The notes beneath the pieces were generated by a model. The model did not search any database and was not told the DNA's origin. It saw nothing but the letters and a program-made list of their open reading frames with translations. From contig NC_086129.1 in assembly GCF_963921235.1 (NCBI RefSeq), positions 31,806,001 through 31,870,000 on the forward strand: DNA of 64,000 bases, written 5' to 3'. The position numbers and the translations under genes were made by a program. This document shows, one piece after another, positions 1 to 64,000 of this stretch; within the stretch, counting starts at the first letter, position 1, and every line of letters begins with the position of its first letter. Source of the stretch: Mobula hypostoma. Lineage: Eukaryota.

Positions 1-444
1 TTCATCTTGATTTAAGGTCATTTACCTAAAATGCCAAAACTGTCTGCCACTAGAGATCTCTAAGCTGCTGTGAATTCCTATTGAATGTTGTATGCACACA
101 GGAGCGAGATTGAAAATCCGGCTGAGTGGTGCCACACCAACAACTAGTTACTCAATGTCAGCAAGACCAAGGAGCAGATTATTGACTGCAGGAGGAGGAA
201 ACCAGAGGTCCATGAGCCAGTCCTCATCAGAGGATCAGAGGTGGAGAGGGCCAGCAACTGTAAATTCCTCGGTGTTATTATTTCAGAGGACCTGTTGTCA
301 TAACGGGGGCACTGGGAGTGGACCCAAATGCAAGACACAGACACTGAAGTACTAGGAACAGGACTTGACTAGAGAGCTGGAACAAGAACACAGACTTGGG
401 CTAGGCAAGCGGGACCAGGACAAGGAAATGGGAACTAGGAGCCT

Positions 445-1360
445 GGGCTTGGACTCCGAGCTGGAGACTGGACAAGGACCCAAAACCTGGGTCTTGACTC
501 GAGCTTGGACCCTGGAACTAGGCGAGGACATGACGTGGCTACAGGACTGGACATAGCTTGGGTTCTTCGAGGCAAGGACATGACGAGGCTTGGGTTCTTC
601 GAGGCGAGGACATGACATGGCTTGGGTTCTTCCTGGTGAGGACATGATGAGGCTTGGGTTCGGACTCCAGGCTGGAGACTGGACAAGGACCCAGAACCTG
701 GGTCTTGACTCGGGCTCAGACTCTGGAACTAGGCGAAGACATGACGTGGTCTTGGGAGGCAGGACTAGGCGAGGCTACAGGACAGAACGAGAGATTCCTG
801 GGCAAGACGAGGGAACTCCAGCACAGGACGAAGCACATGGATAGGACGAGGTACATGGACAGGACGAGAACACGAAGCCTTGACTTGGACAGGACGAGGT
901 TCTTGGATGTGGCTTGGATAGGACGAGGTTTTTGGATGTGGCTTGGACAGGATGAGAGACTCCTGGAAAGGACGAGGGAATCCCAGCACCAAGCTGGGCA
1001 AGGCACATGGACAGGACGAGAATACGAAGCCTTGACTTAGTCAAGAGAGAACAGGAACACAGAGCCTTGGTCGAGGGAGAACAGGAACGCAAAGCCTTGG
1101 TCGAAAGAGAACAGGAACGTAGAGCCTTGGTCAAAAGAGAACAGGAACGCAGAGCCAGGACCCCTCCTTGGGAACAAAACATAGGGCCAGGACTCATACA
1201 CAGAATGCTGAACACGATGAGGCAGTTCACAACACTAGGTAGCGGCAAACGGCCGGACCTACCTAGCGAAAGTGTGGACACAGAGACGATTCCCAACACA
1301 AGATAGCGGCGGCCAGACATACTTAGCGAAGGCATGGACACAGAGACAGTTCCAAGTAAC
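445..1360. repeat. Several imperfect tandem and dispersed repeat arrays inside the solo LTR
   Basis: About 95-bp duplication (445-545 / 661-750); about 30-bp ggcttgggttcttcgaggcaaggacatgac-type units; 30-bp gagagaacaggaacacagagccttggtcga-type units x4 (1043-1156); about 55-bp duplication at 1240-1355. Confidence 0.9.
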
Positions 1361-1633
1361 AAAAGACAGTTCCTTATCTAGGCACAACAAGGATCCAGTC
1401 TAGCTCCGGCGGTAGAACTTGACAGCAGTACAGGCGAGGACGCAGAAGAGGTTGCAAGCAAATCTTCAGGCCAAGGCTTCAGGCAGAAGGTGAAGGGAAC
1501 AGACCAGCAACTGAAGCGCTCTCTCTCTCTCTGTCTTGTTTTACGGCAGTCGGCACCCAGCTTAATGATGCATTACTGCCACCTTCTGCTCCAGAGTGTG
1601 CAATAGACTTACATTCTAAATCCCTTCACCCAA

Positions 1634-1672
<39 letters not shown>

Positions 1673-1799
1673 AACATACACTTTACCCTCCCCTCTTTGA
1701 CCATCCTAGTACCCTATTCCTGTTTACCCATCATATCCCATAAAAAAACCCTGTACCCCTTAAGAAAGCTAAAATTACCATAACCTGTGCTCTCTCACC

Positions 1800-4700
1800 C
1801 ATGCCCAGCTACCCTTTCAATGTGAATTCCTGCACTCCAATCCCCTTAGTTTAATTCTCGTCATCTCTCTCTGTATCCCATACTTCCTGCAACTCAGAAC
1901 TACATGTTCTACTGACTCCTCTTCCTGACATTCCTCACACAATCCTGTCTGGTGTTTCCCTATCATTTTCAATGTTTTGTTTCATGCACAGTGTCCCAGC
2001 CTTAACCTAGTCCACACAGTTTCCTCTTTTCTGTTTCCATTACCTACCCTAGTAACTGCAACACTTTTTTGTATTCGATATAAATGCTTCCCTTTCCCCT
2101 CCCTGTCCCATCTTTCTTGCCACATTTGGTTGATTTTTTCCCAGATTACACACTTAACCTCTGCTTTACTGATACTAATGTGCATTTCTACATTTTCTTT
2201 CTTTAACACTCTCTTCACCAACTCATCCACCCTCTCATTCCCCTTCACCCCTACATATGCTGGAACCCATAGAAATTTTACCTGACCTCCCTGATTTGCA
2301 ATTTTTGATAAAGTACATCTTGCCGACTGTTTGAGTGAAAAGACCTTAAACTTGCTAGAACTGAGGATGAATCTGAGCATATCAGTGCTTTGACTTGTCT
2401 GACTTTCTGCACCCATTGCAACACAACAGCACTGCCCAGCATCTCCACTGTAAGCACCCCTAACTTATTAGATGTTCTTCTGCTGATTCCAATTTCTTTT
2501 GCTGGTATAGCCATCCCAAACCCTGTCATTCCTGTTTCAGTTTCCTTCCCACCATCCGTATAAATGTGAGTATAATCACTATACTTTTCTATCACATGAC
2601 AGTTAAATGTATTTACCAAATCAGGTTTATATTTTCCTTTCTTTTTTACCTCTAACAAATGCCAGTCTATGTCAGGCCATACAAGCTTCCATGGAGCTAC
2701 AACCGGATAAACTACTGAAGGAATTATCCTCAGATCAAACACTCCACATTCTTTCGCAATATCTTTCCCTACCCGACTAAAGGTATTCCTCTGAAACCTC
2801 CCATTTTCCCAGCACTCCTGCAACACTCCTTTAGTAGGGCGAGAATAATTGTGCCCCTGCAAGTTAGCCCAGTAGTTTGCCATCAGTTGCATCCTTCTTA
2901 GTTCCAAAGGCATTATTCCCATTTCTACCTGTAGGGCTGACACTGGTGACGTTTTAAAAGCCCCACTGCACACTCTCAAAGCCTGAGCCTGAATCACATC
3001 CAGTTTCCAATCAGAGACCTAGCTGCTGATCCATATGCTATATTTCCATAATCCAACACAGATCTCACTAAAGCCACATACATTCTCTTCAATGTTGAAC
3101 AACTAGCTCCCCACTCCCTACCAGTCAAACATCTCATCACATTTATTACTTTTTTACATTTCTCCTCAACTTTCCTGATATGGTCTGCCCACGTTAATCA
3201 TGAATCAAATATAACTCCCAGAAATTTAAATGATCCAACCCTTTCTAATTCAATCCCATACATCCTTAACTTCTTCCCCACCTCAATTCTTTTCCTGATA
3301 AAAAATACAGTTTGAGTTTTTTCTACCGAAAATCTACATCCTCAGTCATAACCCTACTCCACCACTTCATCAATTGCTTCTTGTAGTTTCCTGATTATAT
3401 GCTCCATGTTCCTGCCTCTTTTCCACAAGGCCCCATCATCCACAAACAGTAACCTACCTATATCCACTGGTAGCTTTGTGAAGACATCATTGATCATAAT
3501 GATGAAAAGTAACGGGCTAATCACACTACCTTGAGGTGTGCCATTTCCCACTATGTACTGTTTTGATAATTCTGATCCAATCCGAACTTGAATTTTTCTA
3601 CCAAACAAAAAATCTTTAATCCAATTAAAAACTCTCCCACCAACCCCCATCTTGTGCAGTTTAATTAATAATCCTTCCTTCAACATCATATCATAGGCTT
3701 TTTCAATGTCAAAAAACACTGCAACTACTGATTCTTTATTTGCCTGGGCCTTGCTTATTTCAGTCTCTAACATTATCACTGAGTCCATGGAATTCCTTCC
3801 TTTTCTAAAACCACTCTGATAACTTGCCAGCATTCCCTTCTTCTCAAGCTCATACGATAAACTTTCTGATATCATCCTTTCCATTATCTTACATATATTT
3901 GATGTTAATGCTATTGGTCTGTAGCTGGTGGATTTTGACGGATCCTTGCTATGTTTCCTTATTGGAATTACTACTGCTTCTTTCCATGCACTTGGTAATC
4001 TTCCCTCCTCCCACACTCTGTTATAAAAATGCAGCAACTTCAAGAGCACTCCTTCTAGATTTTTTAGCATCACAGGGCATATCAGATCTTTCCCTGGGGA
4101 GGTTGGTCTCGATCTCTTTATTGTTCTCACCATTTCTGCTAATGTAAATGGATCATCAATTATATCATCTGTTCCTTCCCTCCTGTTTAACACACCTGGG
4201 TGTGGACTCATTATTCTTTCCCTTCTCCTTCTTCCTTCTTCAGACAAATTTTCTGAACTGTGTATCTATACAAAAGACTTGGCCATGATCTCTGCCTTAT
4301 CCCTACTGGAGACTGCTGTTTCCTCCTCAGATACCATTACTGGATATTCCCATTCCCTTCTATCTCCTCCCATCCTCTTAATCATTCCCCATACCTCCCC
4401 CACAGGTGTTGTTCTTTCTATTTTGTTGCAAAAACTCCTCCAACTTGCCCTTTTAGCTTGACGTATAGTTCTTCTCACCACTGCCTGTGCTTTCTTATAT
4501 TGAACCAAATGCTGCATATTATGGGTTATTTTAACTAGCTTGAATGCTCTATTTCTGTTTTTTATAGCCTGACAACATTCCTCTGTCCACCATGGTACCA
4601 GTTTCCTATTCATCCTATTTTTACTCCTGGGTATAGATCCTTCTGCTGCCATAATAATTGCGGGAGTCACCTGACTGTTTAATTCATCTATATTTCCAGA

Positions 4701-5463
4701 AATGTCAATCTTTGTCAATGCTTCTTCACTCAACTTCTGGAACTTATCCCAATCTGCTTTTCCAAACACCCACTTTGGGATTCCGCCACCTGGTCTTACT
4801 TCAACTCTTTCACGCACTGAACACAAAACTGGGTAGTGATCACTGCCTACTGTTGAAGCAGTCCAAACTCCCCAGTTACTAACACCAGCCAAGGTATTAG
4901 ACACTAACGTAATACCTAACAATGACTCAGTTCCTGTTGTTATGTCTATCCTTGTGCCCCTACCATCATTCATACACACCAAATCTCTTTCTTCCATCAA
5001 ATCTTCAAATACCTTTCCATTTGGATCTGTAATGTGATCCCCCCATATTGTGCTATGAGCATTGAAATCTGCACACCACACTACTTTATGTCTGTTTTGT
5101 CCTTGTATCCTTAATAGGCTGTCCAAATCCAACCTTTTACATGGATTGTAGTAGTTAATTATAACCACTCCCTCCCCTCTCTCCCACACTTCCACCACTA
5201 TGTATTCCTGATCATCTCCTTTTTTCCAGTACCCTATATGGTATACCTTGCTTGATTAACATAGCACAACCCCCTCCTCGCCCTAGATTTCTACCTTTCC
5301 TTATCATTGTAGACCCATATACCACAAAGTCTAAAGTTGGTTTCAACCAAGTTTCCTGAATACACACTACATCCGGTTTTACAACCATTTCTTTAATAAA
5401 GTGCTTGAATTCCTGGCTATTGGCCAGTAAGCTCCTTGCATTCCATTGTAAAAGAATCACCAT
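1800..5463 (-). pseudogene. Nimb ORF2 (APE endonuclease, RT, RNase H), broken by frameshifts and stops
   Basis: Pieces 5212-5463 (QWNARSL, CIQETWL), 4266-5198 (ADFNAH, SDHYP), 3354-4247 (YRPIALTS, GTPQGSVISP, FVDD), 2278-2997 and 1982-2416 (RNase H). Confidence 0.9.
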
Positions 5464-5471
5464 AATTAGTA

Positions 5472-6659
5472 TTAACCAACACGTGACACTTCCTGGCTTG
5501 ACTGATTACTGAGGTTCTCCCTCACTTCCTCCCATGTCAGTCCTACTAACCCTAAATGGTTTACTGCTGCTTTTACCACCAGCTGAATTTTGTCACTTTT
5601 TGACTTTACCTCAGCAGTACTATTAATCACTCCTGCAATGAATGTTACTGGAGCCTTTTTGTCTACATAAATCCTGTCATTTGTTCTTTGATGCATCTCT
5701 CGTATCCCTATTGCTCCCTGTTCATTAGGAGCATTATTCTGTTCTCTTGACATTCTTACAGCTTCTGCATAAGTGATCTTTCTTTTCACTCTTATTTCTT
5801 GAATTTTAGTCTCCCGTCTCACAACCTCACACCCACTATATGCAACATTCTGAGCTCCTCCACAATTGCAGCATTTTGGTTGCACTCCTGTTCCGCACTT
5901 CCCATATTCATGATCACCCCCACATCTAGCACATCTCCTCTGCCTTTTACAGTTTTTAGCTATGTGTCCAAACCTTTGAAAATTATAGCACCTCAATGGC
6001 TTTGGCACATACACCCTTACTGGGTAACTCATGAAACCCAGGAACACCTTCCTTGGCACTCTTTCTTTTTCAAATTCAATCAATACTGATTCACTTTCCT
6101 TTTTCATTCCCTCTTTTGTTGTTTTCAGTCTTTGAACATTCATTACTTTTCCTCCTTTGATATTCCTCTTTAACTCCTCCATATTTATATTCACTGGTAC
6201 CCCCGTGATCACTCCTTTACAACCACTATTTTGTGCTCCCATCATCCCCGTGTATTCCACCTTGCGATTTCCTATGTCTTTTAGCTTGAGTGCTTTCTCA
6301 AGTTGTTCCTCATTCGCACATCTTACCAATAGGTTGCCATCATTAAGGACTTTTGCAAATACTATTTCCCCTGTCTTATTTGCCAGAGTTGTTGTTAGCA
6401 TAAACGGGTTAATTTTCTTCATATGTCCCTGAGCCTTCTCACTAAACCTAATTATGACAGCACCTTCTCTTTGAACTTGTTCATCTTCCTCACTTTCAGA
6501 GCTCTCTCTACTGTCATTTCTTATTCTTTTATTCCCTTTGTCTTGGTTTTCATTCATCCGTCCCCTCACTATCTCCTCATTCCCTTTGTTTCTCCCTTCA
6601 CAATAATCCATCTCTCCCCAGCTACCTACCTCTGATCCCAAATCCCTATCCTTCTCCAC
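5472..6659 (-). CDS. Nimb ORF1 gag-like protein with three zinc knuckles (two degenerate)
   Basis: 395-aa open frame; CYNFQRFGHIAKNC, CARCGGDHEYGKC, CCNCGGAQNVAYSGC. Confidence 0.85.
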   Translation of the reverse strand: MEKDRDLGSEVGSWGEMDYCEGRNKGNEEIVRGRMNENQDKGNKRIRNDSRESSESEEDEQVQREGAVIIRFSEKAQGHMKKINPFMLTTTLANKTGEIVFAKVLNDGNLLVRCANEEQLEKALKLKDIGNRKVEYTGMMGAQNSGCKGVITGVPVNINMEELKRNIKGGKVMNVQRLKTTKEGMKKESESVLIEFEKERVPRKVFLGFMSYPVRVYVPKPLRCYNFQRFGHIAKNCKRQRRCARCGGDHEYGKCGTGVQPKCCNCGGAQNVAYSGCEVVRRETKIQEIRVKRKITYAEAVRMSREQNNAPNEQGAIGIREMHQRTNDRIYVDKKAPVTFIAGVINSTAEVKSKSDKIQLVVKAAVNHLGLVGLTWEEVRENLSNQSSQEVSRVG

Positions 6660-9023
6660 TTTCTTTCCCTCAACCCCCCCTCACCTTGTCCGCCATTACT
6701 GGACCCACGGGATCCCCTCCCAGCAATTCTCACTCCTTCCTCACTCTCTTTCCCTCAACAAGTTCCAAACCACATTCACGCATCAAGGACACCCCTTCAA
6801 ACCACTGCCTGATCAGCCCTCTGTGCCCGTGACTGAAATCTGGGCACAAAAGCAAAACAAAATGCCTCCCGCCTCAGCAGCGTCACCTCCACCAGTGGCC
6901 CACCCTCTCGGATTTCCCAGCAACTGAAGCTGAACCAAGGAGCTATTTATGTAGCCAGCCCAAAATATGCATCAGCTGCCTCAATTAGAGCACCCAACAG
7001 CAAAAGGGAAAACCAGGAATAAGGAACAATGGACTGGACCATGAACCGGAATACGGATTTCACGGACCGAACCATGACACCTGTCCTGGGTCCAGCAGGT
7101 AAGTGCAATTATGAAGAAAACACAACAGCTGCTCTATTTCCTTAGGAGTTTGCGAAGATTCGGCACGACATCTAAAACTTTGACAAACTGCTATAGATGT
7201 GTATTGACTGACTGCATCATAGTCGGGTATGGAAACACCAATGCTCTTGAATGAAAAGTCCCACAAAAAGTAGTAGATATGGCCTTTTTCATCACAGGTG
7301 AAGCCCTCCCCACCATTGAGCATGTCTACATGAATTGTTGTCACAGGAAAAACATCAGGGAGCCCCACCACCTAGACCATGCTCTCTTCTCACTACTATA
7401 ATCAGGAAGGAGGTACAGGAGCCTCAGGACTCACACCACCAGGTTCAAGAACAGTTATTACCATCTGGCTCTTGAAACAAAGGGAATAACTTCACTCAGA
7501 AATGTTCCCACAATCTATGGACCCACTCTTAAGGACTCTTTATCTCATGTTCTCAATATTTATTGCTTATGAATTTATTATTAATATTACTTTCTCTTTG
7601 TGTTTGCACAGTTTATCATCGTTTGCACACTGGTTACATGCCCAAGTTGGTGCAGTCATTCATTGATTCTATTATGGTTATTATTCTATTATGGATTTAT
7701 TGAGTATGCCCACAAAAAAAATCTCAGGGTTGTATATGGTGACATATATGCACTTTTGATAATAAATTTACTTTGAACTTTGCATGTGGATGCAGGGATC
7801 TAGCCTGTAGGCTGAACAAGTGTATTGTTTACCAAAGCCATGATGCAAGTCCAAAAAGGACTTTGGCATCATAAAGACCTAATTTCTGCAGCACCACAGC
7901 AAAAGAACAAGTAGCTCACTGGTATGTCTTCTTAGAAATGCCCCCATTATCACTGGAAAGGTCCAAACTGTCAGAGTCCTTGTATGACCAATGGCAGGGA
8001 TGGTACCAGAGTCATTCCCCAAAGTTGCCCCTGTGTTAACCAGATCTATATAGACCAACGGAGGTTATGATGTATCAACTAAATGCATATATGGGGATAT
8101 TTATTTTTTAGAACAGAATATTAGCAATGTGGGAAGAATGCAGTAAACTGGAGAACCCTGCCTGCTTCAAATGTCATCACTGTGTTGCCCCTGACCTTAA
8201 CTGAACAAACAGGCATGAAGCCTCCAGACCCTAATTGAAGGTGGGGGTCTGCAACGCACATGATGAGAATGCAGAAAAGGTGAAATGAGAAGTGAGTATT
8301 CATGTACCATCTTATTTTAGGTTATGCAAAAAGTGAAATCTGAATGCTTGTACATTGAAGATACCACGGCTTTTTCCTAAAGTAAACAAAAATGTCACTT
8401 TTTTTTTACAATTTCAGGCAGAGTTTGTGGACTGTTTTGTCCGTACTCAAAGTCAAAGATTAGTAATGCACTTAAGTTTGTTGTATTGCCTTCAATTAAC
8501 AGGACCCTCACAACTTGCAGTCATTTCTCAATCACACTTTAATTTACATGTGTACACAAGGAGAACAGTTCAGCCCCAGTACCAAACCACTCTGAAAGTC
8601 TGAAAACTGCCAGCTCTGATATAAATATTGACCCGATAGAAACTTGGTACACTTCTGAATCTCATTATTTGTACATGTAGGTACTAAGCACAATACATAT
8701 TTCAGGTGTTTATAACTAATTAAAAACTACAATTTACAGGCAATAAAGCATTAGATTTAGTAAAATGTGTCACAGCTGATGAGGTAACTTCTTCAGTATT
8801 AACTTCCCCAGCACTGAATAGTGGTGAACCCAATTGCAGAGAAAAGTTACACAAAATTAGAGGAAAAAGTCCAACAAGTCTTAACTGGGTTCCTTGGCAT
8901 GCAAGGTCTAGGCAGAGCATTCAAAAAACTCACAGGCAAAGTCAAAATCCCCCAAAAAATCATTAACTAGAGTTTTAGAAACTAGAAACTTAGAAAATTG
9001 GAAACTACAAAGACAAACCATAG

Positions 9024-9330
9024 AAAATCTGCAGATGCCAGAAATCCAAGCAACACCCACAAAATGCTGGAGGAACTCAGAAGGCCAGGCAGCATCTATG
9101 GAAAAGAGTAAACAGTCAACATTTCAGGCCGAGACCCTTCATCAGGAATGGAGAAAAAAAAAGGATGAGGAGTCAGAGTAAGAAAGCAGGGGGAGGGAAG
9201 GAAGAAGCACAAGGTGATACGTGAAACCAGGATGGCGGGAAGGGGTGAAGTAAAGAACTGGGAAGTTGATTGTTGAAGGAGATACAGGGCTGGAGAAGGG
9301 GGGAGTCTGATAGGAGAGAACAGAAGGCCA
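9024..9330 (-). mobile_element. Penelope-derived terminal fragment
   Basis: Matches the non-coding end of the GIY-YIG element at 59705-60940 (gctggaggaactcag...gcagcatc). Confidence 0.65.
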
Positions 9331-9400
9331 AGGCTAATAATGAACTAATAATTAGCCAAAGAGGCAGGGGAGCAGGAAGAGGTTCACCTTGTCTTCTCTG

Positions 9401-9417
9401 CCTCCCTCTGGTGGCCA
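9401..9417 (-). promoter_or_regulatory. Candidate CTCF site
   Basis: TGGCCACCAGAGGGAGG, one mismatch to CCASYAGRKGGCRS; motif only. Confidence 0.3.
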
Positions 9418-9783
9418 GTTCAAGGTGTAACAGAATGACTATCCAATAGCGAGTGAGTGTGCTCTATGCCTGGTGACCTTGGGTAGGCTTGAATAAAGAG
9501 GCTGTGTAACAGGGAGCTATGTTCTCATGAATGGTGTTCAGCTTGGGTGATTGACTATACTACATCAGCACACTATCTCTATTAGCACCCTTGCCTTACA
9601 GAAACTTCCACAGGGATTGAGTGATTCTTATTCTCCATACAGCACTTACTGCTTTTAATTAACAGAAAATTTTCTTCACAAATCTCAGTGAGTATAGGAT
9701 AGGACCTGGAGACAATCGGATATTCAAGTGCCCCAAAACCAAAGTGGTTTACACAGCAGACAGGAGTAAACGATATGCTAATA

Positions 9784-12700
9784 TGTCACAAAAAACTGTG
9801 GGTCAATTGTTTAAGAAAAATAACCAGATGGCTTGAGTCGCAAAAATAGATTGAGGTGCTTTTATTTACCTCAAAACAAGGCAAAAACTGGGGAAAAAAA
9901 TATTTTTTCCCCAGTTTTTGTCTTGTTTTGAGGTATATATATAGCCACCCTCAGACAAAAGAAAACTAACTCCAAAGCCTGTCTGTCTGTATCTTGTTTT
10001 ATGGCGATTGGCATCCAGCTTAATGGTGCATTACCGCCACCCTCTGCTCCAGAATGTGCACTAGACATACATTCTAAATCCCTTCACCCAATCGCGTGCT
10101 TAGTTTATTTCTCATCATCTCTCTGTATCCCATACTTCCTGCAACTCAGAACTACATGTTCTACTGATTCCTCTTCCTGACATTCCTCACACAATCCTGT
10201 CTGGTGTTTCCCTACCATTTTCAATGTTTTGTTTAATGCACAATTCCCCAGCCTTAACCTAGTCCACACAATTTCCTCCCTTCTGTTTCTATTACCTACC
10301 CCAGTAACTGCAACACTCTTTTGTATTTGATATAAATGCCTTCTTTTCCCCTCCCTGTCCCATCTTTCTTGCCACATTCGGTTGACTTTTTCCCAGATTA
10401 CACACTTAACCTCTGCTTTACTGATACCAATGTGCACTTCCACATTTTCTTTCTTTAATGCCCTCTTTGCCAACTCATCCACCCCCTCATTCCCCTTCAC
10501 CCCTATATGTGCTGGAACCCATAGAAATTTTACCTGACCTCCCTGATTTGCAATTCTTGTAACTAACTGAAGGACTTCATAAAGTACATCTTGCCGACTG
10601 TTTGTGTGAAAAGACCTTAAACTTGCTAGAACTGAGGATGAATCTGAACATATCAATGCTTTGGCTTGTCTGGCTTTCTGCACCCATTGCAACGCAACCA
10701 ACACTGCCAGCATCTCCACTGTAAACACCCCTAACTTATTAGATGTTCTTCTGCTGATTCTAATTTCTTTTGCTGGTATTACCACCCCAAACCCTGTCAC
10801 TCCTGTTTCAGGTTCCTTTGCACCATCTGTATAAATGTGAGTATAATCACTATACTTTTCCATCACATGACAGTTAAATGCATTTACTAAATCTGTTTTA
10901 TATCTTTCTTTCCTTTTTACCTCTAACAAATGCCAGTCTATGTCAGGCCATACAAGCTTCCATGGAGCTACAAAACTCCAAAGCCTTGGTAACCTGAGGC
11001 TTATAACTGCTAAGCCCCTCCCCGTAGACCAACCAAAAGCTAATTAACTCAATTATCCAATTAAAGATGGTATCCTCCACCATCAGCACACCTGTACAGG
11101 TTGCTGCTGCTGCCTCTATGTGAGACAGGTCCATGCAGCAGCCCTGTTTCAGACCCAGTGATTATTACAGCTGGGGATGAGTGTTTTACTGAGTGTGCCA
11201 TATGCTGTCTGTAGTCAGTGACGGGCCTTCGTCACACTACCACCCTCCTCTCCTGCAGTGGCAATGTTTGGCAGTCTTGACAGGAAGTCCGCTATGATGT
11301 TCTCCTTGCCTGCTTTGTGCCACACACAGAACCTGAAAGGTTGAAGTTCCAGGTACCACCTAGTCACCCTGGCATTCCGGTCCTTCATTGTCTGGATCCA
11401 GGTCAGGGCTCTGTGGTCGATCTGGAGGTCAAACTCCCTCCCAAGAAGGTAGTACCTGAGGCTGTCCAATGCCCACTTGATTGCCAGACACTCCTTCTCG
11501 ATTGTGGAGTACCGGCACAAGTTTCCTGCTGAGATGTAACACAGGACGTTCCTCACCTGGCTCTCCCTGAGCCAGTACTGCCCCGATGCCTACACCCGAG
11601 GCATCCACCTGCACCAGGGTCAGGACTCTGCAACACAGGGGAAGAGCATAATTTCTCCTTCAGGCCCTGGAAAGCACTTTCACACTCCTCACTCCATTCC
11701 TCAGGATTACGGGCCAACTTGCAGCTAAGGTTGGTCAATGGGGCTGCCAGGGTTGAAAAGTGAGGGATGAATCATCAGTACCAGCCCACTAGGCCAAGAA
11801 AAGACCGGACCTGGGTATTGATACAGGGCCTGGGGCTGTTCAGGATGGCCTCAACTTTATCCACCTGAGGCCAGACTTCTCCTCTCCCCAAATGATGTTG
11901 AGGTGGCCCAGAACTGTTGACGGTTGGTCTCTGAAGAGATGTCAAATTTGGCCAACAGCACCTCTCTCAGGTCCATATAACTCAAGCCATCTGGTTATTT
12001 TTCTTAAACAATTGACCCACAGTTTTTTGTGACATGGTGGCAGCGGTGGGATGGCCAGTCGCAAAACTAAGCGTGCTTTTAAAAAAAACGATCTGGGCTA
12101 CGGTCTCAAAACCAGCAACTTCAGATGAAGAATGAGGATGAGTGGGAGACAGTGGCAATGTCAGAGGAAGAGGCAGAAGGGGCAAGATCCAAAACCCGAC
12201 AGCTGCAGCCTGGGACATCGCTGGAAGGGGGTCCCTCAACCCTCGAGGTGGTAAATCTCTTCAGGGACTTTTTAGCTGCCCAGCAGAAGAGAGATGATAT
12301 TCTCCAAGAAGAGCTCCGGGGCCTGTGGATCTCACTGGAGGCCTCCCGCCAGCCTGTCCTACAGCCATCCCACCGCTGCCACCATATGTCACAAAAATCC
12401 ATGGGTCATTTGTTTAAGAAAAATAACCAGATGGCTTGAGTCACAAAAATAGACTGAGGTGCTTTTATTTACCTCAAAACAAGACAAAAACAGGAAAAAA
12501 AAACTATATATATATATAGCCACCCTCAGACTAAACACAAAAGAAAAGTAACTGGTAACCTGAGGCTTATAACTGCTAAGCCCCTCCCCCTAGACCAACC
12601 AAAAGCTAATTAATTCAATTATCCAATTAAAGATGGTATCCTCCACCATCAGCACACCTGTACAGGTTGCTGCTGCCTCGATGTGAGACAGCTCCATGCA

Positions 12701-12799
12701 GCAGCTCTGTTTCAGACCCAGTCACTATTACAGCTGGGGATGAGTGTTTTACCGAGAGCACCATGTGCCATCTGTAGTCAGTGATGGGCCTTCGTCACA
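9784..12799 (-). mobile_element. Internally deleted and rearranged Gmr1-like Gypsy LTR retrotransposon
   Basis: LTRs at 12387-12799 and 9784-11236 (TG...CA); 5-bp TSD TAATA; PBS TGGTGGCAGCGGTGGGAT (tRNA-Leu type); PPT GGAGAGGAGGGTGGTAG; RT/RNase H remnants (QVDASGVGIGAVLAQ, EKECLAIKWAL, ADFLSR) run up to the PPT. Confidence 0.88.
9981..10973 (-). mobile_element. 5'-truncated Nimb copy (RNase H and C-terminal CCHC) inserted in the 3' LTR
   Basis: 13-bp TSD AACTCCAAAGCCT at 9968-9980 and 10974-10986; 274-aa ORF 10105-10929 homologous to the 3' part of the full-length copy. Confidence 0.9.
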
Positions 12800-12813
12800 T
12801 AATAGACCACTAT

Positions 12814-14310
12814 TTCTAGACTTTGAAATCAATTCCTTACTTCAATTGTAAATTTTTGTCTTAAGTTTTCTTCTTTAATTAATTGCGAGTAGTCAATGGA
12901 TTGTTAAGGCTTTTGCTTCTTTAGTTTTTTAAGTTTTACTTTTACATGACATATTACTGGGTTATGGTCACTATTACAGTCTGCACCTGGATATGTTTTA
13001 CATTGAGTCACTGAGTTTCTAAATCTTTGGTTTATAGTAATAAAGTCAATTTGATTTTTGGTGTTATCACCTGGACTTTTCCAGGTCCACAAGTGTCTTG
13101 GATGGTTTTTAATGTAGGTATTCATAAGAATAATGTGGTTTTGTGAAAGACAAAGGTACAAGAAATGCAATATTGATGTTAAGGATACTATCAGAACGAG
13201 CTAGTCAAGTGCAAAAAGATTTGTTTGTTTGTTTTATCGACTGCACAAAAGCATTTGACAAAGTGAAGCACAATAAGTTATTTGAAATAATACAGGAAAC
13301 TCTAGATCTCGATTCAGAAGACCTCTGCCTAATCAGAAATCTGTACTGGGAACAAACTGCTGCTGTAAGAATAGATGGAGAAGTGAGTCCATTTACGAAA
13401 ATCAAGAGAGGCATTAGACAAGGGTGTGTTTTCTCCCGATTTGTTTAATGTGTACAGTGAAACAATATTACAGAAAATAAGAGACATCTTGGGAATTAAA
13501 GTTGGCAGTGAAAACATCAATAATTTCAGATATGCGGATGACACCGTTAATTGCAAGTACGGAGGAAGAACTACAAAACTTAATTGATATAGTTGTTGAA
13601 GAAAGTGCAAAAATGGGTCTATCTATCAATTGCAAAAAGGCAGAATGTATGGTGATATCCAAAAAGAAGGATTCTATCTGCAGGCTGAAAATGAACAGGG
13701 ACGACGTAAAACAAGTACAGAACTTTTGCTACTTAGGAAGCTGAGTGACATTAGATGGCAGGTGTGACATGGACATTAAAAGAAGAATAGGGATGGCAAA
13801 AGACACCTTTACAAGAATGAAGAGTATACTGACCAACACTAAACTAGACATGACAACCTGCCTCAGAGTACTGAAATTTTACGTTTATCCAGTTATGTTA
13901 TATGGCTCAGAATGTTGGACAATATCTAGTAACATGAGGAAATGAATTGAAGCAGCAGAGATGAGGTTTTTGAGGAGGATGCAAAGAATATCATGGATGA
14001 AACGAATATCTGATGAGGATGTCATGAACAGAGCAAGCACAAAAAGAGAAATAATGTATGAGATGATAAAAAGGCAATGTAACTTCATTGAACATGTAGT
14101 TAGGAAAGAGGAGTTATAAGGCACGGTAAGTATGGGAAAGATTGAAGGGAAGAAAGCAAGAGGAAGGCAAACACAAATGATGATGAAGGCAGCAGCCAAA
14201 GAACTGGAAATGAATACCAATGAATTGATCCACTTGACCCGAAACAGGAGTGTGTGGGCCATGGCAGTCAAAGCTCAAACTGGGCACGGCACCTGATGAT
14301 GATAATGATG
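12814..14310 (+). mobile_element. RTE-clade LINE with 5' inversion
   Basis: 13-bp TSD AATAGACCACTAT at 12801-12813 and 14311-14323; (TGA)n tail; RT on plus (GIRQGCVFS, YADD-equivalent); endonuclease end (NQIDFI, SDHNPV) on minus at 12814-13142. Confidence 0.88.
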
Positions 14311-14764
14311 AATAGACCACTATAACTACAATCACTTTCTAATTGTGTTTTGCCACCATGGTGGGATCCATGTCTGACCAGAGGAACTATATAGAGTTGG
14401 TGTAGCCCACAGGAGGTATATTCTACACCTCTGAGTTAGAGCAGCTTTTGCACTTCCCAACAGTTGTGAAGCAGCTCAATTACAATCATCAACTTAAAAT
14501 CGAGTTCTATGGTGACCATACAATATTTTGTATGCCACTACAGAAAATAATTATCTTCACATCCTAGCTAATAACACTTAAGAGTCACAAAATATACATA
14601 AAGAAGGAAGATAATTGCTGAGAGTTTGGTTCTGATTCAGAGGGTGATTTATATAATTTACAAAAGCAATTGACTGTGAGTGTAATGTTGAAGCATCTTC
14701 TCCTGCTAAATCCAATGTTATTGTTCTCTGCTGTTTAAAACAACAGAAACTACCATTAAGAGAC

Positions 14765-15110
14765 AGACGATGGACTGCAGATGCTGGAATTTGGACCAAA
14801 ACCAATTTGCTGGTGGAACTCAGTGGGTCAAGAAGTCACTGTTGGGGGGGGGGGGGGCGGGGGTGTGTAGGAATTGAGTGCAGTCTGAAAGCAATGCAGA
14901 ATGATTTTCATGCAGAATTTACTATATACATTGGAAGTACATACAAAACTCTCTAATTCTTTGATAATACACGCTTCAGTCCTGCCGAAGGGTCTCGGCC
15001 CGAAACATCAACTGTACTTTTTTTCCATAGATGCTGCCTGACCTGCTGAGTTCCGCCAGCATTTTGTATGTGCTACTTGGATTTCCAGCATCTGCAGATT
15101 CTCTCTTGTT
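14765..15110. mobile_element. Two Penelope-derived terminal fragments in opposite orientations
   Basis: ctgcagatgctgga...ggaactcag at 14770-14830 and its reverse complement at 14975-15110. Confidence 0.55.
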
Positions 15111-15509
15111 TGTAATTCTTTGGCAGATGTGTTGGAAAGAAGTTGTGCAATATAATCTTTGTTCTTTGAGCAAGGAAATAATGCTTTGAAAATAGCTGCA
15201 GCAGCTCTGCTCCATGATGTTTCCCTTGAAGGCAAATCAAGTCTTCAACTTGCTCTGAAAATAATTATAGATGCTTCACCATAAGTACGTTATTTTCCTC
15301 TCAAATGCCACATTTGGAAGGAGATGAGAAGTTTCCTCTGCTCCTTTTATGATTACATTATAAATGTAATCTTTGTGGAATATGCTTCTGATTTTGATTC
15401 AGAAACAATTGGAGAAAGACTCATTGAATTCTGTGCCTCAGTTCATCTGAGCAATCATCTTTTCAGCTGAAAACGCTTGACTGAATTGACTGCTGTCTGA
15501 GCCTCTCAA

Positions 15510-17480
15510 AGTTTGAAGTTCAAATTTAAAAAGTACATGTCACCACATACAAACCTGAGATTCGTTTTCTTGCAGGCATACTCAGCAAACCTATAAACTA
15601 GTAACTGTAAACTGGATCAATGAAAGAGCAACAGCATAGAAGACAACAAACTCTGCAAATACAAATGTAAATAAATAGCAATAAATAACAAGAGCATGAA
15701 ATAATAAGATAAAGAGTCCTTAAAGTGAGATCATTGGTTGTGGGAACACCAGAAATAGAATGGGGGTAGCTGTCCTCTTTTGTTCTTTTTGTTTTTTTGC
15801 TGACGGTAGCAGCAAAAAGAGGATCTTTCGTGATGAATGCTGTTTTACTACGACAAAGTTCAAAGTAAAGTTTATTGTCAGAGTATATACGTGTCACCAC
15901 ATACAACCCTGAGATTCTTTATCCTGTGGGCATACTTAGCAAACCTATAGAACAGTAACTGTAAGCAGGATTAATGGATAACAAACTGTGAACATCCAAA
16001 TACAAATAAATAGTAATAAATAATGAGCATGAAATAACAAGATAAAAGAGTCCTTAAATGAGTATAGCTATTGCCTTTTGTTCAAAAGTCTGGTTAAAGA
16101 GTAGTAATTGTTCTTGAACCTGGTGTTGTGAGTCCTGAGGCACCTGTACCTCTACTTAATGGCAACAGCAAGAAAAGAGCATGGCCCGGGTGGTGAGGAT
16201 CTTTGATAATGGATGCTACTTTCCAACAACAATGTTTCAGGTAGATGTGCTCAATGTTTGGGAGGGTATTACCCATGAGGAACTTGGCCAAATCCATTAC
16301 CTTTTGTAGGATTTCCACTCAAAGGCATTGGTGTTCCCATGCCATGCCATAATGCAGTCAGTAAGCACACTTTCCACCACAAATCTATAGAAGTTTGCCA
16401 AGGTTTTTGATGACATGCTGAATCTCCGCAGACTCCTGAGGAAATCGAGGGACTGTTGTGCTTTCTTTGCAATTATATTTATATGATGGGTCCAGTGCAT
16501 GTCTTCTGAGATAATGACACCCAGGAATTTGAAGTTACTAACCCTCTACACCTCAGATCCTCCGATGATTACTGGCTCATGAACCTCTGGTTTCCTGCTC
16601 CTGAAGTCTACAATCAGTTGCTTGGTCTTATTGACATTGAGTGAGAGGTTGTTGTTATGGCACCACTCAGCCAAATTTTCAATCTCCCTCCTGTATGCTG
16701 ATTCATCACCACCTTTTGATACAGCCCAGAGCAGTGGTATCATCAGCAAACTTGTACATGGTGTTGGAGCTGGACTTAGCCACACAGTCACTGGTGTAAA
16801 GTGAGTAGAGCATATCTCTGTGGTGCTCCCGTGTTGAAGGAGGTTGTGGAGGAGATGCTTTTGCCAATCTGAACTAACTGGGGTCCACAAGTGAGGAAAT
16901 GCAAGATCCAATTGCACAAGGGGGTATTGAGGCCCAGGTGTTGGAGTTTACTGATTAGTTTTGAGGGGATTATGGTGTTAAATGCTGAGCTGTAATCGAT
17001 AAAGAGCACAATGTTTCATGTAGATGTGCTCAATGGTTGGGAGGGCTTTACCCATGATATTGCGCTGAATCCAATACATTTTGTAGGATTTTCTGCTCAA
17101 AGGCATTGATATTCCCATACCAAGCCATAATGCAGCCAGTCAATACACTTCCCATCACACATTGTAGAAGTTTGCCAAGGTTTTTGATGTCATGCCAAAT
17201 CTCCGCAGACTCCTGAGGAAGTAGAGGTGCTGTTGTGCTTTCTTTGCAATTATATTTATATGATGGGTCCAGGACAGGTCCTCTGAGATAGCAACACCCA
17301 GGAAGTTGAAGTTACTGACCTTTTCCACCTCTGATCCTCCGATGGTTACTGGCTCTTGGACCTCGGGTTTCCCTCTCCTAAAGTCTATAATCAGTTCCTT
17401 GGTCTTATTGATATTGAATGAGAGATTGTTGTTGTGACACCACTCAGCCATGTTTTCAATCTCCCTCCTGTGTGCTGATT
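15510..17480 (-). mobile_element. Cluster of Rex/Babar-like LINE fragments
   Basis: [30 protein letters not shown] motifs in ORFs 16094-17568; repeated 3' tails at 15510-16080. Confidence 0.8.
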
Positions 17481-18269
17481 TGCAGTTCAAGCTCACAATC
17501 TCAATCCACAAATCTAATGAAATCATCAGATTAGTCAATGGAACTGATTTTTTAAAGTTGAGTAACATGCTTAACTGCTACTTGACCCTGTAGCCCAGAT
17601 GATCAATGGTTACTTACTGAATTGGTGATTTTAAAAAAATGGTATATTCAGTTTACTGTATTTGCGTGACGTTTTATTGTGGTGTATTCCATGAATGACT
17701 TTCAGTTTATCTATAAATATCAGAAACAAACATTATTTCAAATCCAGATAGATTTAGAAAGTGACTAAACTTCTGAAATAATAAGTCAATTTACTGGTAG
17801 GCTTGATGAAAACAATTAAAAATAGAAAAACATGAAATGTTGGAACTACGTAACAGGTCAGCAGCATCTCTAGGGGGAGAAACAGACCTCTTAGATTCCA
17901 ATAAAATTTAATTGACTTGAAACATCAGCTCTGATTGTATCTCACTGACTTCTATCTAACACTCTGAGTATTCTCAGTAGTTTCTGCGTTTTCTTCAGAT
18001 TTTGAGCAATTGTAATTTTGCCAACAAGAAGTATTCAAATCTCCGATTCTTGGTATGAATAATTAATTAGTCATTCAGTCACATTGCTTTTGCAACCCCA
18101 CATTCTTAATTTTCATGTCATTTATTTATTCATTTATAGGAAGTGGACTTCACTGCCGAACTTATTACTTCAAGCCAATTCATCTGAACTTTCGAACTGA
18201 GTGGTTTGATGGGCCAGTTCTGTAGGCAGTGAATAATGAAGGCAGTTAATACTGACTCTCAGTTACCTT

Positions 18270-20345
18270 GACTACATCTCTTCCCACCCTGTCACTTGTA
18301 AAAATGCTATTCCCTTTCCTCAATTCTTCCACCTCTGCTGCATCTGTTCTCAGGGTGAAGCTTTCCATTCTGAAACATCTGAAATGCCTTCGTTCTTCAA
18401 AGAATGGGTTTCCCTTCCACCACTATCGACGTTGTCCTCACCTGCATCTCCTTCATTTCCCACACATTTGCTCTCACCCGATCTTCCCACCACCTTAACA
18501 GGGATAGGGTTCCCCTTGTCCATACCTATCACCCAATGAGCTTCCCTATTCAGCACATCATCCTCCACAACTTTTGCCATCTATAGAGAATCCTACCAGT
18601 AAGCACATTGTTCCCTCACCTGCTCCATTATCCGCAGACATTGCTCTCTACCTGACTCCCTTGTCCACTCGTCCCTGCCCACTGATCTCCCTCCTGGCAC
18701 TTACCCTTTCAAGCGGGACAAGAGCCACATCTGCTCCTACACCTCTTCCCTCACCACCATTCAGAGCATCAAACAGTCCTTCCAGGTGAGATGACACTTT
18801 ACCTGTGAGTCTGCCTACCACATCCAGTGCTCCCAGTTAAGCCTCCTCTGCATTGGTGAAACTCAACATAGATTGGGGGACCACTTCGTCGAATGCATTT
18901 GCTCCATCCGCCATAAAAGGCAGGATTTTCTGGTGGCCACCCATTTCAATTTCATTTCACATTTCTATTTTGGTCCATGGCATCATTTACTCCCATGATG
19001 AGGCAACACTCAGGTTGGAAGAGCAACACCTCATATTCTGTCTGGGTAGCCTCCAACCTGATGGCATGAGAGCATCGATTTTTCTAACAGTCCTGTAATT
19101 TCACTACCCCCACCATTCTCTCCACCTCAATTCCCCATTCTGTATCCCTCTTACCCCTTCTCCTCACCTACCCTTCACATCCTTCTGGTGCCCCTCTTCC
19201 TTCCCTTTCTTCCATGGTCCACTGCACTCTCCTATCAGATTTCTTTTTCTTTGACCCTTTATCTTGTCCACCTCTCAGCTCCCAGCTTCTCACTTCATCC
19301 CCCTCATCAGAATTCCACAACCAGACCAGGGGAGGTGCAACGAGACCTGGGTGTCGTTATACACCAGTCATTGAAAGTGGGCATGCAGGTACAGCAGGCG
19401 GTGAAAAAGGCGAATGGTATGCTGGCATTTATAACTGAATTCGAGTACAGGAGCAGGGACGTACTACTGCAGTTGTACAAGGCCTTGGTGAGACCACACC
19501 TGGAGTATTGTGTGCAGTTTTGGTCCCCTAATCTGAGGAAAGACATCTTTGCCATAGAGGGAGTACAAAGAAGGTTCACCAGATTGATTCCTGGGATGGC
19601 GGGACTTTCATATGAAGAAAGACTGGATGAATTGGGCTTGTACTCGTTGGAATTTAGAAGATTGAGGGGGGATCTGATTGAAACGTATAAGATCCTAAAG
19701 GGATTGGACAGGCTAGATGCAGGAAGATTGTTCCCGATGTTGGGGAAGTCCAGAACGAGGGGTCACAGTTTGAGGATAGAGGGGAAGCCTTTTCCGAGAT
19801 TAGGAAAAACTTTTTCACACAGAGAGTGGTGAATCTGTGGAATTCTCTGCCACAGGAAACTGTTGAGGCCAGTTCATTGGCTATATTTAAGAGGGAGTTA
19901 GATATGGCCCTTGTGGCTACGGGGGTCAGGGGGTATGGAGGGAAGGCTGGGGCGGGGTTCTGAGTTGGATGATCAGCCATGATCATAATAAATGGCGGTG
20001 CAGGCTCGAAGGGCCGAATGGCCTACTCCTGCACCTATTTTCTATGTTTCTATGTTTCTATGTTTCTATCTTTCCCCTCCTCTCTTCTTCAACATTCTGA
20101 AGATATCATTCCCTCTCTGACTACTATTACTTCCTCCATCACATTCTTTATCACCAGGTTTTCCCAGCAGAAGCTTTTATTGACTTAAGAAAGAAGAGCA
20201 GAGAACACACCACTATCTCCCTCCTGGCACTTACCCTTACAAGTGGGACAAGAGCCACACCTGACCCTACACCTCTTCCCTCACCACTATTCAGAGCCTC
20301 AAACAGTCCTTCCAGGTGAGATGACACTTTACCTGTGAGTCTATC
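18270..20345 (+). mobile_element. Degenerate Penelope (GIY-YIG) element with a CR1 inserted; partial duplicate at 20215-20345
   Basis: DRVPLVHTY and LRLEEQHLIFCLGSLQP match the 60096-60827 ORF. Confidence 0.75.
19320..20065 (+). mobile_element. CR1 LINE 3' fragment
   Basis: LVRPHLEYCVQFWSP, LRGDLIETYKI; (TTTCTATG)n tail. Confidence 0.88.
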
Positions 20346-20389
20346 TATCATATCCAGGAGATGGTTGAGAGCTTCAACCATCATCAATA

Positions 20390-21690
20390 ATTTTTCCTAG
20401 TCCAGCCACATTGATGCCAAGAAAGCACATCAACATATCTATTTTTTCAGAAGCTTAAGGAAATTTGGCATGTCCTTGACGAGTCTTTCCCATTTTTGCA
20501 GATACATCACAGAAAGTACCTGCCTAGATGTATCACAGCTTGGTAGAGCAACTATTCTGCCCAAGGCTGCAAAAAATTGAAGAGTTGTGAATGCAGCCCA
20601 AACTATTGCACAGGTCAGCCTCCACCACCCCTCCCCGCCCCCCCCCCCCATTGACACGATATGGACTTTCCACTGCCTCAAGAAAGTAGCCAACACAATC
20701 AAGGAGCTCTCCCACCCTGGCCATTCTCTCATCTCCCCACTCCCCTCAGGAAGAGGACACAAAGCACAAAGTACTAGTTTCAAGGACAGCTTCTCTATCA
20801 CTGTTATCAGACTCTTGAATGGACCTCTCATGCACTAAATTTCCCTCTCATTCCCTCAGTATTATTTATTTACATATTTATTATTACTATTATTATTATT
20901 ATTATAATGAAGCGGGAGGAGAAGATGGCAGCGCGCGCCGCTCTCTGGTGAAATGATATCGTATCTGCTAAATAGGGGCCGTGGACAATTCTGATTTGGT
21001 GGAGACAGATGTGAGAAGCAGAGGAACATCTGGAGAAATTTCTGAAATGCCTGGTTTCACTGCCGTTGTTACTGTGCGATCGAGAATCTCCGGAGCGAAG
21101 GCCCCAAATCCCCGGCCTTGCCTGCGGCTGGTGACCGAGGCTGAGGTCGAAGCGTTCGGATAGAGATGGTGCTCAGTACTCAGTGTCAGGGGGCTGATCA
21201 GAGCTCGAAGTTTTCGGATGACTCAGAGTCGGACTGTGGTCGGGCATGGCAGGGAGAGTTTTCTTCCTTCTCTCGTCTGCGTGAGATGTGGGACTTTCGT
21301 GAGACTTTGAACTTTTTTACTGTGCCATGGCCTGTTCTTCATCAAGTTATGGTATTGTTGCACTGTTGTAACTATACGTTATAATTATGTGGTTTTGTTA
21401 GTTTTTCAGTCTTGGTCTGTCCTGTGTTTCTGTGATATCACACCAGAGGAATATTGTATCATTTCTTAATGCATGCATTACTAATTGACAATAAAAGAGG
21501 ACTGCGTGTCCTCATAATCTAATCTAATCTAATCTATTGTACTTACACAGTTTGTCTTTTGCACATTAGTTGTTTTTCAATCTCTATGTGTAGTTTTTCA
21601 TTGATTTTATTGTATTTTGTTCTACTCTGAATGCCTGCAAGAAAATGAATCTCAAGGTAGTATACAGTGACATATACATATTTTGATAAT
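20390..21690 (+). mobile_element. Rex/Babar-like 3' fragment split by a (TAATC)n-tailed element
   Basis: CLKKVANTIKELSHPGHSL motif; the 3' tail resumes at about 21538. Confidence 0.7.
20907..21537 (+). mobile_element. Unclassified non-coding repeat, about 630 bp, copy 1 (AAGATGGC head, (TAATC)n tail)
   Basis: Colinear similarity to 44730-45395 and 56708-57392. Confidence 0.8.
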
Positions 21691-22892
21691 CCACAGATTC
21701 ACCACCCTCTGGCTAAACAAATTCCTCATCATCTCTATTCTAAAGCCTCACAACCTCTATTTTGAGGCTGTGTCCTCTGGTTCTAGGTTCTCCCACTATT
21801 AGAAATATCCTCTCCGGGCCAACTCTATCAAGAAGGGCTCTGATTAGATTTAGTCCATTTTGGCCAACATTGATGGTGGGTTACTACCATCAGTTACAGA
21901 CATGGGAATCAGACTGTCAGTAAATTGAACTGAAAAGTGGACACATTCTGTTCTGTGGTTAGCTTTGTTTTTCTTATGAAATCTGATAATAGGATTTAAA
22001 AGCAAAATTATGGTCATATTTAACTTTCTGCAGGAAATATATGGAGCTTTGTGCTCTATGTACACAATAATGTTGAAGGATTAAAAAGAACATGAGTGTA
22101 TAGAAGAAATAGACACAGTGGAGAGTGCAGAATTTACAATTGTATTAGTTTATATTTCAATTTCTTTCCCTTTTCTGTCGATAGAACATTAACTGAGATT
22201 TACATTCCTCAGAAAAGAAAATATTTTACTTTTAAATCTTATTCCCAACTATTCTGTTTCTTTTTTCTCTTCCTCATCTTCTTTTTCCCACCCCCTCACA
22301 CTCACTTCAGCAGTGCAGGCGACTTGCATCCACTCCAGTTTTGTGAATTCTGAGGTGACTGAATGTGGAAACTGCTGACTCATTATCCCACAGGTGGGGT
22401 AGAAGGTGCCTTCTTTGGTAGTATCTATCAGATGCTTCAATATAACTGCTGTAAGGGATCTTGGTCTCAGAAGCATATAGGAGACAGAGATCACTGCTCT
22501 CCTGCAGCCTATAATCTTTGTGGCAAGTCTGAACTCCTAATCCTCAAATACTCTCTCCCTCATTCCACCTTTGGCACATTGAAGGTGGTGGCAAATTTCA
22601 TCATCGATGGAATGCCTCTGAGATATGAGAAGTAGTCTACAATTTTCCACATTCTCACTGCAAACCTTTACTGCAGGGTGTCCAGTGGAAACAGATTGGG
22701 AGGTATCTTTAGCTTACTGATGTTGAATATAAGGCTTATCATCTCATAGGCTTCAGTGAACAAGTTGACGATTACTTGGAGCATGGCTTTTAGTGAGCTT
22801 CCAAATATAAAATTTATTTGTTGCAAGCCTCACTCTGACAGTTATGCTTTCTTTAAAATGGATACTGAATCTGGTTTTGAGGATATCCTTTT

Positions 22893-25190
22893 ACCATAGA
22901 AACCATAGAAACCATAGAAACTACAGCACAGAAACGGGCCTTTTGGCCCTTCTTGGCTGTGCTGAACCATTTTCTGCCTAGTCCCACTGACCTGCACACG
23001 GACCATATCCCTCCATACACCTCCCATCCATGTATCTGTCCAATTTATTCTTAAATGTTAAAAAAGAACCCGCATTTACCACCTCATCTGGCAGCTCATT
23101 CCATACTCCCACCACTTTCTGTGTGAAGAAGCCCCCCCTAATGTTCCCTTTAAACTTTTCCCCCCTCACCCTTAACCCATGTCCTCAGGTTTTTTTCTCC
23201 CCTTGCCTCAGTGGAAAAAGCCTGCTTGCATTCACTCTATCTATACCCATCATAATTTTATATACCTCTATCAAATCACCCCTCATTCTTCTACACTCCA
23301 GGGAATAAAGTCCTAACCTATTCAACCTTTCTCTGTAACTGAGTTTCTCAAGTCCTGGCAACATCCTTGTAAACCTTCTCTGCACTCTTTCAACCTTATT
23401 TATATCCTTCCTGTAACTTGGTGACCAAAACTGAACACAATACTCCAGATTCGGCCTCACCAATGCCTTATACAACCTCATCATAACATTCCAGCTCTTA
23501 TACTCAATACTTTGATTAATAAAGGCTGATGTACCAAAAGCTCTCTTTACGACCCTATCTACTTGTGACGCCACTTTTAGGGAATTTTGTATCTGTATTC
23601 CCAGATCCCTCTGTTCCACTGCACTCCTCAGTGCCTTACCATTATCCCTGTATGTTCTACCTTGGTTTGTCCTTCCAACATGCAATACCTCACACTTGTC
23701 AGTATTAAACTCCATTTGCCATTTTTCAGCCCATTTTTCCAGCTGGTCCAAGTCCCACTGCAGGCTCTGAAAACCTTCCTCACTGTCTACTACACCTCCA
23801 ATCTTTGTATCATCAGCAAACTTGCTGATCCAATTTACCATATTATCATCCAGATCATTGATATAGATGACAAGTAACAATGGACCCAGCACTGATCCCT
23901 GTGGCACACCACTAGACACAGACCTCCACTCAGAGAAGCAATTCTCTACCACCACTCTTTGGCTTCTTCCATTGAGCCAATGTCTAATCCAATTTACCAC
24001 CTCTCCATGTATACCTAGCGACTGAATTTTCCTAACTAACCTCCCATGCGGGACCTTGTCAAAGGCCTTACTGAAATCCATGTAGACAATATCCACTGCC
24101 TTCCCTTCATCCACTTTCCTGGTAACCTCCTCGAAAAACTCCAACAGATTGGTCAAACATGACCTACCATGCACAAAGCCATGTTGACTCTCCCTAATAA
24201 GTCCCTGTCTATCCAAATGCTTGTAGATTCTGTCTCTTAGTACTCCCTCCAATAACTTACCTAGTACCGACGTTAAACTCACCGGCCTATAATTTCCCGA
24301 ATTACTTTTCGATCCCTTTTTAAACAACGGAACAACATGAGCCACTCTCCAATCCTCCGGCACTTCACCCATAGACAGCGACATTTTAAATATTTCTGCC
24401 AGTGCCCCCGCAATTTCAACACTAGTCTCCTTCAAGGTCCGAGGGAACACTCTGTCAGTTCCCGGGGATTTATCCACTTTAATTTTCCTCAAGACAGCAA
24501 GCACCTCCTCCTTTTCAATCTGTACAGTTTCCATGATCTCACTACTTGATTCCCTCAATTCCATAGACTTCATGCAAGTTTCCTTAGTAAATACAGACAC
24601 AAAAAACCTATTTAAGATCTCCCCCATTTCCTTTGGTTCCGCACATAGCCGACCACTCTGATCTTCAAGAGGACCAATTTTATCCCTTACAATCCTTTTG
24701 CTCTTAATATACTTGTAAAAGCTCTTTGGATTATCCTTCACTTTGACTGCCAAGGCAACCTCATGTCTTCTTTTAGCCCTCCTGATTTCTTTCTTAAGTA
24801 TTTTCTTGCACTCCTTATACTCTTCAAGCACCTGATTTACTCCGTTCCCTATACATTTCATACAACTCCCTCTTCTTCTTTATCAGAGTTGCAATATCCC
24901 TTGAGAACCAAGGTTCCTTATTCCTATTCAATTTGCCTTTAATCCTGAAAGGAACGTACAAACCCTGCACTCTCAAAATTTCCCCTTTGAAGGCTTCCCA
25001 CCTACCGATCACATCTTTGCCAGAGAACAACCTGTCCCAATCCATCCTTTCTCATTTCTTCAAATTTGGCCTTCTTCCAGTTCAGAACCTCAACCCTAGG
25101 ACCAGATCTATCCTTGTCCATGATCAAATTGAAACTAATGGTGTTATGATCACTGGAACCAAAGTGCTCCCCTACACAGACTTCCGAAGG
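22893..25190 (-). mobile_element. CR1 LINE, 5'-truncated, with a 558-aa open RT frame (23185-24861)
   Basis: NYRPVSLTSV, YMDFSKAFDKVPH, GVPQGSVLGP, KFADDTK; (TTTCTATGG)n tail. Confidence 0.92.
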
Positions 25191-25467
25191 CTGGATTATA
25201 GCTGTTGATGTCTTGCCTGGAAGTGAAGTCTGGTTTCTGCCTGTACAAAACTGGCTGAGCCTCTATTTGATCTCTGATAATTTTCAATTCTTTATTAATG
25301 ACTAAGCAGATACGTACATTACTGCTTGGTTAAGCGAAGTCCACTATGATGATGTTACAACTTTCTTCCATCCAACTTATTGCATGTACAAATAACAATT
25401 ATGTTTTTAAAAGCAATGTACAAGATTTTCACACATTCCCAACTTATCAATACTACACATCTGTAAC

Positions 25468-25730
25468 TGTCATGATTTGCACTGACAATATTGGAACCCA
25501 AGTGCAGAGGAAAGACAGAATCTGATATAGAGGCGGTGATGAGAGTTTATTCATAATGATACCAAGAGAACATCGGTGGCTCAGCCGAGCGACACTGCGA
25601 AAATGAGGACCCTGTGATTAGCGCTAATTGGGCATCCACTTAAATAACACAAGTAACACAGAATCCCCGATTCTATCAAAATAAACTTAACAAGGTTAAA
25701 CAGAAAGCACAAGAAACTGCATTACAAACA
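25468..25730 (-). mobile_element. Possible Gypsy-type LTR fragment
   Basis: tgtcatga...ggaacccaagtgcaga resembles the terminus at 296-345; the other end was not identified. Confidence 0.35.
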
Positions 25731-25734
25731 GTGT

Positions 25735-26601
25735 GGCTACGTCCACATTAGACCGGATAATTTTGAAAACGCCGGTTTCGCGTAAAAATGATAGGCGTCC
25801 ACACCAGGCGTTTTTGAAAATACCTCCGTCTACATTAAAACAGATATTTGGGTGAATCTCCTACTGGGCATGCACAGGGTACACAGAAAACAAGCAAAGA
25901 GGAAACGGTATACTTTGTGCGCGTTTGTCCAGCTACAGACTAGAAAAACTTAAAAGGAAATTGCCAGACGAAAGACTTGGTGCGCGTTTATCCAGAAACA
26001 TTTCCTATAGCCATCGTCTCTTCACCGATGAAAGGGACGACAGCTACAACTAAATGAAATAAGGGTTGTAACTGGGCAAAAGTGAAATTACCTCATTTGT
26101 TTGCCTTTACTTTTGCCATGTCTTTGTGTATTATTTTGTTGTATTTAACATGTGCAATAAAACGAGTTACTGGGCAAAAGTGACAATTGCATCTATTGAA
26201 TGTTTGCACAAGCAATACATTAATAAAGCACCCTGTTAAATGTATAAAACATGTCTGCATCAGTGTTATCTTGTATTTCCATACAATGATACATTGGGCT
26301 GTTATACATCTATTGTCAGATATCGTTGTGGTGTTGGAGGCTGCGTTCAAGAAAACAATGAAATGCCGCACTGTCACCACCATTTGTTCCGGCACGTCAT
26401 GACAGCGGTTTTAAAATTAGCCGGTTACCCCGTACTCACTACAACGGCCAACCGGCGTTTTCAGATTTATTCACTCTGGAGAGCGTTTCTGAAAAGCTCT
26501 GTTTTTGGGGGAGGAAAACGCTGTTTCAGTGTGGACGGAGGGTCAAAATGAAGAGAAAAAGCTTCGGTTAGGGATTTATCCGGTCTAGTGTGGATGTAGC
26601 C
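25735..26601. mobile_element. Non-autonomous TIR DNA transposon (PIF/Harbinger-like MITE)
   Basis: 26-bp TIRs GGCTACGTCCACATTAGACCGGATAA / TTATCCGGTCTAGTGTGGATGTAGCC; flanks TGT / TGA; no transposase ORF. Confidence 0.8.
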
Positions 26602-26699
26602 TGAGTCACTCAAGAAAAACACAAGGAACTCTAAATAATTAATGGCTCTCATTAAACAGCCATTAATCAATTCAGGTAGGCAAGGCATTTCAAAACAAT

Positions 26700-27435
26700 T
26701 GAGCAAGGCATTTGATAAGGTCCTGCATGGGAGGTTGGTCAAGAAGGTTCAGTCACTCAGTATTTAAGATCAGATAGTAAATTGGATTAGACACTGGCTT
26801 TGTGGGAGAAGACAGAGTGGTAGTAGAAGGTTGTCTCTCTGACTGGAGGCCTGTGATTAGTGGAATACCACAGGGATTGGAGCTGGGTCTGTGGTTGTTT
26901 GTCATCTATATCAACGATCTGGATAATAATGTGGTAAACTGGATCGGCAAATTTGGGGATGACACCAAGATTGGGGGTGTAGTGGACAGTGAAGATGACT
27001 ATCATAGTGTGCAGTGGGATCTGGACCAACTGGAAAAATGGGCTGAAAAATGGTAGGTGGAACTTAACACAGACAAGCGTGAGGTTTTGCCCTTTGGTAG
27101 GGCCAACCGCAGTAGGTCTTACACAGTGAACAGTAGGGCACTGAGGAGTGCTGTAGAACAAAGGGATCTGGAAATACCGGTCCATAATTCATTGAAAGTG
27201 GTGGTACAGGTAGAATAGGTAAATGCAAGCAGGAAATTTCCACTGGTTGGGTGAGACTACAGCCAGAGGTCATGGGTTAAGGGTGAAATGTGAAAAGTTA
27301 AAGGGGAGCATGAGGGAGACGACTTCACTCAGAGGGCCGTGACAGTGTCAAAGGAGCTGTCAGTGCAACTGGTGGATGTGATTTGATTTCAACAGTTTAG
27401 AAAAATTTGGAAAAGTACATGGATGGGAGGGGGAT
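26700..27435 (+). mobile_element. Degenerate CR1 fragment
   Basis: GIPQG, YINDLD, KFGDDTK motifs. Confidence 0.8.
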
Positions 27436-28108
27436 GGAGGTACTGAACATGTGATATTTTTACTTGCTAAACAATCTTGTTAGAATATTTCCAGCTAACT
27501 CTGGCTCAAGAATGGGCTTGTCAAGGTCAAACTGTGATGTTCTTTGCTGGATTTAAGGAGCAGACAGTCCCAGTACAGTATGCTGCTGAGTTAAGATTTC
27601 GATTAGATGCAGTTTCAAAGTTAAAATAGAAGTAGTCTTGTGTAACACCCCATTACCAAAATATCACTAAGTTATTCACAAAAAATCCCCTCATTTCCAA
27701 ATTAGCTTTCAAGGCAACTATGATGGGAACCTGAATTTCATAATTTAAAAAAATGTTTCAATTAATATTGCATGGAAATATTTCGAATGTCTAGTGCTGT
27801 AACAAGCCATGCAATCCAATAGGTGCCAATGTTAATCATCCCTATAAATCTTCTCCCATCACTGTTCAATACACCAATTCTAACAGATGGGTTTTGACCT
27901 GAAATATTAAATACAGTGCCTTGAAAACATATTCAGCCCCCACAAATATTTTCACATTTTACTGTCTCAATTTCTATATTGAAGGATTTTTTTAGCTAAT
28001 CTACATCAAATCAAAAGAAACATTCCAAAACCTGTCAACAATTTAAAAAAATTATAAACCAAAATTGAGAGGCTGAAGAAGTATTCATCCCCTATGTAAT
28101 TACCACAC

Positions 28109-31100
28109 CAGATGTTCAACCCGTACGTGCCAGTGGTTGACGTCCTTACATTCCTCGCTCGGTATGTGGAGAGCGGAGGAACTCCAGCGGACGTGAAGGA
28201 CGGACTGGGAATCTGGACCAGCAAGTGGCAGGTCAAGGTGAAGCTGAGGTTGGACTCCAACGGCGGCATCATCCACCCCCCCTCGGTCTTCACCGTCGGA
28301 GGGAACCGAGGGTTCATGGTGTATGCGGGGCAACCCAGGGTGTGCGTTTCCAGTGCAGGGTGGTGATGTGCAAGAACTGTAAAACCGAGGGCCACCTGAC
28401 CAAAGACTGCACGCAGGCCAAGTCCTGCAACCTTTGCGGACAGGCTGGCCACCTGTACAGGGCCTGCCTGAGGCGTGGGGGCACCTACGCACAGGCGACC
28501 AGGGGAGGTGCTGGCCCTGAAAGGGCCCAGGCAGTTTCGGACGTACTCGCCAGCGCTGCAGACGAGGCACCCGACAGGACGGACAGCGAAACCAGGGAGG
28601 AAGGTGCAGGCACCCCAAGGCCCGCCACCCTCTTGCAGACCCTCCAGGACCAGCCAAACGACGAGCAGGAGTCCATGGAGGAGGGGAGAGCCGAGGCCGA
28701 AAGCGAATGGAAGGTCGCGAAATGCAAAAAGACCCAAAAGACGGCGGCCAAACGACAGAAGGTGGAGGAACACAAGAAAAGGGCAGGGAACCACACGGCC
28801 TCTGGTACCCTGTCCTCCTCAGAGGGGGAAGGAGTTGGGGGAGGCCAGCAGCCCCGGCAGAAGAAGTGGCTGGCAGAACAGGCGGAGAGGAGGAGAGAGG
28901 AGGGAGGAAGTCTGCTGGCCACCCTGCCAAGTACAGGAGGCGGAGAGCAGCAGACACACACAGAGCTCCGGGAATTCGGGAGCAGAGCCACGGCTGGCAC
29001 CCAGCAGCCGGAAGGGGAAGCAGCCCCAGAAGTCAACAACCCCCCGGGCCCAGAACCAGAACTGCTACACCTGGGGGAGTACTACCAGCAATACCTGAGC
29101 CCACAGAAGGTGGAAAACTTCACAAAGGCGGTGGGCATGAAGGCTCAGGACTGCAAGGGTGAGGACGGAGAGCAGCCGAAATAAAGGACTCACAATGATG
29201 GCAGACCTTAAATTGGCGTGCTTGAACGTGCGCAGTTTGAAGAGTACTGGGCGATGCGTCAGCGCGCTCCAGTACCTGGACACTGTAAAGGCCGATGTGA
29301 CCTTCCTCCAGGAGTGCGGACTACCACACCTCCACAACTACCGGAGGTGGTCACACTGGTGGACCCAGGGTTTGTCTGTGTGGTCAGGGGGCAACGATTG
29401 TCGCGCTTCCGGCCTGGGAATTCTGCTATGGGGAGGGAACTTCTCAATCACCCAAGTGATTGGCGGGGCGCCTCCTGGTAGCAGACGTCAAATACCGGGA
29501 CACCCCGCTCCGGCTGATCAACGTGTACGCCTCCCCCGTGTGGAGCGAGCGGCTGGCCGTCTTCGAGCAGCTCCCACAGCTGCTGGTGACGTCCCAGCCG
29601 GTCGTTCTGGCCAGAGACTTCAACTGCTCCATTGATGCGGCTGGAAGACCCGGCAGTGCCGACAGCAGGCTGGACAGTACCTCTAGACTCCTGAGGGAAA
29701 CGGTGAAGACAGCCAAGCTGCGCGACGCCTTTGGTACCTCCACAGGTGGAGCACAGCCACAAGCCACCTGGACACGATCGGATGGCTCAGCCCGCTCCCG
29801 GATCGACTTCCTCTTCCTGTCTGAGTCCCTCATGGACTCCCTGGCTCACTGGTGGGAAGCAACCAAGGAGAACATTAAGAGGTTCTTCATCCGCAAGGGT
29901 ATCCAGAAAGCAAGGCAGGAGCAGAGGGAAGTGCGTAAACTCCAGACAGAGTTGCAGCAACTTCTCCTTCTGCAGTCGAAGGGGGTGGATGTCAGGGAGG
30001 AATTGCGAGGGGTGAAGTGCCGGCAAGCCCAGCACCTCGCTGCTGAATCCTTCAAGATCATCTTCCGATCAAGGGTCCGAACCGTGGAGCAGGACGAGAC
30101 GTGCTCTCGCTTCTTCTTCCAAAAGGTGCACAGGGGGAGCTCTGTGATCCACAGCCTTAAGGAAGAGGACGGCTCAGTTGCGTCCTCGCAGACCGACATA
30201 CTGAGGATCTGCAAATCCTTCTACGCCGGTCTGTACGATGAAAAGGCCACAGAATCCACAGCCTCCCGCAACTTCCTGTCGTCTATCACGCAGGTCTTAG
30301 ACGACGGCAAGCGGGAGAGTCTGGATCAGCCACTGACCCTGGACGAGCTGACAGGCTCCATCCATTCCTTTGAGTCGGGTAAGACTCCCGGAAGCGACTG
30401 CTTACCGGCTGAGTTGTACTCGGCTCTGTGGAACTGGATGGGCCCTGACCTGCTGGAAGTGTACAACGCTATGCTTCTGGCCGGCAGCATGTCAGAGTCC
30501 ATGGGGAAGGGCATCATCACCCTCATCTACAAGCAGAAGGGGGAAAGGGAGGACATTAGAAATTGGAGACGCATCTCTCTCCTGAGTGTGGACTACAAGA
30601 TCCTGTCCAAGGCTATCGCCAACAGGGTCAAGTCTGCTCTGGGACAGGTGATTCACCCTGACCAAACCTGTGCTGTACCGGGCAAGAAGATCTCAGACAG
30701 CCTCGCGCTGCTGAGGGACACCATCGCCTACGTGCAGGACAGGGGGGTGAACGCCTGTCTGGTCAGCTTAGACTAGGAGAAAGCCTTCGACAGGATATCG
30801 CACACGTACATGGCAGACGTGCTCTCCAAAATGGGATTCGGGGAGGGAATCCGGAATTGGATTAGACTGCTCTACACAGACATCCCTAGTGCAGTCCAGG
30901 TCAATGGGTGGGAAACAGACAGCTTCCCCATCAGGTCTGGAGTCAGGCAGGGCTGTCCCCTCTCCCCTGTCTTGTTTGTCTGCTGCATAGAACCCTTTGC
31001 GGAAGCCATCAGGAGAGATGAGGGCATAAGAGGGGTGACGCTGCCAGGCAGTGGAGGGACCCAAGTGAAAACCTCCCTGTACATGGATGACGTCACCGTC

Positions 31101-32393
31101 TTCTGCTCTGATCCAAGGTCAGTTCACCGGTTGATTGGCACCTGCGAACAGTTCGAGCTAGCGTCGGGGGCCAGGGTCAACCGCACGAAGAGCGAAGCCA
31201 TGCTCTTCGGCAACTGGCCCGACCGATCCAGCGTCCCCTTCACCATCAGGTCTGACCACGTGAAGGTGTTGGGGATCTGCTTCGGAGGGGCTGAGGTGTG
31301 CAACAAGAACTGGCAGGAGCGGACTGCCAAGGTGAAACAGAAACTGGGACTGTGGGGAGGGCGCTCCCTGTCGATAACGGGCAAGAACCTGGTCATCAGG
31401 TGTGAGGTGCTCTCAGGGCTGCTGTACTTGGCGCAGGTGTGGCCCGTCACCCGCTCCTACAGCTCGGAAATCACCTCTGGCCCCACTCCTGCGCAACGCC
31501 CCAGTCAGCTGGTCATTGCCGGCATACCTGTTCTACGTAGCAAAGTTCTTCCAGGAGACGCCTTTGACCACAGAGCCATTAGGCAGTGGTCGACACGTAA
31601 TGTCCTGTAGGCACTGCAGGAGAAGGACGTGATGGACACAGTGGGGTGGTTCCCTGAGCAGACCGTCCAGTTCATCTGGCAAAATGCCTCATCGCCAGAC
31701 CTCACCAACAGGCACCAAGACCTCGCCTGGCTGGCAGTGAGAGGGGCCCTCCCAGTCAGTTCCCTCCTGCATGCCCGGAACTTCATCTCCACACCCCACT
31801 GCCCACGGGAGGACTGCAGTGAGGAGGAGTCTGTGACCCACCTCTTTGCACACTGTCAGTTCACAGAGAGGGTGTGGAGGAGGATGGACAGACTAGTGTC
31901 ACGTTTTATCCCCAGCAGCTGCATAACAGAGGACTCTGATCTACGGGCTGTTCCCGGGGACGCACACGGAGACCAACACCCGGTGCTGCTGGCAGATCAT
32001 CAACTCAGTGAAAGACGCTCTTTGGTCGGCCCGAAACTTGATGATCTACCAGCACATGGAAATGTCCGTGGGAGAATGCTGCCGACTGGCACATTCTCGG
32101 CTGCAGGAGTACGTGCTGAGGGACGCACTGAAACTCGGTGCAGCCACCGCAAGGGCCCGGTGGGGAAGGACCACGGTATAGGTTTCTTCACCCGTGGGAG
32201 TGGGAGGGGTCGGGGGCGGGGAGTATACCCCTCAATAATGATGTGGTAAGGTGAACAACTGGAGTGCCACGTGGGTGGCCATAAATATGGATATGTACTG
32301 ACTTTAATGGAAACGTATGTAAAGGATGGAAAGTTATTGAATGGTTTATTGTATACATTTATTTTTGAATAAAGTATATTTTGAAATTAAAAA
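28109..32393 (+). mobile_element. Tx1-clade non-LTR retrotransposon, 5'-truncated in ORF1
   Basis: ORF1 zinc knuckles CKNCKTEGHLTKDC and CNLCGQAGHLYRAC; ORF2 APE (CLNVRSL, LQEC), RT (GVRQGCPLSP, YMDD) and C-terminal CPREDC...HLFAHC; AATAAA plus A tail; TSD (AA)TTACCACAC; several frameshifts and stops. Confidence 0.92.
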
Positions 32394-32658
32394 AATTACC
32401 ACACTAACTTTCCTCGGGTGCAATACTGTATATTACCTCACCAACTCACCCAATTTGTTGATGTAGAAAATTGGAAGATCACCTGAATAAATCCACCCTC
32501 CCCTCTCTATAAGCTCCAACAGTATGGTTGATTTTCAAAAGACCAAACCAAAATGAAGACAAAAGAACATTCAAGGCAAGTTGGGGAAATCATAATATGG
32601 AAGCACAAATCCAGAGAAGGGTATAAGACCCCTTCAAAGGCACTGAACATACCTCGGA

Positions 32659-33200
32659 TTGAAGGTCGGTGTCACTGCAGGAGGTTGGGGGAGTTGGAAG
32701 ATCTACAGCTGTGTGCTCAGAGACCCAAGATCTTTGGGCACAGAGTTCGGAAAAAGCAAAGCAACGGACTTTTAACATCGTAAACCAGCGAGTTGTTTGT
32801 TATGTCTCTCCTCTTGCTGTGAAAATGGAGACATCTCTTTCTCCCTTATTAGGGAGGGAGAGAGAGAGAGCCTGTGGTGTGTTGAATACCGGGTGAATGA
32901 GTAGTCTTTGGGGTAACTGCAAGTCTGTGTCTTTGCTGTTGCTTTGCTCACGCTTGAGTGCTTGGTGGCGGATGCCGATGCATTTTTTGCCAGTGAGGGG
33001 AGGGGGAATCGTTGCTTGCTGCCGCTTATGCGCTGGAAGGAGGGGAGCTGGGGGAGGGGGCTTTGGGGTTCTAACATTTAACTGTCATTCACACTTTGGG
33101 GGCACTCCTCTGTTTTCGTGGATGGTTGTGAAGAAAAAGCATTTCAGGATGTATATTGTGTACATTTCTCTGACATTAAATGTACCTTTGAAACCTTTGA
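32659..33200 (+). mobile_element. Unclassified 542-bp insertion with TTGA ends and (TTTGAAACC)-like tail
   Basis: Interrupts the Tc1 transposase frame at cgga|gctc; no long TSD. Confidence 0.7.
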
Positions 33201-33454
33201 GCTCAGTACAGTCCATCATGAAAAAGTGGAAAAAATATCAAACCACAGCCACACTGAATTTAGTCACCAGAGAAGAATGGCACTTGTAAGAGAGGTTACT
33301 GTGACACCAACAGTCACTCTGAGTAACCTGTAGAAGTCAGTGGCTGCAACTGGAGATGAAGTTCATGCCTCCACAATCTCTGAGACCTTGCACAGAAATG
33401 GTATTTATGAAAGACTGGCAAGGAAGAAGCTTTGGCTAAAAGAATTTACAAAGC

Positions 33455-34745
33455 ATTACTGGTCAATGATGAAATGCTTTGAGAGGATGGTCAGGGCTAG
33501 AGTGAACTCTTCCCTCAGCAAGGACCTGGACCCACTGCAATTTGCCTATCGCTACAATAACTCTACGGCAGATACAATCTCAATGGCTCTTCACATGGTC
33601 TTAGATCACCTGAACAATACAAACACCTATTTGTTGACTATAGCTCAGTGTTTAACACCATCATTCCCACAATCCTGATCGATAAGCTACAGAACCTGGG
33701 CCTCTGCACCTTCCTCTGCAATTGGATCTTCAACTTCCTAACTGGAAGACCACAATCTGTACAGATTGGTGATAACATATCCTCCTCGCTGTCGATCAAC
33801 ACAGGTGCACCTCAGGGGTGTGTGCTTAGCCCACTGTTCTACTCTCTATATTCTCATGACTGTGTGGCTAGGCATAGCTCAAATGCCATCTAAAAATTTG
33901 CTGATGATACAACCATTCTTGGCAGAATCTCATATGGAGATGAGAGGGCGTACAGGAGCGAGATATTCCAGCTAGTGGAGTGGTGTTGCAGCAACAACCA
34001 GGCGCTCAACGTCAGTAAAACGAAAGAGCTGATTGTGGACTTCAGGAAGGGTAATACGAAGGAACACATACCAATCCTCATAGAGGGATCAGAAGTGGAG
34101 AGAGTGAGCAGTTTCAAGTTCCTGGGCGTCAAGATTTCTGAGGATCTAACCTGGTCCCAACATATTGGTGCAGTTATAACGAAGGCAAGACTGTGGCTAT
34201 ATTTCATTAGGAGTTTGAAGAGATTTGGTTTGTCAACTAAAACGCTCGAAAACTTCTACAGATGTACTGTGGAGAGTATTCTGACAGGCTGCATCACTGT
34301 CTTGTATGGGGGGGGGGCTACTGCACAGGACTGAAAAACGCTGCAGAGGGTCGTAAATTTAGTCGGCTCCATCTTGGGTACTAGCCTCCGTAGCACCCAA
34401 GACATTTTCAAGGAGTGGTGCCTCAGAAAGGACCCCCATTTCCCAAGACATGCCCTCTTCTCATTATTACCATCAGGAGGGAGGTACAGAAGCCTGAAGA
34501 CGCACTCTCAACAATTCAGGAACAGCTTCTTCCCCTCTGCCATATGATTCCTAATTGGACATTAAACCCGTGAACACTTTTTTTTAATATATATTATTTC
34601 TGTTTTTGCACTATTTTAAATCTATTCAATAAACATATATAATATAATTTTTTTTTCTATATTATAATATATTGCATTGAACTGCTGCTGCTAAGTTAAC
34701 AAATTTCATGACACATGCCGATGATAATAAACCTGATTCTGATTC
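33455..34745 (+). mobile_element. Rex/Babar-like LINE 3' part inside Tc1
   Basis: [30 protein letters not shown]; 3' tail ends in (ATTCTG)-like repeats. Confidence 0.85.
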
Positions 34746-35891
34746 TCATTCTGATTTTGCAAGGAGGAATGGGGAAATTTTGCTCCTTCACATTATGCAA
34801 AGCTAATAGAGACTTAATCCAAAAATACTACTGGTTGTAATATCTGTGAGAGGTGATTCAACTAAGTACTGAGTAAAGAGGGATGAATACTTTTGAACTG
34901 CTGACATTTCAATTTATTTTTAATTTTTAGTTCATGCTTTACAATTTGCCCTGTTTTTTTGTGCTGTACTATGAAAATTATCAGTTAAATTGATCAAAAT
35001 TCATGGTTGTAATACTCATTTATGTGCAGAAAGGATTGGGGGCTGAATACTTTTACAAGGTACTGCATGTTTCTGTTTATATTTATGCCGTCTGACCTGC
35101 CGAGAGCTTCTGACATTCTCTGTTGTTATTTCACATTTCTGGCACCTGAATTTCTGTGATTATCGGTGTTAGTATGTACCATTTCACCAGGTGATACAAA
35201 CAGGATGAAGTAACATTCCTAATATTGAAAATTTAAGAAGGACTCTTAACCTCAGAATCTACCTTGTTACTTAGCTGCACTGCACTTTCTCTATAACTGC
35301 AACACTTCATTCTACACTCTCTTCTTGTTTCACCTTGTACTACTTCAATATACTGTTGTAATGGATTGAGCTGTATGAAGTTTTCAGTAAACGTGACAAT
35401 AATAAATCAATTTACCAGTTTACATTTGATATTTTGACAGAATTTGTTACATCTCTTTAATGAATTGTGGTTTTGGTCCATTTTTATCCCTCCCCCTGAA
35501 TCTTACTTTCATTAATTTCTTGCATAATAATCCTTGCTGTTCAAAGAAGGTGAGTAACACCAACAGGAAACAAATAGGTTTTTGTGGTTTATGCTGAGCC
35601 AAAAGTTAGAGTAAAGTATGAATTACAGGAAGCTGCAGTTACCATTAAGACTTTTAACCATTTCTTGACACTGCAGAGGGCCCTTGTTTGATCACACTTG
35701 AGCATTTTGCCTTTCACATTGGTTCTTTGTGGGTTGTCAGCTCTTGATCACTTAAATTCCTGGAAGTTTTTTCACACAATAGACTGCCCTGTAACACTCC
35801 CATTGGTTCATCTAACTATTTTCCCAAATTAAGTGGAATCACCATTTGTGAAAGTTTTTTTCTTCCACTATAAACACCTTTTGTAACCTGT

Positions 35892-37390
35892 TGTAACCAT
35901 GATCCAAGTCACCAGAGTGACACTGAAGCAGGTAATACACAGTGCATTGTGAAAGTATTCAGTCCCCAAGCTTTTGTTCACACAAACCTTTGTCTCTTTT
36001 TTCTGACTCCTGCGGCTCACTTAGAGTGACTGTTGGCATCACAGTAGCTTCTCTTACATGTGCCTTTCTTCTCTGTTAACTAAGTTTAGAGGGGTGACCT
36101 GACCGAGGCAGTGTGGGTATAGTTTGATATTTTTTCCACTTTTTCAAGATGAACTGCATTGAGCTCCGAGATATGCTCAGTGCCTTTGAGATGGACCTGT
36201 ACCCTTCCCCAGATTTGGGTTTTTCTATTATAATTTCCCTGACTTACCTTGAATGCTTTTTTGTCTTCATTTTGGTTTGATCTTTGGAAAATCTACCATA
36301 CTGTTGGAGCTTATAGAGAGAGGGGATTTATTCAGGTGATCTTCCAATTTTCTACATCAACAAATTGGGTGAGTTGGTGAGGTAATATACAGTATTGCAC
36401 CAGAGGAAAGTTAGTGTAGTAATTACAAAGGGGATGAATACTTTTTCAGACTCACAATTTTAGTTTTTAATTTCTTGTAAATGGTTGACAGATTATAGAA
36501 TTCTGTTTGAATTTACATGTTTTGTAGATCAGCTCAAAAAATCCTGCTGAAATATATTTTAAATTTAGAAAATGAGACAATAAAATGCAAAGATAGTTGT
36601 GGGGCAGAATATATTTTCAAGGCACTGTAAAAGGATTTATTCGTCATGACAAGCAGACATTCTTCTGGAGATACGCTTGGTAGAGTCTCCCAAACTCAGT
36701 ACATCACATTTTTATACCCTTAAGATCAAAGGTAACAGTAATTACAATGACATTGTACAACAATAACAATAGTTACAATGACATTGTTTACTTCAATATT
36801 TTGGGTTGACAATGCCTTCTTTCAATTACACATCTACAGTGGCATTCATCTTTGGATGTTCAAACACCTTTGCTGGGACAAAGTAATTCGCACAGATGGT
36901 CTAAAGATTTCTGTGGATAGAGATCCCAGATGCCAGAAATAATGGTTAGGGCTGACTCCAAATTCCCAGCTCTTGAATGATCATCTATACATGTGACCAT
37001 GTTTGATATTCTTAGTGACAACATCAGCTTGGCCTGTCATCTTGAACTCAAGTCACAATCGTGCAAATAACTTAGCCAGTGTTGCCTGGTTTGTTGCAGG
37101 CTAATTAACATAATCCTTTAGTCTTACGTTTGGCTGATGCAGATGAGAACATCTTGTGTTTGGCTGATGCAGATGAGAACGTCAATTCATTTTGCAAACT
37201 ATATCTCTTGAACAGCCAGCCCCCTACTTGGGCCAGCAGCCAACAACACACTTTACAAAGCTGTACTTTTAACTTCAAACTGATTACAGCTTGTTTTTAC
37301 AATTAACATTAAGAACTGAAAACTGGTTCTTGTTTGAATTAACATCTGCTATATTCACATAACTCCTGAATACTCCCTCGCATAACCCAT
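35892..37390 (-). mobile_element. Possible solo LTR interrupted by Tc1 copy 2
   Basis: On the minus strand, GTATAAAAA is followed by AATAAA and the end GGTTACA; internal 30-bp and 15-bp duplications; no TSD found. Confidence 0.4.
35940..36627 (-). mobile_element. Internally deleted Tc1 copy of the same family as 27914-35065
   Basis: CAGTG...CACTG TIRs; contains the uninterrupted 5' region and the start of the transposase. Confidence 0.85.
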
Positions 37391-37484
37391 TATGTTATTT
37401 GGGGGAAATACCATTGCTCCTCAATACCTTTGTGATTTTTATTCATTGCAAGTATTGAGGATTTGTCTTTAAATCAGAGAAGCC

Positions 37485-38880
37485 ATGCTAAGTTCAAGTT
37501 CATTGGCATTCAACAGTGTACATGCATAATCACCAAATGTGACAACGTTTCTCCAGACCAAGGTGCACAACACAGTACATATAACTCACAGATATTACAA
37601 ATACAGTAATATTACCACAAATAAATTATCAAATAATAAGGTGTATAAACACAGTGCAAAAGTCTTAAGCACATTTATATAGCTGGGGTGCCTAAGACTT
37701 TTGCACAGTCTGTAGTGATTTTATGTATTGCTCTGTATTGCGGCCACAAAAAGAAACAAACTTCACGGCATACAGTAAGTGAGAGATGATGAACCTGATT
37801 CTGATATGGGTCTCTACTATGGACTGAGAGTGGGATTATGGTTGGGAAAAGGGAAAGTGAGAGAGGAGGGAGTGGGAAGCACCAGAGAGACATTCAAAAT
37901 GATCAAAAGACCAATTGTTTGGAATCAAATGACCTTGCCTGGTGTTTCAGGGCTGGGTGTGTCTGCAACAATACCACTCTCCCCCACCCCAGCACTCCTT
38001 CTCAGCCACCTGTCCCATAGCCCTCCCTCAGCACTCCACCCTCACCATTCCCAACATTCTTTGCTCCCACCAGATTTACAAACTTGCTCTCCACTCTACG
38101 TTGACAAATACAGTACTGTGCAATACATGTTAAAAGGTAAAGAGTTTAATGCAACTGGCCCTTCATACATGATGAGACCTGGGTGGTGACAGGGAGCTCA
38201 GAGGCCTTTTGGCCTGGGGGAAGAAGCTGTTTTCCATGCTAACAACTTGTGTCTTAATGCTACAGTACCTCCTGCCTGATGGTAGGGAGTCAAAGTGATT
38301 GTTGGACAGATGGGAGAGATCACTGAAAATTCTAATGGTCCTGTGTATGCAGCACTCCTGATAAATATCTCTAATGGGTGGAAGCTGTCCTCACAATCCT
38401 GTGTCAGGATTTGCAGTCAGATGCCTTGCAATTCCTGTACCAGGTGGTGATGCAGCTGGTTGGGATGGCTTTCTTGTAAGAATTGGTTAAAATGGGGAGG
38501 GGTGGTGCATTGTGAACCTCACTCACTTCAATCTCCTCAGGAGGTGGAGATGCTGCTATGCCTTTTTGACCAAAGAGGTGGTGTTGAGGGACCAGGTGAG
38601 ATCATTCGTTATGTGCACTCCCAGAAACTTGGTGCTCCTAGCTCTCTCCATGTAGGAGCTGTGTATCTGCAGTGAGGAGTGGTCAGCCTGCATCTTCCTG
38701 AAGTCCACAATCATCTTGTTGGTTTTGTCCATGTTGAGGCTCAAGTTGTTCCCGCATCATTGTACCAGACACTCTACCTCCTCTCCGAATGCTGTCCTGT
38801 CGTTATTGTTGATGAGGCTAACCACTGTCGTGTTATCAGCAAACTTTTGAACTGCATCTAGAAATGCAGTCATGCATCAG
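37485..38880 (-). mobile_element. Rex/Babar-like fragments
   Basis: KFLGVHITNDLTWS; typical 3' tail. Confidence 0.7.
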
Positions 38881-39615
38881 CATATCATAAATGAGTTCCT
38901 TCCTCTCTGGTTCTGAAGAGAGATGACTACCCTGCTACGTTCTCCTTTTTGTCAGAGGTGACCCTAGCTACAACAGAGCTTCTCCTGATAATCAGTAACC
39001 AATTTCACTGTGATGCCATACTTGGTCATACTGTACATGTGCACTTCTAAGTTTCACGTCTGCATTAGATCAATATTGTAATGTTTAGAGCTAAGCATTT
39101 TGTTCAAAAACAAACAAACAACAAGAGCAGATTATTATTGAATTCTTGGCTCTTAACAATGTTTTAGATTACTGATTTCATCACTTTGCTTCGCAAACTG
39201 ATAAGGAGATTATTGGCCATGTTACTCAGCACCACAGCCCACTTTGTTTTTAACAGCTTCAGGATTACTAATGTACTGTAGCAAGTCTATCTGAAGGAGT
39301 AACCTGGATACAAAGTCAAATTAGATACATGTTTTCCTTAATCACAACAGACAACCACAGGATGTTGGATGCAAAGGGAGTTTGTTAGCTTTTGCAATCT
39401 CTTCCAGCAGTTAGAAGTTACGCACACTGGAACTATCTTCTTTGCATGGGTCAAGTGGGGGGGGGGGGCTCAGAAGGGAGAATAGTAGTCATGAATAAAT
39501 GGTGAAACAAGTGTACAAAGGTAAATTTTGGAGATCAAGTCTGAAGCTGTATTGGGTGGACAACTTAATCGGATACCTAAATGTTACCTCATTTAGATCC
39601 CATGCCTCTCTAGAT

Positions 39616-39621
39616 TTTATT
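39616..39621 (-). terminator. Candidate AATAAA polyadenylation signal of the IgSF gene
   Basis: AATAAA on the minus strand about 300 nt after the stop codon; motif only. Confidence 0.3.
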
Positions 39622-39920
39622 TTTGGGGCTCTAGATATGAACTGAAGTAAATTAGCAGAATCTATTGAGGAAAAATAAAACATTATTTTTGTACCTTTCA
39701 GCTAAGAATCCATCTTCATGAAAAGATACTGTGGAAGAGAACATTGTTTTGCGAGAAATATTGGGGTGGATGAAAAAGTTATATTAGCAGAAAAAGGTGA
39801 AATCCTTTTGTCCCATAAAAAAGCTGGCTTCTTTAAAGAGAAACACCAGGAAACTGGGGTTCTGCAAGAAAGCTTAACAAAAAAAAAATCTAAATGGATC
39901 TCTGTAAAGCCATTATATAC

Positions 39921-40020
39921 TCAGAATTCAGAGGTCATTATTCTGTCCTCTTGATTATCAACGTCTTCATAGGTGTCATCTTTAATCCATTGACGTTGGT
40001 TCTTGAGTTGTTTTGTATTC
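39921..40020 (-). CDS. IgSF receptor terminal coding exon (cytoplasmic tail with TYEDV)
   Basis: Acceptor ttctttctcattAG. Phase-2 frame reads NTKQLKNQRQWIKDDTYEDVDNQEDRIMTSEF, then TGA at 39923-39921. Confidence 0.65.
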
Positions 40021-40564
40021 CTAATGAGAAAGAAGATCAACAAAGCAATGAAGAATGATTTCCATAATTCTTCTGTAATGCTCATTTAGGAACCACTGAG
40101 GAAGTCCAGAGCAAGCATATAATTTAAATTATCATCTCAGCTTCTTCCTCAACACATAATGACTGATATCATTATTCTGCCCAATTCATAAACTTTGGGT
40201 TATTCACCAATGATTGGCGCCAATTCTGCTCAGAGTTCAATGAGGTTTCAAATATAAAGGTGACAAATGTGTGACAATATCTGAAAACAAGATATTGTAA
40301 GATTATGCTCGCTGAAAAAGTTGGTTAACTATTTGATCAGGTTTTAGTGGTAGGTCATCAATGTAAATTAAATGTTTCTGTTTCAACAGCTGTGGCTGAC
40401 CTCTAATATTCCCAGTTTTTTTATATTTACATTTCAGTTTTCCAATATCTTGGATAGTTTGTTTTTGTAACCATTATTGTTCTGTGATTTACTTACCAAA
40501 TAGTTAGGTTACTAAAAGCTGAGTGGCCTGTCATCTGATGAGAATGATATGGATGATGATGATG

Positions 40565-40770
40565 TAAGAAACTGCCAATGTTGGAATCTGGAGCAACACG
40601 CAGGGTGTTAGGGGAATGTAGCAGATCAAGCAGAATTTATGGAGGGAATTAGAGACTCAACATTTTGGGTTTAGAGCCTGAATGAAGGGGTTTGACCCAA
40701 AATATTAACTCTCCATTTCCTTCCATAGATGCTGCCTGACCCATTGAGTTCCTCCAGCATGATATGAACG
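40565..40770 (-). mobile_element. Penelope-derived terminal fragment(s)
   Basis: Similar to 9024-9330, including ccatagatgctgcctgacc...gagttcctccagc. Confidence 0.55.
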
Positions 40771-40929
40771 TTGCTAGTTTGGAACAAGATAATTGTTTCT
40801 TATATCTGTGTTTTTTACTGTGCCCTCCAAAATTGTTTTCACTAGATTATTTCTCAGATCAGTGGATGTGTCCATGAGAGTCAGTACTATGGACCACTGC
40901 ACTTTTTTAATGTAAAAATGAATGCCTTG

Positions 40930-41760
40930 GACTTGGGTCCACAGGGCACAGTTTCCAAATCAGTAATTGATACAAAATTTGGAGATGTTGAGAATTGTGG
41001 CAATGATAGTCATAGACCTCAGGGAGGTATAGGTGAGCTGGTGGAATGTGTGCTCAGTATGGCTACTGAACTTTAATGCAGTCAAAAATGATGTGCTACA
41101 TTTTAGTAAAGAGCAAGGAAAAGTGATTAAAAATTCCTAAAGATGTGTGTGATAGGAGAGCTTTGGTAGTATGCACATCGACCATTGAAAAAAGTCATGG
41201 TGAACCTTGATAAAACTCTTAGTCACATGTGTAGCCTTCTGTCCACTACCAGACACCATTCAGAAGGAAATATATGAAGTCTTTCAGGCGAGAGTAAGAG
41301 ATTAGAGCAAAGTGTTTCTATGAACGAGTGACTTTGTGTGATGAGACTGGAGAAGCTGGTTCTTTTTCTTTGACAAGTGGAGATCACAGTGTAGAATAGT
41401 GGGTGGGAGAGGAACACAGATTAGAAGCCATTAAAGATAGACAAAAGTAGATGGAGAGAAAATGTCCTGGGAGGAGAAAAGCCAAGAACTAGAGGACACA
41501 TAATGAAGATGGCTGGCTCAAGTTCCAAAAGTGACATGAGTGAAAAATACTTTTAAGCAGAAAATGGTTGGGAACTGGAACACATGGCTGGGACAGAAGT
41601 GAGTGGTGGTGGTGAAGATACTATAGTGAGATCTCATGGTGTTGAAAAGGGAACTGGATAAATCCATGAAAATAAAAAAAAAATTGCAGGATAGTTTGAA
41701 GAGGGCGAGTGATTGCAGCTAACTGGATTGTTCTTCCACACAATTGACACAGACTCAAGT
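40930..41760 (+). mobile_element. Highly degraded CR1
   Basis: Remnant KF.DDTK region and 3' UTR-like sequence. Confidence 0.55.
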
Positions 41761-42084
41761 AAATTTAATGGCCTTTATCCTTGTTGTAACCTTTCTTTAG
41801 AGACTAGAGTCTAATCTCTGGAATAATTCTTTCCAGAGGCATCTTGGAATCTATTTAGGACACTCCTTCTTTTCACCTGCAACACAATGGGAAGACCTGC
41901 AGTCAACCTTCCGAGATACTGGAGCGACACTGATGAGCTTTACTGCTTCCATTTTATCATTCTGCTTACCTGGCATGTGTCACTGGCCACTTTATCCTCA
42001 GCTTACCCTCGACTGTCTCAGAGAGACTGGCTGGGCTCATACATACATGCATCACAGAAAGTTAAATGTAGGTACAGCATTTAT

Positions 42085-42397
42085 TTATTTTGTTTAATTT
42101 ATTTAGTGATACAGCATGGAGTAGACCCTTCCAGCTCTTCGAACCACACCACCCCAGCAACCCTAACAAATCTGATTAACCCTAACCTAATCAGGGGACA
42201 ATTTATAATGAACAATTAACCTACCTGGTACGTCTTTGGACTGTGGGTGGAAATCAGTGCACCTGGATGAAAACCCAAGCATTCCATGGGGAAGGATACA
42301 GAGACTCCTTACAGAAAGGCACCAGGATTGAACTCCAAACCCCAGAAATCCAGAGCTGTATTACCGACAAGCTGACTGCTACTCTGTCGTGGTGCCC
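42085..42397 (-). mobile_element. tRNA-derived V-SINE (HE1-like)
   Basis: Minus strand: GGGCACCACG...GAGTTCAATCC head, V-domain-like CCCACAGTCCAAAGACGTACCAGGTAGG, CR1-like tail. Confidence 0.75.
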
Positions 42398-42479
42398 CTT
42401 AGGACCTGCCTGTAAGTTGCCATTTATTGCAACAAAATTTGAGTGAAAAACAGATACATTTGGAATATTAGTTTTCAAA

Positions 42480-42900
42480 TCCTAGAACGGATATACTTGT
42501 AATGAAGAGAGTGCAGTTGATTCCTGGAATGGTGAAATTGTCATTTGAAGATAGATGAAGCAGATTGGAACTGTGCTTATTATATTATAGATGATACATT
42601 GTGATTTCATTCAAAATTCATATCAGAATGTGAGGTTAATATTTCCCATAGCCTGGGTATTCAGAACTAAGGATCTCATTCGCAGAATGGAGACTTGGCC
42701 TTTCTGTGATGAGAAGGTATTTCTTCATTCCAAAGACAGATTCTTTGGAATCTCAGTATATTCAAGACAAAGATGGATAGTATTTTGGATAATAGGAGGA
42801 TAAAGGTATATAGGGTTAGCGCAGGATTTGGAACTGAGTTAGAAGTTCAGTCATAATCTTATCAAAGAGATGAGGAAGCACAAGTGGTGAACGGCTATTT
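42480..42900 (+). mobile_element. Degraded CR1 3' fragment
   Basis: Remnants of the CR1 C-terminal coding region and tail. Confidence 0.5.
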
Positions 42901-43344
42901 CCTGTTTCAAATCCTGATGTTCTTTATGAGCAGCTTGGATGTGACTGTTTGCAACTTTGGCATGCAATCTGAATTCCATCTTCTATGCATTATAAAGATT
43001 ACAAAATGTTTGACTTGTTAACTGCACCTGCCTCTGTGGACTTTACTCCATAGTCTGACAAATCTTTAATCTAAACCTTCCTTAATTCCAGTCTGAACTG
43101 ATGCCGTGCCCTCCGGCTGGTGTCACTAGGCTTCCCTCTCCTGTGGTTTATCCAAGCCCTGCTGTCGAACGTTAAAGTACATTAGTCATTCAGAGTCTGA
43201 GTTTAGAAATTCCTCAGCTCAACACTGCAGTCACTAAAGGCTGTGAACTGTTCCTCATGTGCTTATTATCTAATGCATAATATCAGCGATAATTGTTTCT
43301 GTTCCATGTGTATGCAAAGGGTAATGGGCTATTTTGGGACTTAC

Positions 43345-43369
43345 CTCCTATTGCACAAGAAGTATCGAT
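43345..43369 (-). CDS. IgSF receptor 25-nt cytoplasmic micro-exon
   Basis: Acceptor ttttttatttcacAG, donor GTaagt. Phase 1 in, phase 2 out; encodes (D)RYFLCNR(R) and puts the next exon into its tyrosine-motif frame. Confidence 0.65.
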
Positions 43370-44314
43370 CTGTGAAATAAAAAAGAATTGTACGCTATTA
43401 CGAAAATTCTGTAACGCAACTCTTATTATGTGGAATCTGGCAGTAACTTCATAAAAATACAGATTTTCATCTCATGGAACACTCATTGATGCTAATGCTT
43501 GATGCATTTTGTTTACATTGTAACAACACCGCCCCAGAATGCTTGGTCTCCACAATCCTGCCAACTGTTGCTATTTTATTACTGATTTTTTAACATGAGA
43601 ATTCATTTTACAGAATGCTTTATCCATCAGTGTGGTTCAATAACGAAGGAGAAAATTTTACATGAGGGTGAGAAATTAGGCTTAATTTCACCTGAGATAT
43701 TTTTTAGGCATTTGTCTTTGTCACAGGATCTACATATTCCAGATGGCATATATTTATTATATACATTAATATTATCTATTGTTTCCTGGAGAGGTTACTG
43801 AAATGTGATATTAACCATAATGTAACATTTATATGCTAGCATGCCTTTCCAAGTTACTGCTTGTCAATTTCTATCCACTCTTGAAACCCCCTATACCCCT
43901 TCAAGATGACTTGATGATATACTTTAGTTTTCTCAGTCAACTTTTCCTACTGCATTTAAAAATAAACCTATGGTGTACAGCATTTTTGAAATTAATGTTT
44001 AACTTTACTATCAACTTTTCAAGTTATCATTTGATTTGATTCAACAATTCTATAGTGAATAGAATGCTCACCCACCAATTTGACGTCCCTGACCTTTCAG
44101 TTACTGCGTCCTGCAACTATTCTACACAAGTGTCATAATGGTGTTGACCATCACTTCCTATAATCGACCATTGAAGAAATACATTATCATATAGGTTTGG
44201 TGCCTTGAGTTATTTTATCCATCCAAATTCACCTACATAAATACATACTCACATCAGGTGATGAGCATTAATGCCTATTGAAACTTCCACTTCATATTTG
44301 TTCTTTCATCATTT

Positions 44315-44725
44315 AAGACCATAAGACCATAATGTAAAGGAGCAGAATTAGGCCATTTGGCCCATCAAGCCTGCTCCGCCATTTCACCATGGCTGATTCA
44401 TTTCCCTCTCAGCCCCAATCTCCTGCCTTCTCCCCGTATTCCTTCATGCCCTGATCAGTCAAGAATCTATCAGCCTCTGCCTTAAATATACCCAATGACT
44501 TGGCCTCTGCAGCTGCCTGTGGCAATGAATTCCATAGATTCACCACTCTCCGGCGAAAGGAATTCCTCCCCATCTTTGTTCTAAATGCCTGTACCTGTAT
44601 TCTGCGGCTGTGGTCTCTTTGACTCCCCCACCATTGGAAATATCCTCCCTGCATCCACTCTATCAATGCCTTTCAACATTCAATAGCTTTCAATGAGATC
44701 CCTCTCAATCTTCTGAATTCCAGTA
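44315..44725 (-). mobile_element. CR1 3' fragment
   Basis: VVNLWNSLPQ motif; (CTTATGGT)n tail. Confidence 0.8.
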
Positions 44726-44729
44726 AGTA

Positions 44730-45395
44730 GAAGAGGGAGGAGAAGATGGCGGCGTGACGCAGCGTGCGCGGCCGTTCCAAATTGATATCGATTCGTGTTA
44801 ACTAGGGGGCCGTGCACAATCCTGATTTGATGGAGACAGCTATGAGAAACGTGGAGGAACATCTGGAGAAACTTCTGAAATGCCTGCTTCGCTGCTGCTG
44901 CTACTGTGCGATCGAGATTCTCCGGAGGGGAAGGCCCCAAATCCTCGGCTTTGCGTATTGCCTGTTGCCGGGGCCGGGTTCGAAGCGCTCGGCAGAGATG
45001 GTGCTCGGTGCTCGGTGTCGGAGAGCTGGTTGGAGGCTTGGAGTTTTCGGATGGACTCAGAGTCGGACTGTGGTCGGATACTTCCAGTATGCTGCACCGG
45101 CAAGTTTGCAGCACTGGAGGTTCACTGTCTGCGTGAGATGATGGGACTTTCGAGAGACTTTGAGACTTTTACCATGCCCATGGTCTGTTCTTATCAAATT
45201 ACAGTATTGCTTTGCACTGTTGTAACTATATGTTATAATGATATGGTTTTTGTCAGTTTTTCAGTCTTGGTTTGTCATGTGTTTCTGTGATATCATTCTG
45301 GAAAAACATTGTATCATTTCTTAATGCATGCATTCCTAAATGACAATAAAAGAGGACTGTGTGTCCTCATAATCTAATCTAATCTAAATCTATCT
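44730..45395 (+). mobile_element. Unclassified AAGATGGC-head/(TAATC)n-tail repeat, copy 2
   Basis: Colinear with 20907-21537; its tail ends about 5-8 nt from the TM-exon splice donor. Confidence 0.8.
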
Positions 45396-45402
45396 AATTT
45401 AC

Positions 45403-45480
45403 CTTTATTGCTCCAGAGCAGTAACAAAACGACAGTCATCACAAAGATTGGCACCGTTACAAATCGGTGAGTGAAATATC
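45403..45480 (-). CDS. IgSF receptor exon: transmembrane segment
   Basis: Acceptor ttttttctttctgctacacAG, donor GTaaat, 78 nt, phase 1-1. Encodes YFTHRFVTVPIFVMTVVLLLLWSNK. Confidence 0.8.
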
Positions 45481-46514
45481 CTGTGTAGCAGAAAGAAAAA
45501 AATGTTTGGAATTGGAATTTCAATTGGATTTGGTTTATTATTACTGAAGTACAGTGCATACTGCTCATACAGATCATTATCTACTTCAATATCTAAGAAT
45601 GCTGACAAATATTAGATAAATCGCCTTCCTGGTATAGTAACTCATATACTGACTCAGCATCTTGGTAATATTATAAATCGTAAATTCTTTCGCATTTTCT
45701 CATTTAAGCTGTTGTGGATTTTCCAAGCTATTGTACAAGGTAGGAACTACCAGCCCATATTTCAACAAATTACAATGTCTTAGAAATGTGATATTAGTAC
45801 TTCGGCTCCCTAGACTATTCTAAATAGTAATATAGATAAAATTATATTTTACCAATTGCTAATTTAATTATGTAATTTGAAGAAATTATATATTTTTAAG
45901 ATGCTTTATATCACTTACTCTTGTCTCATGTAGTACAATCATTTGATGTGGAGGTTTGTCTTTTTTTATTTTGGGACAGAGGTTCCTGGGCCAGTTTTGA
46001 TCCAGAAATTTCTGCCATTTCTGGTTCCTGGTGTTGCAGTAATGTCAAACATCCTGTGATTATTTGACACTACTCATGGGAGTTTCTTCCATGCTCTCGA
46101 GGCCCGTAAAAACACTGAAGCATATCTTAATCGGAGACCTCCTTTGGGGTTAGTTTTAAGGCTTGTCCATCCATAGGACGTCACTGCAGAGTCCAACAGT
46201 CCACTTCTGCGAGGTTTGTGTCATATTTAACTGTTCTTTATAATGATTAGCCCCGTGCTAAATTCCCAAGCCACACCACAATCTACTTCGCTATCTCCAG
46301 CAAACATCTGACTTGTACATATCTTTCCTGCCTCATTATTAGCCCCATACCCAAACATATGTCTGACCTCATCATCCCATTCATTTACCCAAACATGCTG
46401 ATTATCTGCCCAACACAACCGTGCTAATCCTTCTCGGTTATTTGCCTGCACCTCCCAGATAATCTGCTCAGCGATTTGATAATCAGTCCCACCCCTAGTC
46501 CAACAAACTGCTCC

Positions 46515-47985
46515 ATCTACGGGAATGTCTACGGGAATGGTACTGGAGGATTGGTGGGAGGCGAATGTTGTCCCCTTGTTCAAAAAAGGTAGTAGGGATA
46601 TTCCGGGTAATTATAGACCAGTGAGCCTTACGTCTGTGGTGGGAAAGCTGTTGGAAAAGATTCTTAGAGATAGGATCTCTGGGCATTTAGAGAATCATGG
46701 TCTGATCAGGGACAGTCAGCATGGCTTTGTGAACGGCAGATCGTGTCTAACAAGCCTGATAGAGTTCTTTGAGGAGGTGACCAGGCATATAGTTAAGGGC
46801 AGTGCAGTGGATGTGATCTATATGGATTTTAGTAAGGCATTTGACAAGGTTCCACACGGTAGGCTTATTCAGAAAGTCAGAAGGCATGGGATTCAGGGAA
46901 GTTTGGCCAGGTAGATTCAGAATTGGCTTGCCTGCAGAAGGCAGAGGGTCGTGGTGGAGGGAGTACATTCGGATTGGAGGGTTGTGACTAGTGGTGTCCC
47001 ACAAGGATCGGTTCTGGGACCTCTACTTTTCGTGATTTTTATTAATGACCTGGATGTGGGGGTAGAAGGGTGGGTTGGCAAGTTTGCAGACGACACAAAG
47101 GTTGGTGGTGTTGTAGATAGTGTAGGGGATTGTCGAAGATTGCAGAGAGACATTGATAGGATGCAGAAGTGGGCTGAGAAGTGGCAGATGGAGTTCAACC
47201 CGGAGAAGTGTGAGGTGGTACACTTTGGAAGGACAAACTCCAAGGCAGAGTACAAAGCAAATGGCAGGATATTTGGTAGTGTGGAGGAGCAGAGGGATCT
47301 GGGGGTACATGTCTACGGATCCCTGAAAGTTGCCTCACAGGTGGATAGGGTAGTTAAGAAAGCTTATGGGGTGTTAGCTTTCATAAGCCGAGGGATAGTG
47401 TTTAAGAGTCGCAATGTAATGATGCAGCTCCATAAAACTCTGGTTCGGCCGCACTTGGAGTATTGTGTCCAGTTCTGGTCGCCTCACTATAGGAAGGATG
47501 TGGAAGCATTGGAAAGGGTACAGAGGAGATTTACCAGGATGCTGCCTGGTTTAGAGAGTATGGATTATGATCAGAGATTAAGGGAGCTAGGGCTTTACTC
47601 TTTGGAGAGAAGGAGGATGAGAGGAGACATGATAGAGGTGTACAAGATATTAAGAGGAATAGATAGAGTGGACAGCCAGTGCCTCTTCCCCAGGGCACCA
47701 CTGCTCAATACAAGAGGACATGGCTTTAAGGTAAGGGGTGGGAAGTTCAAGGGGGATATTAGAGGAAGATTTTTTACTCAGAGAGTGGTTGGTGCGTGGA
47801 ATGCACTGCCTGAGTCAGTGGTGGAGGCAGATACACTAGTGAAATTTAAGAGACTACTAGATGGGTATATGGAGGAATTTAAGGTGGGAGGTTATATGGG
47901 AGGCAGTGTTTGAGGGTCGGAACAACATTGTGGGCCGAAGGGCCTGTACTGTGCTGTACTATTCTATATTCTATGTTCTCTATCC
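46515..47985 (+). mobile_element. CR1 LINE, 5'-truncated RT (one in-frame stop between 46525-46914 and 46951-47913)
   Basis: NYRPVSLTSVVGK, GVPQGSVLGP, KFADDTK; (TATTC)n-like tail. Confidence 0.92.
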
Positions 47986-48213
47986 TGGCTACCTCCTCCA
48001 GTCATTGCTCTGCTCTTCCTGCTCCTACAATACTTTCCCATGGTCCTTTGCAATCTCTATCGCATTTGAGCATGGGTTTATATGTTATCAAACCTCTCCC
48101 ATTTAGGAGCTGCTGGGACCAAGCTTGGTGCCGGATCCAGATTCCATGTGCTTATGCTCTATGAATTAATAAAGCAGAAAAAAATAGACTTTGGGTGGTA
48201 TAATGGTACTTAC

Positions 48214-48534
48214 TTTTCCAAGCGGATATCACATATATTGCCAGAGGATATTCTTTTGAACCAAATGCATTGAATGCTCTGCAAATGTACTTTCCACTGT
48301 AGAAATCATCAGTATTCTCGTTTAGTAAAACTGAGTTGCCTACTCCATTGGCTAATTGTATCCTTTCAGTATGCGCCCCTGATTTCATCCAGATGACTGT
48401 GGATACTGGATTACTGTCCGCGGTGCATTTTAGTTCAAGATATGATTGGGGTTCAATGTAGATAATGTCCTCGAGCAGTGGCTGGAAGTGATCCAAAATA
48501 GAATTTCTGTAATATATGACTGGTTGTGGACCAT
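48214..48534 (-). CDS. IgSF receptor exon: C2/I-set domain
   Basis: Acceptor after a pyrimidine tract (ttttttcccttttccattgttctggttgAG), donor GTaagt, 321 nt, phase 1-1. Splicing gives an LNVNYGP linker; motifs LKCTADSNP, VIW, DDFYSGKYICRAFNAFG. Confidence 0.9.
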
Positions 48535-49614
48535 CTCAACCAGAACAATGGAAAAGGGAAAAAATGTGAGTTACAAAGGCCGTTTCAACAAAACCTTACA
48601 GAATTGCATATGGCGAGTTAGAGACAGAATATAACTGACAGGAAATTGAAGCAGCAACTTCTGATACATTTTTAACTTAGATGTTTATCCAAGGGACAAA
48701 ATTGAAAAGAAAAGATTGCTCTGGGCAATTGTATTTCATAATTGCAATTATGAACGTAGAGATTTATAAAATGGAATTCAATTTACTAATATGTACTCCA
48801 AAAAAAAAACCCACCAAGAATCTTTTCCCTTGAGAGCAGAGAACAGCAGTTTGATTTAATATCTGTGTTTTCTTCCTCTCTTACTGTAGTGATATCTCTC
48901 TTGATCACCTTGTATGATAAGTTATATACAAAGTCATACATGTTAATATATTCAATTATCTAGAGACACTTCAAATTAGTAAATCTTTATATATATATAT
49001 ATAAAGATTTACCAATATATTTAAATGGGAAATAGTTCAATGAATCAGGTTCTATATGGTAGTTTTACAAGATTTCCTTTCAGAAACACATCTAATACAC
49101 TTGCTCAATATCCCTACCAAAATTCTTTTCATTTTATTTACACTCAAACTTCAGAAATAGTCCACTATAACCCCATTGTGTTTTTGTCTCATTTTTAACC
49201 TGTTATTATAAGTAGATTTTGTAGATTCAGAAGCAATATTTTGATTTATAATAATGAATTATATTATAAAATCTTGCAACTTGAGTTCATTTGGCCAGTT
49301 GAACCAGTGCTGCCACTTTGAAAGAGAAATACATTGTGGTCCCGGTTTCTGGTTATTAGCTGCAAGTTAGTCCATCCACATATTAATTACCATTTTTAAA
49401 AGTTCTTCTGTTTTATTTTATTGTCAAAACACTCCCTGTCTTAACAAGCTTAACTACTTATTTTAAAACTGTGGCATTTAACTCCATGACCAGATCATAT
49501 CTTATAATGTAGAAAGGGACCATTGGATTGATTTGGTCCATCTCATTCCCCCTCTCCTTACTTCCAAGTAGCCCTGAAGCAATCTGGGCTTTATACTTCT
49601 TAAAGAAAAATATC

Positions 49615-51030
49615 TTTAATGCTGTAGGCTTTATAAAGCACGATTGAGGCCTCACTTGGAGTATTGTGAGCAGTTTTGGGCCTCTTTTCTTAGAAAGGAT
49701 GTGCTGAAACTTGGCGAAGGTTCAAAGGAGGTTCACAAGAATGATTCCAGGATTGAATAGCTTGTCACATGAAGAGTGTTTGATGGCTTTGGGCCTGTAT
49801 TGACTGGATTTCAGAAGAATGAGGGGGGACCTCATTGAAGCCTATTGAATGGTGAAAGGCCTTGATAGAGTGGATGTGGAGAGGATGTTTCCTATCGTGG
49901 GAGAGTCTAAGACCAGAGGATACAGCCTCAGAAGAATAGAGGGGTGTCCTTTCAGAATGGAGATGAGGAAGAATTTCTTTAGCCAGAGGGTGGTGAACCT
50001 GTGGAATTCTTTGCCACAGGCAACTGTGGAAGCTAAGTCTTCATGTATATTTAAGGCAAGGGTTGATAGATTCTTGAAAAATGGATCAACCATGATGAAA
50101 TGGTGGAGCAAACTTGATGGGCCAAATGGCCTAATTCTGCTCCTTTATCTTATGGTCCTATGGTCTATGGTTAAGTCTATCCTAAATATCATCATGCCTG
50201 TTCCTACATTGTGTTTCTTACTTTTACTTTTTATGACACAAAACTGTTTTGTGAAAGTTCCTTACTCATCTAGGCAAAGAAACTTTTATTGAGAAAAAAA
50301 GATTAACAATGTAATGCAAGCATTGCACCTTAGTAGGGCAAATGCAAGAAGACAGCACACTGTTATGGGCAAGATCCTTAACCGTGTTGCGGAGCAGAGA
50401 GATTTTGGGATCCAAGTTCATATCTCCATGAAAGTGGCTACCCAGTTTGATAGATAGGATGATTAAGAAGGCTGATGGAATGCTTGCTTTTATGAGTCGA
50501 AGCAATGAGTTCAAAAATCAAGGGTTATATTGCAACATTATAGAACTCGGGTTAGGACACATCTGGAGAATTGCATACTGTTCAGTTTGCCCCATTATAG
50601 GAAGGATGTTGAGGCTTTGGAGAGGGTGCAGAAGAGGTTTACCAGGATGCTGCCTGGTTTAGAGGACATGTGCTATCATAAGAGGCTGGACAAACTTGGG
50701 GTATTTTCTTTAGAGTGGTGAAGGCTGAGGAGAGATCTGATAGAGCTTTATAAGATTATGAGAAGCATAGATAGAGTGCATAGGGAGTATCTTTTTCCCA
50801 GGGTTAAAACTTCCAATACCAGAGGGCATGCATTGAAGGTGAGAGAAATGAGGTTCAAAGGGAATGTGCGGAGAGTAATGGATGCCTGGAACGCGCTGCC
50901 TGGCATGATGGTAGAGACAAATACATTAGATGCTTTTAAGAGACGTTTAGATATGCACATGAATGTGAAAAAGATGGAGGGATATGGACATTGTGTAGGT
51001 AGGAGCAGTTAGTCATTGAGGGTTATTGAT
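49615..51030 (+). mobile_element. Two tandem CR1 3' fragments (about 49615-50165 and 50290-51030)
   Basis: VVNLWNSLPQ and ALERVQKRFTRMLPGL motifs. Confidence 0.8.
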
Positions 51031-51194
51031 TTTTTTTTGAGAATTCAAGGTGAAAGGACAGTTTGCTAAATTGACATTACCTACTAATTTAAAAAGTGAA
51101 ATGATATATTTAGCACCCAACTTACCTCAGTTAGAAATACTGTATGTTATATCATTTCATACTATGATTAAAACCATAAATTGAACATACTTAC

Positions 51195-51521
51195 AATTGA
51201 CATTAAGTGTTATATTTTTTATGATCCATTGTTTGCTTGTTGTATGAAGAACCTGACAAGTACGGATTGTCTTGTGGTCTTGCGAGGTGGGAGTAAAATT
51301 CATTTGACTGGTGGCATTAAATGTACCATTGAAGTTCTTGAGAGGGGAGAGTCTTGTTGTAACTTTAACATCTGCTTCTGAAGCCTGAGCATTGTGGATA
51401 TGCAGCCATTTCATTGAGATGTTCTGAGGATAAAATCCCCAAGCATGGCAATACAAAGCGGACGGCTTCTCTGCTATTAATTCTTCATGAGTAATTAAAA
51501 TTTCTGGTGGAGATTCTGGAA
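51195..51521 (-). CDS. IgSF receptor exon: C1-set domain
   Basis: Acceptor gtttattacAG, donor GTaagt, 327 nt, phase 1-1. Motifs LYCHAWGFYPQNISMKW, NGTFNATSQM and CQVLH are the C1-set signature; ends NITLNVN. Confidence 0.92.
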
Positions 51522-52204
51522 CTGTAATAAACAATGCAAGATAAAAATATATTGTTCTTTAGTGCTAAATAAAACTTAGTTTATATCACATTTCTATTTC
51601 AATAAGTGTGAATCATAAATATAATCTTAGCTGATGACAGGACCTGTGCAAGCAGACTTACATAGAACACTTTCCCATGAGTATTATAGTTGCTAATTTG
51701 GAAGAATTTGTCAAATTTTGCATGACCCAATATTATTTTCAGTATTGCCAGTGGATTTGATTTCCTTAAATCCAGATTCAGTTCATATGCGTCACCTTCA
51801 ATTGTGTCATGGAATTCTGTTCTTGTGATGGATGTGCATTTATCTGGATTATCTATTTATATTCAGTGCTTCCTTTTGATTTATATCCCTGTTTTGCGAT
51901 GCCAGCAGAATGCTTAAAAAGAGTTTAAAAGGAACAACGCAAACAGTGAGTGAAAGCAGGCAGTTGATTTAAACTAATGGCTGGAAAATAAAAAATGTTG
52001 CTTGCAGATTACCAAAACTGTGAGAAATCCGGTAGGATTTTAAGTATCGTCTTTTTATTAGTTGAATTAACATAGTCTTTTGAGGCATTAGGGCACCTTA
52101 AATGAGTGGAATGCATATTGTGCACCGTGTAAGAATCCCAGGGTGCATCCTGTATCCTGGGCAGTAAAAGCATTAGGAAATGATAGTTGGAGAAGCTCAC
52201 ACTC

Positions 52205-53335
52205 CTGGGTTTTGAACTGAAGCTGGTAAGATGGCAGCATACTCGGCCACAGCGGCCTCTCCGAGTCCAAAACAAAGGTGTAATTGTTTGTTCTTTATGT
52301 CTATTTTATGACTGCAAGACACTGCTGGATATTAAGAATATCAAGCACGGCAGGTTTACCCCATCAGCGAGTCACTCAATGGCGGTGAAGCTGGACCTGT
52401 TGTGTCTTTCCATGCTCTTGAGGACAGGCCCGGGCTCCACCTCAACTTTGCCTTGCCTCTACTCGCCTCGACTCTTCCTCAGCTCTGCCTCCCCTCCACT
52501 TGCCTCGACTCTGCCTCGTGCTCACTCACCTCAACTCTGCTGACAGTGGAAGAATTGTACTTGGCAGAAATGGAACAGTTAATGACAATGAGTGCAACAC
52601 CAAATTAATTTCAGTTATGGTTTTCATACCTGATTTGTAATTCTTTACATTAAATGAAAACCAATAAACATTCAGATGCTGGGATTCTGAATTGAAACAG
52701 AAAATGTTGGAAACACTCAGCAGATCAGGAGAATCTGTGGAGAGAGAGACATTAACTCTGACCTGCTGAGTGTTTCTATCTTTTTTGTTTTTTTTTTGTG
52801 ATCCTGGTGGCCTGGAGTTGGGATGCAAGCCCCATGATTAACTCCATTGCTTTTGTCTGAGTGAGGCGTCAAGCAATGTTAAGGGCAATGAGGACAGGAG
52901 CAGAGGATGGGCAGGTGTTCAGCACCATGTGCCTGCACTTGACTAGGCTGCTGTCGGAGGAACTGCAGGAGTCCTGGGGTCTATGTTGCCCAGATTTAGC
53001 GACAAGGCTGTAGACTAATTTTGGGGGACTTTGGGGTTCATGTTGCACGTGTTCCTGGGTTCAGGTTGCTCTTTTTTTGTGTCGTCCTTGAGCAGTTTGA
53101 TCGGGGTGATCAATGCAGAATGGGGCACTTTGGTGAAGAATGACCTTGTGGCCTGCATTAGCTAGCAGGGCAGTGCTGAACTGAACTGTTTTGATATTCT
53201 ATGTGGAGTTCACTCGCTTTTCGCCATTTGCACAACTTCTTTGCACATTGGGTGCTTGATGTTTTCTTGAACGTGTTCCATTCTGTTTCTTTGTTTTATG
53301 GCTGCCTGTGGGAGGACGAATCTCAGAGTTGTGTT
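52205..53335 (+). mobile_element. Composite repeat region: AAGATGGC-headed segment, (CTCGACTCTGC)-like repeats, Penelope fragment and Rex-like tail
   Basis: Pieces resemble other repeats in the window; family not assigned. Confidence 0.4.
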
Positions 53336-53339
53336 CTTT

Positions 53340-54595
53340 ATACTTTATTCTTTATTGTCACCAAACAATTGATACTAGAACGTACAATCATCACAGCGAT
53401 ATTTGATTCTGTGCTTCCCACTCCCTGGATTACAAATCAATAATAAATATTAAAAATTTAAATTATAAATCATGAATAGAAACTAGAAAAATGGAAAGTA
53501 AGGTAGTGCAAAAAAACAAGATGCAGGTCCGGATATTTGGAGGGTACAGCCCAGATCCGGGTCAGGATCCGTTCAGCAGGCTTATCACAGTTGGAAAGAA
53601 GCTGTTCCCAAGTCTGGCGGTACGAGTCTTCAAGCTCCTGAGCCTTCTCCCGGAGGGAAGAGGGACACAAAGTGTGTTGGCTGGGTGGGTCGTGTCTTTG
53701 ATTATCCTGGCAGCACTGCTCTGACAGCGTGTGGTGTGGAGTGAGTCCAAGGACGGAAGATTGGTTTGATTGGTTTGATAGACAGGTAGATAGATAGATA
53801 GATAGATAGATATACTTTATTAATCCCGAGGGAAATTTGGTAATGTGTGATGTGCTGTGCCGTGTTCACGATCTTCTGCAGCTTCTTCCGGTCTTGGACA
53901 GGACAACTTCCATACCAGATTGTGATGCACCCTAGAAGAATGCTTTCTACAGTGTATCTATAAAAATTAGTGAGGGTTTTAGGGGACAGGCCAAATTTCT
54001 TTAGTTTTCTCAGGAAGTAAAGGCACTGGTAGGCCTTCTTGGCAGTGGACTCTGCTTGGTTGGACCAAGTCAGGTCATATGTGATATTGACCAAGGAACT
54101 TAAAGGTTTTGACCTGTTCCACTTGCGCACCACGAATGTAAATTGGGTTGTGCGGTCCACTACTCCTTCTGAACTCAACAACCAATTCCTTCGTCTTGCT
54201 GATGTTGAGGGATAGGTTATTGTCTTCGCACTATGCCACCAGGTTCTTAATTTCCTCTCTGTACTCAAACTCATCATTACCCGAGATATGGCCTACAATT
54301 GTCATCAGCAAACTTATATATTGAGTTCGATGGAAACTTGGCTACACAATCATGGGTGTACAGTGAGTACAGCAGGGGGCTGAGTACACAGCCTTGTGGG
54401 GCACCGGTGCTCAGAGTGATTGTAGAGGAGAGCTTGTCCCCTATTTTTACAGCCTGGGTCCTGTCTGTGAGGAAGTTGAAGATCCAGCTGCAGATCTGAG
54501 TGCTAAGGCCCAGGTTCTGGAGCTTAGGAATCAGTTTATTTGGAATGATGGTATTAAAGGCAGAGCTGTAGTCAATGAAAAGGAGTTCTGTATCC
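53340..54595 (-). mobile_element. Rex/Babar-like RT fragment containing a (GATA)n microsatellite
   Basis: [39 protein letters not shown]. Confidence 0.88.
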
Positions 54596-54799
54596 ATACT
54601 TTGATAATAAATGTATTTTGAATCTTGAATCTATGTAACAACATATCAAAGACACCATTTGGCAAATGTTCTATAAACACCAATATTGATATACCTCTTA
54701 TTGTACTGAATTGAAACATGATTTACTTAATTAGCCAGATTTCCCATTGGATATTTTTGTTATCAGTGCGTGTTTGTGTTTCCGAATGGGATTTGGTAC

Positions 54800-55725
54800 A
54801 TAAATAGAGACATAGAGTAATTTAGCAGGCTATTGAATCTTTATCCTCTCACCTTAAACCCATATTCTCTGGTCTTGATTTCCCAACCTTGGGAAAAAGA
54901 GTGAATGCATTATTAATATTAGTTCCTATCTCATGATTACATGCACATCTACAAGGTCATCTCTAGCCCCTCCTATGCTCCAGGGGAAAAAGTTCTAGCC
55001 TGTCAATCTCTCCCTATGACTCAGTCCCTCATGTCCTGGCAACATCATTGTAAATCTTTTCTACACTCTTTCTAGTTTAATAACATCTTTCCTATAGCAG
55101 AATGAGCAAAACTGAACACGATACTCCACTAGCATCTTGTAAACTTTACCATAACTTCCCAGCGTCCATACCTGTGACTCTGCTTTCAGGAAACCATGTA
55201 CTTGAACATCAAGGTCCCTCTGTTCTACAACACTCACAGATGTTCTACCGTTTACTATGAGAGGCCTACCATGAATTGACTTTCCAAAATGCAACATCTT
55301 ACATTTATCTGAATTAAACTCTATTTGCTGTTTCTTGGCCCACTTATCTTGCTGATCAAGAGCCCCATGCAATTACTATTAACATTTTTCCCTGTCAGTG
55401 ATTCCACTTATTTTCATGCCATCTGAAAATTTACTAACCATGCTTTTTTCCAAATTATTAATATAGATGACAAACTACAATAGGCCCAGCACTGACCACT
55501 GACCCCTGACCCCGATTAGTTACGGGCCTCCAGTGTGAGAAACAACCTTCCATCATTACCCTCGGCTTCCTACCACCACAATCAATTGTGTGATTGTGTG
55601 TCCAATTAGCCAGCTCTTCCTGGATTCCATGTGATCTAATATCCCAGAGTAGTCTGTCATGTAGAACCTTATCAACGGCTTTACTGAAGTCCATACTTCT
55701 AATGCCTTGTCATCATTGACATTCT
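54800..55725 (-). mobile_element. Degenerate CR1
   Basis: MDFSKAVDKVLH and KCKMLHFG motifs. Confidence 0.75.
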
Positions 55726-55739
55726 TGGTCAAGAAAACT

Positions 55740-57440
55740 CCTTGCTGATGATCAACATTGGCACACCTCAGGGATGTGTTCTTAGCCCACTGCTCTGCTC
55801 TCTCTATACTCAAGACTGTGTGTTAAGTATAGCTCAAATGCCATCTATAAATGATACGTCCATTGTTGGCAGACTCAGATGGAGACGAGAGGGCGTACAG
55901 GAACAAGATATACCAGCTAGTTGAGTGGTGTCACAGCAACAACCTTTCACTCAATGTCAATAAGACGAAAGAACTAATTATGGACTTCTGAAAGGGTAGG
56001 ATGAGGGAACATCATTGAGGGATCAGAAGTGGAGAGACTGAGCAATTTCAAGTTCCTGGGTGTCAAGATCTCTGAGGATCTGACATGGTCCCAACATATC
56101 AATGCAAAAAAGGATCTAATGCTTATGTATGTATATGTTGATGCAGCTATAAAGAAGGCAAGACAGCAGCTATATTTCATTAGGACTTTGAGGAGATTTG
56201 GTTTGTCACCTACAACACTTGAAAACTTCTACAGAGGTACCGTGGAGAGCATTCTGACTGTCTGCATCACATGGGAGGTGGTGGGGGGAGGAGGGCTACT
56301 GTCAGGATCAAAAACAGCTACAGAAATCTGTAAAATTGGTCAGCTCCATCTTGGGTACTAGCCTCTGTAGTATCCAAGACATTTTCAGGAGCAGTGCTTT
56401 GGAAAGATGCCATCATTATTAAGGACTCCCATCAGCCAGGACATGCCCTTTTCTCATTGTTACTGTTGGGAAGGAGGTACAGAAGCCTGAAGGCACACAC
56501 TCATCAATTCAGGAACAGCTTTTGCCATCTGATTCCTAAATGGACATTGAACCCATGAACACTACCTAATTTTTAAAATTACTTCTGTTTTTGCACTATC
56601 TTTAATTTAACTATTTAATATACATATATGCACGTACTGTAATTGATTTACTTATTTATTTTTTCTTTCTATATCATCACGTATTGCATTGTACTGCTGC
56701 CATTAAGATAGATTAGATTGTGAGGACACTCAGTCCTCGTTTATTGTCATTTAGAAATGCATGCATTAAAAAATGATACAACGTTCCTCCAGAATGATAT
56801 CACAAGAAAACACAGGACAAACCAAGACTAAAACTGACAAAATCACATAATTATAACATATAGTTACAACAGTGCAAAGCAATACCATAATTTGATAAAG
56901 AGCAGACCACAGGCACGGTAAAAAAAAAGTCTCAAGGTCCCGATAGCCTCATCATTCCACGCAGGCGGCAGAAGGGAGAAACTCTCCCTGCCATGAACCT
57001 CCAAGCGCCGCCAACTTGCCGATGCAGCACCATTGGAAGCACCCGACCGCAGCGGACTCTGAGTCTGTCCGAAAACTTCGAGCCTCCGACCAGCCCCTCC
57101 GACACAGCCTCTCCGAGCACCATCCTCTATCGAGTGCTTTGGCCCCGCCCCTGCTGCCAAGCAACAAGCAAAGCCAAGGACTTGGGTCTTCTCCTCCAGT
57201 GATTCTGGACCACACAGTAGCAGCAGCAGCGAAGCAGGCATTTCAGAAGTTTCACCAGATGTTCCTCCGTGCTCTCACGTCCGTCTCCATCAAATCAGGA
57301 TTGTGCATGGCACCCTACTTGACAAATAACAGACGTCACCACCGGAGTGGTCGCTGTGAGCTGCGTCGCGCCGCCATCTTCTCCAACACCTTCTTAACCA
57401 GTTTTATGACATGTGCCAGTGATATTAAACCTGATTCAGA
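55740..57440 (+). mobile_element. Rex/Babar-like fragment whose tail is split by repeat copy 3
   Basis: [22 protein letters not shown]; tail joins across 56707/57395. Confidence 0.8.
56708..57392 (-). mobile_element. Unclassified AAGATGGC-head/(TAATC)n-tail repeat, copy 3
   Basis: Reverse complement of the family at 20907 and 44730. Confidence 0.8.
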
Positions 57441-57454
57441 CTCATAAGAAATAA

Positions 57455-58000
57455 TCTCCCATACGCAGAGCCATGCTGACTATCCCTAATCAACCCATGT
57501 CTTTCCATATGCATGCATATCTTATCCCTCAGAATTCTCTCCAATAACTTACCAACAATGTCAGAATTACTGGTCTATAGTTCCCTGGTTTTTCTTTGCA
57601 GTCATTCTTAAATAAAGGCACAATATTTGCTTATCCCTAGTCTTCCAGCACCTCACCCACGGCTAAAGACTGTGCAAATATTTCAGCCAAGACCTTCACA
57701 ATTTCTTCTCTAGCATCCCACAGTGTTTTAGGATATAACTTTTAAGACGTCCAGCATCCTCTCTACAGTAATATGGACTATCCTCAAGACACCCCCATTC
57801 ACATCCCTTCTTTCCCATATAGTCATGATACTTTCCATGGCAAAAATAGAGAAGAAATTTTCATTCCTGCCTTTCTCCTAAGTCTTCACACAAGCTGCAC
57901 ATTTTGATCTTTGAGGGGCCCTATTCTGTCTCTATTCTTTGTTTCTCTTAAGGTACATAAAATCTTATTGGATTATCTTTAATCCTGCCAAACCTATCTT
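57455..58000 (-). mobile_element. Degenerate CR1 fragment (RT N-terminal region)
   Basis: Reverse complement resembles the NYRP region of CR1 at 23185-24861. Confidence 0.6.
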
Positions 58001-58039
58001 ATGTCATATTAACTGTAATTAATATGCATACATTTCTAC

Positions 58040-58810
58040 AGATGTACTATGAAGAGTGTTCTGATTAGTTGTATCTGGTATGGATGCTCCAATGCACAGG
58101 ATGAAAAGAGGGTTGTAGACTCAGCCAGCTCCATCATAGGCACCAGCCTCCCCACCATCGAGGGCATCTTCAAAAGCTGGTGCCTCAGAAAGGCAGCATC
58201 CATCATAAAGGACCCTTACCATCCAGAACACATCTTCCTCTCATTATCAGCATCAGAGAAGAGATACAGGAACCTGAAAACACACACTCAACATTTTAAG
58301 CCGGCTGTTTTCCCTCAACCATCAGATTTCTGAACAGTCCATGAACCCACCTCACTATTCCTCTATTGCACTATTTATTTATTTAAAATTTTACTTTAAC
58401 TTATATTATATTATGTGTTGGCATATGGCCAAGTGGTTAAGGCGTTCGTCTAGTGATCTGAAGGTCGCTAGTTCGAGCCTCAGCTGAGGCAGCATGTTGT
58501 GTCCTTGAGCAAGGCACTTAACCACTCCGACGACACCAGTGCCAAGCTGTATCGGCCCTAGTGCCCTTCCCTTGGACAATATTGGTGGCGTGGAGAGGGG
58601 AGACTTGCAGCATGGGCAACTGCTGGTCTTCCATACAACCTTGCCCAGGCCTGTGCCCTGGAAACCTTGCAAGGTGCAAATCCATGGTCTCATGAGACTA
58701 ATGGATGCCTATTTATACTTATTATTTTTGTGTCTTGCACTATACTGCTGCCACAGCACAACAAATTTCACTACATATGTCAGTGATAATAAACCTGATT
58801 CTGATACTGA
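58040..58810 (+). mobile_element. Rex/Babar-like 3' fragment split by a SINE
   Basis: CLRKAASIIKDPYHPEH motif; the tail resumes after the SINE. Confidence 0.75.
58420..58712 (+). mobile_element. tRNA-derived SINE with CORE-like central domain
   Basis: Box A TGGCCAAGTGG, box B AGTTCGAGCC, then GTGTCCTTGAGCAAGGCACTTAACC. Confidence 0.8.
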
Positions 58811-58857
58811 TACACATTGCAGAAACTATACTTGTAGAATGACAAAAAAAAGTTTAC

Positions 58858-59205
58858 CATAAACCTGCAGCAGTGTTCCTTGGCCTTTTGCCTCTAATGG
58901 TGGGTAGACACTGGGTATCCTCAGGATACAGGTGTAGCGATTACCAGAGTGATCAAAGGAGACATGTTCAACCCTCAGTGATGCATTACAGCGTTTCAAT
59001 CCATGCAGACAGGCGTCAGGGACACAATGCAGATTATTCACTTTGTAAGGAACATCTCCAGCCCTTGGTGATGTCCTGTGCCAGGAAATGATGACCCAGC
59101 CATCCTCAGTTGCATTATGAGTAAAGCTGCAGTTTAACGTGACTGACTCCCCTCTCCAGACACTGACGAGACGCGGCTGGTTCACCTCCAAGACCACTGG
59201 AACCC
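58858..59205 (-). CDS. IgSF receptor exon: V-set domain with germline-joined J-like motif (NKp30/SIRP-like VJ)
   Basis: Acceptor tttcccatcAG, donor GTaaac, 348 nt, phase 1-1. Translation VPVVLEVNQPRLVSVWRGESVTLNCSF...ISW...ASLRVEHVSFDHSGNRYTCILRIPSVYPPLEAKGQGTLLQVY has the B-strand Cys, C-strand Trp, YxC and GxGTxLxV motifs. Confidence 0.93.
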
Positions 59206-59704
59206 CTGATGGGAAAGAAGTAAAGCTTGTCAGATTCAGTCAGACTTCAGTTGATAGTTTGATATAAGTTCACTTTCAACAATGCTAACTTGGAAAACGA
59301 AAACAGAATGCTGAAAAAATCAGTGATTAAGCAACATCTCTGGAGACAAAAGGTATCATTCACTATGTCAGGTTGAGATCCTACATCAAGACTGAGGGGG
59401 AACAGTTTATATCAGTACAGAGTGGGGTGGCATAGAGACATATCATGGTGGAACTAGATGGGGACAGGATGATAGGCAGCTGGAACCAGATGTGGGAGGG
59501 AGCAGGAACAGAGGCTGTAGGTGATAGTTGGAGAAAAATGGGGAGGGGATGATGGAGATATAGAACCAGGTGGGTAAGGATTGACTGAATTGCTGATTGC
59601 CTTTCTGTTACATGAAATATATCAAAATATGTTTCCTTTTCAGATTTAATTCTAAATTACCCAATGGTTTAGGATTCAATATTCTGTCTGAGTTTATTTC
59701 ATAA

Positions 59705-60940
59705 ACAAAATACTCTGCAGATGCTGGGGTCAAAGCAACACTCACAACACGCTGGAGGAACTCAGCAGCTCGGGCAGCATCCGTGGAAACGATCAGTCAA
59801 CGTTTCGGGCCGGAACCCTTTGTCAGGACTGAAGAGGGAAGGGGCAGAGGCCCTATAAAGAAGGTGGGGGGAGGGTGGGAAGGAGAAGGCTGGTAGTTTC
59901 CAGGTGAAAAACCAGTAAGGGGAAAGATAAAGGGGTGGGGGAGGGGAAGCAAGGAGGGGATAGGCAGGAAAGGTGAAGAAGGAATAGGGGAAAACACAAT
60001 GGGTAGTAGAAGGAGGCAGAACCATGAGGGAGGTGATAGGCAGCTGGGGGAGGGGGCAGAGTGAAACTGGGATGGGGGAAGTGAGGGGGAGGGAATTACC
60101 GGAAGTTGGAGTATTCTATGTTCATACCAAGGGGCTGGAGACTACCTAGATGGTATATAAGGTGTTGCTCCTCCAACCTGAGTTTAGCATCATCATGGCA
60201 GTAGAGGAGGCCATGTATGGACATATCTGAATGGGAATTGGAAGCAGATTTGAAGTGGGTGGCTACTGGGAGATCATGTCTGTTTTGGCGGACGGAGCGG
60301 AGGTGCTCGACGAAGCGGTCCCCCAATCTGTGTCGGGTTTCACCGATGTAGAGGAGGCCGCACAGGGAGCACCGGATGCAATAGATGACCCCAACAGACT
60401 CACAAGTGAAGTGTTGCCTCACTTGGAAGTACTGTTTGGGGCCCTGAATGGTGGTGAGAGAGGAAGTGTAGGGACAGGTGTAGCACTTACGCTTACAGGG
60501 ATAAGTGCTGGGTGGGAGATCCATGGGGAGGGACATGTGGATCAGGGAGTCGCGGAGGGACCGATCCCTGCGGAAGGCGGAGAGGGGTGGAGAGGGAAAG
60601 ATGTGCTTAGTGGTGGGGTCCTGTTCAAGGTGGCGGAACTTGCGGAGGATAATGTGCTGGATCGGGAGGCTGGTGGGGTGGTAGGTGAGGACAAGGGGAA
60701 CTCTGTCCCTGTTGTGGTGACGGGAAGATGGGGTGAGGGCCGAAGTGCGGGAAATGAAGGAGATGCGGGTGAGGGCATCATTGATGACAGCAGAAGGGAA
60801 ACCACGATCCTTAAGGAAAGAGGACATTTGAGATGTCCTGGAATGAAAAACCTCATCCTGGGAGCAGATGCGGCAGAGACGGAGGAACTGGGAATAGGGA
60901 ATGGCATTTTTGCATGTGGCAGGGTGGGAAGAGGTGTAGT
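59705..60940 (-). mobile_element. Penelope-like element 3' part with an open GIY-YIG endonuclease frame (60096-60827)
   Basis: GVIYCIRCSLCGLLYIGET...RFVEH...VATHF...EEQHLI in a 243-aa ORF; GC-skewed 3' non-coding end. Confidence 0.88.
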
Positions 60941-61019
60941 TGAGGTTATTTCAAATGTCCAGACTATAGTAAAGGGATTAGAGTGTTGCCACAGACATCC
61001 TTGGCTGCCATTTAGATGG

Positions 61020-61748
61020 TAGAATATAGAACAGTACAGTACATTATGGGCCCTTCAACTCAAGATGTTGTGCTGACCTATATAAATGTACTCCAAGATC
61101 ATTCAGACCCTTTCTTCCTACACAACCCATAACCCTCTAATTTTCTTATATCTATGTACCTAAGAGTCTCTTAAGTGTCCCTTTTGTGTCAAACTCTTCC
61201 ACAATCCCCAGCAGTGTTATCCAGGCACTCACTATTTCCTGTGTAAAATGCCTTCCTCCAGCATCTCCTCTAAACTTTGCTCCACTCACCTTGAATGCAT
61301 GTCCTCTCATGTTGTCCATTGCCACCCTAGGAAAAAGGTGCCGGCTGTCCACTCTACCTATGCCTCTCATAATCTTATACACTTCTATCAAGTGGCCTCT
61401 TATCCTCTGTTGCTTGAAAGAGAAAAACCCAAATTTGCTTAACAATTCGTCATAAGGCATTCCGTCACCAGGCAGTATCCTGATAAGTCTACTCTGTGCC
61501 CTCCCTAAAGCAACTGGAACCGAACGCAATACTCTAAGTGTGGCCTAACCAGAGTTTTATGGAGTTCGCAAAATAACCTCATGACTCTTGAACTCAATTG
61601 CCCAACTAATGAAGGCCGGCACACAATATCCATTCCTAATCACCCTATCAACTTGCGCGAATACTTTGAGGGCTCTGTGGACGTGGAACTCAGATCCCTC
61701 TATTTCTCCATACTGTTAAGAATTCTGCTATTGGCCTTGTACTCTGCT
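61020..61748 (-). mobile_element. Degenerate CR1 3' fragment
   Basis: LIEVYKIMRGI motif; (TTCTATA)-like tail. Confidence 0.8.
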
Positions 61749-64000
61749 GTGCAAACTCTGGAGAGCAGAACATCTGCGACAGCAAAGAAGGAAGAAAGAG
61801 AAAAGGCGAGCGCAGTTTGTGAGAGATCCAGTCAGCTTCACCAGGACTCTTCTAGGCCAACAAAAATCTGGTATACTATCCAGCTCGAAGCCAGAGGTAG
61901 AGGAGTTCCTGCGGGAGGCACACAGCGACCCACGGAGGGGTCGGGGACTAGGAACCAATCGGCCTGTGCGTAGACCGGAAAACCCATCAATTGAGCTGAA
62001 TGTGAAGGAGCCTACAAGGCAGGAAATCCAGGACATCATCCGGAAAGCTAAAGCATCAGCTGCCCCAGGCCCAAGCAGCATATCTTAGAAGGTGTATAAG
62101 AAATGCCCAAAGCTTCTTCAGAGACTGTGGAAGGTCATGAGAAAGATCTGGGCCAAAGGTACTATTCCACCAAGTTGGAAATTGGCAGAGGGATGCTTTA
62201 TTCCAAAGGAAGAGGTTTCTTCCACAATTGCCCAGTTTAGGACAATTTCTCTCCTGGATGTGGAATGTAAGATTTTCTTTTCTGTGCTCGCAAGAAGGCT
62301 GACTTCTTACATGACACAGAGCCACTATATCAACACATCCATCCAGAAAGGTGGTATTCCAGGCTTTTCGGGGTGTCTGGAACACACCTCAATGATTGGC
62401 CATTTGATCCGTGAAGCAAAGCAGAAAAAAGGCGACCTAACAGTTGTCTGGTTAGACCTCGCGAACGCCTAGGGGTCTATTCCACATGACCTCATTCTAG
62501 AAGGACTCGACCACTACTACATCCCAGTGGCTATTCGAGACATGATCACCAGCTACCTAGGAGGATTCAAACTCAGATTTACATCGGCCCACTTCACAAC
62601 TAGTTGGCAGGATCTCCAGAAGGGGATTCCAGCAGGGTGCACCATCTCCCCCACCCTATTTAATATGGGAATGAACCTCCTACTATCAACAGCAGAAGAT
62701 ATAACCCATGGCCCGACGCTGGAGTCGGGTATTGTTCAGCCGGCTCTACGAGGGTTCATGGACAACATCACTATAACAACTGTGTCACATGTCCAAGCAA
62801 GATGGGTATTGGACACCCTGGGTAATGTAGCCACTTGGGCGAGGATGTCCTTCAATGCCAAGAAGTCCAGGTGCATGGTGATCAGAAAGGGCAAAGTTTA
62901 GCCTCCAAGTTCAGGGTGAGGTCATCCCTTCCATTGAAGATAACCCAATAAAATGCTTGGGGAAGTGGTTTAATGTGTCACTGACAGACGGGGCCAATGT
63001 CACCAATGCTGTGAAGCAGACAGACGAATGGCTGAAGAAGATCGACAAATCTGGACTTCCCGGTAAATTCAAGACCTTGCTTTACCAATACGGCATTCTG
63101 CCCAGACTTCTCTGGCTCTTCACACTTTATGAGTTCCCCATGACTGCCGTAGAGTGCATTGAGAGGAGAACCAACAAGCACCTGGGGAGATGGTTGGGAG
63201 TTCCCCCAAGCTTCTCTTCAGTGGACCTCTACATTTGTTCTGGGCAACCGCAGCTTCCCCCGTCATCTGTTGTGGAGGAACTCAAGGTGGCAAAATGCAG
63301 AGCCATATTAAGCTTGAGAGATTCCATTGATGTCTTGGTAAAGCAAGCAGGCGTTACAACCAGATCTGGGCGCAAGTGGGCAGCCAACGCAGCTGTGGAG
63401 GAGGCAGTGTGTTCTCTGAAGCTGCGAGATATCATCGGCAACCCCTGCATTGGGCGGCAAGGCCTCACCTCAGTTCACATCCGGCAGTGGGGAAATGCAA
63501 GCAAAAGGAACAGGCTAGATGTGATACAGGCAGAAGTACGGATCTGTGAGGAAGAGAAGCGGATGTCAAAGGCAGAGGAACAAGGGTCCCAGGGTGCCTG
63601 GACAAAATGGGATCTGCCTAAGCGCAAGATCTCATGGGCAGAGTTATGGAGACTGGAGCCCTTCCGTATTTCCTTCCTCTTGTGATCCGTGTATGACACC
63701 CTTCCTTCACCATTACATCTGTACACATGGGGGATGACAGAGGACCCGAACTGTAAGCTCTGTGGTCAAAAGGGGACAATGGCTCATATACTCTCCAGGT
63801 GTAAAACAGCTCTAACTCAAGGACGGTGTAGGTGGCGCCATGATAAGGTGCTTCTGGCTCTTGCTGACACACTGGAGTGGGAGAGATGCAAGGAGAGGAT
63901 GACTGGCACAGATTTGAGGAAGGCTATCAGCTTCATCAAAGAGGGAGCTAGGCCATTCGTAACCAAACAACCAAAGCCCAATCTGCTGCTAACAGCCAGG
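61749..64000 (+). mobile_element. Hero/R2-superfamily (RLE-type) non-LTR retrotransposon fragment, disrupted; runs off the window edge
   Basis: FRTISLLDVECKIFF, QKGGIPGFSGCLEH, WLDLANA, GIPAGCTISP, GFMDN; C-terminal CKLCGQKGTMAHILSRC and RWRHDKVL. Confidence 0.82.

Follow-up and report, generated by a model that had tools for sequence, protein, structure and literature searches.

A Mobula hypostoma gene predicted to encode a non-rearranging VJ-C1-I-set membrane glycoprotein of an unnamed family in sharks, rays, paddlefish and sturgeon

We analyzed a stretch of 64,000 nt of the Mobula hypostoma genome (GCF_963921235.1, NC_086129.1, 31,806,001-31,870,000; hereafter the window, in whose positions all coordinates are given) and found that six exons on its minus strand join into a single open frame of 398 codons that ends with TGA at 39921-39923. 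Sequence comparison identifies this gene as the ray ortholog within the short-tail lineage of an old, unnamed family that is present in sharks, rays, paddlefish and sturgeon. With V and J encoded within one exon, uninterrupted by a recombination signal, and a C1-set exon following next, its sequence places it in the already known broad class of non-rearranging VJ-C1 receptors. The explanation that we consider probable is a short-tail member of this family, i.e. a non-rearranging VJ-C1-I membrane glycoprotein whose V-C1 pair is related to SIRP and whose layout is collinear with CADM, with a proposed non-inhibitory or adhesion role.

Exon structure and domain architecture

A check of the splice borders identified AG acceptors and GT donors flanking all six exons, and each of the three Ig exons is of phase 1-1. 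The canonical splice sites, the matching phases and the frame of about 400 aa proposed in the earlier note were thus reproduced throughout. The features are as follows:

58858..59205, minus strand: V(J) exon (AG/GT borders, frame, Pfam V-set, family alignment, AF2 model)
51195..51521, minus strand: C1-set domain exon (Pfam C1-set, PDB matches, stingray identity, dN/dS)
48214..48534, minus strand: exon of the third Ig domain, I-set/C2 type (Pfam Ig_3 and I-set, PDB profile matches, stingray identity)
45403..45480, minus strand: stalk and transmembrane exon (hydropathy maximum, family alignment)
43345..43369, minus strand: juxtamembrane micro-exon of 25 nt (AG/GT borders, frame, gap-free stingray match)
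39921..40020, minus strand: last coding exon with acidic tail and TGA stop (frame, stop, tail comparison)
39616..39621, minus strand: putative AATAAA polyadenylation-type signal about 300 nt past the stop (pattern scan)

The 3' UTR presumably continues from the last coding exon. All junctions from the C1 exon to the stop, including those of the micro-exon, match the stingray protein model P0039 without a gap (86% identity over 283 aa), while the junction between the V and C1 exons is supported by the sawshark protein model. Neither paralogous Ig exons nor SPA17 were found in the remainder of the window, and scans with Rfam and for tRNAs returned nothing for the window.

The V(J) exon (348 nt; Pfam V-set, E 2.9e-6) codes for the final residues of a split leader and then for a compact V domain with a J motif at its end. 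The spliced protein retains every hallmark Cys and Trp, among them the canonical V-domain pair Cys25-Cys92 (the latter in a YTC context) and Trp41, which are invariant in the family alignment. Additional cysteines are located at positions 60, 65 and 72; of these, Cys60 and Cys72 do not vary within the family, while Cys65 is absent from all ten relatives in the V alignment. The J-like end reads GQGTLLQVY, with G107, G109 and T110 invariant across the family. In the full-length AF2 prediction for the sawshark ortholog, the V domain was of low quality (pLDDT 40-60), so the V exon was modelled alone with a deeper alignment, which resulted in a mean pLDDT of 88.8. The nearest folds of this model were TCR Valpha, Ig VL, VNAR and NKp30. 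The nearest named relatives of the V domain outside the family were NKp30-named and SIRP-named proteins as well as antigen-receptor V domains, and NCR3-named turtle proteins were among the few significant V-domain matches when 1.84 billion representatives were searched. The earlier description of an NKp30/SIRP-like V domain with a germline J motif is therefore well founded.

The second domain was recognized as C1-set by Pfam (E 1.8e-12), as had been claimed, while C2-set_2 reached only E 0.003 on the same domain. Its exon (CHAWGFYPQNISMKW ... RTCQVLH) contains GFYP and five N-glycosylation sequons, and a profile search against PDB returned MR1 alpha3, SIRP d3, B7-H6 and UrIg2 among its matches. 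The domain is 87% identical to the stingray model. The C1 exon is under moderate purifying selection, with a dN/dS of 0.43-0.50 relative to a Logan genomic contig in which its splice sites are conserved. For the third Ig exon, Pfam matched Ig_3 (E 6e-8), I-set (E 2e-6), Ig_2 and ig but not C1-set. This exon carries the LNVN|YGPQP linker, LELKCTADSNPVSTVIW and GKYICRAFN, its PDB profile matches were the I-set and C2 proteins DSCAM, contactin, MAG and CEA, and the domain is 82% identical to the stingray model. Its type was assigned from sequence profiles and from the model of the sawshark ortholog rather than of the ray protein. Pfam, PDB profile searches and predicted structures hence agree with the proposed order of VJ, C1 and C2 domains followed by a transmembrane segment, the third domain being of I-set/C2 type.

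The strongest hydrophobic stretch of 19 residues spans residues 338-356 within the stalk and transmembrane exon (FVTVPIFVMTVVLLLLW) and is followed by a 42-residue tail. The helix contains no charged residue, and its VP[IL]FV motif is conserved in rays, sharks and paddlefish. The micro-exon encodes DRYFLCNR, including one conserved cysteine, and the last exon encodes an acidic tail with DDTYEDV and a C-terminal TSEF. The corresponding ends are TSEF in stingray, TEF in sawshark and TSEL in cat shark. Two features are kept in sharks and rays alike, the transmembrane helix and a terminal [S/T]-E-[F/L]; the latter agrees with the class I PDZ sequence pattern [S/T]-x-hydrophobic. That C-terminal motif is not family-wide, since the paddlefish and sturgeon relatives stop a few residues past the membrane and lack a PDZ-type end. 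Of the transmembrane segment and tyrosine-motif tail described previously, the helix was confirmed and the motif is present here, but the tyrosine is not a feature of the family, as it occurs in two rays and is absent from the two sharks with known tails.

Orthologs and branches of the family

Besides the stingray model, a sawshark model (P0006) shows 52% identity over 401 aa and is collinear from the V domain to the tail, and partial models were detected in three further sharks, namely the epaulette shark and two cat sharks. In a tree of the V and C1 domains, which included two SIRP sequences, the short-tail clade (support 95/93) and a clade of ITIM-bearing proteins (100/98) each contained shark as well as ray sequences. 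Paddlefish and sturgeon sequences were placed outside both clades, with SIRP and the V-C1 genes of turtles still further out. The ITIM/ITSM motifs VSYADI, TIYAVV and SEYSVV were restricted to the sister lineage. On the basis of this sequence tree, both branches predate the split between sharks and rays.

The automatic database names of the family members are wrong and mutually inconsistent, including Siglec-10/11/12/13, MAG-like, sialoadhesin-like, syg-2-like and SIRP-like, the latter being given to the paddlefish and sturgeon members. Neither the protein searches nor the literature searched revealed a described family with the same three domains to which the gene would be orthologous over its full length, and no publication on this VJ-C1-I family was found in the same literature. 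The statement that the gene could not be assigned to a named family consequently stands, although it is not unique, given its collinear database proteins and its kin in paddlefish and sturgeon. SPA17 adjoins the family gene in the latter two, while no neighbouring genes were present within 10 kb in stingray, epaulette shark and cat shark. The large databases were searched with the exon sequences and orthologs as queries, and a collection of 5.8 billion proteins contained no protein from the ray genome for the present gene.

Nearest relatives, alternative explanations and the 5' end

The domain order V, C1-like and I/C2 is shared with the nectin/CADM/Necl proteins and CRTAM, and the likeness extends to a linker of the [IL]xVxY-P type after the CxVxH strand and to a short tail with a hydrophobic C-terminus that fits a PDZ ligand. 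The family profile aligned over its three domains with a single CADM sequence, CADM3 (97%, E 1e-10 and 22% identity over 295 columns), while an IGSF9B-like control matched the V domain and little past it. Among the best three-domain matches that Foldseek gave for the sawshark ortholog model were nectin-1, Necl-4, CADM3/4 and PVR. The gene could accordingly encode an adhesion molecule of the nectin/Necl type rather than an immune receptor, with V domains interacting in trans and the tail held on PDZ scaffolds, as for nectins, CADMs and CRTAM; the scaffolds bound by the C-termini of nectins and Necls are afadin or of the MAGUK type. We regard this reading as unlikely but still credible. Identity to CADM and nectins is just 14-22%, and nectin second domains match Pfam C2-set_2, not C1-set, whereas the ray protein has a true C1-set domain with GFYP. 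Furthermore, nectins and CADMs have neither a J-type V end nor sister genes with ITIMs, while the ray family has both: its V domain carries the J motif and is nearer to those of SIRP, NKp30 and TCR, and the ITIM/ITSM tails of its sister lineage are typical of immune receptors.

According to the sequence comparisons, SIRP and the V-C1 genes of turtles come closest to the V-C1 pair, and SIRP receptors are the nearest named relatives. In SIRPs, too, the V domain does not rearrange, has a J-type end and precedes a true C1-set domain, the latter supported here by Pfam and by hhalign to SIRP-alpha D2. The family profile aligned by hhalign with V and C1 (D1-D2) of pig SIRP-alpha at 98.4% and E 1e-14 (GFFPQNISLKWF versus GFYPQNISMKWL), with GF[FY]PQNIS[LM]KW[FL] as a common pattern and the J end GQGTLLQVY aligned with GPGTRLFV. 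ITIM-bearing and short-tail forms exist in both families, the present gene paralleling SIRP-gamma, while none of the family sequences seen was an activating form, in which the transmembrane segment would carry a charged residue. A divergent true SIRP ortholog in cartilaginous and basal ray-finned fish, with its third domain replaced, appears improbable. SIRPs were indeed the best named matches of the family profile after the family members themselves (E 3e-42 to 1e-18), and the names of the paddlefish and sturgeon proteins point in the same direction. On the other hand, identity to SIRP is a mere 25-28%, the third domain is I-set instead of the C1-set of SIRP, and equal scores were obtained with turtle V-C1 genes named TAPBPL-like or NCR3-like. 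Gene location also argues against a SIRP ortholog, as SPA17 adjoins the paddlefish and sturgeon genes, whereas human SPA17 (11q24) and the human SIRP cluster (20p13) differ in location.

The turtle V-C1 genes, automatically named tapasin-related protein-like (TAPBPL-like) and NCR3-like, share with NKp30 a VJ-type V domain, which in the turtle genes is followed by C1, and aligned with the family over V and C1 at 98.5% (hhalign, E 1.5e-15, 29% identity). In contrast to the three domains of the ray family, these proteins and NKp30 have two domains or one, with neither an I-set domain nor a PDZ-type tail. UrIg comprises three C1-type domains and is known as a secreted form only, while nurse shark UrIg2 carries nine domains of the C1 type together with a membrane anchor (PMC12227049). 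Both resemble the present gene in that a VJ exon that does not rearrange precedes a C1-type domain, and the C1 profile had UrIg2 as one of its best PDB matches. Their domains after VJ are C1-type only and include no I-set; the present gene was rejected as a member because its third domain is I-set and its C1 domain is single. The PRARP genes of chicken (Fu et al. 2019, as cited in PMC10751288) are reported to have the same kind of VJ exon with a C1-type domain behind it.

No start codon or signal peptide is encoded by the six exons. The region 59206-64000 holds transposon copies only, and scanning it for an ATG with a hydrophobic stretch and a phase-1 donor, as well as with the leaders of paralogs, yielded no credible leader exon. 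The single candidate, 63936-63873, flanks a reverse-transcriptase element of the opposite strand on its 3' side and was rejected. The 5' end of the gene is thus either beyond the window or unrecognised. The gene had been called intact, which holds for the open frame and all splice sites but is unproven for the 5' end, because the window contains neither a leader exon nor a start codon. As had also been noted, the introns harbour transposon sequence, their ORFs giving RVT_1 and ALKBH8_N matches, and elsewhere in the window there are matches to RVT_1, Exo_endo_phos_2 and RNase_H.

The missing leader and start codon, the large transposon-filled introns, the lack of a ray protein in the 5.8-billion-protein collection and the extra Cys65 would all suit a decaying, non-functional relic truncated at its 5' end, whose open exons have not yet gathered stops. 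Such a relic is decidedly improbable in view of 398 open codons over six exons, intact splice sites, complete hallmark Cys and Trp residues, a stingray ortholog at 86% identity with no indel and a dN/dS below 1 for the C1 exon. Moreover, a convincing signal peptide was seen in no short-tail model of any species, which suggests a distant, hard-to-find exon rather than loss. From its sequence, the ray gene is apparently real and working.

The automatic Siglec-type names are explained by resemblance to the domains and tails of Siglecs (MAG, CD22 and CD33-related), which share V and C-type domains, a similar third domain and, with the sister lineage, ITIM or ITIM-like tails. A sialic-acid-binding lectin, as these names imply, is nevertheless hardly credible: MAG and CD22 were among the top Foldseek matches of the three-domain model and the third domain resembles Siglec C2 domains, but MAG/CD22 identity is 16-18%, the second domain is C1-set instead of the all-C2-set series that follows V in Siglecs, the V domain combines a J motif with the ordinary B-F disulfide (Cys25-Cys92, with Trp41), and there is no conserved arginine after the F-strand cysteine, since family members have R, V, K, N or Q in the column just after it. 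Siglec V-set domains lack the B-F pair and have an intra-sheet (B-E) disulfide instead, together with one between domains.

Proposed role and evolutionary setting

As a short-tail member of the VJ-C1-I family, the locus would encode an immunoglobulin-superfamily member, namely a type I membrane glycoprotein with an ectodomain of a non-rearranging V domain with germline J end, a true C1-set domain and an I-set domain, followed by the uncharged helix and the 42-residue tail. The tip of the V domain probably binds a ligand, while the C1 and I-set domains may serve as a stalk. Signalling in the manner of SIRP-alpha or SIRP-beta would be impossible, because the predicted protein has neither an ITIM nor a charged transmembrane residue. 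By analogy with SIRP-gamma beside SIRP-alpha, it would most likely be the ITIM lineage's counterpart in a non-inhibitory or adhesion-type role. The conserved helix and the C-terminal [S/T]-E-[F/L], a putative class I PDZ ligand, would hold the protein at the membrane, and the tyrosine of the ray YEDV motif may add SH2 docking.

Non-rearranging VJ-C1 genes are the main comparative material on the gene that was split by the RAG transposon to give rise to antibodies and T-cell receptors. The VJ, C1 and I-set architecture, so far unnamed, is represented here by an inhibitory and a short-tail branch and by kin in paddlefish and sturgeon. Since its V-C1 pair resembles SIRP and its layout resembles nectin-like proteins, the family could help to order these two groups. 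A more speculative and doubtful proposal is that the family is a surviving intermediate between adhesion molecules of the nectin/CADM type and the VJ-C1 of SIRP and antigen receptors. The family would then be older than the divergence of cartilaginous from bony fish, lie beside SPA17 in an immunoglobulin-gene-rich region and have been lost in teleosts and tetrapods. If true, it would be a living example of a VJ-C1 core that arose inside an adhesion-molecule scaffold. The wrong automatic names of its members matter to anyone mining shark and ray genomes.

Structure of the ray gene and its transposon-rich surroundings

The earlier note had read the stretch from 39921 to 59205 as an immunoglobulin-superfamily receptor gene. 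Our analysis confirmed this observation and upheld its interpretation in the essentials: the gene represents, in the ray, an old and unnamed family related to SIRP whose third domain is distinct, and it belongs to the non-ITIM partner lineage described below. Its exons are:

58858-59205, minus strand, V(J) exon
51195-51521, minus strand, C1-set exon
48214-48534, minus strand, third Ig exon
45403-45480, minus strand, stalk/TM exon
43345-43369, minus strand, 25-nt micro-exon
39921-40020, minus strand, tail exon

As the note had claimed, splice borders were canonical (AG acceptor and GT donor around 6/6 intervals) and phases matched, the six exons joining in a single frame of 398 open codons with a TGA stop at 39921-39923. 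All three large Ig exons were phase 1-1, the usual pattern for exons that encode Ig domains. Comparison with Pfam identified the first exon as V-set (E 2.9e-6) and the second as C1-set (E 1.8e-12), while the third matched Ig_3 (E 6e-8) and I-set (E 2e-6) and gave no C1-set match. The top hydrophobic stretch of the protein, FVTVPIFVMTVVLLLLW, lies within residues 338-356 in the fourth exon; this TM stretch contains no charged residues and is followed by a tail of 42 residues. The eight N-glycosylation sequons were confined to the V and C1 domains.

Neither a start codon nor a signal peptide was present in the six exons. The paralogs have a leader exon of about 16 codons that stops one base ahead of the V exon, a junction at the same position as the start of the ray V exon. 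When the remaining 4.8 kb upstream (59206-64000) were searched for similarity to family leaders or for a signal-peptide pattern with a phase-1 donor, only transposon copies and no leader exon were found; the one candidate, at 63936-63873, adjoins a reverse-transcriptase element on the opposite strand and was rejected. The gene can accordingly be called intact only for the part that runs from the V domain through to the stop.

Intron ORFs matched RVT_1 and ALKBH8_N, and ORFs for reverse transcriptase, endonuclease and RNase H were spread over the window, so a gene hidden among TE-filled introns is an accurate description. One unbroken ORF of 558 residues (23185-24861, minus strand; RVT_1 E 3.7e-34) may be a recently active retroelement. 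The ALKBH8_N ORF (53702-54277, minus strand; E 1.2e-11), located in the transposon-rich intron 1, is probably part of a retroelement and not a host gene. A repeat containing a hammerhead-like CTGA...GAAAC core was noted at about 59780-59860 (minus strand), with two related copies at 9028-9154 and 14974-15098; it had no Rfam match at the gathering threshold.

Orthologs and branches of the family

With the ray V exon as query, phmmer was run exhaustively against 1.84 billion representatives and returned just 34 matches at E up to 0.001. All six strong matches (E up to 6e-25) came from sharks and rays, and the few named weak ones were turtle NCR3 and NCR3-like, hamster SIRP and lizard Ig lambda-like proteins. 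A Pristiophorus (sawshark) protein named sialoadhesin-like (P0006) was collinear with the spliced ray product from the V domain to the C-terminal residues, with 52% identity over 401 residues. The Hemitrygon akajei (stingray) protein P0039, named syg-2-like, matched gap-free from C1 to the stop (86% identity, 283 residues), which bears out each of the junctions that follow the V exon, the micro-exon included. In place of the V exon, this model carries a transposon fragment: its first 39 residues were 92% identical to an element in intron 1 of the ray gene (55578-55694, minus strand), so the stingray model starts inside a transposon and lacks the V exon. This element recurs in weaker copies at about 23989-24081, 26699-26785 and 46822-46923. 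Partial short-tail models, named Siglec-10 and Siglec-11, were found in Hemiscyllium and two Scyliorhinus species, while word-index protein searches did not return a protein of the gene from the window's own genome. A short genomic contig assembled from a public sequencing run carried the orthologous C1 exon (67% protein identity, AG and GT sites kept); its dN/dS against the window of 0.43-0.50 indicates moderate purifying selection on this exon, which is common for immune-type receptors.

The tyrosine motif reported for the tail was present in the ray (DDTYEDV) and the stingray (NTYEDV), but sawshark (DRVEDAD) and cat shark (STAEDVD) lack the tyrosine. Sharks and rays share the TM helix (VPIFV...W), a cysteine next to the membrane, a patch of acidic residues (EDxD) and a C-terminal TSEF, TEF or TSEL that, by established motif rules, fits the pattern of a class I PDZ ligand.

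The ITIM lineage comprised members from Rhinoraja, Narcine, Rhincodon, Stegostoma, Heterodontus and Chiloscyllium, with database names such as Siglec-12/13 and MAG-like. The V domain was shared at 45-52% identity, the second domain was degenerate (GLY replaces GFYP), the third was the same as in the ray gene, and the long tails carried VSYADI, TIYAVV and SEYSVV (ITIM/ITSM type). Rhinoraja longicauda (skate) had two such paralogs of 380 and 491 residues in tandem, about 10 kb apart (L001:10001-23700 and from 33382), with V exons 95% identical. Paddlefish and sturgeon encoded a 362-residue protein, named SIRP-like, that shares the three-domain layout and ends in a very short tail (34% identity over 350 residues, E 4e-59). 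In a maximum-likelihood V+C1 tree, the short-tail (support 95/93) and ITIM (100/98) clades each contained sharks and rays, so that their duplication predates the shark-ray split; branching among the short-tail genes followed this split, supporting one-to-one orthology. The paddlefish and sturgeon genes fell outside both clades, with SIRPs and turtle V-C1 genes further out.

Likeness to named families

Beyond its own members, the family profile retrieved mammalian SIRPs first (E 3e-42 to 1e-18, 25-28% identity), then CADM3 (E 8.7e-6). In profile-profile comparisons, V+C1 of pig SIRP-alpha aligned with the family at 98.4% (E 1e-14), with GFFPQNISLKWF opposite GFYPQNISMKWL, and a turtle V-C1 protein named tapasin-related-like at 98.5% (E 1.5e-15). 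CADM3 matched across all three domains (295 columns, 97%, E 1e-10), while an IGSF9B-like control matched the V domain and little beyond. Foldseek hits to the predicted sawshark ortholog model, in which domains 2 and 3 were good and V poor, included MAG, nectin-1, CD22, Necl-4, PVR, RAGE and SIRP-gamma, each at 14-18% identity. In UrIg and UrIg2 the VJ domain is followed by C1-type domains alone, where the ray gene has a C1-set followed by an I-set domain. The automatic Siglec names were rejected given the ordinary B-F disulfide in V, the C1-set second domain and, in the family alignment, an F-strand cysteine not followed by a conserved arginine. A partial search of the literature on UrIg, PRARP, VJ-C1 and cartilaginous-fish SIRP led to papers on UrIg/UrIg2 and shark MHC (PMC12227049, PMC10751288) and found no description of a VJ-C1-I family, though a prior description is possible.

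The family V profile aligned full length, including the J strand, with TCR Valpha and Ig light-chain V (best single-domain E 2e-7). The AF2 model of the ray V exon was confident (mean pLDDT 88.8); its nearest folds were TCR Valpha, Ig VL/VH, shark VNAR, IGSF6 and NKp30, and the highest TM-scores of the model were to LRIG I-set domains. A single modelled strand between C' and E makes this a compact V domain without either C'' or D. Cysteines 60 and 72, invariant in the V alignment (n=11), probably form an extra disulfide; a third extra cysteine, at position 65, occurred in the ray sequence alone (1/11). The C1 domain matched Ig heavy-chain C domains, UrIg2, SIRP d3, MR1 alpha3 and B7-H6, and the third domain DSCAM, contactins, neurofascin, MAG, FcRL5 and CEA.

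The paddlefish and sturgeon neighbourhood

In these fishes the family gene was compact (about 3 kb) and lay about 4 kb upstream of SPA17, a gene identified from the match of exon 1 to solved structures of Sp17 (E 1e-19). Its neighbours in the paddlefish (L002) and sturgeon (L004) loci are:

L002:17563-17748 and L004:16672-16857, SPA17 exon 1, about 4 kb downstream of the family gene
L002:1-2587 (ORF 2060-2341) and L004:1-1096, upstream Ig gene, 491-524 residues, with C2-set_2, C1-set and Ig_3

On the basis of paddlefish and sturgeon, SPA17 may serve as an anchor for tracing the family by synteny; it was absent from the ray window when searched for. The last exon of the upstream Ig gene bears VPYADI, comparable to VSYADI in the ITIM lineage of sharks and rays, which suggests that this neighbour may be a tandem inhibitory (ITIM) partner in paddlefish and sturgeon as well. 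In sturgeon, a 178-residue V-set gene that may encode a CD47-like ligand separates the SIRP-like family gene from its ITIM-type neighbour (L004:2926-7519, Ig exon 6406-6621; weak V-set_CD47 match).
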